Source: Dehalococcoidia bacterium (lineage in GTDB: Bacteria > Chloroflexota > Dehalococcoidia > DSTF01 > WHTK01). From it: a stretch of DNA of 64,000 nucleotides. The translations under genes and the position numbers were made by a program. Within the stretch, counting starts at the first letter, position 1. Each line of letters opens with the position of its first letter. Below, piece by piece: positions 1 to 64,000 of the stretch. The notes beneath the pieces were generated by a model. The model was not told the DNA's origin. It made no database searches and saw nothing but the letters and a program-made list of their open reading frames with translations. Where the stretch lies: positions 256,819 to 320,818 of the forward strand of contig CBDCMQ010000003.1 in assembly GCA_965219205.1 (NCBI GenBank), read 5' to 3'.

Positions 1-214
1 TCGGCAGGTCCATGGCGATAATGCGGTAGTGCTTGGCAAACTCGGCAATCACCTTATGCCAGGTAATCCAGGCGGTGACGCCAGGACCAAATGAGTGCAG
101 CAGGAAGACCGGATACCCCTCACCCATCTCGTGATAGTGGATGGTCGTACCCAGTGCCTGGACAGTCCGGCTTGTGCCTTCTTCCGTCATGCCGTTAGCC
201 GCGATATAAGCCAT
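1..214 (-). CDS. alpha/beta-fold hydrolase, N-terminal part (3' end runs off the window)
   Basis: Own translation of the minus strand from ATG 214..212 gives MAYIAANGMTEEGTSRTVQALGTTIHYHEMGEGYPVFLLHSFGPGVTAWITWHKVIAEFAKHYRIIAMDLP. This is a typical MhpC/BphD-like hydrolase N-terminus. An SD (ccaggagg on the minus strand) lies at 221..228. Confidence 0.6.
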   Translation of the reverse strand, partial: MAYIAANGMTEEGTSRTVQALGTTIHYHEMGEGYPVFLLHSFGPGVTAWITWHKVIAEFAKHYRIIAMDLP

Positions 215-413
215 TGAGCCCCTCCTGGATGTTCTCCTAAAAGCCAATGGCGTAAGAGTAAACCTCTCCTACTCGCGCGGGAAGCTATTGTTTTAAGTAC
301 CGGGAATGAGGGCGGCACTTCTAGCAATACCTAGACCCACGCGGACATCTCGCATTATCTTTACGTCACTAACCCCGCCGGTTCTTCAGAAGCAAACATC
401 GACTGGAGCCGTC

Positions 414-2642
414 ATGACCGACTCAAAAATCATTTACACCCACACTGACGAAGCACCCCTTTTGGCGACCTACGCCTTTTTGCCGATCATCTCCGCGTAC
501 GCCTCGACAGCGGGGGTGGCCGTCGAGACACGTGACATCTCTCTCGCCGGACGGATCATCGCCAGCTTTCCCGAGCGCCTGAATTCCGACCAGAAGCTCG
601 GTGACGCCCTAGCCGAGCTTGGCGCCCTTACCCTTAAGCCAGAAGCCAACATCATCAAGCTGCCCAACATCAGCGCTTCGATCCCCCAGATGAAAGCTGC
701 CATCGCCGAGCTCCAGGAGCAGGGTTACAATTTGCCAGACTACCCCGAGAGCCCCAGCACCGCCGAGGAGAAGGACGTCCGCGCCCGCTACGACAAGGTC
801 AAGGGCAGCGCCGTCAATCCAGTTCTCCGCGAAGGAAATTCCGACCGTCGCGCTCCGGCGTCTGTCAAACAGTATGCCCGTGCCCACCCTCACTCCATGG
901 GTGCCTGGTCATCTGAATCCAGGACAGACGTCGCCCACATGACCTCCGGCGACTTCCGTTCGAGCGAAAAATCAGTCGTCGTCCAATCTGACGACTCGCT
1001 GCGCATCGAGCTGACCAGCGACGATGGCAGCACGACCGTCTTGCGTGAATCCGTACCGGTGCTCGCAGGCGAAGTAGTCGATGCCAGCGCGATGAACGTC
1101 GCCGCGCTTGGCCAATTTCTCACTGACCAGATCGCCCGAGCCAAGTCGGATGGTTTGCTGTTTTCGCTCCATTTGAAGGCCACGATGATGAAAGTTTCCG
1201 ACCCGATCATCTTCGGCCACGCGGTTCGCGCCTTCTTTCCTCGGCTCTTCGCCGAATACGATGACGCCCTGGCCGCGGCCGGCGCCGATCCAGATAATGG
1301 CCTCGGCTCGATTCTGCAGGCGCTGGAGGAGCTTCCCGCCCAGCAGCGCTCCGCGATCGAAGCTGCGATCGAGCAAGGCCTCGCCAAAGGCCCGTCTTTG
1401 GCAATGGTCGATTCCGACAATGGCATCAACAACCTTCACGTTCCCAGCGACGTTATTGTCGACGCCTCGATGTCGGCGATGATCCGCGCCTCTGGGCACA
1501 TGTGGGGCCCCGACGGCAAGGAGGGCGACACGCTCGCGGTAATCCCCGACAGCAGCTACGCCGGCATTTACCAGGTCACGATCGAGGACTGTCGTGCCAA
1601 CGGCGCCCACAACCCGGCCACAATGGGCTCGGTACCCAACGTCGGTCTGATGGCACAAGCGGCCGAGGAGTACGGCAGCCACGACAAGACCTTTGAGGTA
1701 GCTGCGTCCGGCACTGTGCGTGTAGTTGACGGCAAGGGAAACACCCTGCTCGGGCACCCCGTCAGCGCCGGTGACATTTGGCGAATGTGCCAGACCAAGG
1801 ACGTACCAATTCGCGACTGGGTAAAGCTGGCGGTCTCGCGCGCCCGGTCCACGGGCTCACCGGCGGTCTTCTGGCTCGATCAGACGCGCCCCCATGACGC
1901 CAATCTGATTGCCAAGGTGCGGCAGTACCTGCTTGAACACGACACCAAGGGCCTCCAGATCGAGATCATGGCGCCGAACGACGCTACAGCCTTCTCCCTG
2001 GCTCGGATCCGTAACGGCGAAGATACCATCTCCGTCACTGGCAACGTTTTGCGCGATTACCTCACCGATCTTTTTCCAATCCTTGAGGTCGGCACCAGCG
2101 CAAAGATGCTTTCCATCGTGCCGCTGATCAACGGCGGCGGCATGTTCGAGACCGGCGCCGGCGGGTCCGCTCCCAAGCACGTGCAGCAGATGGAGAAGGA
2201 AAACCACCTGCGCTGGGACAGCCTCGGAGAGTTTCTCGCCCTTGCCGCCAGCTTCGAGCATCTGGCCAACACAACTGACAATGCCCGCGCCCAGATCCTC
2301 GCGGACACGCTAGACCGGGCAACCGCTACTTTCCTAAACGAGAACAAATCACCCAGCCGCAGGGCTGGCGAAATCGATAACCGCGGCAGCCAGTTCTATC
2401 TGGCGCTGTTCTGGGCCGAGGAGCTCGCCTCCCAGACCCAGGATTCTGAGATCGCCGCTGCCTTCGCCAAGTTCGCCGCGGCCCTGAGGACCAACGAATC
2501 GACCATCAGCGAGGAGCTGTTGTCCGTCCAAGGCAGCCCTGTCGATGTCGGCGGCTATTACAGGCCCGACCCTGAAAAGGCGTCAGCACTGATGCGCCCT
2601 TCCAAGACATTCAACGAGAGCCTATCGATCCTCAGGAACTAA
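414..2642 (+). CDS. icd: isocitrate dehydrogenase (NADP+), monomeric type
   Basis: ORF 306..2642. The ~740-aa product starting [26 protein letters not shown] has the length and N-terminus typical of monomeric IDH. Start moved to ATG 414 because the upstream 36 codons look non-coding and overlap a repeat fragment. Confidence 0.9.
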
Positions 2643-2741
2643 GAGCGCGCCTCTTCACGAGAGGTTTCTGTGTAACCACGAGTTGCCCTGAAGCTCGCTT
2701 TCGAAGCAGACGGGAACAGTTCGCGGGAAAAGCATGCTCTT

Positions 2742-3134
2742 CTAAAGCCAATCCAGTGCATCTTCGCGACGCCCAAAATACGCCGTCGGGAAAATGCCCG
2801 GTGACTCAACGCTTTCGGACCCGATAGCAGGCATGCCACTCGGCATCAGGAAAGCGAACTTCTCGCCGCCCACCGCGTTGTAGCGTGGGATGATATTTTG
2901 GTCTCGCCACGCTCCGTCCATCTTCGACATATCCATATTGAATCCCGTCGAGTCCACCAGCAGCCGCGAGCGCTTGGACTTTTCGACAAACTCAGCGAAG
3001 CGGTCGAGCCACAAGTTGAACGCCTCAGAGCTCAGTTGCGAAGTGCCATCGAACCAACGAATCTCTAGAACACCGGCGTCCGGCCGGTCAATGATTTCTC
3101 CGTACTGATCCTCATACAAGACCTGTGATGCCAT
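2742..3134 (-). CDS. hypothetical protein (small alpha/beta protein, family not recognised)
   Basis: ORF 2742..3269. Likely start is ATG 3134 (MASQVLYEDQYGEII...), preceded by AGGAGG (3141..3146 on the minus strand). Confidence 0.5.
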   Translation of the reverse strand: MASQVLYEDQYGEIIDRPDAGVLEIRWFDGTSQLSSEAFNLWLDRFAEFVEKSKRSRLLVDSTGFNMDMSKMDGAWRDQNIIPRYNAVGGEKFAFLMPSGMPAIGSESVESPGIFPTAYFGRREDALDWL

Positions 3135-3150
3135 CTTGCCCCTCCTGAAA

Positions 3151-3918
3151 CTAACCCTTGTCGATGCCCAACCGCACGTCCTCTTCAACCAACCGTTTGA
3201 GGCGCACTGAAATAAGCTCCTTCCAGCCTCCGCCATAACTCTCGGCGACCTCCTGGTTGACCAGCCCAAATCCTTTGAATGTCAGACCAACGCGAGTAGC
3301 TTCGCGCTCTGGTGAAAGAGCGAATTCCGCAACTCCGAAGACAATGCCACGATGAAAGGAGCCGGTCATCTGTAGCCACCGGTCATTCTCGATACCCGTG
3401 ACCGTGGCGATTACTTGTCCACCATGGGCCCACGTCTCGACCAGTTGCCCACCCAACAGGGGCTCGAGAGTCAAAGAGGTTGTTTCGGCAGCCAGGAACG
3501 GATGTCCCCACCAGGCCCCGAAGCTCCGAGTGATAGCCGCGAAAACACGCGCCGGCTCGGCGCTGATCACGACGTCAATCGCTATGTCGACACTGTCCAC
3601 AGACTGGCTCTGCTCAGCCACGTCCTTCAGCCTCATTAGTGACTCTGCCATCCCCTCGTTCACCGGCTCGGTCCAGGTTCTCAATGCTGAAATCAGCGGT
3701 GGCAAATTTACGTAATGCCAGCGCTGACGCCCCACCTTTCGGCTTGTGACCAACTCCACCTCTGCCAGGACGCTCAAATGCCGCATTACGGCAATGCGGG
3801 ACATTTCGAAGCCCGCGGCAACCGCGCCAGTGGTCCGCGGCCTCTCGCGGAGCGCGGTCAAAATCGCCCGCCGCGTTGGGTCGGAAAGCGCCTGCCAGAT
3901 CAGAGGATCCTTGTCCAT
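3151..3918 (-). CDS. ArsR-family HTH regulator fused to an SRPBCC/AHSA1-like domain
   Basis: ORF 3151..4050. From MDKDPLIWQALSDPTRRAILTALRERPRTTGAVAAGFEMSRIAVMRHLSVLAEVELV it shows an ArsR/SmtB winged-helix signature. The C-terminal ~150 aa are Aha1/SRPBCC-like. Confidence 0.75.
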   Translation of the reverse strand: MDKDPLIWQALSDPTRRAILTALRERPRTTGAVAAGFEMSRIAVMRHLSVLAEVELVTSRKVGRQRWHYVNLPPLISALRTWTEPVNEGMAESLMRLKDVAEQSQSVDSVDIAIDVVISAEPARVFAAITRSFGAWWGHPFLAAETTSLTLEPLLGGQLVETWAHGGQVIATVTGIENDRWLQMTGSFHRGIVFGVAEFALSPEREATRVGLTFKGFGLVNQEVAESYGGGWKELISVRLKRLVEEDVRLGIDKG

Positions 3919-4127
3919 ACATGTAACGTCTATATTACATTTCCAGGCCAAAAATGCAACCAATCGCCAATCTGGCTGGGATGGCCTCCGACCTTGATTG
4001 TGAGACGTGAAGGCTGCGACAAGCTGCCTTGATTTCCTGTGTTTAGACAAGCAGCTGCCTGCGCCCTCGCCAAGCAGGGTGCCGTGGGCATATGCATTGG
4101 CAGCATTTCAAACTAAGCTGATCGCCT

Positions 4128-4493
4128 ATGTACACCCACGTGCAGGTAGAAAACAACGACAACAGCCTGATGTCCGCCGACCAGGTCTACAAGAACCTCT
4201 CGGACCCGTTCCCGGTGATCGGCGTTCGAATCCACGAGGGAGAACCGGGCGGCACCCCCTGCGCCGTAACCGGCTGGTCAAGCGAAAACGATGGCTCTCC
4301 GGTCGAGGCTTACGCGGTGCAAGTGGAGGATTCCAGCGAAGGCTCCGCCTTCGTCGTTTACGGCGGCGACTGGGGCGTTAGGTTGCGGCCGGTTGAGTCA
4401 GACAACCCTTGGAGCCTGGACGACCCAAAGCAGTCCGGTGAAACCCACCTGGTCCTGTCCGACCGCGAGGATCTCACCGGAGGCCGCAGTTAA
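4128..4493 (+). CDS. hypothetical protein
   Basis: 121-aa ORF with acidic, coding-like composition and no recognisable motif. Confidence 0.4.
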   Translation: MYTHVQVENNDNSLMSADQVYKNLSDPFPVIGVRIHEGEPGGTPCAVTGWSSENDGSPVEAYAVQVEDSSEGSAFVVYGGDWGVRLRPVESDNPWSLDDPKQSGETHLVLSDREDLTGGRS

Positions 4494-4546
4494 GACTAAG
4501 ACCCAGCCGCCGCTGAACTGAGTGGGTGCGAAAGGCACACACGGCA

Positions 4547-4595
4547 CCTGGGTAGCTAGTGCCGGAGGCACACGCATACCCGGCCTTTCAAAAAA
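4547..4595 (-). repeat. palindromic repeat unit (head TTTTTTGAAAGG, stem CCGGGTA/TACCCAGG, inner hairpin GTGCC-TCC-GGCAC)
   Basis: The reverse complement reads TTTTTTGAAAGGCCGGGTATGCGTGTGCCTCCGGCACTAGCTACCCAGG. It starts 4 nt after the prs stop codon, in the same orientation as prs. Confidence 0.8.
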
Positions 4596-4598
4596 TCT

Positions 4599-5591
4599 TT
4601 AGAGTCTGGGCTGGACGACCGCGTCCTGCTGGAAGAGTTCGCCGACTGAGCGGCCGCTGTTGATCCGGATGATCGCTTCTCCCAACAAAGCCGCGATCGA
4701 AATCACCTTGACCTTGTCGTGCAGCTTGTTCTCTGACAACGGGATCGTGTCAGTGACGACCAGCTCCTCGATCTCACTGTCGCAGATCCGCTGAACCGAA
4801 GTGCCGGACAAGATCGGGTGAACGCAGGCCGCCGTAACAGTCTTGGCGCCTCGCTCCAAGGCCATCTCCGCCGCGGCCATAATCGTGCTTCCCGTATCAA
4901 TCTCATCGTCGATTATCAAGACACGCCGCCCATCCACCTCTCCGATCAGGCTTTGAGCGGCGACGCGTTCCTGGTTATCAATTCGTTCTTTGTCGACAAT
5001 CGCCAGCGGAGTACCTAGCATTCGCGACATATTGCGCGCCCGTTTGGCGCCGCCAACATCGGTAGCCAGTACCGTAACCTCTGATCGGTCCCGTTGCTGA
5101 AAATAGCGGTCCAATGCGTACATAGCCGTGAGCTCATCGAGGGGAATGTTGAAGAAGCCCTGGATCTGGCCGGCGTGCAAGTCAATGCTCAGCACCCGGT
5201 CAGCACCCGCGGTTTCAATTAGATTCGCCAGCAACCGCGCCGTGATCGGCACCCGCGGCTGATCCTTCTTGTCGCTGCGTCCATAGGCAAAATAGGGGAT
5301 CACCGCGGTAATGCGACCGGCGGAAGCCCGGCGAAAGGCGTCGATCATGATCAACAGCTCCACCAGGCTGGTGTTAACCGGCGTCGACAGCGACTGCACC
5401 AGGAAGACGTCACGGTTGCGGACATTTTCTTGGATACGGACAAAAATGTTCTCGTTGCTAAACTCGAAGATATCGCAATCCCCGAGTGGCATTCCAAGGT
5501 GGGAGCAGATGTTGTTTGCTAGATCTGGGTGGGCCTTACCGGAAAATATGGCGAGGTCGTTGTATTGCAAATCCGCTACTTCCCCTTTCAT
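4599..5591 (-). CDS. prs: ribose-phosphate pyrophosphokinase
   Basis: 330-aa ORF with typical Prs length and motifs (VLIIDDEIDTGSTI PRPP-binding loop; FSGKAHPDLA N-terminus). Confidence 0.92.
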   Translation of the reverse strand: MKGEVADLQYNDLAIFSGKAHPDLANNICSHLGMPLGDCDIFEFSNENIFVRIQENVRNRDVFLVQSLSTPVNTSLVELLIMIDAFRRASAGRITAVIPYFAYGRSDKKDQPRVPITARLLANLIETAGADRVLSIDLHAGQIQGFFNIPLDELTAMYALDRYFQQRDRSEVTVLATDVGGAKRARNMSRMLGTPLAIVDKERIDNQERVAAQSLIGEVDGRRVLIIDDEIDTGSTIMAAAEMALERGAKTVTAACVHPILSGTSVQRICDSEIEELVVTDTIPLSENKLHDKVKVISIAALLGEAIIRINSGRSVGELFQQDAVVQPRL

Positions 5592-5734
5592 CCTCCAGAT
5601 AGCGCTAATTTAACACAGCAGTTGCTTCGACAATCGCGACTCACACTGCGGATCGGCGCGATATTTGCCGAACCTTAAAGTGGGTGGCTCACCCGGTCCT
5701 CGTCCTGACGGACGAGGGGCCTGCCCAAAAGCCT

Positions 5735-5771
5735 GAAGCGCTCGGCCTCTGTCCGGGCGCTTCACTTTTTG
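5735..5771 (+). terminator. orphan intrinsic-terminator-like hairpin
   Basis: GAAGCGCTCGG (5735..5745), loop CCTCTGT, CCGGGCGCTTC (5753..5763, one G-T pair), then ACTTTTTG. There is no plus-strand CDS upstream. It lies in the prs/sppA divergent spacer. Confidence 0.5.
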
Positions 5772-5949
5772 CCGTCATAATTTCGATTGACCGCGCTTAA
5801 TCGAGCTGCCTACACTCAATGACAGCGAACTGGCAAAGCCATCTTGCGGGAATTTCAAAAACAGCCATGCTTGAACCAAGAAAAGTGCTCACGACGCTCG
5901 CGCAAAGGCTCCCGTCCACTTGGCGGTATTTGAAAAAAATAGGTAGATA

Positions 5950-6759
5950 ATGCTTGTGCTCGGATTGAAGTCAAACCAGCTCCAACAGATCGCCGTCGTT
6001 GAGATGGACGGGCCAATCGGTGCCCGGTTAAAGCCAGCAGAGTACGCTAAGCTTCTGCGTTCTCTTGAAGACAACGCCCGCATTCGGGCGGTTGTTCTTG
6101 ACATCGATTCTCCCGGGGGTTCGGCCACCGGTTCAAACTACCTGTACATGGCTGTCCAATCCCTGGCAAAACGCAAGCCTGTAGTCGCCTTTATCCGAGG
6201 CGTCGGCGCCTCCGGCGCTTACATGCTGGCCTGTCCCGCCTCACGAATCGTCGCAATCCCCAGCGCCATCATCGGCTCCATCGGCGTTATATCGATGCGA
6301 CCCTTGCTCTACGAGGCGATGGATCGCCTCGGCGTCCAAATGCAAACCACCAAATCGGATCGTCTCAAGGACATGGGCAGCATGTTTCGCGAGCCAACCG
6401 ATGAGGAACACGAAAAAGAGCAGTCCCTTATCGACGACCTCTACGACCAGTTTCTCGACATCGTCGCCGAGGGACGCAACATGCCCAAAGACCAGGTTAA
6501 AGCGCTCGCGACGGGTGAGGTATTCACCGGCAAGAAGAGCCTGGAGGTTGGCCTGGTCGACGAGCTCGGTAACGTGGAACGGGCGATCGATATCGCCGCT
6601 GAGTTAGGAAATGTCGCCCGAAGGCCGGTGTGGCTGCGACCACGGCGCGGACTCAGGGAAGCGCTTGGCTCACTTGTTGCTGGGTCTTTCGTCAACGAAA
6701 TCGCTGCCCAGGTCGAAGAGCGCTTTTATTCGCGTTACGACTACCAGCACCGGCGCTAA
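5950..6759 (+). CDS. sppA: signal peptide peptidase SppA (36K type, S49 family)
   Basis: 269-aa ORF with the motifs DIDSPGGSATGS and GVGASGAYMLA (catalytic Ser region). Confidence 0.85.
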   Translation: MLVLGLKSNQLQQIAVVEMDGPIGARLKPAEYAKLLRSLEDNARIRAVVLDIDSPGGSATGSNYLYMAVQSLAKRKPVVAFIRGVGASGAYMLACPASRIVAIPSAIIGSIGVISMRPLLYEAMDRLGVQMQTTKSDRLKDMGSMFREPTDEEHEKEQSLIDDLYDQFLDIVAEGRNMPKDQVKALATGEVFTGKKSLEVGLVDELGNVERAIDIAAELGNVARRPVWLRPRRGLREALGSLVAGSFVNEIAAQVEERFYSRYDYQHRR

Positions 6760-6802
6760 CACGCTTGCCGGGCCTTTTGCCCGAGTGTAAGTTGCAGACA
6801 GC

Positions 6803-9745
6803 ATGAACGGTTACCCTTTGCACCCTGGGGCCCAGCGCGCCCGCGACTTCTCAGATTCCGATATTCGCGATCTCGTCGCCGCCTTGGATACGGGCTTAGA
6901 AGGCGAAGTAAGGGCCGATAAAGCTTCTCGCGGACTTTACGCGACCGATGCGTCGATCTACCAAATGGAGCCAACAGCGGTTGTTTTTCCTGCCGGTGAG
7001 CGTGACGTCCAGCACGTCCTGCGCGTGGCGGTGGAGGCGCGTATCCCGGTTTTGCCACGCGGCGGCGGCACCAGCCTGGCGGGCCAGGCGGTAAATCACG
7101 CCATCGTGCTGGACTTCACACCGAACCTGGGTGAGGTACTGGAGATCAACCCTGACGAAAGCTGGGCTCGGGTGCAACCCGGTCTGGTTCTCGCCGATCT
7201 CAATCGGGCCGCCGGTCGCCTGGGCTTGCAGTATGGCATCGATCCTTCCACGGCGAACCGGGCCACAATCGGCGGCGGAATCGGCAATAACTCCTGCGGT
7301 GCCCACTCCGTGATTTACGGCAAGACAATTGACCAGGTTTTAGATCTGAAGACGGTACTGTCCGATGGGTCAGTTGCCAACTTCAATAAATTGACCGGCC
7401 AAGAGCTTGAGTCGAAGCTGGACACCTCCGGGCTGGAAGGCACTCTCTACCGGGAATTACGGCGCATCGGCCTAGAGCAGCACGATGAAGTTGCCCGTCG
7501 CTTTCCCCAGATCATGCGCAGAGTCTCCGGTTACAACCTCGACGAATTCACCAATGAGCACGCGCCAATGGACCTCTCACACATCGTTGTTGGCTCGGAA
7601 GGAACCCTAGCGGTGATAACCGAGGCGAAAGTGCGGTTGGCTCCTATGCCCAAGATGAAAGGCATCGCCGCGGTCCACTTCCGAACCATTTTTGAGGCCG
7701 CCGAAGCTACAGTTACCGCTCTCGAGCATCAGCCATCCGCCGTTGAGTTGATCGGTAACACGATCATCGAACGCTGCCGCTCCAATCCAGGCTTCCGCCA
7801 GCTCACCAGCTGGGTCGATGGCGATCCCGGCGCCGTTCTACTCATCGAGTTCTACGAAGATTCGGAAGCGGACCTGCTGAACGACCTGGACCGGCTTGAG
7901 AGCGACCTCGGCACGCGAGGCCTTGGCTATGCCGTGGTCCAGGCCACGGACGCGAGCCTCCAGCGCGACATGTGGCGAATGCGGGAGGCCGGTTTGGGCC
8001 TGCTGATGAGCGTTCGCAGCGACGCCAAGCCCGTTGCGCTGGTCGAAGACACCGCGGTCGCGCCGGAGAAGCTACCCAGGTTTATCGAGCGCTTCCAGGA
8101 GATCGTCGGACGGCACGGCACAGAGTCCGCCTACTACGGTCACGCCAGCGTCGGCTGCTTGCACATTCGGCCCATGGTCAACGTGAAGTCAGCAGAGGGC
8201 CTCGCAACCATGGAGGCCATCGCCTCTGAGATCGCCGACCTGGTGCTCGAGTTTGAAGGAAGCCTCAGCGGCGAGCATGGCGACGGCATCCTGCGCGGCG
8301 TGTTTACTGAGCGTATGTTCGGCCCTCAACTCACAAACGCCTTTCGCGAAATCAAGCAAGCTTTTGACCCTAACCGCCTGCTCAACCCGGGAAAAATCAT
8401 CGACACGCCGGGCTTCAGCGAAAATCTGCGTCTAAGCCCTCAAACCCGCAATTGGGAACCGGTTACCGAGCTCGACTTCAGCTTCGAGGGCGGCATTGCC
8501 CGTGCTGCCGAGCAGTGCAACGGGCAAGGCACCTGCCGCAAGCTTGATGGCGGCATGTGCCCCTCTTTCATGGTCACCGGCGAAGAGGAACATTCGACCC
8601 GCGGCCGCGCCAACCTGCTTCGCCTAACCTTCGCCGGCGCGCTGCCGCACCAAGACCTGGCCGGCGAACGCCTCCACGAGGCGCTCGACCTCTGTGTCGA
8701 ATGCAAGGCCTGCAAAGCCGAATGCCCTTCTGGAGTCGATCTTGCCAAGCTCAAGTACGAGGCGCTGGCGCAACGCGCCCGGACCAAAGGCGTCCCCTTG
8801 CGCTCACGCTTGTTTGCCAGGATTGCAACGCTTGCTCGGCTCGGCAGCCGGTTGGCGCCTCTAGCCAACTGGATTAGCCGGCAAGGCATCGTTCGGTTCC
8901 CACTTCATCGGCTGTTTGGCATCCATCGCCAGCGGCCGTTGCCGGCCTTCGCAAATCGTACCTTTACTAGCTGGTTTGAACGCCGGACTCCGAAATCGGA
9001 GCGGGCGACGCCACGCGGTGAGGCCGTCCTTTTTAACGACACTTTCACAAACTTCTTCCATCCCGGCGTAGGACAAGCGGCCGTACGGCTGTTGGAAGCC
9101 TTGGGTTTTAGAGTCGTGCTGGTGGAGCGAACGGCGTGCTGCGGCCGGCCGGCAATTTCCAAGGGCATGCTCTCCACCGCCCGGGAGTGGGCCCGCCAGA
9201 ATGTCGATGTCCTCCTTCCCTACGCCGAGCGTGGCGTGCCAATCGTCGGCGTAGAACCGTCCTGCCTACTCTCATTCCGTGACGAGTACCCGGATCTACT
9301 ACGCGATCAGGCTTCCAAAACCGTCGCCCAGCAATCATTTATGCTCGACGAACTTATCGCCCGACTCGCGTCTGAAGATGAAGACGTAAAGAACATATTT
9401 CGCGGTGATGCCGGCAAGCAGATCCTGGTCCACGCCCACTGTCACCAGAAAGCGATCCTCGGATCAGACCCGACGATGAACGCTCTTCGGCTGCTTCCCG
9501 GCTCCAGGGTTGAGCTAATTGAAACCAGTTGCTGTGGCATGGCCGGCGCTTTCGGCTTCGAGGCCGAGCACTACGAAACCTCTCGGGCGATGGGAGGTTT
9601 ACGTCTCTTTCCTTCGATAGAAAACGCCGCGCCGGAGATGGAAATCGCAATTACTGGCGTGTCATGCCGTCAGCAAATTGGCCACTTTACCTCAAGAAAA
9701 CCGCGTCACGCCCTGGAGATTTTGGCAGACGCGCTGCGCGACTAG
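6803..9745 (+). CDS. FAD-linked oxidase fused to 4Fe-4S/CCG domains (YdiJ/GlcD-GlpC-like 2-hydroxyacid dehydrogenase)
   Basis: 980 aa. It has an N-terminal FAD-binding PCMH domain (PRGGGTSLAGQAV), a central CVECKACKAECPSGVD ferredoxin motif and C-terminal Cys-rich CCG repeats. Confidence 0.85.
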   Translation: MNGYPLHPGAQRARDFSDSDIRDLVAALDTGLEGEVRADKASRGLYATDASIYQMEPTAVVFPAGERDVQHVLRVAVEARIPVLPRGGGTSLAGQAVNHAIVLDFTPNLGEVLEINPDESWARVQPGLVLADLNRAAGRLGLQYGIDPSTANRATIGGGIGNNSCGAHSVIYGKTIDQVLDLKTVLSDGSVANFNKLTGQELESKLDTSGLEGTLYRELRRIGLEQHDEVARRFPQIMRRVSGYNLDEFTNEHAPMDLSHIVVGSEGTLAVITEAKVRLAPMPKMKGIAAVHFRTIFEAAEATVTALEHQPSAVELIGNTIIERCRSNPGFRQLTSWVDGDPGAVLLIEFYEDSEADLLNDLDRLESDLGTRGLGYAVVQATDASLQRDMWRMREAGLGLLMSVRSDAKPVALVEDTAVAPEKLPRFIERFQEIVGRHGTESAYYGHASVGCLHIRPMVNVKSAEGLATMEAIASEIADLVLEFEGSLSGEHGDGILRGVFTERMFGPQLTNAFREIKQAFDPNRLLNPGKIIDTPGFSENLRLSPQTRNWEPVTELDFSFEGGIARAAEQCNGQGTCRKLDGGMCPSFMVTGEEEHSTRGRANLLRLTFAGALPHQDLAGERLHEALDLCVECKACKAECPSGVDLAKLKYEALAQRARTKGVPLRSRLFARIATLARLGSRLAPLANWISRQGIVRFPLHRLFGIHRQRPLPAFANRTFTSWFERRTPKSERATPRGEAVLFNDTFTNFFHPGVGQAAVRLLEALGFRVVLVERTACCGRPAISKGMLSTAREWARQNVDVLLPYAERGVPIVGVEPSCLLSFRDEYPDLLRDQASKTVAQQSFMLDELIARLASEDEDVKNIFRGDAGKQILVHAHCHQKAILGSDPTMNALRLLPGSRVELIETSCCGMAGAFGFEAEHYETSRAMGGLRLFPSIENAAPEMEIAITGVSCRQQIGHFTSRKPRHALEILADALRD

Positions 9746-9750
9746 TCACT

Positions 9751-9831
9751 TTATCGATTTTTTGAAATACCGGGAATGACGGCGGCTTGCCGCCTACTTC
9801 CCGGGAGCGCCGGCAGCGTTGTATACGCTCA
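9751..9831 (+). repeat. palindromic repeat unit plus module B, flanked by a 14-bp direct repeat
   Basis: TTTGAAATACCGGGAATGACGGCGGCTTGCCGCCTACTTCCCGGGAGCGCCGGCAGCGTTGTATACGCTCA. CGCGACTAGTCACT occurs at both 9737..9750 and 9832..9845. Confidence 0.85.
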
Positions 9832-9836
9832 CGCGA

Positions 9837-10325
9837 CTAGTCACTAATCTCAATGGGAGTGGCTGGGAAATCGCCGTGAAGCAGCGGCGGCAGAAGCACT
9901 GCCAGCTCCCGCGGCACGAAAACTTCCTCGGAAGACTCTAGCTCGACAAGCGACCACCATCCGCGTCCAATCATTGAGGCCCGCTCCAGGTCACCTGGGT
10001 TGATGTGGGCGCCCGGATCGTGCGCCTCCACGCGGCAAACGAAGTAGTTCTCCAGCACGTCGTAAACCACGCCGTTGAACTCGGCCACGTGAGACCTCAG
10101 CCAAACAGGCGAGCTTAAAGTCACGTCTTGAAGCCCGGTCTCCTCCCAAAGCTCGCGGAGCGCCGCCGCCTCGTAGGATTCTCCTTCATTGAGGCCGCCA
10201 CCGGGCGGCACCCAGATTGACCCAGTTCTGGTGCTCGCCAGCGAATAGTGAAAAAGGAAGATGCAGTCAGCTCCGTCCAAGAGCAAGACCCGCGCCGCCG
10301 GACGGTGAACCGGTGTACCTGTCAA
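9837..10325 (-). CDS. NUDIX hydrolase
   Basis: 162 aa with Nudix box GGGLNEGESYEAAALRELWEETGL. Confidence 0.8.
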   Translation of the reverse strand: MTGTPVHRPAARVLLLDGADCIFLFHYSLASTRTGSIWVPPGGGLNEGESYEAAALRELWEETGLQDVTLSSPVWLRSHVAEFNGVVYDVLENYFVCRVEAHDPGAHINPGDLERASMIGRGWWSLVELESSEEVFVPRELAVLLPPLLHGDFPATPIEISD

Positions 10326-10360
10326 ACAAAACTCCCCATGCCCGTCATTTCCCTTACAGA

Positions 10361-10420
10361 ACGACGCTGCCGACGCTCCTGGGAAGTTGGCGGCTTGCCG
10401 TCTTCATTGTCGGCATTTCA
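10361..10420 (-). repeat. palindromic repeat unit plus module B (partly degenerate)
   Basis: The reverse complement is TGAAATGCCGACAATGAAGACGGCAAGCCGCCAACTTCCCAGGAGCGTCGGCAGCGTCGT. Its first TGA is the stop codon of the UbiA-like gene. Confidence 0.75.
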
Positions 10421-11335
10421 TCGATACGCCGTGAGGACGATCATTGAGGTCACAACCCAGCCTAAAGCAGTCAGAACCAGCGGCACGTCCTTCACTAGAA
10501 CCTCCTCAGGGCTGCCGCCTTCGTTGAGAGTCAACGAAAGGTAGAGGTACCGGAAGATCCCGTAGACCACGAACGGGATCGTCAGCATCATCATGTGGTT
10601 ATCCGGCAAGTTCTCGGCCGTAAAAGTGTAGAGCGCGTAGGCGATCACCGTAGAGGCAGTGACCATCGATGTCATTTGATCGAGGAACGCCGGCGTGTAG
10701 TGCTCCAGAGTTGACCGGTGGCCGGTGGCGTCTTCCTGCAAAAGGTTGACCTCAGCCCGCCGCTTTGTAATCACCAGAAACAGAGCGCCAAGAGCGGTTA
10801 CCACGTAGAGCCAGGGCGATATCGGTACTTCGATGGCGTAGGCGCCGGCAATCGCCCTCATAACGAATCCGGCCGAGATCGCCATTACGTCGAGGATCAC
10901 CTGAAACTTGAGCACAAACGTGTAACTGGCCATCAGGCCGATATAGCCGAGTACAACGGCACCGGTACGCCAATCGATCAAGAACGCAACCGTTATGCCA
11001 ATTGTCGAGGCGATGACCGCCGCACTTACTGCGACCCTTGGCTCCAGTAGGCCAGCAGCGATAGGACGCAGCCTCTTCCGCGGATGCAGCCGGTCGCTGG
11101 CCTGATCCCGGACATCGTTCACCAAGTACTCGGCCCCGGCGACCAGCGAGAAAGCCAGGGCGGTGACTAGCGCTCGAAGGAACAGGTGGTCCCAGGTGGC
11201 TAACGTCTCCGCCTGCCAGTGCTGATTGACCGAGAAGATCAGCGCAATGAAAACGATGCCGTTTTTGCTCCACTGTCGCGGACGCATCGAACTCAAGATG
11301 TAGGGCAATTGGCGGAGGGCGGGTTCTAAAGTCAA
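10418..11335 (-). CDS. UbiA-family prenyltransferase, decaprenyl-phosphate phosphoribosyltransferase-like
   Basis: 305-aa polytopic membrane protein. The N-terminal MRPRQWSKNGIVF and NDVRDQASDRLHPRK motifs are typical of DPPR synthase-type UbiA enzymes. Confidence 0.75.
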   Translation of the reverse strand: MTLEPALRQLPYILSSMRPRQWSKNGIVFIALIFSVNQHWQAETLATWDHLFLRALVTALAFSLVAGAEYLVNDVRDQASDRLHPRKRLRPIAAGLLEPRVAVSAAVIASTIGITVAFLIDWRTGAVVLGYIGLMASYTFVLKFQVILDVMAISAGFVMRAIAGAYAIEVPISPWLYVVTALGALFLVITKRRAEVNLLQEDATGHRSTLEHYTPAFLDQMTSMVTASTVIAYALYTFTAENLPDNHMMMLTIPFVVYGIFRYLYLSLTLNEGGSPEEVLVKDVPLVLTALGWVVTSMIVLTAYR

Positions 11336-11438
11336 TTGTTCCTGCAGTTCGGCCGGCAGTTTAGATCATCGATATTTCAGGTATCGTTCCTGATCATAGT
11401 CGGCGGCTTGGCCCGCGGCAAAGCGCGCCGGCTCAACC

Positions 11439-12884
11439 TCAGACTCGGCTGACCTTACCACTACCGAGCAGTGCGGCCGGGATCAGCGCCACAAAACACA
11501 CGGCGGCCGTTACCAGGAAGGTGTCCTGATAGGCGTTGACTTGGAGCCCCAGCACGATGCCGCTATATCCGGCCTGATCCAGAGGGACCTTAGCGGCCTC
11601 AGCATAAAATCCGCTCAGGCCCTGAGTCGTCAACAGGGCCACGCCAACCAGCGCGCCCAGAAGTCGAACAACCGTCATGAGCGATGCCCACGTCGCCCGC
11701 TCGGCCTCACCGGCCTGGTCGATCACGGCCGCCATTAGCGGCGCGATAGCCAAACCCAGGCCAAAGCCAATCGCAAGCAGAGGCATCGTCATTTGTAAGA
11801 CGCCTGGGTCTTCGCCCCAGGTTGCCATACCCAGATAGCCGATTCCGGCCAAAAACGCCCCGGCGACGGCGGTTTGCGGCCGCCCGAACCAAGATGCGAG
11901 CCAGCCGCCGGTCAAGGCGCCGAGGGCCAGAGCGAGCGTCAACCGAATCAGATTCAGACCTCCGTCCAGGGCCGACCCGCCCAAAACTGTGTTCGTAAAA
12001 AGTGGCACGTTTACCATCGCCACGATTACCGCCGCTCCCAATAGGGCGTTAGCGATGAAGGCCGCCTTCAGCGACCGATTGCCAAACCGGCCCAAATCAA
12101 CCATCGGCGAGCTAGCTCTTCTTTCACGCAGCACGAAAAGACCAAGAAATATCGCCGCGGCTCCCAGCAGCGTTGCAGTTAGGAACCAGGGACGCGGTTC
12201 GATCGGATCGTTGGTAAGACCGACAGCCAGCGCCGCCAGTGACCCGCCCAGAAGGGCCGCTCCCAAGTAATCGATGCTAAGCCACGGTTTTACCCGAGCA
12301 TCTGAAGACAGATTCCAGAGAAGCAGGGCAATCGGCAGGCAGAGCGGCAGATTAATCCAAAAAACACCGCGCCAGCCAAGAAGGCTGCTCACACCACCAC
12401 CCCACAATGGACCAATCAAGGCGCCGGCCTCGGCAGCAGCCGCCATTGCGCCCAGCCAGAGCGGCCATCGTGTTGCCTGCCCCGTCGATGTGACTATGGC
12501 CATCGCAACCGGCACCAAAGCTCCTGCTCCGACGGCCTGCACGGCGCGTGCAACCGACAGCGAGGTTATGTCGCCCGCCAGGGCCACCCAGGCCGAGCCC
12601 GCGCAAAACAGAAGCATGGCTAACGCATAAACCCGGCCATGGCCAAATGAATCGGCAGCTCGACCCATGAGAGGCATCACAACCACGTATCCCAGGATGT
12701 AGCCGTTGATTATCCAGGCAGCGCGGTAAAACTGATCCTGGGCCAAGCCGAGGTCCTCGGTCATCGCCGGCAACAGTGCGACGATCGAAGTCTGGTCGTC
12801 GGCAGCCAAAAACACGCCCAAACCGGCGAGCAAAACAACCCATGGCATGCGACGCGAACCCCGTGTAGTTGCTTCGCTGCTCAC
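11439..12884 (-). CDS. MFS transporter (DHA2-like, ~14 TMS)
   Basis: 481-aa hydrophobic ORF with the MFS motif GRAADSFGHGRV. Its start overlaps the upstream lipoprotein stop (ATGA at 12881..12884). Confidence 0.85.
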   Translation of the reverse strand: MSSEATTRGSRRMPWVVLLAGLGVFLAADDQTSIVALLPAMTEDLGLAQDQFYRAAWIINGYILGYVVVMPLMGRAADSFGHGRVYALAMLLFCAGSAWVALAGDITSLSVARAVQAVGAGALVPVAMAIVTSTGQATRWPLWLGAMAAAAEAGALIGPLWGGGVSSLLGWRGVFWINLPLCLPIALLLWNLSSDARVKPWLSIDYLGAALLGGSLAALAVGLTNDPIEPRPWFLTATLLGAAAIFLGLFVLRERRASSPMVDLGRFGNRSLKAAFIANALLGAAVIVAMVNVPLFTNTVLGGSALDGGLNLIRLTLALALGALTGGWLASWFGRPQTAVAGAFLAGIGYLGMATWGEDPGVLQMTMPLLAIGFGLGLAIAPLMAAVIDQAGEAERATWASLMTVVRLLGALVGVALLTTQGLSGFYAEAAKVPLDQAGYSGIVLGLQVNAYQDTFLVTAAVCFVALIPAALLGSGKVSRV

Positions 12885-13600
12885 TCTGGCGGACTTATTT
12901 CAATTTCCGTGTTGAATTCGGATAGCTCAAGCAGCCGTACGATGTTTTCAGCTTCCCTGGGCGTCAGCCGGCCGCTAATTCGGGCCTGGTGCGGCAGATC
13001 GTCATCGATCCCGACCCAAATTTCGACTTCCACACGCATCCCTGTCTCGGCAAACGGCAAGGCCACTCGAAGTGCACCCGAGTCAACCGTCCCCAACAAT
13101 CGATAGGTCTCCACACTGCCTATCAGCTCCAAACCCAGGAGCTGGACGTCATTCAGCTCCCTGAGCAGAGTCTCGATTAAAGCGGATGGATCGGCAAAGT
13201 CCTTTACCGTGGCCCCAGGAAGATTCTGCCAGCGTCGCGAGAACGGATTGGTCATCCAGGTTTCGTCGCCAATACTGATCACGTCTACTCTGATATTTAT
13301 CGAGCCGGCAAGGGCGTGCAATTCCGCCTTCAGACGCCCCGGGACTTGGATATCACCTTCGGCGCTGAGTAATTTCAAGTTCAGCGGCAAAGGACTACTG
13401 CCGTTTTCGTGATCGAGGCGAAAGTGAAAGGAGCTCAGCTCTTGCGAAGCGGCCGCCGCCCGAGCCAGCAGATCACCGGGCTGTGGTGCAGGGGTCGGCG
13501 AGGCCGGCGGCGATTCGCTGCCGCTGGATGAACCGCCGCAAGCCAACGCGGCCAGCGTGGCCACAACCGCCAAGGAGCAGACTAAGCGTCCCATACCCAA
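12881..13600 (-). CDS. LppX/LprAFG-family-like lipoprotein
   Basis: 239 aa with signal peptide and lipobox (LAALAC-GGSS). Size, composition and translational coupling to an MFS pump resemble mycobacterial lprG-p55. The family call is by resemblance only. Confidence 0.6.
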   Translation of the reverse strand: MGMGRLVCSLAVVATLAALACGGSSSGSESPPASPTPAPQPGDLLARAAAASQELSSFHFRLDHENGSSPLPLNLKLLSAEGDIQVPGRLKAELHALAGSINIRVDVISIGDETWMTNPFSRRWQNLPGATVKDFADPSALIETLLRELNDVQLLGLELIGSVETYRLLGTVDSGALRVALPFAETGMRVEVEIWVGIDDDLPHQARISGRLTPREAENIVRLLELSEFNTEIEISPPE

Positions 13601-13711
13601 ATTATGGGTGAGAAAAGCCGAAAAAACTCTGCCTGAAAAGAATATCTGACCGCATTGTTGGCATTTGGAGTTTCGTTGACTTTACATAGGCCGCTCCTTA
13701 ATCTGGCTAAC

Positions 13712-14479
13712 ATGACGCCAACCAAAGAACGTCCGCCTCGCAGCCGCATCGACACACTTCTAGTCGAGCGCGGCCTTGTGCAAAGCCGCCACAAGGCGCA
13801 CGCCGTCCTTCTGGCCGGTGACATCCGCGTTGACGGTGCCACCGTCACCAAGCCGGCCCTACTTGTCCCGGAGTCCGCGGCAATCGAGGTCGCGCAAGCT
13901 CCGGCTTACGTAAGCCGTGGCGGCGATAAGCTAGAGCATGCCCTAACTACTTTTCAAATCGAGCCGGCCGCCCAAACCTGTCTCGACGCCGGCGCGTCCA
14001 CAGGTGGCTTCACGGACTGCCTGCTGCAGCATGGCGCAAGACGCGTTTACGCGGTGGACGTAGGTTATGGCGTGCTAGATTTTCGCCTGCGCCAGGACGA
14101 GCGGGTGACTACCATCGAGCGGACCAATGTCCGCGACTTGGCACCTCTGCCGGAGCCCTGCGACCTGGCAACCGTGGATGTCTCCTTCATCGGCGTGGAG
14201 AAGGTTCTGCCGGCAATTTGCCGTTCCCTAAGGCCCGAAGCATCACTTTTGGTTCTTGTGAAACCCCAATTCCAAGGCCGGCGCGATGAGGTGAACAAGA
14301 AGGGCGTCGTCAAAGATCCACAGGTCCATGCAGCTGTGATCGGCCGCGTAGTTGCCTGGACCGTGAATCACGGGCTGAGACTCCTTGGCCTCACCGCCTC
14401 ACCACTTCTCGGACCTGAGGGCAACCGTGAATTCTTCCTTCACCTGAAACTGGACACCATCGGTGCGGCAAATGACTGA
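13712..14479 (+). CDS. tlyA: TlyA-family rRNA (cytidine-2'-O)-methyltransferase
   Basis: S4 domain (RIDTLLVERGLVQSRHKAHAVLLAGDIRVDG) plus FtsJ-like SAM fold (DAGASTGGFTDCLL). Start set at ATG 13712. Confidence 0.85.
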   Translation: MTPTKERPPRSRIDTLLVERGLVQSRHKAHAVLLAGDIRVDGATVTKPALLVPESAAIEVAQAPAYVSRGGDKLEHALTTFQIEPAAQTCLDAGASTGGFTDCLLQHGARRVYAVDVGYGVLDFRLRQDERVTTIERTNVRDLAPLPEPCDLATVDVSFIGVEKVLPAICRSLRPEASLLVLVKPQFQGRRDEVNKKGVVKDPQVHAAVIGRVVAWTVNHGLRLLGLTASPLLGPEGNREFFLHLKLDTIGAAND

Positions 14480-15365
14480 ATCAGTGAGGGGTCTACTAAA
14501 ACGCGTTGCCCTGACATTTAATCCCCGATTAGATCCCGCGCGAGAACTGGCGGGGATCCTGCGCGACGAAATTCAAGCGCGCGGCCTGGATTCGTGGATC
14601 GCGGACGAGACGGAAACCGCCGGCGCCTTTGCGGGCAGCGATCTGGTCATCTGTCTGGGTGGCGACGGCAGCGTGCTTCATTGCGCGCGGACCGTGATGG
14701 GGAGCGAAACATTGATTCTTGGAGTTAACCTCGGAAGGCTCGGTTTCCTCACCGAGCTCGATGGTTCTCAGATTCAAGACCACCTCGACGAAATCCTAGC
14801 AGGGGCCGGTCGAGTTGAAGAGCGGACCATGCTACGCGCCGCGGTGCCAAGCACGGGCGATCACCTCCACGGTCTCAACGAGGCTGTCGTCGGCCGGGCA
14901 ACTCTGAGCCGTGCCATTCAGCTCGCTGTCGATGTCGATGGCACCCGAATCGCTGACTACCGTTGTGACGGCGTGATCGTGTCATCGGCGACCGGCAGCA
15001 CCGCCTATGCTCTCTCGGTTGGCGGTCCAATCCTGCATCCTGAATCGACAGACCTGGTCATCGTTCCCGTTGCACCGCATCTTTCGGCCCAACACGCCGT
15101 CGTCTTGCCCGGAAGTGAAAACATCCATCTCACGCTCGAACAGCGTCAGCAGGCCGTCCTCAGCGTCGATGGGCTTTCTGACATCACCTTGAATGAAGGC
15201 GACTCTGTCATGGTTGGCGCCAGCGAGTACAAAGCCCGTTTTCTCCGCCTAAAGCCGAGTACCGATTTTTACCAGCGGATGGCGGCACAGCTTGGTTGGC
15301 ACCGCCCCGGCGGCAAGGCGGCGCCTCTGCCACCAGCGGCATCACCACTGAGTCAGCGTTCATGA
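14463..15365 (+). CDS. nadK: NAD+ kinase
   Basis: 300 aa with GGDGSVLH motif. It overlaps the tlyA end, and tlyA-nadK is a conserved arrangement. Start is GTG 14463 or ATG 14472. Confidence 0.88.
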   Translation: MRQMTESVRGLLKRVALTFNPRLDPARELAGILRDEIQARGLDSWIADETETAGAFAGSDLVICLGGDGSVLHCARTVMGSETLILGVNLGRLGFLTELDGSQIQDHLDEILAGAGRVEERTMLRAAVPSTGDHLHGLNEAVVGRATLSRAIQLAVDVDGTRIADYRCDGVIVSSATGSTAYALSVGGPILHPESTDLVIVPVAPHLSAQHAVVLPGSENIHLTLEQRQQAVLSVDGLSDITLNEGDSVMVGASEYKARFLRLKPSTDFYQRMAAQLGWHRPGGKAAPLPPAASPLSQRS

Positions 15366-15832
15366 ACGAGCACCTCGAAGTTATCAAGGCGGAGATCGGC
15401 GACGCCCGAGAAATCCACGACCTGATTAACCTCTATGCCCAGCGTGGTGACATGCTGCCCCGCACCATGGGGGAGGTTTTTGAGAACATCCGCGACTTTT
15501 TCGTTATGCGTGACGGCGACCAGTTCCTCGGCTGCGTTGCCCTGCACATCGTCGGGTCTGACTTGGCGGAGGTGAAATCGCTATCGGTCACTGAAGAGGT
15601 CCGGTCACGAGGCGTTGGCTCAATGCTGGTTCGGGCGACTATGGAGGAAGCTGGCAAAATCGGCCTGGACCGCGTTTTTGCCCTGAGCTACAAACCAGCC
15701 TTCTTCGAGCGATTGGGCTTCGAACAGGCCGATGTCATGACCCTGCCGCGCAAGGTGTGGAACGAATGCTACCGCTGCCCAAAGTTCCCCAGCTGCAACG
15801 AAATCGCCCTGGTCATTGACCTCAATCCGTGA
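15362..15832 (+). CDS. GNAT-family N-acetyltransferase (ArgA-like C-terminal domain type)
   Basis: MNEHLEVIKAEIGDAREI... with acetyl-CoA motif RSRGVGSMLV. The ATG overlaps the nadK stop (ATGA at 15362..15365). Confidence 0.8.
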   Translation: MNEHLEVIKAEIGDAREIHDLINLYAQRGDMLPRTMGEVFENIRDFFVMRDGDQFLGCVALHIVGSDLAEVKSLSVTEEVRSRGVGSMLVRATMEEAGKIGLDRVFALSYKPAFFERLGFEQADVMTLPRKVWNECYRCPKFPSCNEIALVIDLNP

Positions 15833-15845
15833 GCGAGGTCGGAGG

Positions 15846-15983
15846 TTCCAGGAAGCTAGTGGCGTAGGCACACATTCCTGGTACCCCATACCCGTTCGCA
15901 TCTTTGCCCTGCCGCCCAACGCTGCCGACGCTCCGGTGAAGGCCCACAGCGATCAAGTGAAGCCGCGTTGACGGCATTCCAAA
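15846..15983 (-). repeat. two degenerate palindromic repeat units plus module B
   Basis: The reverse complement contains TTTGGAATGCCGTCAA...TTCACCGGAGCGTCGGCAGCGTTGGG and TACCAGGAATGTGTGCCTACGCCACTAGCTTCCTGG. It fills the GNAT/NUDIX spacer. Confidence 0.7.
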
Positions 15984-15997
15984 TAATGGGAGCTTAA

Positions 15998-16543
15998 ATG
16001 ACATCTCACGAGCAGGAACCACTGCCAACTGTGCTAGCCAGCCAAAAAATATATGAAGGTCGGGTAATCAAGCTTCGTGTCGATGAGCTTCAAATTCCTT
16101 CCGGCCTGAAGATGCGCCGGGAGATCGTCGAGCACCCGGGCGCCGTGGTCATGCTTTCGATCGATTCGGCTGGCCTAATTCACTGGGTGCGTCAATACCG
16201 GCACGCGACTGGTCAGGCGTTGCTCGAGCTGCCGGCCGGCACACTGGAGCTGGGAGAGGACCCGGAGACTTGCGCCCGAAGAGAACTGGCCGAGGAAACC
16301 GGGTTCGCCGCGGCGGCGTGGCGGCCGCTCGGCGGTTTCTTCACGGCGCCCGGCTTCTGCTCCGAATATATTCATGCCTTTGCGGCCAGCAACCTCTCCC
16401 CAGAGGACGCCGACGGCGATGAGGACGAGGATATTGAGGTGGTTCCGCTGTCTTTGGAAGACTCGTTGAGCGCGGTCGATAGCGGCCAGATTATCGATGC
16501 AAAGTCGATCGCGGCACTGCACCTCTATTTGCGCAAGCGCTGA
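15998..16543 (+). CDS. NUDIX hydrolase (ADP-ribose pyrophosphatase-like)
   Basis: 181 aa with Nudix box GTLELGEDPETCARRELAEETG and NudF-like architecture. Confidence 0.8.
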   Translation: MTSHEQEPLPTVLASQKIYEGRVIKLRVDELQIPSGLKMRREIVEHPGAVVMLSIDSAGLIHWVRQYRHATGQALLELPAGTLELGEDPETCARRELAEETGFAAAAWRPLGGFFTAPGFCSEYIHAFAASNLSPEDADGDEDEDIEVVPLSLEDSLSAVDSGQIIDAKSIAALHLYLRKR

Positions 16544-16584
16544 ATTCGAGGCTAAGCGTTCAAGCGCCATATACTAGGAAGCGG

Positions 16585-16658
16585 TGCCGGGTAGTGTAAC
16601 GGTAGCACAGGAACCTTTGGAGTTTCTTGTCCAGGTTCGAATCCTGGCCCGGCAGCCA
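16585..16658 (+). tRNA. tRNA-Gln (anticodon UUG)
   Basis: Hand-folded cloverleaf. Acceptor TGCCGGG/CCCGGCA (U1-A72, typical of tRNA-Gln), D arm GTGT/GCAC, anticodon arm GGAAC-CTTTGGA-GTTTC, T arm CCAGG-TTCGAAT-CCTGG, discriminator G, encoded CCA. Confidence 0.9.
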
Positions 16659-16767
16659 TCGACTTATGGCTGCTCTTTCCAGGTATCAGCCAAGGTCATC
16701 CGAGGAGTCCCCGCCAAGCAGAGCGCGCCGGTGCCCAAGGCATGCACTTTACGGTAATCCAAGAAAA

Positions 16768-16820
16768 ACGCTGCCGGGAAGTTGGCGGCAAGCCGCCCTC
16801 ATTCCCGGTATTTCAAAAAA
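16768..16820 (-). repeat. palindromic repeat unit between the two tRNA genes
   Basis: The reverse complement is TTTTTTGAAATACCGGGAATGAGGGCGGCTTGCCGCCAACTTCCCGGCAGCGTT. Confidence 0.85.
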
Positions 16821-16878
16821 TATGTAAACTAGGCAGCGCTGGCCGTGTCGGCTGGCGCAGAAGAAGCAGTCGAAGCGA

Positions 16879-16953
16879 TCCCCGATAGCTCAATGGTAGA
16901 GCGAGCGGCTGTTAACCGCTAGGTTCGAGGTTCGAGTCCTCGTCGGGGAGCCA
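16879..16953 (+). tRNA. tRNA-Asn (anticodon GUU)
   Basis: Hand-folded cloverleaf. Acceptor TCCCCGA/TCGGGGA, D arm GCTC/GAGC, anticodon arm AGCGG-CTGTTAA-CCGCT, T arm CGAGG-TTCGAGT-CCTCG, discriminator G, encoded CCA. Confidence 0.9.
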
Positions 16954-17091
16954 TAGATTCAAGTACCGCTTTCTTTGCCGTCATCAGCGGAGCAGAAGCG
17001 ATAGAACGGCGACCAAGCTCCGCCTCGCAGTTGTCCGAAACCCAGCCTGGTAGTGTGGCCACCACAGACCTGAGGAAGTTACTTCCTCAGG

Positions 17092-17391
17092 TTGGCCGAG
17101 AGAGTTTCGCCAAAGACAGTTAGAGAAGCACAGCTCGCGGTCAGGCGGTTCTTCAGATTCCTCTTAGCCGAGGAGGAGATAGCCATCGACCCCACCCGAG
17201 ACATGAAACTCATGACCTTTCGGGTCAAACCGCAGGCTACTTACAGCGAGGTCGAGGTCAAGAAACTCGTGCTGGTCTGCGACATGCCTACCCGGGAAAG
17301 TTTACGCGATGCCGCGCCGGTTTCGGTGCTGTTTGATACCGGTGCAAGGGAAGGTGAATTGGTCGCCATGGCGGTACCGGATTTACTTTAG
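17092..17391 (+). pseudogene. tyrosine recombinase/phage integrase remnant (end of core-binding domain plus first catalytic-domain motif only)
   Basis: The 99-aa ORF ...VREAQLAVRRFFRFLLAEEEIAIDPTRD...SLRDAAPVSVLFDTGAREGELVAMAVPDLL* stops right after the box containing the first catalytic Arg (TGAREGEL). There is no His/Arg/Tyr C-terminal part. It lies 138 bp from tRNA-Asn. Confidence 0.6.
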
Positions 17392-17837
17392 CCCAGGGGA
17401 AAGCCTGGCAGGCCGTCGAACGTGACATAGGCGCTCGACACCTCGTCTTGGAAGTTATCGAGAAGAACCGGCATCTCAATCTTGGCTTCAGCGGAGCAAA
17501 CTGTCGCGGCGCAGGCGCGCTCTTCGAGGGAGCGGTGCTGAGGAAGCCAGCGCACGGCCGAGAACCTCTCGTCCTCGACGCGGGGCCCCTCGACGGGCTT
17601 TGTCTCGATGGAGTGAGCCTCTTTGGTGTATATGAAGAAAAACGTCATCCTATCCTTGTAAGTTCCATAAAGTTCGTTGGGGGCAGGCACTTGGCGCATC
17701 ATGAGTTCACAAGAATGAGACCCAATAGCCAATACGACAAATTGGTCCTTCAGGTCGCTTAGACGGATGGTCTGGTTTTCCGCGTTGAGCAGGGGCAACT
17801 CGAAATCTGGTGCCAGCGCACCCTTTGACGGGGCCAT
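17388..17837 (-). CDS. thioredoxin-fold protein (AhpC/TSA- or iodothyronine-deiodinase-like)
   Basis: From ATG 17837: MAPSKGALAPDFELPLLNAENQTIRLSDLKDQFVVLAIGSHSCELMM...FFFIYTKEAHS. This is a redoxin-type layout with a single Cys in a GSxSC context. Confidence 0.55.
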   Translation of the reverse strand: MAPSKGALAPDFELPLLNAENQTIRLSDLKDQFVVLAIGSHSCELMMRQVPAPNELYGTYKDRMTFFFIYTKEAHSIETKPVEGPRVEDERFSAVRWLPQHRSLEERACAATVCSAEAKIEMPVLLDNFQDEVSSAYVTFDGLPGFPLG

Positions 17838-17983
17838 TTCTCTGCGCGTCGACGTCTTTCTCTGTTGCAGCTCGTACTCCTCCAGATTGCTTACCTGGCT
17901 TTTCTTCAGTCTTGGCCGCGGCACTTATTCGCTGGCAACCTAACCATATTGCGTCTTGATCAAGAAAACGATTATGCGACGCG

Positions 17984-18307
17984 CTACTTGGCCAGGCGCG
18001 AGGTTAGATGGTCCTCAGCGCAAACCTTGGCACGATGCCAATCTCCGTTGACTTCGGCGTGTTCGGCCTCATTCAAGAGGCGTTCTATTAATTGAAGTTC
18101 CTCACTGTTCACGATTCTTGGATTATCTCGCTCGCGCTGCAATCTGTCAAAACCAAAATTCTTGTCGCTGGTGATTCTAAACCAGATGATTAGTGCTGAA
18201 TCTAGCAAGACCATCATCCCAATCAGAAGGTTCTGACGAGCCGACCCCATAGAGCGAGTAAAAGATAGAAAAGCATGACAGGCAAAGGAAGCCCAAACCA
18301 GAACCAA
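17984..18307 (-). CDS. hypothetical small membrane protein
   Basis: 107-aa ORF with two hydrophobic segments in a lower-GC patch. No motif recognised. Confidence 0.3.
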   Translation of the reverse strand: MVLVWASFACHAFLSFTRSMGSARQNLLIGMMVLLDSALIIWFRITSDKNFGFDRLQRERDNPRIVNSEELQLIERLLNEAEHAEVNGDWHRAKVCAEDHLTSRLAK

Positions 18308-18604
18308 TTCCCATAAATCCCAGACAGGGTTCGCTTCCGTCTCGTAGTCTTACCCAGTCATGAGTGCCGCGCCGCCACAAGCCAGGGATCTTTGCAACGC
18401 TGCGTGGCGCATTTCGCGCGACCGGAGGTCGAGTACGCGGTCGCAGCCTTGCGTTTGTTTCGCCCGTTATGGAATTGACAAGATCGTTGTCTTCGGCCAG
18501 CGCGGAAAGCCGGACAGGAGCTGGGAAGCGATGGCGGCGGCGATAGGGGTCTGACCACGGAGGAGCGATCCCCATAACTCCTTTTAGGCGCTAGAGGCCC
18601 CAGG

Positions 18605-18859
18605 TCACTTCGTCTTCCCATGCGCAATAACGTCAATCCAAGGAAACTCTCCCAAGACCTGACGGTTCTTGTCGAGAAATAACACTCGGCCGCCTGCCTT
18701 AGATATGGCATACTCCGCCCTAGGGATCTCGACCCGCTTACCGCTGGCAAGACGGATGAACATCCCGGGGTTCTGGCGCCGTACCTGTTTCTGACTGACG
18801 TTTTGAGGCCGTTCTTCTCCAGAGGAGGCACGGCGGAGCAGCTTGCGCCACAGTCTCAA
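18605..18859 (-). CDS. hypothetical protein
   Basis: 84-aa basic ORF supported only by ORF length. Confidence 0.25.
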   Translation of the reverse strand: MRLWRKLLRRASSGEERPQNVSQKQVRRQNPGMFIRLASGKRVEIPRAEYAISKAGGRVLFLDKNRQVLGEFPWIDVIAHGKTK

Positions 18860-18961
18860 TCAGGACTCATCTCTGCCAGCAGCCCGGCTAAGTATCAGCC
18901 ACCTCGGCTGACAGGTGACTCATGCGAGCGTAATCTAGGATAAGCCAAAGGAGAAGCATGC

Positions 18962-20079
18962 TGTACTCGTCCAGTAGATGCCGGACACTTACCTCCTCTC
19001 GGTGAATGCTAGCAGCCACTCTTGCGGCGTTAGATGGCCAAGGGCCTGATCGGGCCGGTAAGTGTTGTAACGCTGCTCCTGTTGGAGCAGCTGGGTTCTC
19101 AGTTGGCTGAACGAGTCGGGTGGGTCAACCAACTGGTAAAGCTCCTCTTTGTGGGTGCGCTGGGCTCGTTCCAGGCAGCCGTTGAGCTTGGGGGAGCGTG
19201 GTGGCAGCACAAAAAGCCGCAGCCCCTTCTGCTCACAGGCGGCCTCAAACTCGGCCCTGAACTCAGAGCCACCGTCCACCTGGATCGCCTTCACCGGACC
19301 CGGCATACGCTCGATGACCGTATCGAGGAAGTCGCGCGCCGTGCCGGCGGTAGCGCGGCCGTAGACACCCAAGACGTCCCAGCGGCTGACAATATCACGC
19401 GCCGAGAAGTGCTTGTAGGCATGGGTAATACCGGTCCAGCGCACGTCGGCGCTGTCCACCTGAACCAGATCTCCCGGCGCCTTGACGACGTAGTCTTTGG
19501 GCTTACGCACGGCATAGGGCCGCACCTGAGGCCGAGAGACGATGCAAGGGTCCTTCAGACTCGCAGGCCCCAGTTTGCCTTGGCGTCTGAGCCGGCTGAG
19601 GATGCGGCCCACCATCGAGACCGAGATAGTGACCCCTTGGCGTCTGAGGATCGGCTGTAGCTTGTCTTTGCCCCAGACGGGATTGTCTTGGCGCAGGCGT
19701 AGCACCGCTGCTTCGAACTCTAGGCTCCAAGTCGGCTTGCGGACCTGGTGTGGCCTATGGCTGCGGTCTTCCAGACCCCGCGGACCCTGGAGCCGGTAGC
19801 ACTCTAGCCACTGGTAAAGGGTTGAGCGGCTGCGTCCAAAGCGTCTTGCCGTCAGACTCACCTTCTCGCCGTGATCCTTGTGCCACTCAACAGCCCTGAG
19901 GCGCGCCTTCGCCTCACGTGATAGTCGTGGCTCCTCCCTGCCTTCCTGCGCTCCCTCTGGGAGGAGACGAGCCAGGGTTGGACCGCCTGGGATGATCGAC
20001 CCGTACGTCTGCATTGGGACTCCGTATCGTCCCTGCCTTCTCATCATTGTCGTGTACGGCATCTTTCTGAACGAGATCA
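18962..20079 (-). mobile_element. IS481-family-like insertion sequence, copy 1 (1118 bp)
   Basis: The ends TGTACTCGTCCAGTAGATGCCGGACAC and (reverse complement) TGATCTCGTTCAGAAAGATGCCGTACAC form ~28-bp imperfect IRs. Direct repeat GCATGC at 18956..18961 and 20080..20085. Near-identical to 36161..37278 and 42033..43151. Confidence 0.9.
18989..20062 (-). CDS. DDE (rve-type) transposase, IS481-like
   Basis: N-terminal HTH (SLTARRFGRSRSTLYQWLECY) plus integrase core with D (VQVDSAD), D (VDGGSEF) and E (CLERAQRT). Start placed at the first ATG inside the IS; it could be further downstream. Confidence 0.85.
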   Translation of the reverse strand: MPYTTMMRRQGRYGVPMQTYGSIIPGGPTLARLLPEGAQEGREEPRLSREAKARLRAVEWHKDHGEKVSLTARRFGRSRSTLYQWLECYRLQGPRGLEDRSHRPHQVRKPTWSLEFEAAVLRLRQDNPVWGKDKLQPILRRQGVTISVSMVGRILSRLRRQGKLGPASLKDPCIVSRPQVRPYAVRKPKDYVVKAPGDLVQVDSADVRWTGITHAYKHFSARDIVSRWDVLGVYGRATAGTARDFLDTVIERMPGPVKAIQVDGGSEFRAEFEAACEQKGLRLFVLPPRSPKLNGCLERAQRTHKEELYQLVDPPDSFSQLRTQLLQQEQRYNTYRPDQALGHLTPQEWLLAFTERR

Positions 20080-20081
20080 GC

Positions 20082-20309
20082 ATGCTTTATTGGGTGAGAA
20101 ACAAGAAGGGCCAAATTGCGGCAGAAGTCAGCGAGATAGGCCTCTCCGTGCATGACCAGAAGTTAAGCTGGCAACTCCAAAAGTTGAAGGAAGAAGGCGC
20201 TCCCCCCTTTAACGCTGGCGACGCCTCGGAAGGGCGGTCTTGGAATTTGGCCACGCTGCTGCCCTTCCTTGAGGAAAGCGATTACACGGTGGAGCGTCAG
20301 GACACGTAG
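20082..20309 (+). CDS. hypothetical 75-aa protein whose RBS was separated from its ATG by IS copy 1
   Basis: The ATG lies inside the right target duplication. The original AAAGGAG SD is now at 18947..18953, left of the IS. Confidence 0.3.
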   Translation: MLYWVRNKKGQIAAEVSEIGLSVHDQKLSWQLQKLKEEGAPPFNAGDASEGRSWNLATLLPFLEESDYTVERQDT

Positions 20310-20730
20310 CCTCGCCCTAAGCCATCTTTGCCTGGTCAGCCGTTCGCAGGAGTCGGGCCAGAAGCCTGCCCGCGCAGGCGGCGGGAGACATGTCTACAGA
20401 CAAGCCGGTTCGCGCGAGTAACCTGTGCGTATTCCTACCCGTCCTAAAAACGGCCTATCACGATGACCAAATCGTGCGGCATTTGGCGGAGTGCGCAAGG
20501 TTGAAACCGCTACCGGTTCGGGGGTCCCGGGATGTCTGGACAACGTACTCGCGTTGGGTTCGCCCTCACCGCCGTCTTCACGGATGTACTTCATCCCATG
20601 CATGTCATAGCCCTTGGCCAGGCGCGAGATTCGCTCGGTCAGAATCGAGCTTTTTGAGCCTGGCCGCTTATCATGCGGAAACAAATGACCCCGATGGCGA
20701 GGGCTCTGTATGAGTGGTGGCGCGTATCTT

Positions 20731-21462
20731 ATGAGACTCCGTCCGCTAATCTTCGGGCTTCTCACAGTATTCTCAGTCGTCTTTTTCGCCTGCGGGCGCA
20801 GCGACGAGGCCAAACTTGTTCCCGCAGCGACAGACTCTCCGGTGGTCAGCCCGACCAGCACACCAGTGCCTCCAACAGCACCTCCACCAAACATTGCCTC
20901 ATCGAAAGCTCCGGACAGGACGAGCTGCACGGAGATTCGGGGCACTGTGTATCGAAGCTCTACAGAACGAAGTTTCTATCTAGAAAGCTGCGTTGATCGG
21001 ACAAACTGCGCTGAGATCGAGGGGACCCAGTATCGTAGCTCCACCGAGCAAATCTGGTACTCGGCGAACTGCGTTGGTTCCGGAACTCCGGTCCCAGCCG
21101 CCAGTTCCACCGTCGTCAATGGTGGAGCAAATGCTGAGCCTGCTTCGGGTCGAACTACCGATGTAGCGAGTTCGGCCGCCAGGTTTTCGGTCGGCAAAAC
21201 AGTGACGATCTGTGGCGTGGTTTCCGGGGCGAGCTACCAGGGTTCTGTAAACGGCAGACCGACGTTCATCAACCTTGACAGGCCGTTCCCGAATCAAACA
21301 TTTACGGCGCTCATTTGGGGTGACAAGCATGGCAACTTCAACCCGCCGCCTGAGCAGCAGTTTGGCGCCGGCAAGTGCGTTAGGGTTACGGGCTTAGTTG
21401 AAACCTTCCGAGGTGATCCGCAAATTGTAGTCAGCAGCCCAAGCCAGCTATCTCTCTGCTGA
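20731..21462 (+). CDS. secreted lipoprotein with duplicated Cys-bracketed motif and OB-fold-like C-terminal domain
   Basis: Signal peptide and lipobox MRLRPLIFGLLTVFSVVFFAC, then a Pro/Thr linker. Two ~24-aa repeats follow (CTEIRGTVYRSSTERSFYLESCV / CAEIEGTQYRSSTEQIWYSANCV). An alternative ATG is at 20710. Confidence 0.6.
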   Translation: MRLRPLIFGLLTVFSVVFFACGRSDEAKLVPAATDSPVVSPTSTPVPPTAPPPNIASSKAPDRTSCTEIRGTVYRSSTERSFYLESCVDRTNCAEIEGTQYRSSTEQIWYSANCVGSGTPVPAASSTVVNGGANAEPASGRTTDVASSAARFSVGKTVTICGVVSGASYQGSVNGRPTFINLDRPFPNQTFTALIWGDKHGNFNPPPEQQFGAGKCVRVTGLVETFRGDPQIVVSSPSQLSLC

Positions 21463-21612
21463 AGGCCGACCTCTTCCCAACGCACCGATCGGGTGAAGGC
21501 TCCCAACAAGCGACGGCATCTATAACAAGCGACGGCGGCGCTAAACGGAATCCTGCGGGTTGACTCAGAGGAGAGACGCCAGACCGCAATTTTGGCGAGC
21601 CTCATCCGCCCG

Positions 21613-22956
21613 CTAAGCCAGCTTCGAAACCAAAAGGGCCGCCAGTCCGAGAAAGAACAAGAAACCCATAACGTCAGCAACGGTGACAATAACGCCGGAC
21701 GCCAAGGCGGGATCGACTTTGAAGCGCCGCAAAGTGATTGGCACCAGAACCCCGCTTATCACCGCGTTACCAATGTTTGCAAGCAGCGCCACACCCACGA
21801 TCAGTCCCAACCAGGCGTTCCCCTTCCAAGCCCAAGCGACCACTCCAACAGACGCTCCAATGACCAGCCCGTTGACCAACGCGATAATCGCCTCACGCCG
21901 CATTACTCGCATTCCGTCGCGCACCTCGACCTCGCCCAGCGCGATAGAACGCACAACCAGAGTTAGCGTCTGCAAGCCCGCGTTGCCTGCCATACCACCA
22001 ACCATCGGTAGAAAAACCGCCAGCACCGCCACTCTTTCAATTGTTCCTTCGAAGAAGCTGACCACCAGCGCCTCAAGCAGCGCCGTCATCAGGTTGAGCA
22101 TTAGCCAGCCTAGCCGTGGCGGCACGGCTTCCCTAACCGGACGGAAAATTCGCTCCTCTTCAGCCAGGCCAGCCATCCGATAGATGTCCTCCGTTGCTTC
22201 CTCCACCAAAACATCGATCACGTCGTCTGCCGTCAGAACGCCTCGCAGCCGGTCGTCCTCATCGACTACCGGCAGCGCCAGGAGATTGTAGTGCCGCATG
22301 CGCTCTGCCACCGCTTCCTGATCTTCGCTGACCCGCACGCTTAGTACCTCGTCGCGCGTAATCGACCCGATTTCCATCTCGGACCCGGAGGCAACCAGCC
22401 GGCGCAGGCTGACCGTTCCTGTCAAATGCCCATCATCATCGACGACGTAGAGGTAGAACGGGTGCGTCTCATCCGGAGCCTCCCGCCTCAAGAACTCAAT
22501 TGCCTCGTTAACGGTCCAAACGCGCTTTAGTGCCACATAATTGGGCGACATGCGACCACCGGCACTCTGCTCAGCGTAGCCGAGCAGTTCCTGAACAGAC
22601 TCGCGAAGCAGCTGGGCAACCTCGGTCGCTTGGGCCGGCGACAGGTCCTGAACGATGTCAGCAGCGACGTCTTCATCGACTCGATCGAGAACTGGAGTCA
22701 GGAGAGACGCGGGCAGGTCTGAAACCAGCTCCGCGCGCAGTTTTTGATTCAAGTATTCGAGAACAATCGCCATCTGCTCAGGCGACAGCGCCCTCATAAG
22801 CTGTTCCCGAATGGCGCCCTCTTGTTTCTCAATTACCTCAGCCTGGTCCGCCGGATGATGACGAGCCAGTAGATCGGCGGCATTTCCAAACTCCCTGGCT
22901 AAGAGAAGTTCAGCGATTCGCGCTCGCAGGGATTCGGTCTGCTCCAAATTCGCCAT
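21613..22956 (-). CDS. mgtE: magnesium transporter MgtE
   Basis: 447 aa with N-domain, tandem CBS domains and a C-terminal 5-TM MgtE channel domain (GNAGLQTLTLVVR..). Confidence 0.9.
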   Translation of the reverse strand: MANLEQTESLRARIAELLLAREFGNAADLLARHHPADQAEVIEKQEGAIREQLMRALSPEQMAIVLEYLNQKLRAELVSDLPASLLTPVLDRVDEDVAADIVQDLSPAQATEVAQLLRESVQELLGYAEQSAGGRMSPNYVALKRVWTVNEAIEFLRREAPDETHPFYLYVVDDDGHLTGTVSLRRLVASGSEMEIGSITRDEVLSVRVSEDQEAVAERMRHYNLLALPVVDEDDRLRGVLTADDVIDVLVEEATEDIYRMAGLAEEERIFRPVREAVPPRLGWLMLNLMTALLEALVVSFFEGTIERVAVLAVFLPMVGGMAGNAGLQTLTLVVRSIALGEVEVRDGMRVMRREAIIALVNGLVIGASVGVVAWAWKGNAWLGLIVGVALLANIGNAVISGVLVPITLRRFKVDPALASGVIVTVADVMGFLFFLGLAALLVSKLA

Positions 22957-23151
22957 GGCAGTACCAGATTATCAGCCCAGGGCAGGATGGCCTGTTGGGT
23001 TCTGGACCAGAAAGTTTCCCAGATCGAGAAGGTCTAGCGCGTCAAATTCGCTGATTGAGGCCGCGCGGTCAGACCAAAGGCATGATTCTGTCGACTGGCA
23101 AACCGAGAGCTTGCTGCTCAACTGATTTCTCTCTAGACATACCCCGAGGTG

Positions 23152-23846
23152 CTAAGCGGCCGTGGCGCCTCCACTCAATCGCTTCCGCCAAGGCGCCGAG
23201 CGCTCTTCTGCCAGTCTCACCAGCTCAGTCCCGTCACCTTCGTCTTGCGGTGAGATAGCGATGCCCACGATGCAATCCTTGTCCTCGAGTTTAGCCATCA
23301 TCCGTTTCAACAGTTCAAAGGCGCCTGCTCGATCCGTTTCGGTCAGGCAGATCCCACGCTGTTGAAATCGAGCATCCCGACCAGATCGGTGGTACTCGCA
23401 CAATCCATTGCGACTCGAGGCAGCGAATCGGTCGACTCCGTCGGTTTGGTCTGATTAGGTAGGCCACCGGGCAAACCAGCCGCATCCGAGATGCATTTGA
23501 CGGTTAAGAGCGCCATCGTCTGGCCATAACGCCTGGAGCGGCGAGCCTCCTCTTCCAATCTGAGCTCGAAATACCATCGAGCCAGGACGCCATGAACCTG
23601 ATCTTAGATAGCGAGCTTACGCTCGCGTCGCGCCAGCTTTTCCGCCTCGACCACGAGACCCAGGGGCTTCTGATTCTTGCTACGTCCAATTACTGTTAGC
23701 CAAAGCAAGAGGAAGATCGCGACTAAGCCGCCGATCGCGAAAAGCTGGAACTGTTCCCGGCTCAAAAAGAAAGAGCCGGTCACGAAAATGGCGAACGCTG
23801 GTACCAACAAAATCAGCGAGAGGCTCTGGCGAGTAATGTACTTCAC
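23152..23846 (-). pseudogene. membrane-anchored degenerate GGDEF-domain protein, disrupted
   Basis: The TM ORF 23604..23846 ends at TAA 23604..23606. The same frame then continues as DQVHGVLARWYFELRLEEEARRSRRYGQTMALLTV (GGDEF N-terminal signature). A frameshift near 23345 joins it to ..ICLTETDRAGAFELL..IVGIAIS... The GGDEF motif is replaced by DFNSV. Confidence 0.5.
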
Positions 23847-24051
23847 TACTAAGTATCGTCCGGTGATTACGTTAGGTTGAGGCTCTTGACTACGAACTCG
23901 ATGGGTTCGGGAACCGAGACCCTAGTTACTCGTACCTTCGAAAACGTCTCTGCGATTGCAGCGAAGAGAGGGCTGCCTGCAGCGTTGCGTTTATAATGTT
24001 AGGCACTAGCGCCTGTACCTTAGTTAATCATTTTTGAAGTAGGGGCAAAAA

Positions 24052-25389
24052 ATGACAGTTGCATATCGAAGCGAAGAGATGTTGCGAATGGTGGACCCGG
24101 ATACGGGTACCGTCGATCGCCGCATGTTCACAGACCGCGACATTTACGAGATGGAGTTGGAGCGCATCTTTGCTCGCGCCTGGAACTTCATGGCGCACGA
24201 CTCGCAAATCCCCTACCCTGGCGACTTTTTCATGACCTACATCGGCGAGGACCGTGTGATCTGCGTCCGCGATAAAGACGGCAACCCCCAGGTCCTGGTC
24301 AATACCTGCCGCCACCGCGGCAACGCCGTCTGTCGGGCCGAGGAAGGCCACGCCACGTCGTTCATGTGCACCTACCACGGTTGGACCTACGATCTGAAGG
24401 GTGATCTTGTGGGAGTGCCGGGCTTCAAGGAGGTCTACCACGAAGAGCTCGACCGTGGGAACTGGGGCCTGATCAAGGCCGGCCAGGTCGATAGCTACAA
24501 GGGATTCATCTTCGCCAACATGGACCCGGATGCCGTCGGCCTTGAGGAATACCTCGGAGAGACTGGACAGATCGGCCTCAGCCTCCTCGCCGAACGTGGC
24601 TCTGACATGACAGTCGTTCCCGGTATCCAAAAATACACCATCCAGTGCAACTGGAAGCTCGCGGTCGACAACCTCTTCGATTGGTACCACGTCGATGTCA
24701 GCCACGGGTCAGCGATTATGTCCGGTATGATGGGCCCGCCCAAGCCCGGCGGTGGCTCTCCGAACCCACTCGATCAAACCCAGTTTGTCGCCCTTGGAAA
24801 CTACGGACATGCGATCAGCGGACCCTTGTCCTTCATTCCGGCGAGCGGCGAGACGCTGGAGGTACCCGGGCTGGACGAATCCTGGCGTGAGCGGCCCGAA
24901 GCCAGAGAGTCCCTGCCCCCAGCCATAATCCAGACCATGGCTCACCCAAACATCTTTCCCAACCTTTGGGTGGCCCATAACGTCTCCCAGCTCAGCCAGC
25001 GCCACCCCAAAGGGCCCGGCACCACGGAAATCTGGTGGTTTACCTTCCTAGACAAGAGCCAGCCTGAACCCAGCTATCACATGAAGCGCTGGTTGGCCGT
25101 TCATGCCTTCGGACCAGCCGGCATTCTTGAACAGGACGATGGCGAGAACTGGGGCGAAAGCACCAAGGGCGCCGCCGGCACGGTCAGCAGCCGCTTTCCG
25201 CTGAACTTCTCAATGGGCCGCACCCACGGCGAGATTATTGACGACGAGTCCGGCCCGCTGCGCATCGAACCCCCGGTCAACGAGCACGCCCAGTTATGGA
25301 CCTATCGCTCCTGGGCAGACTGGATGACTGCGGAAAGCTGGGCTGACCTCAAAGCCAACCACACGCCGGCGCCCACCAACCGAGTGTAA
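24052..25389 (+). CDS. aromatic ring-hydroxylating (Rieske non-haem iron) oxygenase, alpha subunit
   Basis: 445 aa with Rieske motif CRHRGNAVCRAEEGHATSFMCTYHGW and a catalytic domain with DNLFDWYHVDVSH. Confidence 0.88.
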   Translation: MTVAYRSEEMLRMVDPDTGTVDRRMFTDRDIYEMELERIFARAWNFMAHDSQIPYPGDFFMTYIGEDRVICVRDKDGNPQVLVNTCRHRGNAVCRAEEGHATSFMCTYHGWTYDLKGDLVGVPGFKEVYHEELDRGNWGLIKAGQVDSYKGFIFANMDPDAVGLEEYLGETGQIGLSLLAERGSDMTVVPGIQKYTIQCNWKLAVDNLFDWYHVDVSHGSAIMSGMMGPPKPGGGSPNPLDQTQFVALGNYGHAISGPLSFIPASGETLEVPGLDESWRERPEARESLPPAIIQTMAHPNIFPNLWVAHNVSQLSQRHPKGPGTTEIWWFTFLDKSQPEPSYHMKRWLAVHAFGPAGILEQDDGENWGESTKGAAGTVSSRFPLNFSMGRTHGEIIDDESGPLRIEPPVNEHAQLWTYRSWADWMTAESWADLKANHTPAPTNRV

Positions 25390-25440
25390 CCGGTCGAGCG
25401 CAGCAGGACCGCGTTTAGCAGGAGACAACCCTGCCTTTGG

Positions 25441-25507
25441 ACCCGGCAAGCTGGTGCCAAAGATGGCTTCGCCTATTCGCACACGCATTGCCGGCAGTTC
25501 AAAAAAT
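25441..25507 (-). repeat. palindromic repeat unit (long inner-hairpin variant)
   Basis: The reverse complement is TTTTTGAACTGCCGGCAATGCGTGTGCGAATAGGCGAAGCCATCTTTGGCACCAGCTTGCCGGG. Confidence 0.75.
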
Positions 25508-25541
25508 CCTCGCGTTTAACTGTGGCAAACGGCAATCAGAA

Positions 25542-25575
25542 GGGGCGGCAAATTTGCCGCCCCTTTACTTTGGTT
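25542..25575 (+). terminator. bidirectional intrinsic terminator candidate
   Basis: Perfect palindrome GGGGCGGCAAA/TTTGCCGCCCC (25542..25564) followed by TTTACTTTGGTTT. It lies between convergent genes (Rieske alpha and isochorismatase-like). Confidence 0.6.
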
Positions 25576-25588
25576 TCCGAGTAGCTTT

Positions 25589-26239
25589 CTAGTTTATTGC
25601 TGCAACCACATCACTGGTTGGCATCACCGCATTGGCGAGGAAGCGGTAGTTTGTCAAAGCTGTCTCATATCCGTTGCCCAGCTCCGGATGCACGGCCGCC
25701 GCCGTCGCATCGGTCACCACAGCAACCTCAAAACCTTGCTCCAACAGTTCACGCAGGTGAGCCTCGGTACAAAGATTGGCTGACATCCCCCCCAAGATAA
25801 CCTTGCTCTTACCCCGCTTGCGCAGCTGCAACACCAAGTCGTTTGATTCCGGACCGTAAACCTTGTGCAGGCTGGCGATGACTGTCTTGCCGTCGGCAAT
25901 GAACGGCTTGTACCGCTCCAGCCAGTCCGCCGCTCCTGAGCCCTCGAAACCTTCGGTGTTTAGAGCACCCTTGCGGTCAAACATGTTGATCTCGTGCATC
26001 ATGCTTTCTACGGTGCCGCCAAACTTCCAACCCCGGTCGGTTGGAGAGTAGTAGTGCGGCGAGATGAAGACATCGTAGCCCTTCTGTTTCGCCGCCTTCA
26101 GCAGCTGTTCGATGTGCTCCACGGTGCCGTTTTCCTCGACACTGGCGCCGACCAACCCCCAGGTCACCCCATCAGGACTGAGAAAGTCATTTTGTGGGTC
26201 TGTGATAACAAGCGCTGTATCTTTAGAATCGAAATCCAT
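25589..26239 (-). CDS. isochorismatase-family cysteine hydrolase
   Basis: From ATG 26239: MDFDSKDTALVITDPQNDF... and ..ILGGMSANLCTEAHLRE (catalytic Cys region). Confidence 0.85.
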   Translation of the reverse strand: MDFDSKDTALVITDPQNDFLSPDGVTWGLVGASVEENGTVEHIEQLLKAAKQKGYDVFISPHYYSPTDRGWKFGGTVESMMHEINMFDRKGALNTEGFEGSGAADWLERYKPFIADGKTVIASLHKVYGPESNDLVLQLRKRGKSKVILGGMSANLCTEAHLRELLEQGFEVAVVTDATAAAVHPELGNGYETALTNYRFLANAVMPTSDVVAAIN

Positions 26240-26561
26240 CCTTTTACCCCTCTTTACGCCTTTCAATGGCAGTGCTGGCTTACTTAAGTTCCCGGATGCT
26301 TTGCAATCGAAGTTTCCTGGAGTCTGGTTCTCGATTCCGAGTTCTTGAAACGGTGCCGCGGAAAATCCGTTACCAAGATACTAAGCTGGCATGAAGGAGC
26401 CCGGAACGGCAAAACAGAGACTCAGGAATGCCTGAAAAGTCCCCAACCAACTGCCGCTAGGAGGGACAAAATATCGTCATTTTGGGGCAGGAAATAGGTA
26501 TGCGACGGGTCTAATGGCCACTTCTGCACCCGGCCGGGCATCAGTTAACCATCGAAGAGAG

Positions 26562-27203
26562 CTAATCAACCGATTCTCGGACGAGGCCGCGGCGGACCGC
26601 CAGAAGCCCAGCCTGTGTCCGGTTTGCGACATTGAGTTTGCCGAGAATTCGGCTCGTATGCTTGGCTACCGTGTGCTCGTGAACGAAGAGCTTTCCCGCG
26701 ATTTCCTGATTCGAAAGACCTTCGCCGATCAGCGCCAGCACTTCCTTCTCAAGGTTTGATAGAGCTGCGAGGGGGTCATCCGCGGGACGCTGCAGCTTGC
26801 CTACCACGGCACGAACCGCCTTGGCGTCGAGTGAGGAGCGGCCTTCGTACACTTCGCGTATGCCGGTAACTAGCTGCTCCGGTGGCGATTCCTTTAGTAG
26901 GAAACCCAGGGCACCGGCCTCGATGGCAGCGAAGATCTTCCCCTCATCGCCGAAGCTCGTCAATACCAGAATTCGAGCCTGAGGATTCTCGTGTTTGATC
27001 TCTAAAATCGCTTCCACTCCGTCTTTGAGAGGCATGACGAGGTCAAGCAAGATTACATGTGGGTTCAAAAAACGGGCTTTGTCCACGGCATCGTGGCCGT
27101 CCACAGCCTCACCGACAACCTCCATGCCGTCTTGCACGCCGACCAGCGCCTTCAGCCCCTGGCGGACCACCGGGTGGTCATCGGCAATGAGAATCTTGAT
27201 CAC
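26562..27203 (-). CDS. response regulator, NarL/FixJ (LuxR HTH) family
   Basis: 213 aa with REC domain (ILIADDHPVVRQGL...LLDLVMP) and a C-terminal LuxR HTH (LSNLEKEVLALIGEGLSNQEIAGKLFVHEHTVAKH). Confidence 0.9.
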   Translation of the reverse strand: MIKILIADDHPVVRQGLKALVGVQDGMEVVGEAVDGHDAVDKARFLNPHVILLDLVMPLKDGVEAILEIKHENPQARILVLTSFGDEGKIFAAIEAGALGFLLKESPPEQLVTGIREVYEGRSSLDAKAVRAVVGKLQRPADDPLAALSNLEKEVLALIGEGLSNQEIAGKLFVHEHTVAKHTSRILGKLNVANRTQAGLLAVRRGLVRESVD

Positions 27204-29083
27204 TTCAGCGTTGACCTCGGAGTGGCCATCACGTAATCAGGCACCACGGCCCGAATCTTCGTACCCTCCCCGACTGTCGACGATATCGATAGCTGACCAC
27301 CAAGCTCGTTTACCCGGCCCTCCATATTTCGCAGTCCCATGCCGCTGGTCGCTGCCACCAATTCCAAGTCGAACCCGGCTCCATTGTCCTCGATCTCCAA
27401 TGAGAGAGAATCGGCGCCGTGTTTCGCCAAGTTGACCTTCAGGGCAGTTGCTCCGGAGTGCTTTAGCGCGTTGTTCAGCGCCTCTTGCGCCACCATAAAG
27501 AGGCTTTCCTCAACAAATTTCGGGATTTCAATCCCGGCTTCGGCATCACAGGAGGCATCGACTCCCGCACGCCGCTCCACAGAATCTAGTCGCCGCTGCA
27601 AAGCATCCGCCAAGCCTTCCTCTTCGAGTGCTGAAGGCGAAAGCTGATACAGCAAAAAGCGCATCTCTTTCAAAGCCTGCAGAGAAATTGACTGCAGCTC
27701 GGAGAGATTTTCCTTAACCGCTTCGATCCGGCCGGCCCTGGCTTCATTCAGCCCAGCCTCGGCGAAAAGGGTCGTGCTGTAGAGAAGCTGATTCACAGAA
27801 TCGTGAAGCTCCCGAGCCAGGCGGTGGCGCTCATTTACCAGCGCCAATTCGCGGGCGGCCTCCTCCGCCGCCAAGCGCTCACCAATGTCACGTACCAGCG
27901 CGACTATGCACTGCTGCCCAGATATTTCCATCGTCGATGCGGACATCTCCGCATGGATGCTGACCCCGTCCTTTGTTTCGCAGCGCAGCTGGTTGGTCCA
28001 GCCCTTGCCGTGCTCCAGAACTGAGTCTGCGAAAGATTTCAACGCATCAAGGTCGTGAGGGTGAATTGCCGACAGCGGTGTTGCAAGCAGTTCGTCGTGA
28101 GTGTAGCCGAGCATCGCCTCTGCCTTGGCGTTCGCGTCGATTATTCTGTCCTGACTTGGGTTACTAATCAGGATGCTCTCGTTGCCGTGTTCGAACACGG
28201 TGCGATAGATTTCACGACTCTCACGTTCGAGGCGTTCTGATTGCTTGACGATGCTAAGCCCCTGGGCTTCGATCAGCTGCTCCAAGACGGCCAGCCTTGA
28301 TTGCTGGGCCTGGCCATCGATTTCTGCGGGTTCACTCGGACCCAAGTCAGATTCGGAAGGGTTCTTGAAGACACATGACTCGAATCGCAACAGACTTAGC
28401 TTGGCGCTAAGCGCGATCGTCCTGAACATGGAGGCGACATCGGCATTGATCGGGACTTTAGAAAACATGATCACAGCGAAGAGGTTGCCGGATGGAAGCA
28501 TGCCGCCAAATCCCAGGCAGGATTGGATGCCCTCCGAGATTACAAAATCGTCCTGCGCCGTGATGAACTTGCTGTTCGCCGCATTGGCTTCGTAGAACAC
28601 GTTATAACTTTTTTGTTCCAAATCGAGGAGCATGTCGGAGTCGGGATCGATAATGTCCCGCGTCCTTAAACCAAACTGACTCACCAAGCGAGCGATCATA
28701 GGAATGGAATTCAAAATCCCCTCGCTGGGCAACGGAATTGCCTGATGCCCTTTGGAATTTCGCCTGTCGTTCCACTCCGCGTGGTCGCCCGCCGTGGCCA
28801 AAAGAGTTAGACACTTGGTCTGGGCCAACCAAGGTTCATGGCCCAACCTACCCGCTGCAAAGCTTCTGAGATCTGCAGGCAGCCCCTCATACGGGTGGGT
28901 TTTGAACAGCCGCACAAGAGAGAAGGCCGGAGCGCTGCTTTCCGGCTGAAGGAACTCCGAATACAGGAAACGGACCATTAGTTCGGCCGCCTCCTCCATG
29001 CTTTCGGCCCGATCCGTGAATTGACGCAACGTCTCTCCGCAGTCAGTCATGTCGGCCAACGTGAACCGGGCAATGTCATACAT
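27200..29083 (-). CDS. sensor histidine kinase (unknown N-terminal domain - PAS - HisKA_3 - HATPase_c)
   Basis: 627 aa with PAS region (FEHGNESILISNPSQDRIIDAN..), H-box RHRLARELHDSVNQ and an ATPase domain (NALKHSGA...DNGAGF..G.GLRNM). Its stop overlaps the response-regulator start (ATGA at 27200..27203). Confidence 0.85.
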   Translation of the reverse strand: MYDIARFTLADMTDCGETLRQFTDRAESMEEAAELMVRFLYSEFLQPESSAPAFSLVRLFKTHPYEGLPADLRSFAAGRLGHEPWLAQTKCLTLLATAGDHAEWNDRRNSKGHQAIPLPSEGILNSIPMIARLVSQFGLRTRDIIDPDSDMLLDLEQKSYNVFYEANAANSKFITAQDDFVISEGIQSCLGFGGMLPSGNLFAVIMFSKVPINADVASMFRTIALSAKLSLLRFESCVFKNPSESDLGPSEPAEIDGQAQQSRLAVLEQLIEAQGLSIVKQSERLERESREIYRTVFEHGNESILISNPSQDRIIDANAKAEAMLGYTHDELLATPLSAIHPHDLDALKSFADSVLEHGKGWTNQLRCETKDGVSIHAEMSASTMEISGQQCIVALVRDIGERLAAEEAARELALVNERHRLARELHDSVNQLLYSTTLFAEAGLNEARAGRIEAVKENLSELQSISLQALKEMRFLLYQLSPSALEEEGLADALQRRLDSVERRAGVDASCDAEAGIEIPKFVEESLFMVAQEALNNALKHSGATALKVNLAKHGADSLSLEIEDNGAGFDLELVAATSGMGLRNMEGRVNELGGQLSISSTVGEGTKIRAVVPDYVMATPRSTLK

Positions 29084-29195
29084 TCTTGGCGCCCCCTCCT
29101 GCTAAAGCCTACGTTTTGGCCCCCGAATCGTCCACCAGCGTTGAGGTCATGTCTCGGCTTAGGCGAGGCTGAAGGGCTGCTACAATTGGACTCCC

Positions 29196-30161
29196 TTGGG
29201 TGGAATCCCTCGGGCCGAATTGAATTTTTCCCTAACAACCACTTTCAAAGTCGGTGAAAAAGTGACCAGTCTATTTTCAGCCCAAGATCGGCTCGTCGAA
29301 ACCCGCCGTGCCGCCCTCGCGAAGCTCCAAGGCCTTGAGGACACCTACTTTGCCGACCTTGTCGATTGGCGGGACGGACGCGTTGAGTTTCGCTACCTGT
29401 TGTACCGCCTGGCGGAGGCTGACGACGAATTACGCGTCAGTCTCGCGGAGCCGGTGCGCGAGCTGGGCTGGAGCCCGAGCGCTGCACAGCGGATTCTCGC
29501 TCAAACATTCGAGAGCCGCGGTGCCTTTCTCGCCCCGCTTTCAGGACTGCCCGACGATCGTCTCGACGAAGAGCCTGAGCCCGGGGAGTGGAGCGTCCGC
29601 CAAATCCTCGACCACTGTATTAATGTCGAACAGCGTTACAACCTCCAGACGGCTTACGCCGTCGAGCGCTTCCACAGCGACCAGGAACTGCCCCTGCGCA
29701 TGCCAGACGATCGTTTGCCGCCCCGCGTCGCCGCTGTTCCGACACCCGGAAGTCTGACTGACGTCCGGCGGCGCCTTTCTGAGGTTAGTGCGGGTGTGGT
29801 TACAGGCCTCAGCGGTCTAACAGAGGAAGAGCTAAGCGCGAGCAGCGGTTGGGGGTCCATGTCGGTCGACGTTCGTTTCCGCCTTCACCGCTTTGCAGCC
29901 CACGAGCGCGAACATACTACTCAGCTTCAAAAGACGGTGAACCTCATCCACCCGGAGCGCTCAGAAACGCATGCTGTGCTCGGACAGGCCCAAAGGGCTC
30001 GTGGCCTTCTTTTGGCAGCGCTATTCGGCATACCTGCAGACCTTGCCGGCCAACCGAGGAACGGTGGCCGCTCGATAGCTGACCTAATAGATGCCGCCGC
30101 AATCGAAGAGGCAGCTTTGACCGAGGAGATCCTCGCAAAGGCAGCTACGCTCGCTCACTAA
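29196..30161 (+). CDS. DinB-superfamily protein (apparently two DinB-like four-helix units)
   Basis: His-containing motifs typical of DinB/YfiT metal sites (ILDHCINVEQRY; RLHRFAAHEREHTTQL). Start uncertain (TTG 29196 or GTG 29262). Confidence 0.6.
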   Translation: MGGIPRAELNFSLTTTFKVGEKVTSLFSAQDRLVETRRAALAKLQGLEDTYFADLVDWRDGRVEFRYLLYRLAEADDELRVSLAEPVRELGWSPSAAQRILAQTFESRGAFLAPLSGLPDDRLDEEPEPGEWSVRQILDHCINVEQRYNLQTAYAVERFHSDQELPLRMPDDRLPPRVAAVPTPGSLTDVRRRLSEVSAGVVTGLSGLTEEELSASSGWGSMSVDVRFRLHRFAAHEREHTTQLQKTVNLIHPERSETHAVLGQAQRARGLLLAALFGIPADLAGQPRNGGRSIADLIDAAAIEEAALTEEILAKAATLAH

Positions 30162-30177
30162 GCCGGCCCCAAGGCCG

Positions 30178-30705
30178 TTAAACGTCCTTTGGCACCTGTG
30201 ACCCGAGGTGCCAGTACTTGGCGTCGTGATAGAGCAAGGGACTTTGGTCCGGGTCGTACCTCGCCCATACGGCCTCGCCAAAGAAGACGGTGTGACCCAG
30301 AGAATGTTTGCCTACAACTCGGCATTCCACGTTGAGGCTGGACTCGTCGATCATCGGGGCGGCGATCTTCGCGGCCGCGTAACGAGGAAAGTTGGCTAGC
30401 TGCCATTTGTCCACGTCCTGCAAAGAGTATGAGCCTGAAGTGTGCGATAGCTTCGCCTGTAGATCCGAACAGAAACTGAGGCCAAACTCGCCGGATTTTT
30501 CGATCAGCGAGTGGGTTTCATGAGAAGGATGGATTGAAATCACAAAGGCCAAGGGCGAATTTGAGACCATCATCGCCCACTCGCAGGCCATGACGTTCTC
30601 ACGGCCTTCGGCGGCGGCCGTCAGCAGCGCAACCGCTGTCGTCGTTTGATGCCAGATGTCGCGGCTGAACTCGCGCGCCTGGAAGTCATCCCCTTCGGAG
30701 TACAT
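30178..30705 (-). CDS. flavin reductase-like (FMN-binding split-barrel) protein
   Basis: 175 aa. ALLTAAAEGRENVMACEWAMMVSNSPLAFVISI matches the flavin_reduct domain core. Confidence 0.8.
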   Translation of the reverse strand: MYSEGDDFQAREFSRDIWHQTTTAVALLTAAAEGRENVMACEWAMMVSNSPLAFVISIHPSHETHSLIEKSGEFGLSFCSDLQAKLSHTSGSYSLQDVDKWQLANFPRYAAAKIAAPMIDESSLNVECRVVGKHSLGHTVFFGEAVWARYDPDQSPLLYHDAKYWHLGSQVPKDV

Positions 30706-30750
30706 AGTTTGTCCCTTTGCCTTGTGGCGCTTCGCCCAACCTTTCAGCCG

Positions 30751-31152
30751 TTAATATGACCGAATTTCGATCTCGTTCTCATCAGGGTCCAGGATATAAA
30801 CGGACCTGGCTTCGCCTCGCGCTCCCCATCGCGAGACAGGCCCTCGAAGAACGGTCACGCCCGCTTGACCAAGATCGCCGCTTAACTTCTCGAAGTCCAG
30901 GTTTTCGGCGACAAGGCAGTAGTGGGCAAGATTGGTCCGCACTTTTCCACTCGCATCCTCGTCAGCGGTCATTAGGTCAATTAGACATGTCTCACTGATT
31001 CTCACCGAGGGAAAGCCGACTTTACCTTGACGAAATTCCTCAAGTCGCTCTCCTTCCAGGCCCAGAACATCAATATAAAAGGCAAGGGAACGCTCGATGT
31101 CTCTCACGTTGAGCACGATGTGGTCCAGAGCAGTCACTCGAAACTTCGCCAT
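30751..31152 (-). CDS. VOC-family (glyoxalase/bleomycin-resistance/extradiol dioxygenase) protein
   Basis: 133 aa. LDHIVLNVRDIERSLAFYIDVLGL... and ..SVYILDPDENEIEI are typical VOC beta-alpha-beta-beta-beta modules. Confidence 0.8.
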   Translation of the reverse strand: MAKFRVTALDHIVLNVRDIERSLAFYIDVLGLEGERLEEFRQGKVGFPSVRISETCLIDLMTADEDASGKVRTNLAHYCLVAENLDFEKLSGDLGQAGVTVLRGPVSRWGARGEARSVYILDPDENEIEIRSY

Positions 31153-31222
31153 TTCTGTCCTCCCATTTTCCAGCCGTGCTGTTCAACGAGCCCAACTTCG
31201 GCGCCATCTGCCGGCCCCGCGC

Positions 31223-32422
31223 TTAGCTCTCCAGCGCTTCGATTTTCAGCGGGCTTGGCGAATTGACATCGCCGACCCGGACAAAGCTCTTTCCTTCCAG
31301 CAACTCCTCCAATGCTAAACCGAAGACCTCGCCGCGCCAGCCCTCTAGTAGTGGCGATCGCTTTTTATCGCTCAGCCCGAGATGTTCGCGAATAAACTCC
31401 TGCAGGTCGGCCGTAGTCGCCAAAAGCGCTGTATCGACCTGGCGCTCGACCGCCAAACTGTTCACCAGTATCGAAGCAAGCTGGCCGAGAATCGCCACCT
31501 GTGGCGGATCGTCACGTCGCCTCATCTCAGGCAACTCAGCGTCCGGTACACGATCACCGGCCTGCGACGCAGCCAGAATCTCCGGACCGGCTTTCCGCAG
31601 CTGCGGGCGGTCGAGTCCTCGCAAGGCTAGAAGGTCCTCCAAATCGCGCGGACCGCGCTTGGCGATTGCCACCAGCAGATCATCGCCCAGAACCTTTTTC
31701 ACCGGCCGGTTCGCCGCACGCGCAGTGTCGTCTCGCCATTTCCACAGCTCACGCAGCCGGGCAAGGGCCCGTCGATTCAGGCCGGAGCCGCCGGAGGTCC
31801 GCCACCAGCGTTCTTCACGCTCACCCTCTGAAACACGCTCTGCTGACGCCTGGTGTTCACTGCTCAGCCAGTCGATGCGTCCGAGGCTTGTGGCACGATC
31901 GAGAAGCGCCAGACGAATCGCCAGGAGCTGTCTTACATCATCGGCAGCGTACTCGCTCTGGCGTCTAGACAGAGGTCTTTTCCGCCAATCGCTATAGGCC
32001 TCCCCACTCTGGACTCGCACACCGAGAACCTTCTGAACCAAATTCGTGTGGTTGAGTGGGTAGCCGAAGCCAAGCAATCCAGCTGCAATTTGTGGGTCGA
32101 ATAGTCTGCCTGGTAAGCGTTCAGCATAGCGAAGACAAAAAAGCAACTCCTGGCGCGCGGCAAACGCTACGATTTCGCTGCCGGGTTCGGTCAATACCTG
32201 CCAAACCTCGCCGAGTTCGATTCCCGCCAGAGGGTCAATTAGAAAGATTGCGTCGTCCGTTGCAACCTGAAGAAGGCAAAGCTGCGGCTCATAGCTAGCC
32301 TCGCCGACGAACTCCGTATCAATTCCGACAATCGCCGACTTGCGAATAGCCAAAAGCGCGTTGCTTACGCCCTCCTGCCTGTCCACAACGACGAAGTGGC
32401 CCGAGTCTCGTGTTTTACTCAA
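31223..32422 (-). CDS. rnd: ribonuclease D (DEDDy 3'-5' exonuclease plus HRDC)
   Basis: 399 aa with motifs VGIDTEFVGEASYEPQLCLLQVAT, YAADDVRQL, and an HRDC-like C-terminus. Confidence 0.8.
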   Translation of the reverse strand: MSKTRDSGHFVVVDRQEGVSNALLAIRKSAIVGIDTEFVGEASYEPQLCLLQVATDDAIFLIDPLAGIELGEVWQVLTEPGSEIVAFAARQELLFCLRYAERLPGRLFDPQIAAGLLGFGYPLNHTNLVQKVLGVRVQSGEAYSDWRKRPLSRRQSEYAADDVRQLLAIRLALLDRATSLGRIDWLSSEHQASAERVSEGEREERWWRTSGGSGLNRRALARLRELWKWRDDTARAANRPVKKVLGDDLLVAIAKRGPRDLEDLLALRGLDRPQLRKAGPEILAASQAGDRVPDAELPEMRRRDDPPQVAILGQLASILVNSLAVERQVDTALLATTADLQEFIREHLGLSDKKRSPLLEGWRGEVFGLALEELLEGKSFVRVGDVNSPSPLKIEALES

Positions 32423-32694
32423 ATCCCGCTTTCCTCATGCTTCCGGATTGAAGCGAGCTGACTGATGGATTGCCGAAGCCAAAGTTACCTTGGTAGAGTC
32501 CTCGCCCATTTACGCTCTTGCAGCAACAGCAGGCAAGGGCAGCGCAACCCGACTGCAGTCCCGATCGCTTCCAGCTTTAGGTAAGCTAATATCATAGGAG
32601 AAATTAACTGAGAATTTTTACTACGGCCTCTGCCCGCGGAAGCCGTCCGCGGAACCAGGACCTGAAGTGGAAAAGACACACGGGATAGTCGGAA

Positions 32695-34536
32695 ATGCCT
32701 CTCAATATTGAGGATTACGCCCTCATAGGCGACACCAAGACCGCGGCCCTGGTCGGAAACGACGGGTCTATCGATTGGCTTTGTCTGCCGCATTTCGATT
32801 CCCGAGCCTGCTTTGCCGCCCTGCTCGGCTCCGAGCACAACGGGCGTTGGTCGCTACGTCCCTCGAGTCCGGTTCTCCAGGTTAACCGGCGATATCGACC
32901 CGGCACCCTGATTCTAGAAACCGAATTTGAGACCGAGGAGGGCAAAGTCCGTGTCACCGAATGCATGCCGCCGCGGCGCGGTGAGCAGGAAGGCGTCCCG
33001 GACCTGGTTCGCATAGTTGAAGGGATCAGCGGCGAGGTTCCAATGACTATGAGCCTGATAATTCGCTTCGATTACGGCTCCACCGTGCCCTGGGTTCGGC
33101 GAATTGACGGCGCCCTCACCGCAGTCGGTGGACCCGATGGCCTCTGTCTTCGCACGCCGGTGAAAACCCGCGGCGTAGGCCAAACAACCGTGGCAGACTT
33201 TAGCGTGCGCGAAGGCGAGAGTGTTCCGTTTCGCCTGACCTGGTACCCCTCACACGAGCCCTTGCCCGAGCGGGTGGACCCCTACGGTGAGATTGATTCG
33301 ACAGAAGCCTGGTGGCTGAATTGGTCTAACCAGTGCACCTACGACGGCCTCTATCGAGATCAGGTATTGGCTTCCCTAGTTATTCTTAAAGCCCTCACGT
33401 TTGCGCCCACCGGCAGCATCGTAGCGGCGCCAACCACCTCGCTGCCGGAGCATCTCGGTGGTGTGCGCAACTGGGACTACCGTTTTTGCTGGCTCAGGGA
33501 CGCCACCCTGACTCTCGCGGCACTGATCGACGCCGGCTATTCCGAAGAAGCGAAGGCCTGGCGCAAATGGTTACTCAGGGCGGTTGCCGGCAATCCAGAT
33601 CAGATTCGCATTATGTACGGCCTGGCAGGCGAACGCTGGCTGTACGAATACGAGATCCCCTGGCTAGAAGGCTATATGGGTTCTGCGCCTGTCCGAGTCG
33701 GCAACGGGGCCAGTGAACAGTTTCAACTTGACGTCTACGGTGAAATCATGGCCATCGCCTATCAAGGCATGCTGGCGGGAATCGAATTCGAAGATTTGGC
33801 CTGGGATATTGAACCGCTGCTTGAGGCAGTAATGGATTTTGTCCGGCACAACTGGCGCCGCCCAGACATGGGCATCTGGGAGATACGCGGCGAGCCTCGC
33901 CACTTTACCCACTCAAAAGTCATGGCCTGGGTCGCTATGGACCGCGCCGTCAAGTTCGCCGACAGTATGGGCATCGAAGCCCGCGCCCGCTACTGGCGGA
34001 GGCTGCGTGACAGGATTCACCGCGACATCTGTCAAAACGGCTTCGATCAGGCGAACAACACATTTGTTCAGTACTACGGGTCTGACGAGGTAGACGCCAG
34101 CCTGTTGCTGATCCCGATCGTCGGATTCCTGCCGCCGGACGATCCCCGTGTCTTGGGGACCATCGAAGCAGTGCAGAAACATCTCGGCGATGGCGCACTC
34201 GTCAAGCGTTACGAGAATGAGTCTGAAGTCGATGGCTTACCGCCCGGAGACGGCCACTTCCTCATGTGCTCGTTTTGGCTGGTTGACGCCTTGGCAGTTT
34301 GCGGTCAAATCGATCAGGCACGCAAGAATTTTGAGGAATTGCTAGCCATCCGCAACGATGTGGGCCTGATGGCCGAGGAATACGACCCGGCGACAACCCG
34401 CCAGCTCGGCAACTTTCCTCAGGCCTTCTCCCACATCGGGTTGATTACCTCGGCTCAGTACCTAACCCAATTTGAACAGGGCGGCTCACCGCGCGCTGCC
34501 ATCGCAGCGCTGGCTGGACTCGAAACAACTGACTGA
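32695..34536 (+). CDS. glycoside hydrolase family 15 (glucoamylase/trehalase-like)
   Basis: 613 aa with the characteristic N-terminus IEDYALIGDTKTAALVGNDGSIDWLCLPHFDS and an (alpha/alpha)6 catalytic region (WDYRFCWLRDA; NDVGLMAEEYD). Confidence 0.88.
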   Translation: MPLNIEDYALIGDTKTAALVGNDGSIDWLCLPHFDSRACFAALLGSEHNGRWSLRPSSPVLQVNRRYRPGTLILETEFETEEGKVRVTECMPPRRGEQEGVPDLVRIVEGISGEVPMTMSLIIRFDYGSTVPWVRRIDGALTAVGGPDGLCLRTPVKTRGVGQTTVADFSVREGESVPFRLTWYPSHEPLPERVDPYGEIDSTEAWWLNWSNQCTYDGLYRDQVLASLVILKALTFAPTGSIVAAPTTSLPEHLGGVRNWDYRFCWLRDATLTLAALIDAGYSEEAKAWRKWLLRAVAGNPDQIRIMYGLAGERWLYEYEIPWLEGYMGSAPVRVGNGASEQFQLDVYGEIMAIAYQGMLAGIEFEDLAWDIEPLLEAVMDFVRHNWRRPDMGIWEIRGEPRHFTHSKVMAWVAMDRAVKFADSMGIEARARYWRRLRDRIHRDICQNGFDQANNTFVQYYGSDEVDASLLLIPIVGFLPPDDPRVLGTIEAVQKHLGDGALVKRYENESEVDGLPPGDGHFLMCSFWLVDALAVCGQIDQARKNFEELLAIRNDVGLMAEEYDPATTRQLGNFPQAFSHIGLITSAQYLTQFEQGGSPRAAIAALAGLETTD

Positions 34537-34584
34537 ACCTGCCAGCGCTGTCGTCAGTGCAGCCATTGCGCTTATCTCAAAAAT

Positions 34585-34720
34585 TCTCGCGGCATTCGGT
34601 AAGCAGGTGCCGAGGACGGCTTCGCCGGTCTGCACACTTATTGGCGGTATTTCAAACCGACCAACGTTGCCAACCCTCCCGGGAAGTAGGCGGCTTGCCA
34701 ATCATTCCCTGTGTTCAAAT
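34585..34720 (-). repeat. two tandem palindromic repeat units
   Basis: The reverse complement contains TTTGAACACAGGGAATGATTGGCAAGCCGCCTACTTCCCGGGAGGG... followed by TTTGAAATACCGCCAATAAGTGTGCAGACCGGCGAAGCCGTCCTCGGCACCTGC... Confidence 0.8.
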
Positions 34721-34739
34721 AAATCTAAGCGTAGCCTGC

Positions 34740-36071
34740 CTAAGCGTAGCCTTCTGGCGATGGAGTGTGATTCGCTTTGAGATCGGCCCAGCTTTCGGCA
34801 GCCATCCAGTCCGCCCAAGCTCGATAAGTCCAGAACTGCCCATGCTCGTTCACCACCCCCTCGATGTGAGGCGGTGCACCCTCTTCCTCGAGAATTTCGC
34901 CGTGACCGAGATTCATGGCGTAGTGCAACGGAAAACGCTTGCTGACCACACCCATCGCCCCGCGGGTGCTCTCGCCCCAGTTCTCACCGTCCTCCATTTC
35001 CAGCATGCCGGCCGGACCGAACACATGGTTCGCGCGGCCCAAAACCTGCTTAAAGCGCTCCGGCTCGAGGTCCTTCTCGATCAGAGTGAACCACCAGATC
35101 TCGGTCGAATGCGGGCCCTTGGGCAAGCGCAGGCTCATTTGATTCCCTTCTGTAATCCAAAGGTTCGGGAAGATGCTAGGATGACCTATCGATTTCAGGG
35201 CAACGGACCCCATTCCCCGGATCACTTCCGGCCGCTCACGCCAGCTTTCATCCATGCCGCGCGTCTTCATGCGTTCTTCGTACTCGGGTGTAAACTTTGG
35301 ACCGCCTACGGCATGGCCGTAATCACCCAGCATCACGAAGTGTTCGCGAGTTAGGCCATCGACGACGCTCACAGGCCGGCCCGGGCCCGAGCCCATCATC
35401 CCCGACATCAGCGCCGAAGAATGGGTGATGCCAACGTGGTACCAGTCAAACAGGTTGTCCACCGCCAACTTCCAGTTGCAGGGAATCGTGTATTTCTGGA
35501 TGCCACTCACACACTGCAGGTCGCCGCGTTCGGCTAAGTAGCTGACCCCAAGCCGGCCAACTTCACCCAGGAACTCCTGGAGATTCGGTGCTTCGGCATC
35601 CATCGTTGCAAAGATAAAGCCTTTGTACGTATCGACTTGGCCCGCCTTGATTAATCCCCAGCTCTCGCGGTCGAGTTCTTCGTGGTAGACCTCTTTGAAG
35701 CCAGGCACGCCGACCAGCGCACCCTTCAAGTCGTAGGTCCAACCGTGATAGGTGCACATGAAGGAGGTAGCGTGGCCTTCGTCAGCCCGGCAGATCGCGT
35801 TGCCTCGGTGGCGGCAGGTGTTCACCAACACCTGAGGATTGCTGTCGTTGTCTCGTACAACGATGACCCGGTCCTCGCCGATGAAGGTCATGAAGAAATC
35901 GCCGGAGTTGGGAATCTGTGAGTCGTGAGCCATGAAGTTCCAGGCCCGGGCGAAGATGCGCTCCAACTCCAGCTCGTAGATGTCCTGGTCAGCAAAAATG
36001 CGACGGTCCACCGTGGCGGCATCCGCATCCACCATTCGCAACATTTCCTCATTCCTGTAGGCGATGGTCAT
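34740..36071 (-). CDS. aromatic ring-hydroxylating (Rieske) oxygenase alpha subunit, paralogue of 24052..25389
   Basis: From ATG 36071: MTIAYRNEEMLRMVD.., Rieske motif CRHRGNAICRADEGHATSFMCTYHGW. About 80% aa identity to the other copy by eye. The longer ORF (to 36218) runs into the IS and is not credible. Confidence 0.85.
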   Translation of the reverse strand: MTIAYRNEEMLRMVDADAATVDRRIFADQDIYELELERIFARAWNFMAHDSQIPNSGDFFMTFIGEDRVIVVRDNDSNPQVLVNTCRHRGNAICRADEGHATSFMCTYHGWTYDLKGALVGVPGFKEVYHEELDRESWGLIKAGQVDTYKGFIFATMDAEAPNLQEFLGEVGRLGVSYLAERGDLQCVSGIQKYTIPCNWKLAVDNLFDWYHVGITHSSALMSGMMGSGPGRPVSVVDGLTREHFVMLGDYGHAVGGPKFTPEYEERMKTRGMDESWRERPEVIRGMGSVALKSIGHPSIFPNLWITEGNQMSLRLPKGPHSTEIWWFTLIEKDLEPERFKQVLGRANHVFGPAGMLEMEDGENWGESTRGAMGVVSKRFPLHYAMNLGHGEILEEEGAPPHIEGVVNEHGQFWTYRAWADWMAAESWADLKANHTPSPEGYA

Positions 36072-36140
36072 GAGAGGCTTCTCCAGTCTTGTGTCGCTTT
36101 CATTAATATTCGGCAGGACTTTGGACATACTAGCCGAAAA

Positions 36141-36160
36141 AAAGTTTTTGAAATACCGGC
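36141..36160 (+). repeat. head of a palindromic repeat unit, cut by IS copy 2
   Basis: AAAGTTTTTGAAATACCGGC, then the IS. The unit resumes at 37279 (..AATGCTGCTTCGCTTG..). Confidence 0.8.
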
Positions 36161-37278
36161 TGTACTCGTCCAGTAGATGCCGGACACTTACCTCCTCTCG
36201 GTGAATGCTAGCAGCCACTCTTGCGGCGTTAGATGGCCAAGGGCCTGATGGGGCCGGTAAGTGTTGTAACGCTGCTCCTGTTGGAGCAGCTGGGTTCTCA
36301 GTTGGCTGAGCGAGTCGGGTGGGTCAACCAACTGGTAAAGCTCCTCTTTGTGGGTGCGCTGGGCTCGTTCCAGGCAGCCGTTGAGCTTGGGGGAGCGTGG
36401 TGGCAGCACAAAAAGCCGCAGCCCCTTCTGCTCACAGGCGGCCTCAAACTCGGCCCTGAACTCAGAGCCACCGTCCACCTGGATCGCCTTCACCGGACCC
36501 GGCATACGCTCGATGATCGTATCGAGGAAGTCGCGCGCCGTGCCGGCGGTAGCGCGGCCGTAGACACCCAAGACGTCCCAGCGGCTGACAATATCACGCG
36601 CCGAGAAGTGCTTGTAGGCATGGGTAATACCGGTCCAGCGCACGTCGGCGCTGTCCACCTGAACCAGATCTCCCGGCGCCTTGACGACGTAGTCTTTGGG
36701 CTTACGCACGGCATAGGGCCGCACCTGAGGCCGAGAGACGATGCAAGGGTCCTTCAGACTCGCAGGCCCCAGTTTGCCTTGGCGTCTGAGCCGGCTGAGG
36801 ATGCGGCCCACCATCGAGACCGAGATAGTGACCCCTTGGCGTCTGAGGATCGGCTGTAGCTTGTCTTTGCCCCAGACGGGATTGTCTTGGCGCAGGCGTA
36901 GCACCGCTGCTTCGAACTCTAGGCTCCAAGTCGGCTTGCGGACCTGGTGTGGCCTATGGCTGCGGTCTTCCAGACCCCGCGGACCCTGGAGCCGGTAGCA
37001 CTCTAGCCACTGGTAAAGGGTTGAGCGGCTGCGTCCAAAGCGTCTTGCCGTCAGACTCACCTTCTCGCCGTGATCCTTGTGCCACTCAACAGCCCTGAGG
37101 CGCGCCTTCGCCTCACGTGATAGTCGTGGCTCCTCCCTGCCTTCCTGCGCTCCCTCTGGGAGGAGACGAGCCAGGGTTGGACCGCCTGGGATGATCGACC
37201 CGTACGTCTGCATTGGGACTCCGTATCGTCCCCGCCTTCTCATCATTGTCGTGTACGGCATCTTTCTGAACGAGATCA
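36161..37278 (-). mobile_element. IS481-family-like insertion sequence, copy 2 (1118 bp)
   Basis: Same ends as copy 1. Direct repeat (A)CCGGC at 36155..36160 and 37278..37283. Inserted in a repeat-unit head. Confidence 0.9.
36188..37261 (-). CDS. DDE (rve-type) transposase, IS481-like
   Basis: Differs from the copy 1 product at a handful of residues (for example V/I, D/H, F/L, Q/R). Confidence 0.85.
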   Translation of the reverse strand: MPYTTMMRRRGRYGVPMQTYGSIIPGGPTLARLLPEGAQEGREEPRLSREAKARLRAVEWHKDHGEKVSLTARRFGRSRSTLYQWLECYRLQGPRGLEDRSHRPHQVRKPTWSLEFEAAVLRLRQDNPVWGKDKLQPILRRQGVTISVSMVGRILSRLRRQGKLGPASLKDPCIVSRPQVRPYAVRKPKDYVVKAPGDLVQVDSADVRWTGITHAYKHFSARDIVSRWDVLGVYGRATAGTARDFLDTIIERMPGPVKAIQVDGGSEFRAEFEAACEQKGLRLFVLPPRSPKLNGCLERAQRTHKEELYQLVDPPDSLSQLRTQLLQQEQRYNTYRPHQALGHLTPQEWLLAFTERR

Positions 37279-37480
37279 CCGGCAATGCTGCTTCGCTTGT
37301 TCGCCGTGGGCCTGAGCGGGGCTCAGGGCCTTTCCGTGCGTCACGGGTGCGAACACCCGCTCTGTTCAGCGCCGGCCAGCGTTTGTTCGGCGAGGTGCAG
37401 CGATCGGAATACCGACAATGCTTGTGCGAGAAGGGCGAAGCCGTCTTCGGCAGCGGCTTCCCTGGTAAAAAGACGTAAGG
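37279..37480 (+). repeat. repeat array: remainder of split unit, module C, second unit, module D
   Basis: Contains GCGTCACGGGTGCGAACACCCGCTCTGTTCAGCGCCGGCCAGCGTT (also at 40535..), then CGGAATACCGACAATGCTTGTGCGAGAAGGGCGAAGCCGTCTTCGGCAGCGGCTTCCCTGGTAAAAAGACGTAAGG. Confidence 0.8.
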
Positions 37481-37481
37481 C

Positions 37482-38792
37482 TCAGCAGGCCGCTTCGGCC
37501 GCGGCGTAATAATCGTGCACTACTTCGCGGCCCCCAAAACCCAGGTCCTCAGGGTTCATGCAGGCAGGCAGCATTCCCAAACCAATCAGAAGTTCTATAT
37601 CAGAAGCCAACACAGACTCCGAAATCCTCAGGAGACCTTTGTTTTGCAGCAGTCGTGCCGTGGGTATCGTCTTGGTCTGAGCGTTGGCGAGGGCTCCGAC
37701 AATGAACGCCATCGTTTCTTCCGCTTGCCCCTGCCGGTCCAGCCTCTCGTATAGGTCGCCTACAACCTGTCCATGCAACCTTGGGTGCACATCCTCAAAG
37801 TAGGTTGCCGCTGATTGCAAGACGCCTTCAGCGTTGGGCAGTACGAGGCTGATGTAAGCGTGGACTAATTCGTGGGCCAGGCTGGGCACCTCACCGTTCA
37901 GCCACAACGGCTTCTGAACCAGGCGACGCCTTGGCTGATACAAAGCCCGGATAAAGCCGGTCTCCGGCGCGCCAAAAATCAGAAACGACGGCGCCATTAC
38001 ACTGACATCGGCGTCTGCGGCATCGAGGCTTTCAGCAAGGTGAGCAAGAACGATATTCGTCTCAATCAGCTCCGGCAGGGTTCGGTCGCCCTCAATGATG
38101 AACGGCCCAAAAATCGTGAAATCGGAATTGGATAGTTCGCGTGAACTTGCATCATCCACGTCTACCATCAGCCGTTGCAAGGCTTGCACCAGCGTCGCCA
38201 GCGGCTGATTCGATTCGCCCCTGACTTGGGGAAGACCCACAAACGCGCCCTGAACCGACTGGCCAGTCCGCCGAAATTCAGGCAGTTCAACCGCAAACAC
38301 AGTCGGCAAGTTCTCATCACGCAGGGCAAGGACCCGAAACTCGGTTCCGGAGGGCAGGGCCGCAATAAAGATTGTTGCGCTTTCTTTGTGCCTGCCTAGC
38401 AGTCGATCCAGCACCGTCCGGGGAAATTCCAGGCGCTGGACCTCACCGACCAAAAGCAGTTCAACGCTCGTCTCCTCGCGAACCACGGATTCAATTATTT
38501 CCAGCTCTTCTGAAATGGCTTGATTAGCTCCAAACAGTCCGTGGACAAGAGGGTATTCCGCGGCAGCCGGTATTCTCGAAGCGGGATCGTACAGGCTGCG
38601 GCCGGCGGCGAGTGCGCCGAAAACCAGAAGAACCAGCGCAATCGCAACAATCAGCCAGGCAGCGACGCCACGCCAGCGCAGTCTCCGAGGCGTCAGTTCG
38701 GGCTCAGGCCCTTCATCGTCCCCGCGGTCCCAGTGAGGGTCATAGCCGGCGGTGAAACCATCGGCGAGGCGTTCAGTCAAACGAAAGCCCAC
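37482..38792 (-). CDS. hypothetical single-pass membrane protein with HExxH motif (putative metallopeptidase-like)
   Basis: 436 aa with GTG start, one TM (AAWLIVAIALVLLVFGALAA) and an extracytoplasmic domain containing SLAHELVHAYISL. Confidence 0.5.
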   Translation of the reverse strand: MGFRLTERLADGFTAGYDPHWDRGDDEGPEPELTPRRLRWRGVAAWLIVAIALVLLVFGALAAGRSLYDPASRIPAAAEYPLVHGLFGANQAISEELEIIESVVREETSVELLLVGEVQRLEFPRTVLDRLLGRHKESATIFIAALPSGTEFRVLALRDENLPTVFAVELPEFRRTGQSVQGAFVGLPQVRGESNQPLATLVQALQRLMVDVDDASSRELSNSDFTIFGPFIIEGDRTLPELIETNIVLAHLAESLDAADADVSVMAPSFLIFGAPETGFIRALYQPRRRLVQKPLWLNGEVPSLAHELVHAYISLVLPNAEGVLQSAATYFEDVHPRLHGQVVGDLYERLDRQGQAEETMAFIVGALANAQTKTIPTARLLQNKGLLRISESVLASDIELLIGLGMLPACMNPEDLGFGGREVVHDYYAAAEAAC

Positions 38793-38835
38793 CTTAGCTT
38801 GATATTTGAGGCCTAGGAAATTTGGCCCAGCATTC

Positions 38836-38915
38836 CGAACGAGGGCCTAGCGTCTTTTTTTACCCCCGTGCGAATAGGCGCCACGGCTTGCCGCGATTAT
38901 TGCCGGTATTCCAGA
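38836..38915 (-). repeat. palindromic repeat unit plus module D
   Basis: The reverse complement is CTGGAATACCGGCAATAATCGCGGCAAGCCGTGGCGCCTATTCGCACGGGGGTAAAAAAAGACGCTAGG. Confidence 0.75.
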
Positions 38916-39196
38916 TAATCAAGCCGATCACTTCGTCTGCTATTATGCCCCCGTGCATGAAACTTACGTATTCGTGCCGTTTCTCCGGAGCGGGATCAAC
39001 CGCGGCATTCGAGTCCGCGTACAGCCTCAATACGTGCTTTGAGTACGACCCAGCATTTCAGACTCCCCTCAATCCCGATCTCAGTGCAGTCGGTCGCGTT
39101 CAACGCGATTGCGTCGCCCTGGGCGAGGCTATGACGAACCTCTGGCGCCGTTGCGAAAAGACAAACGCGGCTGGCAGTTCCTAAAGCTTGACCTAA

Positions 39197-40447
39197 ATGG
39201 AATACGTACCGCTCTTAATCGCCTTGCTGATTTTTTCGGCTTTCTTCTCTAGCGCCGAAACCGCGTTTCTCAGTCTTCAGCGCATCAGACTTGAGCACCA
39301 CGTTAAGGAAGAGGATCCCGGGGCGGCCGCCGTTTCCGCCCTGCTCGCAAAGCCTAACCGGCTGCTTTCGGCCATCCTGGTCGGTAACAACCTGACCAAT
39401 ACCGGAGCGGCGGTCGTCGGTGGGTTGATTGCCCAAAAAGTCGTCTCCGGTGGCCTCGGAGCGCTACTCGCGGCCCTCGTGGTCACAGTCCTCCTGGTGC
39501 TGTTCGGCGAGGTTGGACCTAAGACCGTCGCGCTTCATCACAACTACAGGCTCACAACCATATACGCGGTGCCAATGAAGTTCTGGGCCTGGCTCATGAG
39601 GCCATTCGCCAGCCTCCTCGACCTCGTCACGCGGGCCGTGATTAAGATATTCGGCGACGATCGCGAAAGCACAGCTCAAATCAGCGAGGCGGAACTGCGG
39701 ACCATGATCGGCCTCAGCGCCGAGGCCGGCGCGGTTGAAGCCGACGAGGCCGAGCTGCTGCATCGCGTTTTCGAGTTCGGCGACCGCCAGGTTCACGAAG
39801 TCATGGTGCCTAGAACCGAGGTCGTCTGGATCCCGACCGGAACCAACGTCGCCGAATTTCGCCAGGTCTTCGCCCAAACTCCCCATTCGCGCTTCCCGAT
39901 GTTCGCCGGCGACGCCGACAATGTGATCGGGATCGTTGGCATCAAGGAAGTCATGCGGTCGGTGGCCATGGGTAAGATCGATGATCCGGACGCCGTGGAC
40001 GCGGTGGCTGGCCCAGCCTATTTCGTGCCCGCGACCAAAAGCACCCTTGATCTGTTCCGCGAGATGCAGTCGCTCGGTCACCAGATGGCCGTGGCGGTCG
40101 ATGAGTGGGGTGGAACCGCAGGCATCGTCACTCTCGAAGCCTTACTTGAAGAGGTTGTCGGCCAGGTCGGCGATGAGCTCCAACCCTCCAAACCGGAGAT
40201 CATGGCCTTGGACGAAGGCACCGTTCAGGTCAACGGCAGTCTCAGCGTCGAAGAGGCTCGCGACGAACTCGGACTCGATATTCCCGAAGGTCCCTACGAC
40301 ACAATCGCCGGCTTCTTCCTCAGCCGCGCTGGTCACATCCCGCGCCAAGGCGAATTCATCATCCTAGACGGTTACCGCATCGCCGTCATCGAGATGCGGG
40401 GTCTAAAAATAGAGCTGCTCCAGATTACGTCAGAGCAGCAGGCGTAG
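39197..40447 (+). CDS. CNNM/DUF21-CBS-CorC_HlyC family protein (TlyC/CorC-type putative divalent-cation efflux)
   Basis: 416 aa with four N-terminal TMs, a CBS pair (VHEVMVPRTEVVWI..) and a C-terminal CorC_HlyC domain (DTIAGFFLSRAGHIPRQGE). Confidence 0.88.
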   Translation: MEYVPLLIALLIFSAFFSSAETAFLSLQRIRLEHHVKEEDPGAAAVSALLAKPNRLLSAILVGNNLTNTGAAVVGGLIAQKVVSGGLGALLAALVVTVLLVLFGEVGPKTVALHHNYRLTTIYAVPMKFWAWLMRPFASLLDLVTRAVIKIFGDDRESTAQISEAELRTMIGLSAEAGAVEADEAELLHRVFEFGDRQVHEVMVPRTEVVWIPTGTNVAEFRQVFAQTPHSRFPMFAGDADNVIGIVGIKEVMRSVAMGKIDDPDAVDAVAGPAYFVPATKSTLDLFREMQSLGHQMAVAVDEWGGTAGIVTLEALLEEVVGQVGDELQPSKPEIMALDEGTVQVNGSLSVEEARDELGLDIPEGPYDTIAGFFLSRAGHIPRQGEFIILDGYRIAVIEMRGLKIELLQITSEQQA

Positions 40448-40449
40448 CG

Positions 40450-40795
40450 GATACCGGGAGCGCATGCGCTCTTGGACTGCTCCGGCATTGTTTGGAATAC
40501 CGGCGATTTAGGCGGCACGCCACCCACTTGCCGGGCGTCACGGGTGCGAGCACCCGCTCAGTTCAGCGCCGGTCAGCGTTGGTCAGGCATGAGCCGCCCA
40601 CGCCGAGAGGCGTGGGCTCTACTTCGCTGACGCTCGGCCTTGCCTGGACCGCTACGCCTGTTCGCGTCGGCAGCGCGTGTGACCTCGAGAAGTGCTTCGG
40701 GATTTTTTGAAATACTGGGAATGGCCGTAGGCCTTCCCAGTGGGTAAAAGACGTCAGGCCTTTTGGACGGTCAGCGTTCCCGGTATCTAAAAAAC
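40450..40795. repeat. composite repeat array (at least 3 units in both orientations, modules C and D)
   Basis: TTTGGAATACCGGCGATTTAGGCGGCACGCCACCCACTTGCCGGG plus module C. Then TTTTTTGAAATACTGGGAATGGCCGTAGGCCTTCCCAGTGGGTAAAAGACGTCAGG. Then an inverted head GCGTTCCCGGTATCTAAAAAA abutting the LLM stop codon. Confidence 0.8.
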
Positions 40796-41710
40796 CTACT
40801 TGAGAGCTTCTCGCTTCAAATCGACGACTTGTTCGGCCAGCAGGGATAACATCTGGAAACCACGCTCGTGATTTTTGGTAGCTTCCAAGTCTCCCGTGTA
40901 CCAGTCCAGCGTCACGTGAGCCGCTCCGATTCGCTCCAGCTCCGCCAGGTCCTGGCGCACCTGGTCCAGGCTGCCATTGCCAGCCAGCCGGTCTCCTTCT
41001 AGAGGCTTGTCCGTTATGTCGAGTCTGATCCGCGGACAAAAGGCCGGCGCCGGCTTGCCCTGCTTCTCAGAAAGCTCCTTCAAACTAGCGAGTTGCGCCT
41101 GGTCGAGTGAGCCCGGCGTAAACAGGATCGGATGCCAACCCTGGCCAAAGCGCGCGGCGCGCGTTAGCGCCCCCGAACTGGCACCGCCAACCCAGATCGG
41201 CGGATGAGGCTTCTGCTCGGTTTCAATTCCCCCAACATCCTCGAAGTCGACCAGCTTGCCGTGAAAGCTCACCGGGTCCTTGCTATTCCACAGCGCGCTC
41301 ATCGCCGCCAGGTCCTCGTCGCCAATCAGCCCGCGCCTGGCATGCGGTTGACCCAGCACCTTGAACTCGTCCTCGGCGTTGCCAACGCCAACGCCAAAAA
41401 TGAACCGGCCGCCGCTAAAGCGGTCCAGATCGGCAACTAGCCGCGCCGTCAAAACCGGATGCCGGTAGGGCAGGACCACCACCGTGGTCCCGAGTTTTAT
41501 CCGGGCGGTTTGTCCGGCCAGCCAGGTCAGAGTCGCCAAGCAATCAAAAAACGGTTCGGGATACCGCTGCGCCACGCTCGGCGTTATCGCCACGTGGTCC
41601 GAGATCATCAGCGAATGGTAGCCAAGCGCCTCACTTAGCTTCGCCCACCGCAAGAACCCTTCGGGGCTAGCCCCAGGGCCGAAGTTGAGGATATTGACGC
41701 CGATTTGCAA
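40796..41710 (-). CDS. LLM-class (luciferase-like) F420/flavin-dependent oxidoreductase
   Basis: 304 aa. MQIGVNILNFGPGAS...ALGYHSLMISDHV... is a typical luciferase-like TIM-barrel N-terminus. Confidence 0.85.
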   Translation of the reverse strand: MQIGVNILNFGPGASPEGFLRWAKLSEALGYHSLMISDHVAITPSVAQRYPEPFFDCLATLTWLAGQTARIKLGTTVVVLPYRHPVLTARLVADLDRFSGGRFIFGVGVGNAEDEFKVLGQPHARRGLIGDEDLAAMSALWNSKDPVSFHGKLVDFEDVGGIETEQKPHPPIWVGGASSGALTRAARFGQGWHPILFTPGSLDQAQLASLKELSEKQGKPAPAFCPRIRLDITDKPLEGDRLAGNGSLDQVRQDLAELERIGAAHVTLDWYTGDLEATKNHERGFQMLSLLAEQVVDLKREALK

Positions 41711-41752
41711 ATCTGAACTCCCTTATTTAAAGCCCGAGCTCCCCACCAACAC

Positions 41753-42009
41753 CTAATCGTGTCCTTCTCTTCGCCACCCTCCGCCATCTTCTGGCTCGAC
41801 TGTTCGTGCGCCCAGAGGGCTGCCTTCCTGTTGTATCGCAACAAGAGCGCGTCTTTCTCCCTCGCGTGGGCGTCCGGATCGGAGCCGTGCTGTTCGCTTA
41901 GCAGCGGCTTGGCTTTTCGAACTCGTCCTTCTCGCCCGGGTTGCCTAAGAGGTGGTTGCGAAAATTGACCATCGCTTTGCTGGCCGTGTAATCGGTCCAG
42001 TCTAATCAT
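41753..42009 (-). pseudogene. GrpB-family gene remnant (C-terminal ~85 codons only)
   Basis: Translates to ..DWTDYTASKAMVNFRNHLLGNPGEKDEFEKAKPLLSEQHGSDPDAHAREKDALLLRYNRKAALWAHEQSSQKMAEGGEE... This is about 80% nt-identical to the 3' end of grpB at 45465..45720. A stop lies immediately upstream, and a 1-nt deletion removes the native stop. Confidence 0.7.
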
Positions 42010-42032
42010 AGGGCCTGTTCAGGGCAACGCCG

Positions 42033-43151
42033 TGTACTCGTCCAGTAGATGCCGGACACTTACCTCCTCTCGGTGAATGCTAGCAGCCACTCTTGCGGCG
42101 TTAGATGGCCAAGGGCCTGATGGGGCCGGTAAGTGTTGTAACGCTGCTCCTGTTGGAGCAGCTGGGTTCTCAGTTGGCTGAGCGAGTCGGGTGGGTCAAC
42201 CAACTGGTAAAGCTCCTCTTTGTGGGTGCGCTGGGCTCGTTCCACGCAGCCGTTGAGCTTGGGGGAGCGTGGTGGCAGCACAAAAAGCCGCAGCCCCTTC
42301 TGCTCACAGGCGGCCTCAAACTCGGCCCTGAACTCAGAGCCACCGTCCACCTGGATCGCCTTCACCGGACCCGGCATACGCTCGATGACCGTATCGAGGA
42401 AGTCGCGCGCCGTGCCGGCGGTAGCGCGGCCGTAGACACCCAAGACGTCCCAGCGGCTGACAATATCACGCGCCGAGAAGTGCTTGTAGGCATGGGTAAT
42501 ACCGGTCCAGCGCACGTCGGCGCTGTCCACCTGAACCAGATCTCCCGGCGCCTTGACGACGTAGTCTTTGGGCTTACGCACGGCATAGGGCCGCACCTGA
42601 GGCCGAGAGACGATGCAAGGGTCCTTCAGACTCGCAGGCCCCAGTTTGCCTTGGCGTCTGAGCCGGCTGAGGATGCGGCCCACCATCGAGACCGAGATAG
42701 TGACCCCTTGGCGTCTGAGGATCGGCTGTAGCTTGTCTTTGCCCCAGACGGGATTGTCTTGGCGCAGGCGTAGCACCGCTGCTTCGAACTCTAGGCTCCA
42801 AGTCGGCTTGCGGACCTGGTGTGGCCTATGGCTGCGGTCTTCCAGACCCCGCGGACCCTGGAGCCGGTAGCACTCTAGCCACTGGTAAAGGGTTGAGCGG
42901 CTGCGTCCAAAGCGTCTTGCCGTCAGACTCACCTTCTCGCCGTGATCCTTGTGCCACTCAACAGCCCTGAGGCGCGCCTTCGCCTCACGTGATAGTCGTG
43001 GCTCCTCCCTGCCTTCCTGCGCTCCCTCTGGGAGGAGACGAGCCAGGGTTGGACCGCCCTGGGATGATCGACCCGTACGTCTGCATTGGGACTCCGTATC
43101 GTCCCCGCCTTCTCATCATTGTCGTGTACGGCATCTTTCTGAACGAGATCA
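42033..43151 (-). mobile_element. IS481-family-like insertion sequence, copy 3 (1119 bp)
   Basis: Same ends as copies 1 and 2. Direct repeat (A)CGCCG at 42027..42032 and 43151..43156. Confidence 0.9.
42060..43134 (-). pseudogene. IS481-like transposase with +1 frameshift
   Basis: CCC at 43057..43059 where copies 1 and 2 have CC. The HTH-containing N-terminus is therefore out of frame with the DDE core (ORF 42060..42932). Confidence 0.8.
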
Positions 43152-43180
43152 CGCCGAGCATCGGGTAAACTTGCCAAGAA

Positions 43181-44711
43181 TTGGAGGCACGCGATTTGGA
43201 ACAGACGCCGGCTTCTCAGCTGCGCGTGACAGAACCTCTGGCCGCGCTGTCAGTGGCGACCGATCTCGCCCGCGGTCAGCCGGCCGAACACGCATTGTGT
43301 GCCTGCATCATCGCCACGAGGCTAGCCGACGATCTGGGCCTCAGTCCGGCCGACAGCACCACTACCTATTTCGCGACGCTGCTCCGGTTCGCGGGCTGCA
43401 CAGCCATTTCGCACGAATACGCGCAAAACCTCGGCGGCAACGATGTCGCCGTGCGATTTGCCGGTGACGCCACCGATCCAGCCGATCCAGGCCAGCTCGC
43501 TGATTTTCTGACCAGTCTTGGCATTGATTCAATCGGCCCAGCCAACGCGATGCAATTCGTGGCGCAGGGAATTAGCGCCGATTGTGAAGTTGGCGCCCGC
43601 ACCGCCACTCGCCTGGGCCTCGGCAAGAACGTTACCGACAGCCTGCTTCATATTTTCGAACGCTGGGATGGCCATGGCCTGCCCAACAGTGTGGCCGGCG
43701 AGGACATTCCCCTTGCAGCGCGCATCGGCCACGTCGCCAGCGCGGCCGTCATGTTTGCTCAAGCCAGAGGACTCGCGGAAGCCGTCACCAGCTTGGAAAA
43801 ATGGTCGGGTGGGATCCTCGACCCTGCCATCACCGCCTCCTTCCTCACTCATGCCGGCGAGCTGCTTTCCACTCTTGAACTTCCCGATGTCTGGCAGGCT
43901 GCGCTGGCGGCGGAGCCCACGCCATGGAAGCTCGCCAGAGATGACAGCCTTGACGACATTTGCCACATCTTTGGCGACTTCATCGATTTGAAGACACCCT
44001 TCCTGCTTGGGCATTCCGCCCAGGTCGCTCGGCTCGCGGAAGGAGCAGCGAGTGCGCTGAACCTGAGCGAGGATGACTGCGTTACGCTCCGCCGCGCCGG
44101 GTTTTTACACGACCTCGGCCGCGCCGGAATCTCCAGTGGAATATGAGAGAAGCCGGCGCCACTGAGCACGCTGGAGACGGAGCAGACCCGCCTGCACCCT
44201 TATCACTCGGAGCGCATCCTGGAGCGCAGCGCCCTGTTCAAGCCGCTTGCCCGCCTCGCCGGTCAACACCACGAGCGGACCGATGGCAGCGGCTACTTCC
44301 GCGGCCTCGATTCAGCTTCACTGGATCGGCATGCCCGGATCCTCGCCGCGGCCGATGCCTGCGCCGAGTTCCTCGAAGACAGACCGGGACGCAACGCCCT
44401 TTCGCCGGATGCGGCGGCTAGGGAGCTGTCGAAGGAAGCGTTGGACCCGGACGCCGTACGAGCCGTCCTCCAGGTCGCCGGCGTGAAAAACCCCGCTAGC
44501 GGGACGGCAGCGGCCGGCAGGCCTTACCGCGCGCGAGGTCGAGGTTCTACAACTACTTGCCCGTGGGCAAAGCCTCAAGCAAATCGCCGAACAGCTCGTG
44601 ATTTCGCCATCAACAGCACACACCCACTCGGCACATGTCTATGAGAAGGCCGGCATCTCGACGCGCGCCGGCGCCGCGCTTTTCGCCATGGAGCACGGAC
44701 TCCTCAACTGA
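43181..44711 (+). pseudogene. HD-GYP-type phosphohydrolase fused to LuxR-type HTH, disrupted (in-frame TGA plus frameshift)
   Basis: ORF 43181..44146 ends ..GFLHDLGRAGISSGI-TGA. The same frame continues EKPAPLSTLETEQTRLHPYHSERIL...HHERTDGSGYF (HD-GYP signatures). The C-terminal LTAREVEVLQLLARGQSLKQIAEQLVISPSTAHTHSAHVYEKAG is in another frame, with the shift between 44487 and ~44515. Confidence 0.7.
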
Positions 44712-44714
44712 AAA

Positions 44715-44732
44715 ATCGACAGATCTGTCGAT
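44715..44732. promoter_or_regulatory. perfect 18-bp palindrome, candidate operator
   Basis: ATCGACAGATCTGTCGAT, 4 nt after the stop of the HD-GYP/LuxR pseudogene and ~80 nt upstream of the SnoaL-like gene. Confidence 0.4.
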
Positions 44733-44813
44733 ACCTTTCTCTTCCTCCTCGGCCTAATCTCCTACTCGAAGCGAGTCGCTCGAGTAAGTAGAAAGAAAAG
44801 GGAGGAAAAAATT

Positions 44814-45251
44814 ATGTCAGCACAGGAGTCAAGCACCGCCCCTACCGCCAACGCCGCCCGCAATGACGAAAATCTCGAGATCGTGCGACGCGGTTACAAG
44901 GCCTTCAATTCGGCCGATATGAAAGCGCTCACCGAGATCTTTGACAAGAGTGCCTCCTGGCACACGCCAGGTCGAGGCCCTATCGCCGGCGACAGCAAGG
45001 GCCGCGAAGCCACCTTTGGCCAATTCGGCAAGTACGTGGGCGAAACGGCGGGGACCTTCAAAGCCTCACTGCGGCAATTGTTCAATAGTGATGACGGCCG
45101 TGTCGTCGGCGTTCATCACAACAGCGCCGAGCGTGACGGCAAGCGCCTGGATGTTGACTGCTGCATCGTCTTCGAGCTCAAGGACGGCCGGATTACCGAC
45201 GGTAGGGAGCACTTTTACGATCTGCACGCCTGGGACGAGTTCTGGTCTTAG
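44814..45251 (+). CDS. NTF2/SnoaL-like (ketosteroid-isomerase-fold) protein
   Basis: 145 aa. NLEIVRRGYKAFNSADMKALTEIFDKSASWHTPG...FELKDGRITDGREHF is the typical SnoaL_2 pattern. Strong SD GGGAGG. Confidence 0.75.
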   Translation: MSAQESSTAPTANAARNDENLEIVRRGYKAFNSADMKALTEIFDKSASWHTPGRGPIAGDSKGREATFGQFGKYVGETAGTFKASLRQLFNSDDGRVVGVHHNSAERDGKRLDVDCCIVFELKDGRITDGREHFYDLHAWDEFWS

Positions 45252-45464
45252 CTAAATCGATCCGGCCAGGGCGTCACAGCAACGTGCACGGCCCAAACCG
45301 TCCCTGATGCGACCCAAAGCCCCACGGGTTAAGACCCCTGGGGCTTCACTACCGGCCTGCGCATAGCGTTTGAGCGGCGAACCGGGTGTCTACGGCCTCC
45401 CCAGGTGCCAATCGATTAGCCGTCACACCCAGAAGCCCGCCAAACAAACCACCAACCTCAACCC

Positions 45465-46025
45465 CTAATCGTGCTCTTCCTCCTCGCCGCCTTCGGCCAT
45501 CTTCTTGCTCCACTGCTCGTGCGCCCACAGCGCCGCCTTGCGGTCGTATCGCAGCAAGAGCGCGTCTTTCTCACGGGCGTGGGCGTCCGGATCGGAGCCG
45601 TGCTGTTCGATTAGTTGGCGCTTGGCTGCTTCGAACTCGGTCTTCTGGTCCGGGTTACCCAACAGGTGGTTGCGGAAGTTGACCATCGCCTTGGTGGCCG
45701 TGTGATCTTCTAGCAGCGCATGAATTGTGAAGCCCTGCTGCGATGATTTGATGAAGAACTGTCGGCCAGGAAGGTCAGCCTCACCGCGAAACTCGTAACC
45801 TAGTCCTGCCAGAGCTTGGATTTCTTCCTCATCCAAAGGCCTTGTCAGCACCATCAGGATGTCGATCACCGGCGCCGCCGCCAGGCCGGGTACCGCCGTG
45901 CTGCCGACGTGATGCAGGTCCTTGATCGCCTCCGGAGCCACCGCCTGCAAAGGCTCCTTTTCCTCGGCAAAGCGACGCCGCCAAGATGGGTCGTGCTCGG
46001 CAATTAGCGCCTGTTCCTGATTCAT
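45465..46025 (-). CDS. GrpB-family protein
   Basis: 186 aa. ..LHHVGSTAVPGLAAAPVIDILMV.. matches the GrpB/nucleotidyltransferase-like core. Confidence 0.85.
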   Translation of the reverse strand: MNQEQALIAEHDPSWRRRFAEEKEPLQAVAPEAIKDLHHVGSTAVPGLAAAPVIDILMVLTRPLDEEEIQALAGLGYEFRGEADLPGRQFFIKSSQQGFTIHALLEDHTATKAMVNFRNHLLGNPDQKTEFEAAKRQLIEQHGSDPDAHAREKDALLLRYDRKAALWAHEQWSKKMAEGGEEEEHD

Positions 46026-46057
46026 TAGATTTGCCTGCCTCTGGAGTTTTTTCTATT

Positions 46058-46137
46058 GTTTCAAATACCGGCAATGAGCGTGCCTCAGGCACCTACTTGC
46101 CGGGGGGGGTAAAAGACTTAGTTCCATTCATCGTCGC
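46058..46137 (+). repeat. palindromic repeat unit plus module D with G8 tract
   Basis: GTTTCAAATACCGGCAATGAGCGTGCCTCAGGCACCTACTTGCCGGGGGGGGTAAAAGACTTAGTTCCATTCATCGTC. Confidence 0.85.
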
Positions 46138-46151
46138 CTCGTCTTCCCGCC

Positions 46152-46523
46152 CTAAACGTAAGTGTGGGTGATGACTTCCCAACTGTGACGGTCGCTGTCT
46201 TTGAAATAGAAGCCGCGTCCGCCGTGCATATGGTTGATCTTCCCGTCGGTTGTTGAACCAGGCCCGCTGCCAAAAGCCAGCCCCTCAGCCTGAACCCGCT
46301 CCAAGATCGAGTCGAACTCCTCGTCCGAAGCCAAGAAAGCATAGTGATGAGGCTCAAAAGTGTCGCGATTGTCGAAGTCCAAGGAAAGCGTCTCGTTGAT
46401 CTTCACCGGGGCAAAGTGGCCCCAGTGCCCGTTGTACTCGAGTCCGAAGAGGCGGGCGATCAGCCGCGCTGATTCCTCCTTGTCTCGTGCCGGAACGATC
46501 GTGTGATCAAGGTAGAGCGGCAT
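46152..46523 (-). CDS. VOC-family (glyoxalase-like) protein
   Basis: 123 aa. MPLYLDHTIVPARDKEESARLIARLFGL...HYAFLASDEEFDSILERV...GFYFKDSDRHSWEV. Confidence 0.8.
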   Translation of the reverse strand: MPLYLDHTIVPARDKEESARLIARLFGLEYNGHWGHFAPVKINETLSLDFDNRDTFEPHHYAFLASDEEFDSILERVQAEGLAFGSGPGSTTDGKINHMHGGRGFYFKDSDRHSWEVITHTYV

Positions 46524-46537
46524 ATTCTTCTCCTTTG

Positions 46538-46820
46538 TTTGAAATACCGTGAATGGCCGTGGGCCTTCACGGGAGCGTCGGCAGCGTGGTTCGCGCTCAC
46601 GCCGCCAGCCGATTGAAATACCGTGAATGATGGCGGCTTGTCGCCCACTTCACGGGAGCGTCGGCAGCGTCTTTGCGTTGCCACAGTAACGGGCTCCGCC
46701 CGGGCCCTCGTTTGAAATACCGGCAATGATAATGGCTAGTCGCCTGCAAGCCGCCTACTTGCCGGGGGGGGGGGGGGGGGGGGGGGGTAAAAGACGTTAG
46801 TCCCCCTTTATCGTCAGCCC
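46538..46820 (+). repeat. tandem array of three palindromic repeat units (with module B tails and module D)
   Basis: Heads at 46538, 46613 and 46711. Outer stems are CCGTGAA/TTCACGG (twice) and CCGGCAA/TTGCCGG. The third unit ends in G24 plus TAAAAGACGTTAG. Confidence 0.9.
46764..46787 (+). repeat. homopolymeric G24 tract
   Basis: 24 consecutive G counted from the printed sequence. It occupies the position of GG/GGG/G5/G8 in other copies of the repeat. Confidence 0.9.
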
Positions 46821-46826
46821 AAGAGC

Positions 46827-46897
46827 CCATCCAACATACCACCTGGAACTCAGTACATGGCGAACGGCGAGGCCACATTGGCGGTATTTCAAATGAG
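46827..46897 (-). repeat. palindromic repeat unit (tail-to-tail with the 46538..46820 array)
   Basis: The reverse complement is TTTGAAATACCGCCAATGTGGCCTCGCCGTTCGCCATGTACTGAGTTCCAGGTGGTA. The outer stem TACCGCC/GGTGGTA has one G-T pair. Confidence 0.7.
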
Positions 46898-48222
46898 CCA
46901 ACTACCGGGTCAAAATAGCTTCGGCGGGCTCGACCTCGACAGGCCGCGATCGCAAGACGTTGGTTCGCAGGGCGCCGTTGGCGAGAACACAAGAGGACCA
47001 GAATTAGGCCCGCCCCACCTAACGCGGCTCGCAGGCCAATCGCGTCGGCCGCGAATCCAATCGGCGCCGAAGCTACGAATCCGATCGCGGCAACCAAGCT
47101 CCAGACACTACTGGTTCGACCCAAGATGTTGGGCGGCACTTCCATCTGCAGCAACGTCTGGCCGCCGACAATCATCACCGCTAGACAGAAGCCAAAGCCG
47201 GCGGCGGGTAGGAACTCCGCGTAGGCCCAGGGGATCAGGCCGAGCAGCGCAATGCTGAGACCCATAAACCCGGAGCCTACGAAGTAGAGCCGCAGGTTGT
47301 CGCGCACTTGCACCGTCATTATGAAGACGCTGCCAGCGATCGAACCGAGCCCTGAAGCCATGATGAACAATCCCGTGTTGCCGGCGCCAAAGTTCAGGAC
47401 CTCACGAGCGAAGCCGGGCGCCATCGACATGAAGGGCAGGCCAAAGAGGCCTACCATAAACGCCATCCCCATGAGGGTGCTGACCCTCGGAGCTGAAAAC
47501 GAGTAGCTCAGGCCTTCGACAAGCTCGCGCAACGGACTCCTGGCTTCGCCCTGCGACCCAACCGGGGCGGTGTGCACCACGGTCAAAAGTGCGATACCCA
47601 GGAATGCCAACCCAGAGCTTGTGGCCAAAGCAGCCGAGACGCCGGCCAGGCTGATGATTACACCGACGATCGACGGCCAGATCACCTGGGCAGATTGCAT
47701 CTGCACCGTATTAAGGGCGATCGCGTTCTTCAGATCCTCCGGCCCTACCAGGCTGCGGACCATCGCCGTCCTCGCTGGCATCGTCATCGCCTGCGCCGCG
47801 CCCAGGCCGGCCGACGACACGTAAACCTGCCAGGTGGCTATGACGTCTGCTTCTGAGAGCAAGGCCAAAACCAGCAGGTTTGAAGCGGTGAACGCCTGGG
47901 TCAGCAGAAGGATTTTCTTGCGATCGTAGCGGTCAGCCAGGACGCCGCCCCAGAGCGACACCGCCGACATAAACAGCCCATGATCAAATCATCAGACCAA
48001 ACTGGCTGATCGAACCCGTGAGATCGAGAATCAGCCATGCCATTACCAGCCGCTGGACGTTTTGTGAGCCGGTCATCCCCAGGCCGCTTAGCCAATACAG
48101 GCGGTAGTTGCGTAATCGCAGGGCTCTCAACGGGGCCGTACGGCTGGGTGAGGCTGAATTCTGGCTGGACATCGGGGCGAGCATAGCACGGGCTCATTCG
48201 CCCGAATCCTCGGTTACAACCG

Positions 48223-49041
48223 CTACTTGACGCTCGAGCTCCGGTTGTCGACTTCAATCAGGAAGCGAAGCACCAAGTCGTTAAACTCCTGCGGCTTTTC
48301 CCAGTACACCGAATGACCGGAACCGAGCGCAACGTGATACTGCGAGTCATCTAAAAGCCCGTGGCACATCTCGATCAAACGGGCCGGTGTGATCATATCT
48401 TGCTCGCCGACCAGGAAAAAGACCGGCACGCCGGCGTCGCGCAAGCGCTGATACATCGGCACTCGCGGTGGCGCTTCTGGTGGTGGCGGTGGTGGATTTG
48501 GCGGACCCAGGAAGTCTTTGGCCCGCGGCGGATTCAGCCTCGAGATTTGACGCAAGAGAAAGTACTCTTCCGGGTTCGCATTCTTAAAAGACGGGTGAAC
48601 CGAGAATGCGGCCAGGCTCTTGCCGCGCCGCGCCGCCTCCGCCTGATCTCGGGCGCGCCGGACGGCTGCGTCCGCCACGGCCCCGGTAGTACCGGATAGC
48701 ACGACGGCCCGCACCCGGCGCTTAGGGTCTCGGGTGGCTAGCATCGTGGCGGCCCTTCCGCCCATCGAATGCGCGACAATCCGCACGTCATCGACATCAA
48801 GATGGTCCAGCAGCCCGATCGCGTCGTCGCCAAAACCGCGCCGCCCCTTCTCATCTAGATCGATGCTCTGGCCAAACGCGCGATGGTCGAAAGTGATACA
48901 CGTGTAATGTTTGGCAAAGTACTGCACCTGGCGCCACCAACTCAGGTGGTTCCCACCTTGGCCGTGCGCGAACAGGATCGCGGGGCCGCTGCCGTGAACC
49001 TCGTAATAAAGCTGGATCCCGTTAACCGGCGCGAAGGGCAT
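48223..49041 (-). CDS. alpha/beta hydrolase
   Basis: 272 aa with HGQGGN oxyanion region and nucleophile elbow AHSMGG. Confidence 0.85.
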   Translation of the reverse strand: MPFAPVNGIQLYYEVHGSGPAILFAHGQGGNHLSWWRQVQYFAKHYTCITFDHRAFGQSIDLDEKGRRGFGDDAIGLLDHLDVDDVRIVAHSMGGRAATMLATRDPKRRVRAVVLSGTTGAVADAAVRRARDQAEAARRGKSLAAFSVHPSFKNANPEEYFLLRQISRLNPPRAKDFLGPPNPPPPPPEAPPRVPMYQRLRDAGVPVFFLVGEQDMITPARLIEMCHGLLDDSQYHVALGSGHSVYWEKPQEFNDLVLRFLIEVDNRSSSVK

Positions 49042-49115
49042 GATTAGATTTTACGACTTCGTCTGCTAATGATTGCACACTGCACCGGGTTGCACGCGGG
49101 CGTCGCTTCCTCACT

Positions 49116-49290
49116 ATTGAAAATGCCGGCAATGGCCATGGGCCTTGCCGGGAGCGCCGGCAGTGTGGTTCCCGCTCACGCCGCCAGCCGATTGAAATGC
49201 CGGCAATGTGTGTGCCTCTGGCACCTACTTGCCGGGATGGCTTCGCTTATTCGGGACGGCAAGGTCTTTGCGTCTAGCGGCGTGTCATCA
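49116..49290 (+). repeat. two tandem palindromic repeat units with module B
   Basis: ATTGAAAATGCCGGCAATGGCCATGGGCCTTGCCGGGAGCGCCGGCAGTGTGGTTCCCGCTCACGCCGCCAGCCG, then ATTGAAATGCCGGCAATGTGTGTGCCTCTGGCACCTACTTGCCGGG. Confidence 0.85.
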
Positions 49291-49354
49291 TTCATCTAAC
49301 GAAAGTCTCTTTCTTAAAGCCTCGCCTGGTTCAATTCGTGGTCAGTTCTCAAGC

Positions 49355-50947
49355 TCAGGTGGAATGATCTCCGGCGGACTCGGCATCATCGACTCCTGGG
49401 GCACTGGCCAGGGAGGCGGTCTCCTGTGAACCGGACGGCTGCGTGTGCGACGATTCTTCAGCCCACTGAGTTTCAGCCTGGTGCGAAAGGTCCTCGGCCC
49501 TGCCTCGAGGGAAGAAGGCAACCGCGACCAGCGACAGGACGGCAGCGCCAAAGGCAAGGAGGTAAACATCGTGAAGAGACGACGCCAGGGCCTGGCTCAT
49601 CGCCTCTAGCACGCCGGCATCCAGTCCGGCCCGAAAATCCCGGCTCAGGAGAGAATTGACGCCTGTACCTTCGGGAATATTGGCCAGTTCGCCTAACCGC
49701 CTGGACATGCCGCTATTCAGCAACGCGCCCATGACGGCGACGCTTACCGCACCGCCTATTGAACGGAAGAAGAGAGTCGAAGCGGTGGCAATTCCCCTCT
49801 GGTTTCTTGCTACTGAGTTCTGGACGGAGATCATGAAGGCGCTGGTCGTGAATCCTAAACCGAGGCCGACCACAAAGACCGCACCCATCAGAAGGACAAG
49901 CGGGCTCGCGGGCGTCAGGGTCAGCAGGATAGCCGAACCCAACACAAGAAAACCTGTTCCAGCGACAGCACTGGGATAGTAGCCGAACCTAACGATTGTC
50001 CGGCCCGACGTGTAGCTGGCTGAGGTCCAGGCGATGGACATTGGGGCGAGGATTATGCCGACGTCCACTGCCGAGCCGCCCAGGACGCCTTGAGAAAACA
50101 GCGGCACGTAAGCGTTGACGCCAAACAGCGAGGCGCCGCCGAGGAATCCGGCAAGGCAGGAAACCACGATAACCCGGTTGCGGAACAGCGACAGCGGCAC
50201 AATCGGCTCGCTTGTTTGAGACTCCTGCCTGACAAAGAAGGCAAGCAGGCCGGCGGCAAGGGCGAAGAGCGTCAGCGTCTCAAGGGATGCCCAGCCGTAG
50301 ACCCTTACGCCTTGCAGCAACCCAACCAGCAACGAGACAATCGCGCCCGAGAGCAAAGCCGCACCCCAATAATCGATCGTGTGTTCTCGGCGCTCCTTCG
50401 TTTCGGAGTACTGGAAAAGCACCATTAGCAGGGCCGCGGCTCCCAAGGGCAGGTTTAGATAGAAGATCCAGCGCCAGCTAACTTCGTCGGTCACCAAGCC
50501 ACCGACAGCCGGCCCGGCGATGCTAGCAACTCCCCAGACACTGCCGGTCAGGCCCTGGATGCGGGCCCGCTCTCGGATCGGAAAAAGGTCGCCGATGATC
50601 GTCATTGTCACCGGCAGGACGGCTCCCGCGCCTAAACCTTGAATGGCTCGGAAGATAATCAGTTCGGCCATACTTCCGGCCATTCCGCTTAGCGCCGAGC
50701 CGAAGAGAAATAGTGAGGTGCCGAACAGGAGAACCGGCTTGCGGCCGTATAAATCTGCCAGCTTGCCATAGACTGGAACGGTCACGGTCGACGCCAGCAA
50801 GTAAACCGCGAACACCCAACTGAACAGGGACAGTCCGCCCAGGTTGCTGACGATCGTCGGCATCGCAGTGCTGACAACGGTTGTGTCTAGAGCGGTCAGC
50901 GAGATCGTAAGGAGAAGAGCACCAACCAGAAGGGTTCGGCTTTTCAT
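49355..50947 (-). CDS. MFS transporter, DHA2 (EmrB/QacA-like, 14 TMS) family
   Basis: 530 aa. ..LDTTVVSTAMPTIVSNLGG.. and GKLADLYGRKPV motifs. Confidence 0.88.
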   Translation of the reverse strand: MKSRTLLVGALLLTISLTALDTTVVSTAMPTIVSNLGGLSLFSWVFAVYLLASTVTVPVYGKLADLYGRKPVLLFGTSLFLFGSALSGMAGSMAELIIFRAIQGLGAGAVLPVTMTIIGDLFPIRERARIQGLTGSVWGVASIAGPAVGGLVTDEVSWRWIFYLNLPLGAAALLMVLFQYSETKERREHTIDYWGAALLSGAIVSLLVGLLQGVRVYGWASLETLTLFALAAGLLAFFVRQESQTSEPIVPLSLFRNRVIVVSCLAGFLGGASLFGVNAYVPLFSQGVLGGSAVDVGIILAPMSIAWTSASYTSGRTIVRFGYYPSAVAGTGFLVLGSAILLTLTPASPLVLLMGAVFVVGLGLGFTTSAFMISVQNSVARNQRGIATASTLFFRSIGGAVSVAVMGALLNSGMSRRLGELANIPEGTGVNSLLSRDFRAGLDAGVLEAMSQALASSLHDVYLLAFGAAVLSLVAVAFFPRGRAEDLSHQAETQWAEESSHTQPSGSQETASLASAPGVDDAESAGDHST

Positions 50948-51119
50948 GCGCCAATGCTAACGCATTGGCTCTCCTAACCAAGTCACTCCCGGACTTCGTT
51001 TCCGAAGCGTGCTAAAAGTCACCAAAAAGCGACTTTCCGCCGGCTCCAAGAGGGCCTTTATTACTAATTCAAAAAGCTACGGGCTCTAGTAGAGTTAAAA
51101 GAGCTTCCGGAGAAGGTTC

Positions 51120-51566
51120 GTGAAACTAAGGTCAATAATCGCTCCGCTCATCATCGCGGGCCTTACGATCGCGATCGCTGGCTCTGCCTGCGGCGGAGAA
51201 GACACGCCTCAGATCGAGGTAAGCCTGGCTGAATTTAGGATTGTAACAGAGGTCAGCGAGATTGAGGCCGGCGAAGTGACGTTCGTTGTCAGCAACGATG
51301 GCGAAAAACCGCACGAGTTCGTCATCATCAAGTCAGATTTTTCCGCCGACGATCTGCCGGTCGTCGAAGGTAAGGTTCCCGAGGATGAAGTAAATCTGAT
51401 CGACGAAATCGAGCCGTTCGCCGCAGGCAGCACCGAACGTCTCACTGTCACCCTTTCAGCCGGCAAGTACATATTGATCTGCAATATCACCGAGTTCCCT
51501 CCCGATCAGCCGGTCGAGAGCCACTATCAAGAAGGGATGGGTGTTACGTTCCTGGTTATCGAGTAG
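51120..51566 (+). CDS. cupredoxin-like (type-1 copper) lipoprotein
   Basis: GTG start after GGAGAAGG, signal peptide and lipobox (IAGSAC). Candidate Cu ligands are H in EKPHEF, then C..H....M in LICNITEF...SHYQEGM. Confidence 0.65.
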   Translation: MKLRSIIAPLIIAGLTIAIAGSACGGEDTPQIEVSLAEFRIVTEVSEIEAGEVTFVVSNDGEKPHEFVIIKSDFSADDLPVVEGKVPEDEVNLIDEIEPFAAGSTERLTVTLSAGKYILICNITEFPPDQPVESHYQEGMGVTFLVIE

Positions 51567-51633
51567 GCCAGACCAGCGGCGATCACGATCCCTGCCAGGA
51601 GGATCACCGCCACCACCACACAGGGAGCAAGAA

Positions 51634-52527
51634 ATGAAGATCGGCTGCTGCATCGAGGGCTATGGCCGCCCTGAGGATTTCGAAGCCATGCTCGGCAAGA
51701 TTGTCCAGGCCGAAAAGGACGGCTATGAGAGCATCTGGTTTGGCGGCGCCAACGAGCCGTTGATTACCTGCGCCGTTGCCGGGCGCGAGACGAGCCGCAT
51801 TGAAATGTTGACAGCCGTCGTTATTAGTTATCCAAGACACCCCATCGCCCTAGCCAACGAAGCAATGACCACGAACGCGGCTTTGACGGGTCGCTTTGTG
51901 CTCGGGATCGGACCCTCCTCGCGTCCTGGCGCCGAGCGCCTCGGATTCGATTACGATCGAGTAGCAGACAACATGAGGGAGTACGTCACGGTGGTCAAGG
52001 GATTGGCCGCCGATAAGAAAATCGACTTTGAGGGCGAGTTTTACAAGGCCGAAACTGCCACAAATCTTCCCTGGGCCCAACCACTTCCCGTTCTCATGTC
52101 AGCGTCAGCCCTCGGGCCACTAATGCTTAAAGCCGCTGGTGAGGTCTCAGACGGCACCGTGACCTGGATGGTAGGCGTCAAAACCCTGGAAAATTTCGGC
52201 GCGCCGAAAATCCGCAAGGCGGCCGCCAGCGCCGGACGTCCAGAGCCGCGCATCTCCGTGGACCTGCCGGTTGCCGTTTGCGATGACGCCAAAGCCGGCC
52301 GCGAAACCGCCGCGAGCGCCTTCAAGAACTACGGAGCCTCCCCCGACTACAGCCGAATGATCAAAATGGAAGGCTCATGTATCGAGGACGTGGTGGTCTG
52401 TGGAACCGAAGCTGAGGTGGAATCCCAAGTCAAAGCTCTCAGTTCAGCCGGCGCGACCGAGTTTTACGCTTACCCTACGCGGTCGGCGAGAATTCGGCGG
52501 CATCCTTGGCCAGAACGAACGAATTAG
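51634..52527 (+). CDS. LLM-class (luciferase-like) F420/flavin-dependent oxidoreductase
   Basis: From ATG 51634 (SD AGGGAG): MKIGCCIEGYGRPEDFEAML..GYESIWFG...GRFVLGIGPS.. This is a different LLM subfamily from 40796..41710. Confidence 0.85.
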   Translation: MKIGCCIEGYGRPEDFEAMLGKIVQAEKDGYESIWFGGANEPLITCAVAGRETSRIEMLTAVVISYPRHPIALANEAMTTNAALTGRFVLGIGPSSRPGAERLGFDYDRVADNMREYVTVVKGLAADKKIDFEGEFYKAETATNLPWAQPLPVLMSASALGPLMLKAAGEVSDGTVTWMVGVKTLENFGAPKIRKAAASAGRPEPRISVDLPVAVCDDAKAGRETAASAFKNYGASPDYSRMIKMEGSCIEDVVVCGTEAEVESQVKALSSAGATEFYAYPTRSARIRRHPWPERTN

Positions 52528-52560
52528 TCACCAGCCTTGCCGGCAAACTCTAGTAGCTAC

Positions 52561-53008
52561 TTTGAAGTACAGCAATGATGGCGGCATGCCGCCTACTTGC
52601 TGGGGCGTCGGCAGCGTCATTGCGTTGCCATGGTAGCGGGCTCCGCCCGGGCCCTGATTCGCAGGGCGCGGCGTAGATGACCAAAACTCTATCGTACCGG
52701 GCCCCGTCTCGGGTCCAACCGAGGTTAGCCTTTGAAACTAAGGTTAGTATTTCCAGCAATCGTCAGCTAAAATTGGCGATCTGCCGAGCCTACGGACTCA
52801 ACCGGAGGTGAGTATTCCGATCACGGGCGGCGTGACACATATTAACGCCGCCGACGCGAAAAAGCGGAGCGAGCCTGGCAGGTGAGTGCCAAAGGCACGC
52901 GGATTGCCAGTATTCAAACAAAGGCCGGGGGAGGAGCTCGCTACCGTGGCAACGCAAAGACGCTCCCGGCAAGTAGGCGGCATGCCGCCATCATTGCCGG
53001 TATTTCTA
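52561..53008. repeat. repeat-filled spacer: one plus-orientation unit facing three minus-orientation units
   Basis: 52561..52656 (+) is TTTGAAGTACAGCAATGATGGCGGCATGCCGCCTACTTGCTGGGGCGTCGGCAGCGTCATTGCGTTGCC... 52925..53008 (-) is TTAGAAATACCGGCAATGATGGCGGCATGCCGCCTACTTGCCGGGAGCGTCTTTGCGTTGCC... Further minus-orientation units lie at 52866..52920 and ~52805..52865. Confidence 0.85.
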
Positions 53009-53018
53009 AGGAGAAAAT

Positions 53019-53801
53019 ATGTGTCATCCAGAGGTTCCAGCCGGACAAGTCACACCGGAAGTCCAACGCCAGGAAGTGGAAATAATCTCCGCCCGCGGAG
53101 AGCGAATGCCGGCTCTCTTTTCCAGCCCGAAGGGTGCCAGCGGGCCCGGCATTCTGCTGATCAACGACATCATGGGCCGCAGCCCGTTCTATGAGAGCTT
53201 GGCAGCCCGGCTGGCGACCGCCGGATTCCAAGTCTTGCTTCCCGAGTTTTTCTTCCGGCAGGGTCCCCTCGCGGAGCGAAATTTCGAACTGGCTTTTGCC
53301 CGTCGTGGCCAGCTAAACGAGGAGCAAACTCTCACCGACCTCAACGCGGCCATAAACTGGCTCAGGGCCCAGCCCAGCGTCACCGGTGACAAAATCGGCA
53401 CGCTCGGTTTCTGCATGGGCGGCACCTTCGTACTGGACCTGGCGGCGCGGCGCTCAGACCTAGCCGGCGTCTGCTTCTACGGCTTCCCGGCCGCTGGAGG
53501 CAGGGCGCTCGTATCGGCACCGGCACCGCTCGATGTGGTCAACCACATATACGGGCCTCTCCTCGGTTTCTGGGGCGACCAGGACGAGGGTGTCGGCATG
53601 GAAAACGTCGCCAGCTTCGCTCAAGGCCTCGCCGCTCGCGACGTCGACTTCGAGCACACGGTATATTCCGGCATCGGTCATGGCTTCATGGCCGCGTCGC
53701 AGCTCGATCCCGACCACGAAGCCTATGACAAGGCGTGTGATGCTTGGACCCAGACCCTCGACTTCTATCGTGACAAGCTAGGAGTTGCGACGGCAGTCTG
53801 A
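53019..53801 (+). CDS. dienelactone hydrolase family protein
   Basis: 260 aa with nucleophile motif GFCMGG and C-terminal His region (GIGHGF). SD AAGGAG. Confidence 0.85.
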   Translation: MCHPEVPAGQVTPEVQRQEVEIISARGERMPALFSSPKGASGPGILLINDIMGRSPFYESLAARLATAGFQVLLPEFFFRQGPLAERNFELAFARRGQLNEEQTLTDLNAAINWLRAQPSVTGDKIGTLGFCMGGTFVLDLAARRSDLAGVCFYGFPAAGGRALVSAPAPLDVVNHIYGPLLGFWGDQDEGVGMENVASFAQGLAARDVDFEHTVYSGIGHGFMAASQLDPDHEAYDKACDAWTQTLDFYRDKLGVATAV

Positions 53802-54181
53802 TTTAGGCTCCCAAGATAGACTTTGAAGTACAGCATGTTGCTGCGCTACTGCGCTGCTTTTGCAAAACGTTGTTACTTAGAAAGTTGGTTCTGCCTACTC
53901 TTGGTCCCGTCAGACAACCGGTAATTGAAAAGATGATCACTTAATATTCCGGCCAGATTGCAATCTGACGCCGCGCGGGCAAAGCTGAATTGACGCCATT
54001 TCAAGACAAACTTCACCGACATGGGTTGACCGGCTCGCGGGCACGTGTTGTGATTACACCAACCCCCGCCGGATCTCAAACCGATGGCTCACTGGGACTT
54101 TGAGCCATTCTAGGAAAACGGCCCTGTTTACTATATCGCCGTTACCGGTTGCTCAGATTGTAGCCAAGCAGAGGCACGGAG

Positions 54182-54640
54182 GTGGACATGATGTTCTCCA
54201 AGCGCGCAATCAGAAGTGCCGCTGTCACCCACGCCCGCAAGACCTTTGGCCTGGTCAGGGATCTCCACTTCGGCTGGTTTGTAGTCATCCCAATCTTCTC
54301 GTCGATTGGCTCGGTTGTAGCCGGCCTCGCGGCCCAAACCGGCTACCTGGTGGTGGCTCTAGCAGTACTTGCCGCCTGCTCATTCCTGGTCTCGATCTTT
54401 CGAGTCGAAGCCAAGAAGGCCACCGCGACTCTAAACTACCGCGTCCAAGATTTTGTCTCGAGCCTGTCTTCCTTCTCTCGGAAGCGTGAAGACACGGCTC
54501 TTTACATACCGATTCTGCCGGAGAGGCCCAGCCTTGCCCGGGTGGCGGAGGAAACCGACCCGAGGGCAAAGAGCCGCCGCAATCTCCAGCGAAGTCAAAC
54601 TCCGCCACCGCGGGGAGGTAGAAGATATGGATCGTGCTGA
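54182..54640 (+). CDS. hypothetical membrane protein (2 TMS)
   Basis: 152 aa with two hydrophobic helices and a basic C-terminal tail. No motif recognised. Confidence 0.4.
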   Translation: MDMMFSKRAIRSAAVTHARKTFGLVRDLHFGWFVVIPIFSSIGSVVAGLAAQTGYLVVALAVLAACSFLVSIFRVEAKKATATLNYRVQDFVSSLSSFSRKREDTALYIPILPERPSLARVAEETDPRAKSRRNLQRSQTPPPRGGRRYGSC

Positions 54641-55177
54641 GGCCTGGGATCTGCTCTGCGAGTACACCCAAACCGATGCCCTGCGCCGTCACGCTGTTTC
54701 AGTGGAAACTGTGATGCGGGCTGCCGCCCGGCAGAACGGCGGCGACGAGGAGACCTGGGGTTTGGTCGGACTGCTGCACGACTTCGATTACGAGCAGTTT
54801 CCCGATGATCATCCAGTGAAGGGCAAGGAAATCCTCGAAGCGCGCAATGTCCCAGCTGAAATTATCTACGCCATCCAGTGTCACGCCGATTTCACGGGTT
54901 ATGAGCGGCGCTCGCTAATGGACAAATGATATTTGCCGTTGACGAACTCACGGGGTTCGTTATTGCCTGCGCTCTGGTGCGCCCCAATAAGAGCCTCTCA
55001 GAGCTGGATGCCGGCAAAGTTCGCAAGAAACTCAAAGACAAGGCCTTCGCGCGTAGCGTGATCCGCGACGACATCTGGAACGGAATCGAGCAACTAGAGG
55101 CGGATTTCGACCAGGACGTCAACTTCGTCGTCGATTCTCTCAAACCAGTTGCTTCGGAAATCGGCCTCAACGACTGA
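54627..55177 (+). pseudogene. HD/HDIG-domain phosphohydrolase split by a frameshift
   Basis: MDRAEAWDLLCEYTQ..GLLHDFDYEQ..RSLMDK-TGA (54627..54929) continues in another frame as (M)IFAVDELTGFVIACALVRPN.. (54926..55177). The shift is at GACAAATGATATT (~54921..54930). Confidence 0.6.
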
Positions 55178-55334
55178 ATCCAGCCTCCGGCGTCTGCTTC
55201 AATTTGTCAGCCTGAAAACCTCGAAGGCCTCCTCCAGCTCGACCTTGGCCCGCGTTCGGCAGTTCGTCGACGGACTTAATCGGAAGGCCTCGTCTATACT
55301 TCGGGCCACAGTCGATTTTGGAGGTACCACTACC

Positions 55335-56057
55335 GTGTCAGATTTCAGCTTCAACCATCTCGAACAACCAGCCGCGAGCGGAAACCCGACCGACCGGGTG
55401 ATCATCTTGCTGCACGGGATGGGTAGCAGCGGCGAGCGCGCCATGGAGCAATCCGCCTGGCTTGCTCCGGCCTTCCCCAGCGCCCAGATTTACGCGCCGG
55501 ACGGCCCCAACCCGCACATACCGATGCTGGACCCCAAGAGCCCCGATATGAGCTCTGATCCCACTCCCGGGCGTTTTTGCTGGTACTACCGCTATTCAGA
55601 AAAGACGCGACAGGAGGGTCTCGGCCGCACAGGGGAACTGCTAACTCAATACATCGACGAATGCGCCGCGGCTCACGGTCTGAATCGTTCTCGGGTTGCC
55701 CTGATCGGTATCTCACAGGGCGCTATCACCGTACTCAATACCGTTCCGTTCTTTAAGGACCCAGTCGGCGCCAGCGTCGCTCACAGCGGCTACCTATTCT
55801 CACCGGACTCACTGGCGCTGCGCCGCGGCCAACTGGCGGAGTTCCAGACCGCTACCACCAGTAAGACGCCAACTTGCTCGATTCACGGCCTTCTCGATGC
55901 AACCTTGCCTTGGCAAACCAACCTGGAAGCGGTGACTACCTACGATGACGCGAGTCTGCCGATCGAGTTCCATCTCCTAGCCGGCGTCAAACACGCTGAA
56001 TTCGAACCGCGCAGCCAAACATTGGCTACCGAATTCATTCGTTGGAACATCCACTAG
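55335..56057 (+). CDS. alpha/beta hydrolase (phospholipase/carboxylesterase family)
   Basis: GTG 55335 after GGAGG. ..VIILLHGMGSSGE.. and nucleophile GISQGA. The longer ORF from 55149 overlaps the HD gene and is unlikely. Confidence 0.7.
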   Translation: MSDFSFNHLEQPAASGNPTDRVIILLHGMGSSGERAMEQSAWLAPAFPSAQIYAPDGPNPHIPMLDPKSPDMSSDPTPGRFCWYYRYSEKTRQEGLGRTGELLTQYIDECAAAHGLNRSRVALIGISQGAITVLNTVPFFKDPVGASVAHSGYLFSPDSLALRRGQLAEFQTATTSKTPTCSIHGLLDATLPWQTNLEAVTTYDDASLPIEFHLLAGVKHAEFEPRSQTLATEFIRWNIH

Positions 56058-56121
56058 CCTGAACAAGTCTTTCGCCCCGGTGCTCCAGGAGGTTTATCCA
56101 GCGACTGACTTCGCCAAGGCG

Positions 56122-56895
56122 CTAGACCACCTGTAGATGAACCGGTCCCAGATGATCAAACAGCGCGGATACTCTCTCACCGCGCTTCAGGTAAGGCGCG
56201 GCCGTTAGTCCGCCCGTGATCACGATCTGGTCTTCGCGCAGCATTTTGCCGGCCTCGGCCAGCTGATTGGCTATCCAGGCCACGGATCGCGCCGGATGAC
56301 CCAGCGCCGCCGCACCCGCACCGGTTTCAACAACCTCGCCGTCCTTTTCCAGCACAACGCCGAGCAGACGCAGGTCGAAATCGTCGGCCGCGAACAGCGA
56401 GTCTCCGAGGACGATCCTTGCAGCTGAGCTGTTATCGGCGATGTTGTCTTGGGCCTGAAAGCGATAGTCCTTGATCCGGCTGTCCACCACTTCAATGCAA
56501 GGGCCAACCCATCTTGTAGCCGCCAACGCCTCGTCGGCGGTGACACCGGGCCCCTCCAGGTCCCGGCCCATGATAAAGGCGATCTCCGGCTCCACTCGGG
56601 GATGAATCAGCTCATCCATAGACAGCTCCGATTTGACCACCGAACTGTCGAAAAGACAGCCGTAATTCGGCTGGTCCACGCCCATCTGCTTCTGCATCGC
56701 CAGGCTGGTAAAACCTGCTTTCCAGCCGATTATTGTCCCGCCGGAAGTCAATTTGGCGTCGACAATCCGGTTCTGAATCTGGTACGCGTCATCCGCGGTC
56801 AGGTTCGGGTGCTCGGCCGTCAGGGGCTCGATTGCGCTGTGTTCCATTTCAGCGACAAGCAATTGAGCCGCAAGCTCGTCCCGGACTTGGTTCAC
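56122..56895 (-). CDS. 2-keto-4-pentenoate hydratase / 2-oxohepta-3-ene-1,7-dioate hydratase family (MhpD/HpcG-like)
   Basis: 257 aa. ..AYQIQNRIVDAKL..GWKAGFTS..EPEIAF.. is the typical hydratase pattern. Confidence 0.8.
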   Translation of the reverse strand: MNQVRDELAAQLLVAEMEHSAIEPLTAEHPNLTADDAYQIQNRIVDAKLTSGGTIIGWKAGFTSLAMQKQMGVDQPNYGCLFDSSVVKSELSMDELIHPRVEPEIAFIMGRDLEGPGVTADEALAATRWVGPCIEVVDSRIKDYRFQAQDNIADNSSAARIVLGDSLFAADDFDLRLLGVVLEKDGEVVETGAGAAALGHPARSVAWIANQLAEAGKMLREDQIVITGGLTAAPYLKRGERVSALFDHLGPVHLQVV

Positions 56896-56947
56896 CTGAC
56901 CACCTATGCCATCTTTCCCAGCCTGGTCCTTCGTGTTAATCCGGGCG

Positions 56948-57814
56948 TCAGCCCGCCGCTTCGGCGCATTCCTTGGCCATCAACTCGTGAAATCCTTGCC
57001 AGATTGCTGTTGTGACTTCGCCAGGCTTGCCAGAACCCACGACGTTGCCGTCAATTTGCAATATTGACCGCAGGCCGACTGATGTAGAACTGAGGAATGC
57101 CTCGTCGGCATCGATTAGCCGCTCGTCTGGAATCATTTCCTCGTGACACCTGATTTCCAGGATGGATGCCACATCGATAACGCCTTGTCGAGTGATGCCA
57201 TGGAGTATGAAGTTGTCTGCCGGCGGCGTGAACAACTCACCGTTCGATACGAAGAAAACGTTGGACGCTGAAGCCTCGGTCACCCGGCCGTCCCGCACAA
57301 AGATCGCGTCATCAAAACCCGCAGCTATCGCCTGCTTCTTCGCCATCGTGCTGAGAACGAGGCCTGTGGATTTGACAAAGCACAGGGACCAACGCCGGTC
57401 GGGAGTCGACATGCAGGTAATCTGCGTCGGCTCCGGGGAGAAATCCGGTACCGGTGTTTCTTGGCCGATGACAATAAAGTTCGGCGGCACTTCCCTTGAT
57501 GGAGCGTGCGCCCGTGGCAGCTCACCAGCCGTCACCTGTATATAGATCAGTCCATTATTCAATCCGGCGGCGGCTTTAACCTTCGAGACCGCGGCGTCGA
57601 TCTCGGCAAGCGGCGGCAGGGTCAGCTCGATGCCGCGGGCGCTGTCCTCGAGCCGCTCGAGGTGCTCTTGGCGGCGAAATAAACCCCCGTCTTGGCAAAC
57701 CATGACCTCGTAAATCGATTCGGTAAATTGGAGCCCGCGGTCCTCAACGTGAATCTTGGCGTCTTCGTAGTCGACCAGCTCACCGTTTATCACGGTTACT
57801 CGAGGTCCTGCCAT
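56948..57814 (-). CDS. class IV aminotransferase (branched-chain/D-amino-acid aminotransferase-like)
   Basis: 288 aa. ..DRGLQFTESIYEV.. and ..EASASNVFFV..G.LFTPP....LHGITR.. motifs. Confidence 0.85.
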   Translation of the reverse strand: MAGPRVTVINGELVDYEDAKIHVEDRGLQFTESIYEVMVCQDGGLFRRQEHLERLEDSARGIELTLPPLAEIDAAVSKVKAAAGLNNGLIYIQVTAGELPRAHAPSREVPPNFIVIGQETPVPDFSPEPTQITCMSTPDRRWSLCFVKSTGLVLSTMAKKQAIAAGFDDAIFVRDGRVTEASASNVFFVSNGELFTPPADNFILHGITRQGVIDVASILEIRCHEEMIPDERLIDADEAFLSSTSVGLRSILQIDGNVVGSGKPGEVTTAIWQGFHELMAKECAEAAG

Positions 57815-58063
57815 TATCGTTTCCTCCTCGCCTTACCAGCGTCGAGATCTGGTGGGAATTGAGCTAATGCTGCCGCCCGTGGACCAGCCCTCGCCTGACC
57901 TTACCAGCCTCGCTGGTCTTCAGCGAGACCCAAACCACAATTAAGCTGAACCAACCAGCGGCCAATTCCGCCGGCGTCCACCCGGTATGCCGTGGTCCGA
58001 TCAATACTAATATCTAGAAGTAACAACCCCATCCGGGGGCAGCGGCATCAGAGGAGCATAAGT

Positions 58064-59521
58064 ATGGCCCGCGGCAAATCGTCCGTCGAGAGCATCGAAC
58101 CCGGCGGCACCTACTCGGCGACAATCCGCGCCGACTACTCCAACCGGCCGGGCATGCTCGGGCTAGTGGCTTCGGCTATCGGCGAAGCAGGCGGCGACAT
58201 CAGTTCAATCGACCTGGTCGAGGTCAACAGTGAACGCATGGTGAGAGACATCACCGTCGGCGCACGCAATTCGGAGCACGCCCGCGAAATTATTGCCTCG
58301 CTCAAGAAACTCGACGGTCTCACGGTTCGCAGCGCCTCCGACCCTGTCTTCCTCTCCCACCTCGGGGGCAAGATTGAAGTTCATAACAAGGTGCCGGTCG
58401 CCAACCGGCGCGACCTGTCCACCGTCTATACGCCGGGCGTGGCACGCATCTCAAGCGCCATCGCCAGCGACCCAGACGCGGCCTGGACCTTGACCACCAA
58501 GAAGAACACCATTGCGATTGTCACCGACGGTACCGCCGTTCTCGGCCTTGGTGACCTGGGCCCGACGGCCTCACTGCCCGTCATGGAGGGCAAAGCCATG
58601 CTCTTCAAGGAGTTTGCCGGCGTTGACGCCTGGCCGCTCTGCTTGGACACCAAGAATCCGGACGAAATTGTCGCGGCGGTAAAGGCTATTGCACCCGGCT
58701 TCGGCGGAATCAACCTGGAGGACATCTCGGCACCGCGCTGTTTTGAAGTGGAGGAGCGGCTGCGGGCCGAACTTGATATCCCCGTCTTCCACGATGATCA
58801 GCACGGAACCGCCGTTGTAGTTCTTGCCGCCCTGCTCAACGCCTTGCGGATCGTTGACAAGAAAATTGAGGACATTCGCGTCTGCATCTCAGGTGTCGGA
58901 GCCGCCGGCACGGCTTGTGCTCAGATCCTCAAAGCCTCCGGTGTCGAGAACATCGTCGGCGTTGATGTCCACGGCGTCGTCTACGCCGGCCGCGAGGCCG
59001 GCATGAACCCGACCCTGGAACGCTATGCCCAGGAATTCAATCCAAATGGTAGCGAAGGGGATATCCATGACGCCATCGCCGGAACCGACGTCTTCATCGG
59101 CGTTTCCGCGCCCGACATCATCGGCCCGGAGGACGTACGCCAGATGAACCACGACCCGATTGTCTTTGCCCTGGCCAACCCTGACCCTGAGTGCCGGCCC
59201 GAAGAAATCGAGGGCGTCGCTCGCGTGATCGCCACCGGCCGGTCCGACTATCCCAACCAGATTAACAACGTCCTGTGCTTCCCCGGACTGTTCCGCGGCG
59301 CCCTGGATGTCCGAGCATCGGAAGTCAACGAAGCGATGAAGCTCGCCGCTGCCAACGCGATCGCCAGCATCGTCAGCAAGAACGAGCTGTCCGAGGAATA
59401 CATCATCCCGAGCGTTTTTAATCGCAACGTGGTTCGCGCCGTCGCCCGCGATGTCTCCCAAGCCGCCAGGTCCACTGGGGTCGCCCAAAGAAGCCGCCGC
59501 CGCCCGACTACATTTCTGTGA
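58064..59521 (+). CDS. NAD(P)-dependent malic enzyme with N-terminal ACT domain
   Basis: From ATG 58064 (SD GAGGAG): an ACT-like ~75 aa, then LSTVYTPGVA.., GTAVLGLGDLGP, NLEDISAPRCF, FHDDQHGTAVV, GVGAAG. Confidence 0.9.
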   Translation: MARGKSSVESIEPGGTYSATIRADYSNRPGMLGLVASAIGEAGGDISSIDLVEVNSERMVRDITVGARNSEHAREIIASLKKLDGLTVRSASDPVFLSHLGGKIEVHNKVPVANRRDLSTVYTPGVARISSAIASDPDAAWTLTTKKNTIAIVTDGTAVLGLGDLGPTASLPVMEGKAMLFKEFAGVDAWPLCLDTKNPDEIVAAVKAIAPGFGGINLEDISAPRCFEVEERLRAELDIPVFHDDQHGTAVVVLAALLNALRIVDKKIEDIRVCISGVGAAGTACAQILKASGVENIVGVDVHGVVYAGREAGMNPTLERYAQEFNPNGSEGDIHDAIAGTDVFIGVSAPDIIGPEDVRQMNHDPIVFALANPDPECRPEEIEGVARVIATGRSDYPNQINNVLCFPGLFRGALDVRASEVNEAMKLAAANAIASIVSKNELSEEYIIPSVFNRNVVRAVARDVSQAARSTGVAQRSRRRPTTFL

Positions 59522-59533
59522 GGGCTTTCTAAC

Positions 59534-59580
59534 CGTTGCCGGTATTCCGACCTAAAAGCAAACACCCGGCAGTTCAAATT
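59534..59580 (-). repeat. degenerate repeat-head fragments
   Basis: The reverse complement is TTTGAACTGCCGGGTGTTTGCTTTTAGGTCGGAATACCGGCAACGG. It overlaps the pdxA stop. Confidence 0.55.
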
Positions 59581-60569
59581 ACCGCTAGTTCGGCCGCAAC
59601 CTTCATGGCCGCAACCTGGCCCTTCGGGTCGGCAATCCACTGGCCGGCGATATCGAACGCGGTGCCGTGGTCGACGGATGTACGGATCACCGGGTAACCC
59701 AGCGTGCAGCTCACCGTTCCGTAGAAATCCACCGTCTTGGCGGCGATGTGGCCCTGGTCGTGATAGAGCGAGAGCACCGCGTCGTATCTGCCCTGGCGGC
59801 ACTGGTAGAACACTGCATCGGCTGGGATTGGCCCGACAACATCGATGCCAAACGAGCGCGCCCGCTCGAGCGCCGGCTTGAGGATCTCATTCTCTTCCTT
59901 GCCAAGAATGCCATTCTCCCCGGCGTGCGGGTTCAGGGCCGCCAGGGCTAAACGCGGCGAACTAAGCCCCAGCTTGGAGCTGAGTTCGGAGACCTCTTTG
60001 AGGGCCTTGACGACTGTCTCCTCGTCGACCCGTCCGATCGCATCCTTGAGCGAATGATGACGAGTGAGGAAAAAGATCCGCAGTTGGTCCAACAAGAACA
60101 GCGTGAAAACCCGGTCGTCCGGCGTGCCAAACAGCGAAGCGATCATCTCCGTGTGACCCAGGAAGGGTGAGCCAGCCGCCTGGATCGCTTCCTTGTTAAT
60201 CGGCGCGGTCACGATTCCTTGCACCGACCCGTCCCGGGCCAGGCCGCACGCGGCCTCGATGTATTCGACCGCTGCCCGACCAAACGCCCGGTTCATCCGG
60301 CCATATTCGTGATTCTCAACGTTGTCGAGGTCGAGGATCTCCAGGCTGCCGGGCTGGCCGAGAACCTCGCTGGGCTTGCTAATTGACCGCAGCTTCAGTT
60401 CGAGCCCGCAGCCGCGGATCACGTCAGACACGACCTTCGCGTCACCGATCACCAACGGCCGCAGCGATTCAAAAACGCCCTTCTCGGCCAGCCCCTTGGC
60501 AACGATCTCCGGTCCGATCCCGGCCGGATCGCCGATCGTTAGAGCCAAAACTGGTCTCGTATCACTCAT
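59574..60569 (-). CDS. pdxA: 4-hydroxythreonine-4-phosphate dehydrogenase family (PdxA/PdxA2)
   Basis: 331 aa with ..LALTIGDPAGIGPEI.., GHTEM, LNPHAGENG and HGTAFDIAG motifs. Confidence 0.8.
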   Translation of the reverse strand: MSDTRPVLALTIGDPAGIGPEIVAKGLAEKGVFESLRPLVIGDAKVVSDVIRGCGLELKLRSISKPSEVLGQPGSLEILDLDNVENHEYGRMNRAFGRAAVEYIEAACGLARDGSVQGIVTAPINKEAIQAAGSPFLGHTEMIASLFGTPDDRVFTLFLLDQLRIFFLTRHHSLKDAIGRVDEETVVKALKEVSELSSKLGLSSPRLALAALNPHAGENGILGKEENEILKPALERARSFGIDVVGPIPADAVFYQCRQGRYDAVLSLYHDQGHIAAKTVDFYGTVSCTLGYPVIRTSVDHGTAFDIAGQWIADPKGQVAAMKVAAELAVI

Positions 60570-60596
60570 CGTCTCACCTCATTAGTGCTGGAGGCG

Positions 60597-60688
60597 TAAG
60601 GGCCAATAACGCCGCCGACGCGACTTGGCGTAGCCATTCCCGGGGGAAGTAAGCGCCAAAGGCGCATGAATTCCCGGTACTTCGAACA
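60597..60688 (-). repeat. palindromic repeat unit plus module B
   Basis: The reverse complement is TTCGAAGTACCGGGAATTCATGCGCCTTTGGCGCTTACTTCCCCCGGGAATGGCTACGCCAAGTCGCGTCGGCGGCGTTATTGG. Confidence 0.8.
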
Positions 60689-60876
60689 ATCGTACAGCGG
60701 AACCTTCCAATGGCCGCGTGTATGCTAGAGGCAGCTATGGCTGAGCCGAACCGCAGTGTCATCTTTCAGGCAACCAGAATTGACTCGGCCAGCTCTTGGC
60801 TATGTGCCGCAGTTTCACAAGTCGACAATTCTCTGGAGATCCATTTTATCGAAACGATCATTCAGCTCAGCCCACG

Positions 60877-62259
60877 ATGGTAAAGCCGAAATCACCGTCA
60901 GGAGTCCCTGAGGATTCCCCGGTAAGCGCCACGGCGCTCCGGCCCCACGCCGCTCCACTGGATTCGCCGCCCAGCCCAGCCGAAGGTTCATCGAAGACGC
61001 CGCCCGGCCCGCCTAAAGGGCCCGAGAAATCCCGCTTAGGCACCTTCGATTCCTTCAAGATTCGTGAGTTCCGCTGGTTTTATCTGGCGATGCTCGGCCA
61101 AATGGCGTCGATGAACATGACGTTTGTCGTGCCCGGCCTGCTCGCCTTCGAGCTTACCGGCTCTTTTGCCGCGCTCGGCCTGGTCGGCCTTTTCGGCGCC
61201 ACGCCCATGTTGCTGCTCTCGATGTTCGGCGGTGTCATCGCCGACCGCATGCCAAAAAAGACAGTGGTCCAGGTCGGCCAATTCTTCAGTCTGCTCAATG
61301 CAGGCGCCATGTCGGGTCTGATCTTTGTCGACCTGATTTCGATGGAATGGATTTACGTCTCGGCCCTGGTTCAGGGCACGATCATGGCCTTGATGATGCC
61401 GTCCCGCCAGGCGATGATTCCCGAACTGGTCGGCCGCGACCGCCTGATGAACGCTATTTCGCTGAACATGGCCGGCATGAACACGATGCAGTTGATTGCC
61501 CCGGCTGTCGGTGGCTTCATCGTCTCGGTCGCCGGTTTCGATTGGGCCTACCTCACCATTGCCAGCCTCTACGGCTTGGCGGTCGCGGGCCTGTCCCGAT
61601 TAACCTGGCGGCGCGCCTCGGTTGCCCCTGAGCCCGGCCTAACGGTGGCGAGGGCTGGGCTCAATAGTCTGGCCGACATCCGTGAAGGCCTCGTCTATAT
61701 CCGGCAGGATCGTCTGATTTTTGCCCTGCTTTCGATCAGCTTCATCTCCTCGATCTTCGCGATGTCCCACCTGACCCTGATGCCAGGTTACGTTGCCGAT
61801 ATCTTCGACGGCGGCGGCTCAAAGCTTGGCCTGATGTTTAGCATCAGCGCGGTCGGCTCCCTGGCGGCCATGCTTGGCCTGGCGTCCTTTCAGGGACAGC
61901 GCCGCGGCTTGTTGCTAATCGCCTCGATGGTCCTGATCGGAGCCGGCATCCTTCTCTTCGCCCAGACCTCAAATTTCTGGCTCGCCGCGGCGATCATGGT
62001 GTTCATCGGAGTCGGTTCCGCCCTGCGCCAAGCGCTGATTCAGGGTCTTCTTCAGGAGTATTCCGACCACGACTTTCGCGGCCGTGTGATTGCCGTGTTC
62101 ATGCTCCAGTTCAGCATCATGCAAATCGGCACCTTTATCGTCGGCATCATCGCCGAAGCCATCGGCATCCAACCCGCCTTCATGGGCCTCGGCGTCGGGC
62201 TGATGCTCGTCACGGTTGCGGTCTACGCGCTCCTGCCGCGCATACGCCAGCTGAGCTAG
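60877..62259 (+). CDS. MFS transporter (MFS_3-like, 12 TMS)
   Basis: ORF 60796..62259. Pro/Ser-rich N-terminal tail, then ..FRWFYLAMLGQMASMNM.., GGVIADRMPKK. Start uncertain (ATG 60877 chosen). Confidence 0.8.
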   Translation: MVKPKSPSGVPEDSPVSATALRPHAAPLDSPPSPAEGSSKTPPGPPKGPEKSRLGTFDSFKIREFRWFYLAMLGQMASMNMTFVVPGLLAFELTGSFAALGLVGLFGATPMLLLSMFGGVIADRMPKKTVVQVGQFFSLLNAGAMSGLIFVDLISMEWIYVSALVQGTIMALMMPSRQAMIPELVGRDRLMNAISLNMAGMNTMQLIAPAVGGFIVSVAGFDWAYLTIASLYGLAVAGLSRLTWRRASVAPEPGLTVARAGLNSLADIREGLVYIRQDRLIFALLSISFISSIFAMSHLTLMPGYVADIFDGGGSKLGLMFSISAVGSLAAMLGLASFQGQRRGLLLIASMVLIGAGILLFAQTSNFWLAAAIMVFIGVGSALRQALIQGLLQEYSDHDFRGRVIAVFMLQFSIMQIGTFIVGIIAEAIGIQPAFMGLGVGLMLVTVAVYALLPRIRQLS

Positions 62260-62569
62260 AGCGGCCAACCAAGCCGGGAAGCAAAAAATTTACGCTACAT
62301 CCTTGCCGGACTTGCGATGCCCAAAATTCACGCCGGCAAAATCGGGTTGCCGCCCAGGGCCGAAGGCGGAATGATCAACTCCCCGGATTGCCTGAACCTA
62401 CCTTTGGGCCGCTCTCAACTCGTTCTTCCGCCGCGGCCATCGTGCCGCATTATCACTGGGAGCCCAAAAGGCCGCGAACTCCCAACGCCGCTGCACCCCA
62501 AAAATCTGCTAAAGTCAGCTTCGGCACTCATCCAACACTCCCGCCGACTCAAGAAAGAGGCTTTTGCAC

Positions 62570-63331
62570 GTGGAGTACATCATTCCTATCGACTTTGGCG
62601 CCTTCAAGCCGGACCAGTTCCACAGCCAGTGGGTTGGGACCGAAGAGAACGGCGTCGACAGCTGTTTCCTGGTCTGCACGCGGGTGCCGCCTGGGACCGG
62701 CACGCCGGGGGTTCACACCCACCTCGGCGACCAGATCTACTACATCCTCGAGGGTGAGATGAATCTCCAGCTCGCCGACCAGGTCCACAAGGCCAAAGCC
62801 GGCGACCTGGTTTTCATCCCCGCCGCCGTCCCCCACAAGAACTTCAACTCAACCGACAAAGACGAGATCCACTTTGAGTTCATCGTTCCCGGTCACACAC
62901 CCGGCCTGGCTCGCATGTACCGCGCCGACTGGCCCGAGTACGAACTCAAGGAAACTTCCCATCCCCGCTATGTGCGTAGCCTCGACACATCCAAGTTCGA
63001 CGCCAGCGAGACCTCCTCGGTCACGATGGCTGACTACAGCACCGGCTCGCATCACACGAAGATCGATATCGTCCAGGTGCCGCCGGGCAAGGGCGGCGGC
63101 GACCTCCACGTCCACAGCTTTGACCAGGTCTACTACACGATGACCGGCGCCATGGAAGTTCAGATCGGCAAAAAGCACCACTCGATCGTGCCAAATACCT
63201 ACGTCTTCCTGCCGGCCGGCACACCTCACACATTTATTAACCCCGGCAAAGAGGTCGCCACGCACATTCACGCCCAGGTTCCCGAGGGCCCCAGGCCCGA
63301 GCACACTGTGCCGGTGAATCTGGACCCCTAG
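62570..63331 (+). CDS. bicupin-domain protein
   Basis: Two cupin modules (GVHTHLGDQIYYILEGEMNL..GDLVFIPAAVPH and DLHVHSFDQVYYTMTGAMEV..NTYVFLPAGTPH). GTG 62570 lies 9 nt after AAGAAAGAGG. Confidence 0.7.
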   Translation: MEYIIPIDFGAFKPDQFHSQWVGTEENGVDSCFLVCTRVPPGTGTPGVHTHLGDQIYYILEGEMNLQLADQVHKAKAGDLVFIPAAVPHKNFNSTDKDEIHFEFIVPGHTPGLARMYRADWPEYELKETSHPRYVRSLDTSKFDASETSSVTMADYSTGSHHTKIDIVQVPPGKGGGDLHVHSFDQVYYTMTGAMEVQIGKKHHSIVPNTYVFLPAGTPHTFINPGKEVATHIHAQVPEGPRPEHTVPVNLDP

Positions 63332-63384
63332 CAAGCGGCAACCACGCCGGTTGGCTTCTCATGCCTGGATCGAGGTGAAACAAC

Positions 63385-64000
63385 ATGCAATACGTAAGGC
63401 TGGGTCGCTCGGGAATCCGCGTCTCGCGAATCTGTCTGGGAAGCGCTGCCTTCGGCGTTGTTCCCCAGGAAGCCGATGCCCAAGCATTGGTTGATAAGGC
63501 GCTGAGCCTCGGCATCAACTTCTTTGACACGGCTACGTCTTACGGCAACCGCTCGGGCCAGGATCGCCCCGGCGTTCCACCGGCGGCGGAAAGGAAATCG
63601 GCCGAGGAAATCCTCGGCCAGACTCTAAAGGGCCGTCGCGATGATGTCATCATCGCCACGAAGGTGCAGGAGCGCGTCGGCACCGGTGTCAACGACGGTG
63701 GGGCTGACGGTGGCGGACTTTCCCGCTACCACATCATGAAGCGCCTCGAACTAAGCCTCGAGCGGCTGCAAACCGACCACATCGACATCTACCACGCGCA
63801 CCACCCCGACCCGACGACGCCACTAGAAGAATCGTTGCGGACCTTTGATGACCTGGTACGCCAGGGCATGGTGCGTTACATCGCGCTTTCCGGATTCCCA
63901 GGCTGGCAAGTGGCCAACGTAATGTGGAAGGCCGACAAGTTTAACCTTGACGCCCCGATCTGCCACCAGGTTCAGTACAGCCTGACCAATCGAAGCGTGG
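63385..64000 (+). CDS. aldo/keto reductase (5' part; runs off the window)
   Basis: Own translation from ATG 63385: MQYVRLGRSGIRVSRICLGSAAFG...GINFFDTATSYG...IIATKV...LERLQTDHIDIYHAHHPD.. These are the canonical AKR motifs. Confidence 0.85.
   Translation, partial: MQYVRLGRSGIRVSRICLGSAAFGVVPQEADAQALVDKALSLGINFFDTATSYGNRSGQDRPGVPPAAERKSAEEILGQTLKGRRDDVIIATKVQERVGTGVNDGGADGGGLSRYHIMKRLELSLERLQTDHIDIYHAHHPDPTTPLEESLRTFDDLVRQGMVRYIALSGFPGWQVANVMWKADKFNLDAPICHQVQYSLTNRSV

Follow-up and report, generated by a model that had tools for sequence, protein, structure and literature searches.

An uncatalogued, lineage-specific family of REP/BIME-like hairpin repeats in the intergenic DNA of Dehalococcoidia-labelled Chloroflexota

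The GTAG-type REP is a short stem-loop, at one end of which GTAG is left unpaired (Di Nocera 2013, PMC3733652), and this GTAG is the hallmark of REPs (PMC3733652). Two higher arrangements are defined by Nunvar (2010, PMC2817692): the REPtron, a RAYT gene placed between two inverted copies of the repeat, and the BIME, in which regularly spaced REPs of alternating orientation are interleaved with other conserved motifs. A further one is the REPIN, whose replicating unit consists of two inverted REPs and a short spacer (Bertels and Rainey 2011, PMC3116915). Head-to-tail arrays are unusual among REPs (PMC3733652). In the Chloroflexi, Thermomicrobium roseum possesses GTAG-23 REPs which lie within small palindromes of the form CCGSSCC(n3-4)GGSSCGG (PMC3733652).

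The window described here, that is the whole stretch of 64,000 nucleotides that was analysed, comes from a Dehalococcoidia bacterium. It adds a new lineage to those with such repeats, as dense arrays of REP/BIME-like type are present in uncultured Dehalococcoidia-like Chloroflexota from soil. We regard the units as one lineage-specific family of non-autonomous intergenic hairpin repeats of the REP/BIME type, which spread and was then turned over by recombination, and give this reading a probability of roughly 0.6.

Units and modules in the window

In a full unit the head TTGTTTGAAATA is followed by an outer stem of 7 bp (CCGGCAA..TTGCCGG) that encloses an inner hairpin of exchangeable type, and then by GAGCGYCGGCAGCGTT or by a run of G with TAAAAGAC. 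A compound hairpin is made up of this outer stem, the GC-rich inner hairpin and a small internal loop, the outer-stem arms being separated by variable spacers of 12-50 nt. Together with the AT-rich conserved 5' flank TTGTTTGAAATA and a conserved 3' flank (GAGCGYCGGCAGCGTT, or the G-run plus TAAAAGACGYYAGG) the unit measures ~65-110 nt, and the conserved flanks, 12 nt on the 5' and 16 nt on the 3' side, are single-stranded. The folds are stable as drawn. An earlier sequence-only reading had described a unit of ~45 nt; its plan of head, outer stem and inner hairpin holds, but the conserved unit is longer and includes the 3' tail GAGCGYCGGCAGCGTT. The tail modules B, C and D which it distinguished are real, and the stem variants CCGGGAA, CCGTGAA, CTGGGAA, CAGCAA, CTGGCA and CCAGGAA are all found with their complements where it had placed them. 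Its inner hairpins are indeed interchangeable, since the S, G and V cassettes each occur with every outer-stem variant; a chimeric S/V cassette is present at position 9087 of the related contig L126. On the strand opposite the head the G-type cassettes read AA-GTA-GGCGGC (TAC in 12 of ~17 copies), the V-type cassettes mostly carry GCTG in place of GTAG, and the short S-type cassette has no GTAG tag. GTAG or GYWG stands 5' of the inner stem on that strand and, where present, in the internal loop of the larger hairpin; CGTC follows 3 nt past the stem, within the 16-nt tail.

The head TTTGAAATA with at most one mismatch has 27 matches in the window compared with 6.35 +/- 2.75 in shuffled sequence, and 27 or more were reached in none of 100 shuffles. 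The pattern CCGGCAA-N8-30-TTGCCGG, expected 0.02 times, was observed 4 times. A covariance-model search, as proposed by the sequence-only reading, was carried out with a model seeded with 12 units and covering head and outer stem only; it gave 19 units at E<1e-3 and, with a further ~9-11 weaker or degenerate ones, a total of ~30 in the 64 kb, in agreement with the earlier claim of at least 25. All 30 are non-coding, again as claimed for solid CDSs, and 79% of the window is CDS in a rough gene model (placement by chance ~2e-20). Seeming overlaps of units with ORFs at 306, 36218 and 46597 are a product of over-long ORF calls. The core units alone occupy ~11% of the non-coding DNA of the window, and a larger share with their modules. 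The family is dense in the window, as had been said, but patchy over the genome, where three other 20-kb regions hold 1, 1 and 0 units. That the repeat family is real and structurally constrained is confirmed.

The richest detail is seen around 46 kb. The V-type unit at 46056..46121 (plus strand; inner hairpin GTGCC-TCA-GGCAC; model R1, 60 bits, E 5e-13) comprises a head at 46056-46067, an outer stem at 46068-46074/46097-46103, a G-run to 46109 and module D (TAAAAGACTTAG, 46110-46121). An S-type unit at 46535..46612 (plus, 51.3 bits; inner GGCC-GTG-GGCC) is followed by tail B1 (GAGCGTCGGCAGCGT GGTTCGCGCTCACGCCGCCAGCCGA), with 12 nt between its head and the start codon of a minus-strand glyoxalase gene. 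Its outer stem CCGTGAA/TTCACGG is identical to that of the adjoining G-type unit at 46609..46710 (plus, 63 bits; inner GGCGGC..GTCGCC), whose tail B2 consists of a second hairpin GGCAGCG..CGTTGCC and GCCCGGGCCC. The unit at 46708..46801 (plus, 59.5 bits) has a long composite inner cassette and module D in the form TAAAAGACGTTAGT; its G-run counts 24 G (46764-46787) and 16, i.e. 8 fewer, in the sister strain L120. Tail-to-tail with it stands a degenerate unit at the 3' end of an MFS gene (46826..46896, minus, 14.3 bits, E 0.15). Gene callers are led astray by such repeats, with ORFs that extend across the units and the G-run at 46597-46900 and gene calls that vary by strain.

Downstream, a head-to-tail heterodimer of S-type unit, tail B1 and V-type unit is located at 49114..49237 (plus, 42.8 + 57.7 bits), with CCGGCAA/TTGCCGG in both units and 82% identity to 46527-46629. 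A G-type unit with outer stem CAGCAA/TTGCTG and tail B2 is found at 52558..52655 (plus, 56 bits). The array at 52873..53012 (minus, 23.2 + 67.9 bits) contains a V-type (52873-52921) and a G-type unit (52964-53012) with B2 in between, and a head there ends 7 nt from the ATG at 53019. The last units, all on the minus strand, are a doubtful short one that the sequence-only reading had not listed (53905..53933, 14.1 bits, E 0.18), a weak or degenerate one between convergent genes (59537..59581, 14.1 bits, E 0.17) and one with the compensated inner stem GCGCC/GGCGC (60638..60689, 31.8 bits).

In the first part of the window, a truncated unit lies upstream of an isocitrate dehydrogenase gene (288..326, plus, 19.3 bits; full orthologue at L122 3593), and the head of another is 13 nt from the ATG at 4128 (4064..4115, minus, 26.1 bits). 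The unit at 4546..4595 (minus, 27.2 bits) has the stem CCGGGTA/TACCCAGG and then a module C-like tail. Two degenerate units precede an S49 peptidase gene (5826..5938, minus, 19 bits); the head of the second is 12 nt from the ATG, and their orthologues are intact in L123 and L126. The top-scoring unit, a G-type with CCGGGAA/TTCCCGG and tail, lies between convergent genes (9758..9822, plus, 72.7 bits, E 4e-16). The unit at 10377..10424 (minus, 26 bits) sits inside a tandem minus-strand gene pair and, as an exception, is sense with transcription. Two or three degraded units fill the acetyltransferase-NUDIX junction (15846..15986, minus, 14.7 + 8.2 bits), two stand between tRNA-Gln and tRNA-Asn (16709..16820, minus, 68 bits and 8 bits), one has a long inner cassette made of a V stem with nested GGC-GAA-GCC (25441..25506, minus, 49.4 bits), and two head-to-tail units are flanked by convergent genes (34594..34722, minus, 16 + 35 bits).

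Larger composites exist as well. At 40488..40795 (plus, 42 + 44.5 bits) a unit is followed by module C (hairpin GGGTGCGAGCACCC, then CAGCGCCGGTCAGCGTT), a spacer, an S-type unit with outer stem CTGGGAA/TTCCCAG, module D and a partial inverted unit. By sequence comparison, 36144..37480 (plus) resembles this composite and is split by an IS481-family IS (36161-37285), which sits in the left arm of the unit at 36144 with a CCGGC target duplication; the sequence-only reading had correctly noticed an IS-split unit near 36141. A unit with module D (minus strand GGGGGTAAAAAAAGACGCTAGGCC) follows at 38836..38918 (minus, 18.6 bits, E 0.013).

Distribution and turnover

The family is present in four related uncultured Chloroflexota genomes labelled Dehalococcoidia. 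There are ~12 units in 23 kb of L122 (orthologue with 92% amino acid identity), ~20 in L126 (83%), ~5 in L123 (85%) and 3 in L025 (NCBI OZ252017.1, 'Dehalococcoidia bacterium'); in 23 kb of L127, a relative with 71% identity, no unit was found. An Rfam 15 scan of the window brought only two tRNAs to the gathering threshold, with nothing above chance level in 46000-46950, and the literature searched contains no account of a repeat of this kind from Chloroflexi or Dehalococcoidia; the consensus, which the sequence-only reading did not recognise, appears new. BLAST against plasmids and pattern scans of phage contigs gave nothing genuine. A 17-nt degenerate head pattern hit 119 loci in a genome collection, nearly all by chance because the pattern is too short, the locus in L025 being genuine. 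Among JGI metagenome contigs a 23-letter pattern returned one doubtful locus, L125 (66% GC), which was rejected as a member: it has a 19-nt tail in common, but the hairpin alongside is unrelated and the covariance model finds no unit. On sequence grounds, these comparisons show the family to be restricted to one lineage, a genus-level clade.

Between the window and its 99.4%-identical sister strain L120 the array at 52873..53012 differs by one extra 137-bp piece of unit plus B2 in L120, and the edges of this indel are the direct repeat GCTACCGTGGCAACGCAAAGACGCT. Unit number and G-run length, which differ even between such strains, matter for strain typing and assembly. Downstream of a 980-aa gene the window has one plus-strand unit, L122 three and L123 one on the minus strand; in the NUDIX-UbiA intergenic region the unit at 10377..10424 has the opposite orientation in the orthologous L123 region; and the UbiA-MFS region holds 5 units in L126 and is empty in three genomes. 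The inter-tRNA unit 16772-16820 and its orthologue at L122 20370 have the same flanks and outer stem and a different inner cassette, and the swap came with the loss of 9 nt where tail and arm meet. The family is old, because copies within a genome are at most ~93% alike and several insertions are common to species with 83-92% identity between their 980-aa orthologues. Orthologous loci yielded no clean pair of a filled and an empty site; the 'empty' sites were decayed remnants or whole-array insertions with untidy junctions, so that exact unit ends and the target sequence are undefined.

These comparisons show that the family colonised the intergenic DNA of the clade and now turns over mainly through recombination. 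Recombination between direct repeats adds or removes whole units, inner cassettes are exchanged at fixed sites, and the outer stems of neighbouring units are homogenised. Neighbouring units form ~22 head-to-tail, 3 tail-to-tail and 0 head-to-head pairs, the inverted pairs being limited to L122 3593/3702 and, in the window, 46708/46826 and 40703/40795.

Stem pairing, mobilisation and rival explanations

Across 45 units from four genomes the outer stem is 94.2% paired, with changes on both sides in 5 of its 7 pairs (32 cells). The covariation on which the sequence-only reading had relied was recovered: neither the pairing nor the covariation score was reached in any of 500 shuffles, and shifting the 3' partner along the sequence abolishes the pairing signal. 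Some of this covariation was passed down with the subfamilies and does not count as independent events. The earlier suggestion that the fold is under selection stands in so far as stem changes are compensatory, but mechanical upkeep of a DNA palindrome, e.g. by gene conversion between arms or neighbours, would also account for them and cannot be told apart from selection. G-T and C-A mismatches are equally frequent (6 vs 7 cells) and therefore give no sign of RNA-level selection on one strand.

HUH/Y1 single-strand DNA transposases (IS200/IS605 TnpA, RAYT) recognise a hairpin of conserved shape together with conserved single-stranded flanks. The units have this architecture, and we therefore propose that they spread as single-stranded DNA hairpins by an HUH/Y1-type enzyme which would act in trans. 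Both their transposition and the mobilising enzyme are putative. The only candidate mobiliser seen would be the single-copy RAYT of the clade. It is absent from the window, as the sequence-only reading had stated, and lies elsewhere in the same assembly and in the clade, in conserved synteny (L130 14327-14800, minus strand; NCBIfam NF047646 92.5 bits, cut-off 80; Pfam Y1_Tnp 1.6e-9). The RAYT of the window's own assembly contains an in-frame TAG stop; an intact 168-aa orthologue, P0121, is on the 3.59-Mb contig that also carries L122. In L130, L131, L133 and L134 the orthologues are flanked by 'REP-A', a classical GTAG REP (CCGTAG-GGACGGCGC-TTTA-GCYCCGTCC), of which L131 has 7 within 3.5 kb and L130 and L134 have 2 each, inverted. 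REP-A is missing from ~153 kb of repeat-rich sequence and from the window, and only the GTAG tag of the G-type inner cassette is common to it and the hairpin family, the REP-A stem being different. No hairpin unit flanks the RAYT, the closest being 10 kb off. As the RAYT is flanked by REP-A and not by these units, the defining REP-RAYT association fails for the family.

On the preferred reading the units would also have a consequence for the RNA. In the unidirectional intergenic regions of the window 13 units are antisense to transcription and 3 sense (8 regions vs 1; two-sided p ~0.04 for these 9 regions). Replication direction does not explain these orientation blocks, the GC skew having one sign throughout the window, and the bias would be due to the proposed selection on an intercistronic hairpin effect. 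The orientation in the 9 regions suggests an RNA role between genes. Co-transcribed units in unidirectional pairs would mostly read, in the mRNA, stop codon, AACGCUGCCGACGCUC, hairpin, UAUUUCAAACAA, Shine-Dalgarno and AUG, with UAUUUC after the hairpin in the favoured sense, and could act by 3'-end protection or weak termination. As a rival to spread by a transposase, the units might primarily be host-functional RNA elements, intercistronic or 3'-end hairpins (for mRNA stability, termination or insulation, or tuning of translation), kept by selection and multiplied by duplication or gene conversion. The orientation bias and the UAUUUC speak for this, several units are also kept at orthologous sites across species, and compensatory change maintains the stem. 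Against it, units occur in divergent intergenic regions too, where a terminator would have no transcript to act on, orthologous copies have been free to decay in certain lineages, close relatives differ by 0 to 5 copies per intergenic region, wobble pairs are without strand asymmetry, and many regions of these genomes lack units. As canonical intrinsic terminators the units were rejected: none was caught when the sequence was scanned for terminators, even the best tail, UAUUUCAA, contains 4 U among 8 nt, and genuine terminators are present elsewhere in the genome (e.g. ~5745-5795). An outward promoter was not found either, with no sigma-70-like site in 40-54 kb and no -35/-10 pair on manual inspection. 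In 6 independent intergenic regions the AT-rich head, 7-15 nt from the start codon, adjoins a Shine-Dalgarno sequence; in L122 and L126 it adjoins a TTGACT box that resembles a -35 element. As a sign of translational function the Shine-Dalgarno adjacency was downgraded, since arrays filling junctions of originally only a few nucleotides account for it more simply; the acetyltransferase and NUDIX genes, for instance, overlap in the outgroup L127. On balance, host RNA elements are an unlikely origin. If the orientation bias does reflect RNA function, the units would add a level of control between cistrons that is widespread in the lineage.

MITEs, understood as deletion derivatives of a DDE-type insertion sequence mobilised via terminal inverted repeats, would likewise be small, intergenic, abundant and lineage-specific, and composite copies of ~100-300 nt do recur. 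An active IS481-family IS is at hand, with three copies that are 99-100% alike. However, head and tail of the unit do not form a pair of inverted repeats, and unit junctions carry no target-site duplication. The IS was rejected as mobiliser, and as an IS that targets units, because its ends (TGTACTCGTCC... / ...GAACGAGATCA) bear no relation to the unit and 2 of its 3 copies lie outside units. The 436-aa ORF at 37482-38792, which is bracketed by inverted copies of unit plus D, was considered as a transposase and discarded: it encodes a membrane-anchored protein (N-terminal anchor) with the HExxH-type motif HELVH and no Pfam domain. We consider a MITE origin quite improbable.

Little credence is given to the idea that the mobile REPs proper are the GTAG-tagged inner hairpins, inserted or exchanged in a pre-existing carrier palindrome of head, outer stem and tail. 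The free combination of S, G and V cassettes with every outer stem would fit it, as would the chimeric cassette in L126, the cassette replaced between the tRNAs with flanks and outer stem kept, the GTAG tag of the G-type, the RAYT in the clade and the precedent from the same phylum, T. roseum (PMC3733652). But long cassettes take the place of the short one instead of being inserted into it, G cassettes were seen only within a carrier, the swap in the window with its 9-nt deletion looks like recombination between copies, and the RAYT's own REP has a different stem. Very doubtful, too, is a two-tier non-coding cassette system, in which the carrier hairpin would be a docking site where a domesticated RAYT inserts or exchanges GTAG-tagged hairpins as single-stranded DNA. 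If true, a hairpin at a fixed intergenic site could be rewritten, in an integron-like manner but for structured non-coding DNA, and the matched outer stems of neighbours would reflect a need for cross-pairing between units.

An assembly artefact, integron attC sites or operator sites of a regulon, which palindromes in arrays and long homopolymer G-runs in long-read assemblies might bring to mind, are extremely improbable: the family recurs in independent assemblies and read sets (ERZ25072587, ERZ28763718, ERZ24794640, ERZ25074053, ERZ26167216/OZ252017.1, Logan runs), RYYYAAC/GTTRRRY cores and an integrase are missing and both orientations occur among housekeeping genes and tRNAs, and operators would not tolerate compensatory arm changes or spacers varying from 12 to 50 nt.

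Comparison with known repeat systems

Lineage-specific, non-autonomous repeats of the REP/BIME type remain the preferred reading, and the broad likeness to REP/BIME or MITE elements that the sequence-only reading had drawn is fair; it is limited by the REP-A flanks of the RAYT, by head-to-tail arrays and by the lack of terminal inverted repeats and target duplications. The REP/BIME of Proteobacteria (E. coli PU/REP, Pseudomonas, Stenotrophomonas; PMC2817692, PMC3733652) are, like the units, short GC-rich imperfect intergenic palindromes with high copy number in one lineage, mosaic with other small motifs, with compensatory stems and with GTAG adjoining a hairpin (in the units the inner one, and mainly where the cassette is of the G-type). 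Both lie mostly between unidirectional and convergent genes and are for this reason co-transcribed. The units differ in that GTAG is placed within a larger hairpin and not at the hairpin end, and in their long conserved single-stranded flanks and exchangeable inner hairpins. A RAYT is encoded in the genome (NF047646, 92.5 bits) but, unlike in a REPtron as defined by Nunvar (2010), it carries its own distinct REP and has no units alongside. Modules B, C and D give a mosaic as in a BIME (same source), but the orientation in the arrays is uniform and not alternating.

T. roseum GTAG-23 REPs belong to the same phylum and likewise have an outer CCG...CGG palindrome round a GTAG hairpin and clustered arrays (PMC3733652); by their description they form few large blocks, whereas the units are spread over many intergenic regions and have a carrier with conserved head and tail. 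CGTC-tagged REPs are also abundant small palindromic intergenic repeats without a known dedicated transposase, but in place of the compound stem they have one of 8-9 bp that begins in A-T pairs, with a loop of 4-5 nt and a tail of CCA (PMC3733652). The REPIN is set apart by its inverted pair, the units being found ~22 times head-to-tail against 3 tail-to-tail and 0 head-to-head.

The BOX elements of Streptococcus pneumoniae, which are not known to have a dedicated transposase, are built as boxA-boxB(n)-boxC, the internal modules standing in tandem. Both BOX and the units are modular small intergenic repeats, without sequence similarity. IS200/IS605 ends and PATEs have two different subterminal hairpins and a defined target of 4-5 nt. 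The units share with them (see also PMC6006769) a shape-recognised hairpin, a conserved single-stranded flank and the lack of terminal inverted repeats and target duplication, but have one compound hairpin each and no definable target. Integron attC sites differ in that the arms CCGGCAA-T/C-TTGCCGG contain no AAC/GTT core, and no integrase was found; DDE-type MITEs in that head and tail are not complementary, junctions are not duplicated and the IS481 ends are unrelated; and Rho-independent terminators in that no proper U-run comes after the GC-rich hairpin.

The presence in one genome of a classical RAYT, equipped with a REP pair of its own, and of a far more abundant hairpin family without cognate transposase provides a natural test case, which asks whether a RAYT mobilises non-cognate hairpins that carry only the GTAG, or whether 'orphan' families, comparable to the CGTC REPs, persist through recombination alone. 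The hairpin repeats are a previously uncatalogued, lineage-specific and REP/BIME-like family, and as such a familiar kind of bacterial DNA and no new kind of system.

Number, anatomy and pairing of the units

The repeat in the window is a lineage-specific, abundant, modular and structure-constrained intergenic hairpin. Its head, TTTGAAATA with at most one mismatch, occurs 27 times in the window versus 6.35 ± 2.75 times in shuffles, and the outer stem CCGGCAA-N8-30-TTGCCGG has 4 matches where 0.02 are expected. A covariance model built from 12 seed units and comprising only head and outer stem recovers 19 units with E<1e-3, and about 30 once weaker, degraded copies are added. The same repeat families and modules were returned by a generic repeat finder. 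The recurrent family proposed by the sequence-only reading is thus real, and each of its stem variants was found again in place by a scan for perfect 7-nt inverted arms resembling CCGGCAA. All units lie outside CDSs, where the earlier claim had still allowed for the very ends of solid coding sequences, though CDSs make up 79% of the window in a rough gene model; apparent overlaps are due to over-long ORF calls, for example at the IDH start, at the Rieske start and in an MFS ORF continuing through the repeats.

Alignment of the flanks across copies gives the consensus (T/G)A, followed by TTGTTTGAAATA-CCGGCAA-TG-(inner cassette)-C-TTGCCGG-GAGCGYCGGCAGCGTT and then T-rich sequence, so that the conserved part is longer than the 45 nt first assigned to the unit. 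The inner cassette is of type S (GGCC-RTG-GGCC), type G (GGCGG-loop-CCGCC, with TGA and TAC at its flanks) or type V (GTGCC-N3-GGCAC); longer forms are V cassettes with a nested GGC-GAA-GCC hairpin or with other inserts. Folding predictions agree with this structure. The tail can be extended by a second hairpin, B1 or B2, or give way to module C (a further hairpin with a near-identical CAGCGCCGGYCAGCGTT behind it) or to module D (a G-run and TAAAAGACGYYAGG). Modules B, C and D emerged from both the flank alignment and the repeat finder and, like the cassette classes, had been anticipated earlier. Composite copies share modules in a mosaic fashion (46527-46629 and 49106-49208, 82% identity; 37330-37391 and 40527-40588, 87%).

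Pairing was examined in a set of 45 units drawn from four genomes. It reaches 94.2% in the outer stem, where five of the seven pairs have changed on both sides (32 cells), in an alignment that was fitted by a pairing-rewarding model and whose copies are paralogues, hence with fewer events than cells. None of 500 shuffles reached the observed pairing or covariation score, and the signal vanished when the 3′ partner was shifted by 1-3 columns. Perfect pairing is seen in at least eight outer-arm variants, and inner stems are compensated as well (GGCC/GGCC versus GGCT/AGCC; GTGCC/GGCAC versus GCGCC/GGCGC). The two halves of the outer stem therefore do change together, as first noticed. Of the further proposal that the fold is under selection, the structural constraint holds; selection at the RNA level finds no support, since G-T mismatches are as frequent as C-A mismatches (6 versus 7 cells) and the two do not point to one-strand RNA-level selection over upkeep of a DNA palindrome. 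Furthermore, adjoining short-cassette and long-cassette units nearly always share one outer-stem variant, even in homologous dimers whose four arms have all changed in concert from one locus to another. This matching could be due to gene conversion between neighbours or to a requirement for cross-pairing.

Distribution and turnover among relatives

The window is 99.4% identical to ERZ25072587 contig_26 (ENA assembly) over part of the contig, and its 980-aa FAD/Fe-S oxidoreductase has homologues at 57-67% identity labelled Dehalococcoidia or Chloroflexi. Units are found at the 23 kb syntenic loci of three relatives, about 12 in L122 (orthologue 92% identical), about five in L123 (85%) and about 20 in L126 (83%), as well as in NCBI OZ252017.1, a 'MAG: Dehalococcoidia bacterium'; the syntenic locus of the outgroup L127 (71% identity, 66% GC) has none. 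The density is uneven; three further 20-kb regions from these genomes contain 1, 1 and 0 units. No real copy occurs in plasmids and phage contigs, and JGI metagenome contigs gave one doubtful match, where an unrelated hairpin of 27 nt precedes the exact 19-nt unit tail CCGGGAGCGTCGGCAGCGT in a distant contig of 66% GC (L125, 5316-5372). This match is either due to chance or a hint of a tail motif common to other hairpin repeats. In agreement with the earlier impression that the consensus is not a described family, no Rfam family matches the units, and literature searches turned up no account of a repeat like this from Chloroflexi or Dehalococcoidia.

The family turns over between species, changes copy number by recombination between strains and exchanges cassettes. 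Some insertions are old and common to several species: orthologues exist for the units upstream of the IDH, S49 peptidase and NUDIX genes and for one between tRNA-Gln and tRNA-Asn, and these have decayed in some lineages. Downstream of the 980-aa gene the window has one (+) unit, L122 three (-) and L123 one (-). The NUDIX-UbiA spacer carries units of opposite orientation in different genomes. The UbiA-MFS spacer measures about 100 nt and has no unit in three genomes, whereas L126 has five units there. At the tRNA site, flanks, head and outer stem are kept while the inner cassette is wholly different between orthologues; the window copy has also lost 9 nt where tail and arm join, which looks like a signature of recombination between copies. 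Two units lie here between tRNA-Gln(TTG) (16585-16658) and tRNA-Asn(GTT) (16879-16953). In L123 a serine recombinase and a primase-like gene occupy the corresponding neighbourhood instead and resemble an integrated element.

In the 99.4%-identical strain pair the only repeat-related differences are one unit indel and G-run lengths. The indel of 137 bp comprises a unit plus B2 and is bounded by a 25-nt direct repeat. Two G-runs directly 3′ of a unit's right arm (46764-46787 and 46102-46109) have 24 and 8 G in the window versus 16 and 6 in the other strain, L120, representing either real hypervariability or long-read homopolymer error. Such length changes shift the reading frame of the MFS transporter ORF running through the repeats (46597-47970 (-); 8334-9788 in L120). 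No stop codon interrupts it ahead of the array, so that gene calls run into units and poly-G (poly-Pro) and end differently in the two strains; the actual protein probably ends near 46900. Two other differences were seen: at 39173 L120 has 23 extra bases, a tandem duplication (GCAGTTCCTAAAGCTTGACCTAA) shortly before the start of the CNNM/CorC gene, and at 52098 it is without GTCAGC (6 bp) inside a luciferase-like monooxygenase gene.

Units within a genome are at most about 93% alike, versus 99-100% for the three copies of an IS481-family element (18962-20083, 36161-37285 and 42033-43152; transposase of 341/365 aa with HTH and rve_3 domains; target duplications GCATGC, CCGGC and CGCCG). One of these copies interrupts a repeat unit. 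Directly next to another lies a fragment (41747-41993) with 84% identity to the 3′ portion of the GrpB gene (45459-45702), and this IS copy thus probably truncated a GrpB paralogue. No clean pair of filled and empty unit sites was found among orthologous sites of the relatives.

Position and orientation relative to genes

Units are present in convergent, divergent and unidirectional spacers. In the unidirectional spacers of the window 13 units are antisense to transcription versus 3 sense, corresponding to 8 spacers versus 1. The GC skew has one sign across the whole window, hence replication direction does not explain the orientation blocks. Neighbouring units form about 22 head-to-tail and 3 tail-to-tail pairs and no head-to-head pair. 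In the favoured sense the predicted order on the mRNA would be stop codon, AACGCUGCCGACGCUC, hairpin, UAUUUCAAACAA, SD and AUG. In six independent spacers 7-15 nt separate the head from a verified start codon. However, at least one of these junctions is an overlap of two genes in the outgroup L127, so that the adjacency may only mean that arrays filled former junctions of a few nucleotides.

Canonical terminators were rejected as an identity for the units; such terminators are in use elsewhere in the genome. A canonical GC-rich hairpin with T5 (GAAGCGCTCGGCC..GGGCGCTTC-ACTTTTT) ends a non-coding region of about 200 nt that separates prs (-) from the S49 peptidase gene (+) (5592-5800) and is conserved in four genomes (L122 8729-8930; L123 8682-8890; L126 8670-8880). 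This region has no Rfam match and may encode a small RNA or serve prs as a leader/attenuator. In addition, inverted copies of a unit plus module D bracket a 436-aa ORF (37482-38792 (-)) without a Pfam domain; it has an N-terminal membrane anchor and a HELVH (HExxH-like) motif and may encode an uncharacterised membrane-anchored metalloprotease.

Relation to REPs and their transposases

The window encodes no Y1 transposase, in line with what the sequence-only reading had stated for a REP-associated tyrosine transposase (RAYT), and the first seven related loci have none in their Pfam tables. A look-up of the IS481 transposase led to a Y1 gene on another contig of the same assembly (L130, 14250-14900), which is a RAYT by NCBIfam (92.5 bits, cut-off 80) and also matches Pfam Y1_Tnp. 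This copy has an in-frame TAG. Intact orthologues are present in relatives (84-88% identity), among them one of 168 aa in a sister species, on the same contig as L122. The gene is always single copy, in the fixed order Iso_dh, RAYT, aldo-keto reductase, amidase; single copy and conserved synteny are the usual behaviour of RAYTs.

Its flanks carry a different, textbook GTAG REP, CCGTAG-GGACGGCGC-TTTA-GCYCCGTCC, with 7 copies within 3.5 kb in L131 (8300-11850) and two inverted copies each in L130 and L134 (9850-10400). It has zero copies in the window, L120, L122, L123 and L126. With a different REP beside the gene, the association of REP and RAYT that defines such systems (PMC2817692) fails for the abundant unit family. 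The GTAG tag is the only feature in common, lying in G-type units in an internal loop adjoining the inner stem.

Conserved single-stranded flanks, a constant hairpin shape and the lack of inverted terminal repeats and target duplications suggest that an HUH/Y1 enzyme would first have dispersed the units in trans, in the form of single-stranded DNA hairpins. Among possible mobilisers only the clade's RAYT was seen, and it is a weak candidate. A side effect at the RNA level may then shape orientation, the intercistronic hairpin being protective or weakly terminating.

By strict definition the family is neither REPIN, BIME, MITE, attC nor intrinsic terminator. Of the REP/BIME or MITE-type nature first suggested, the broad REP-like class stands and the strict BIME and MITE assignments fall; the units are best filed there as a new family, closest in logic to orphan REP families. 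Two precedents come from Di Nocera et al. (PMC3733652): GTAG REPs that in Thermomicrobium roseum, also of the Chloroflexi, lie nested in small CCG..CGG palindromes, and the CGTC REPs, an entire super-family without a dedicated transposase.
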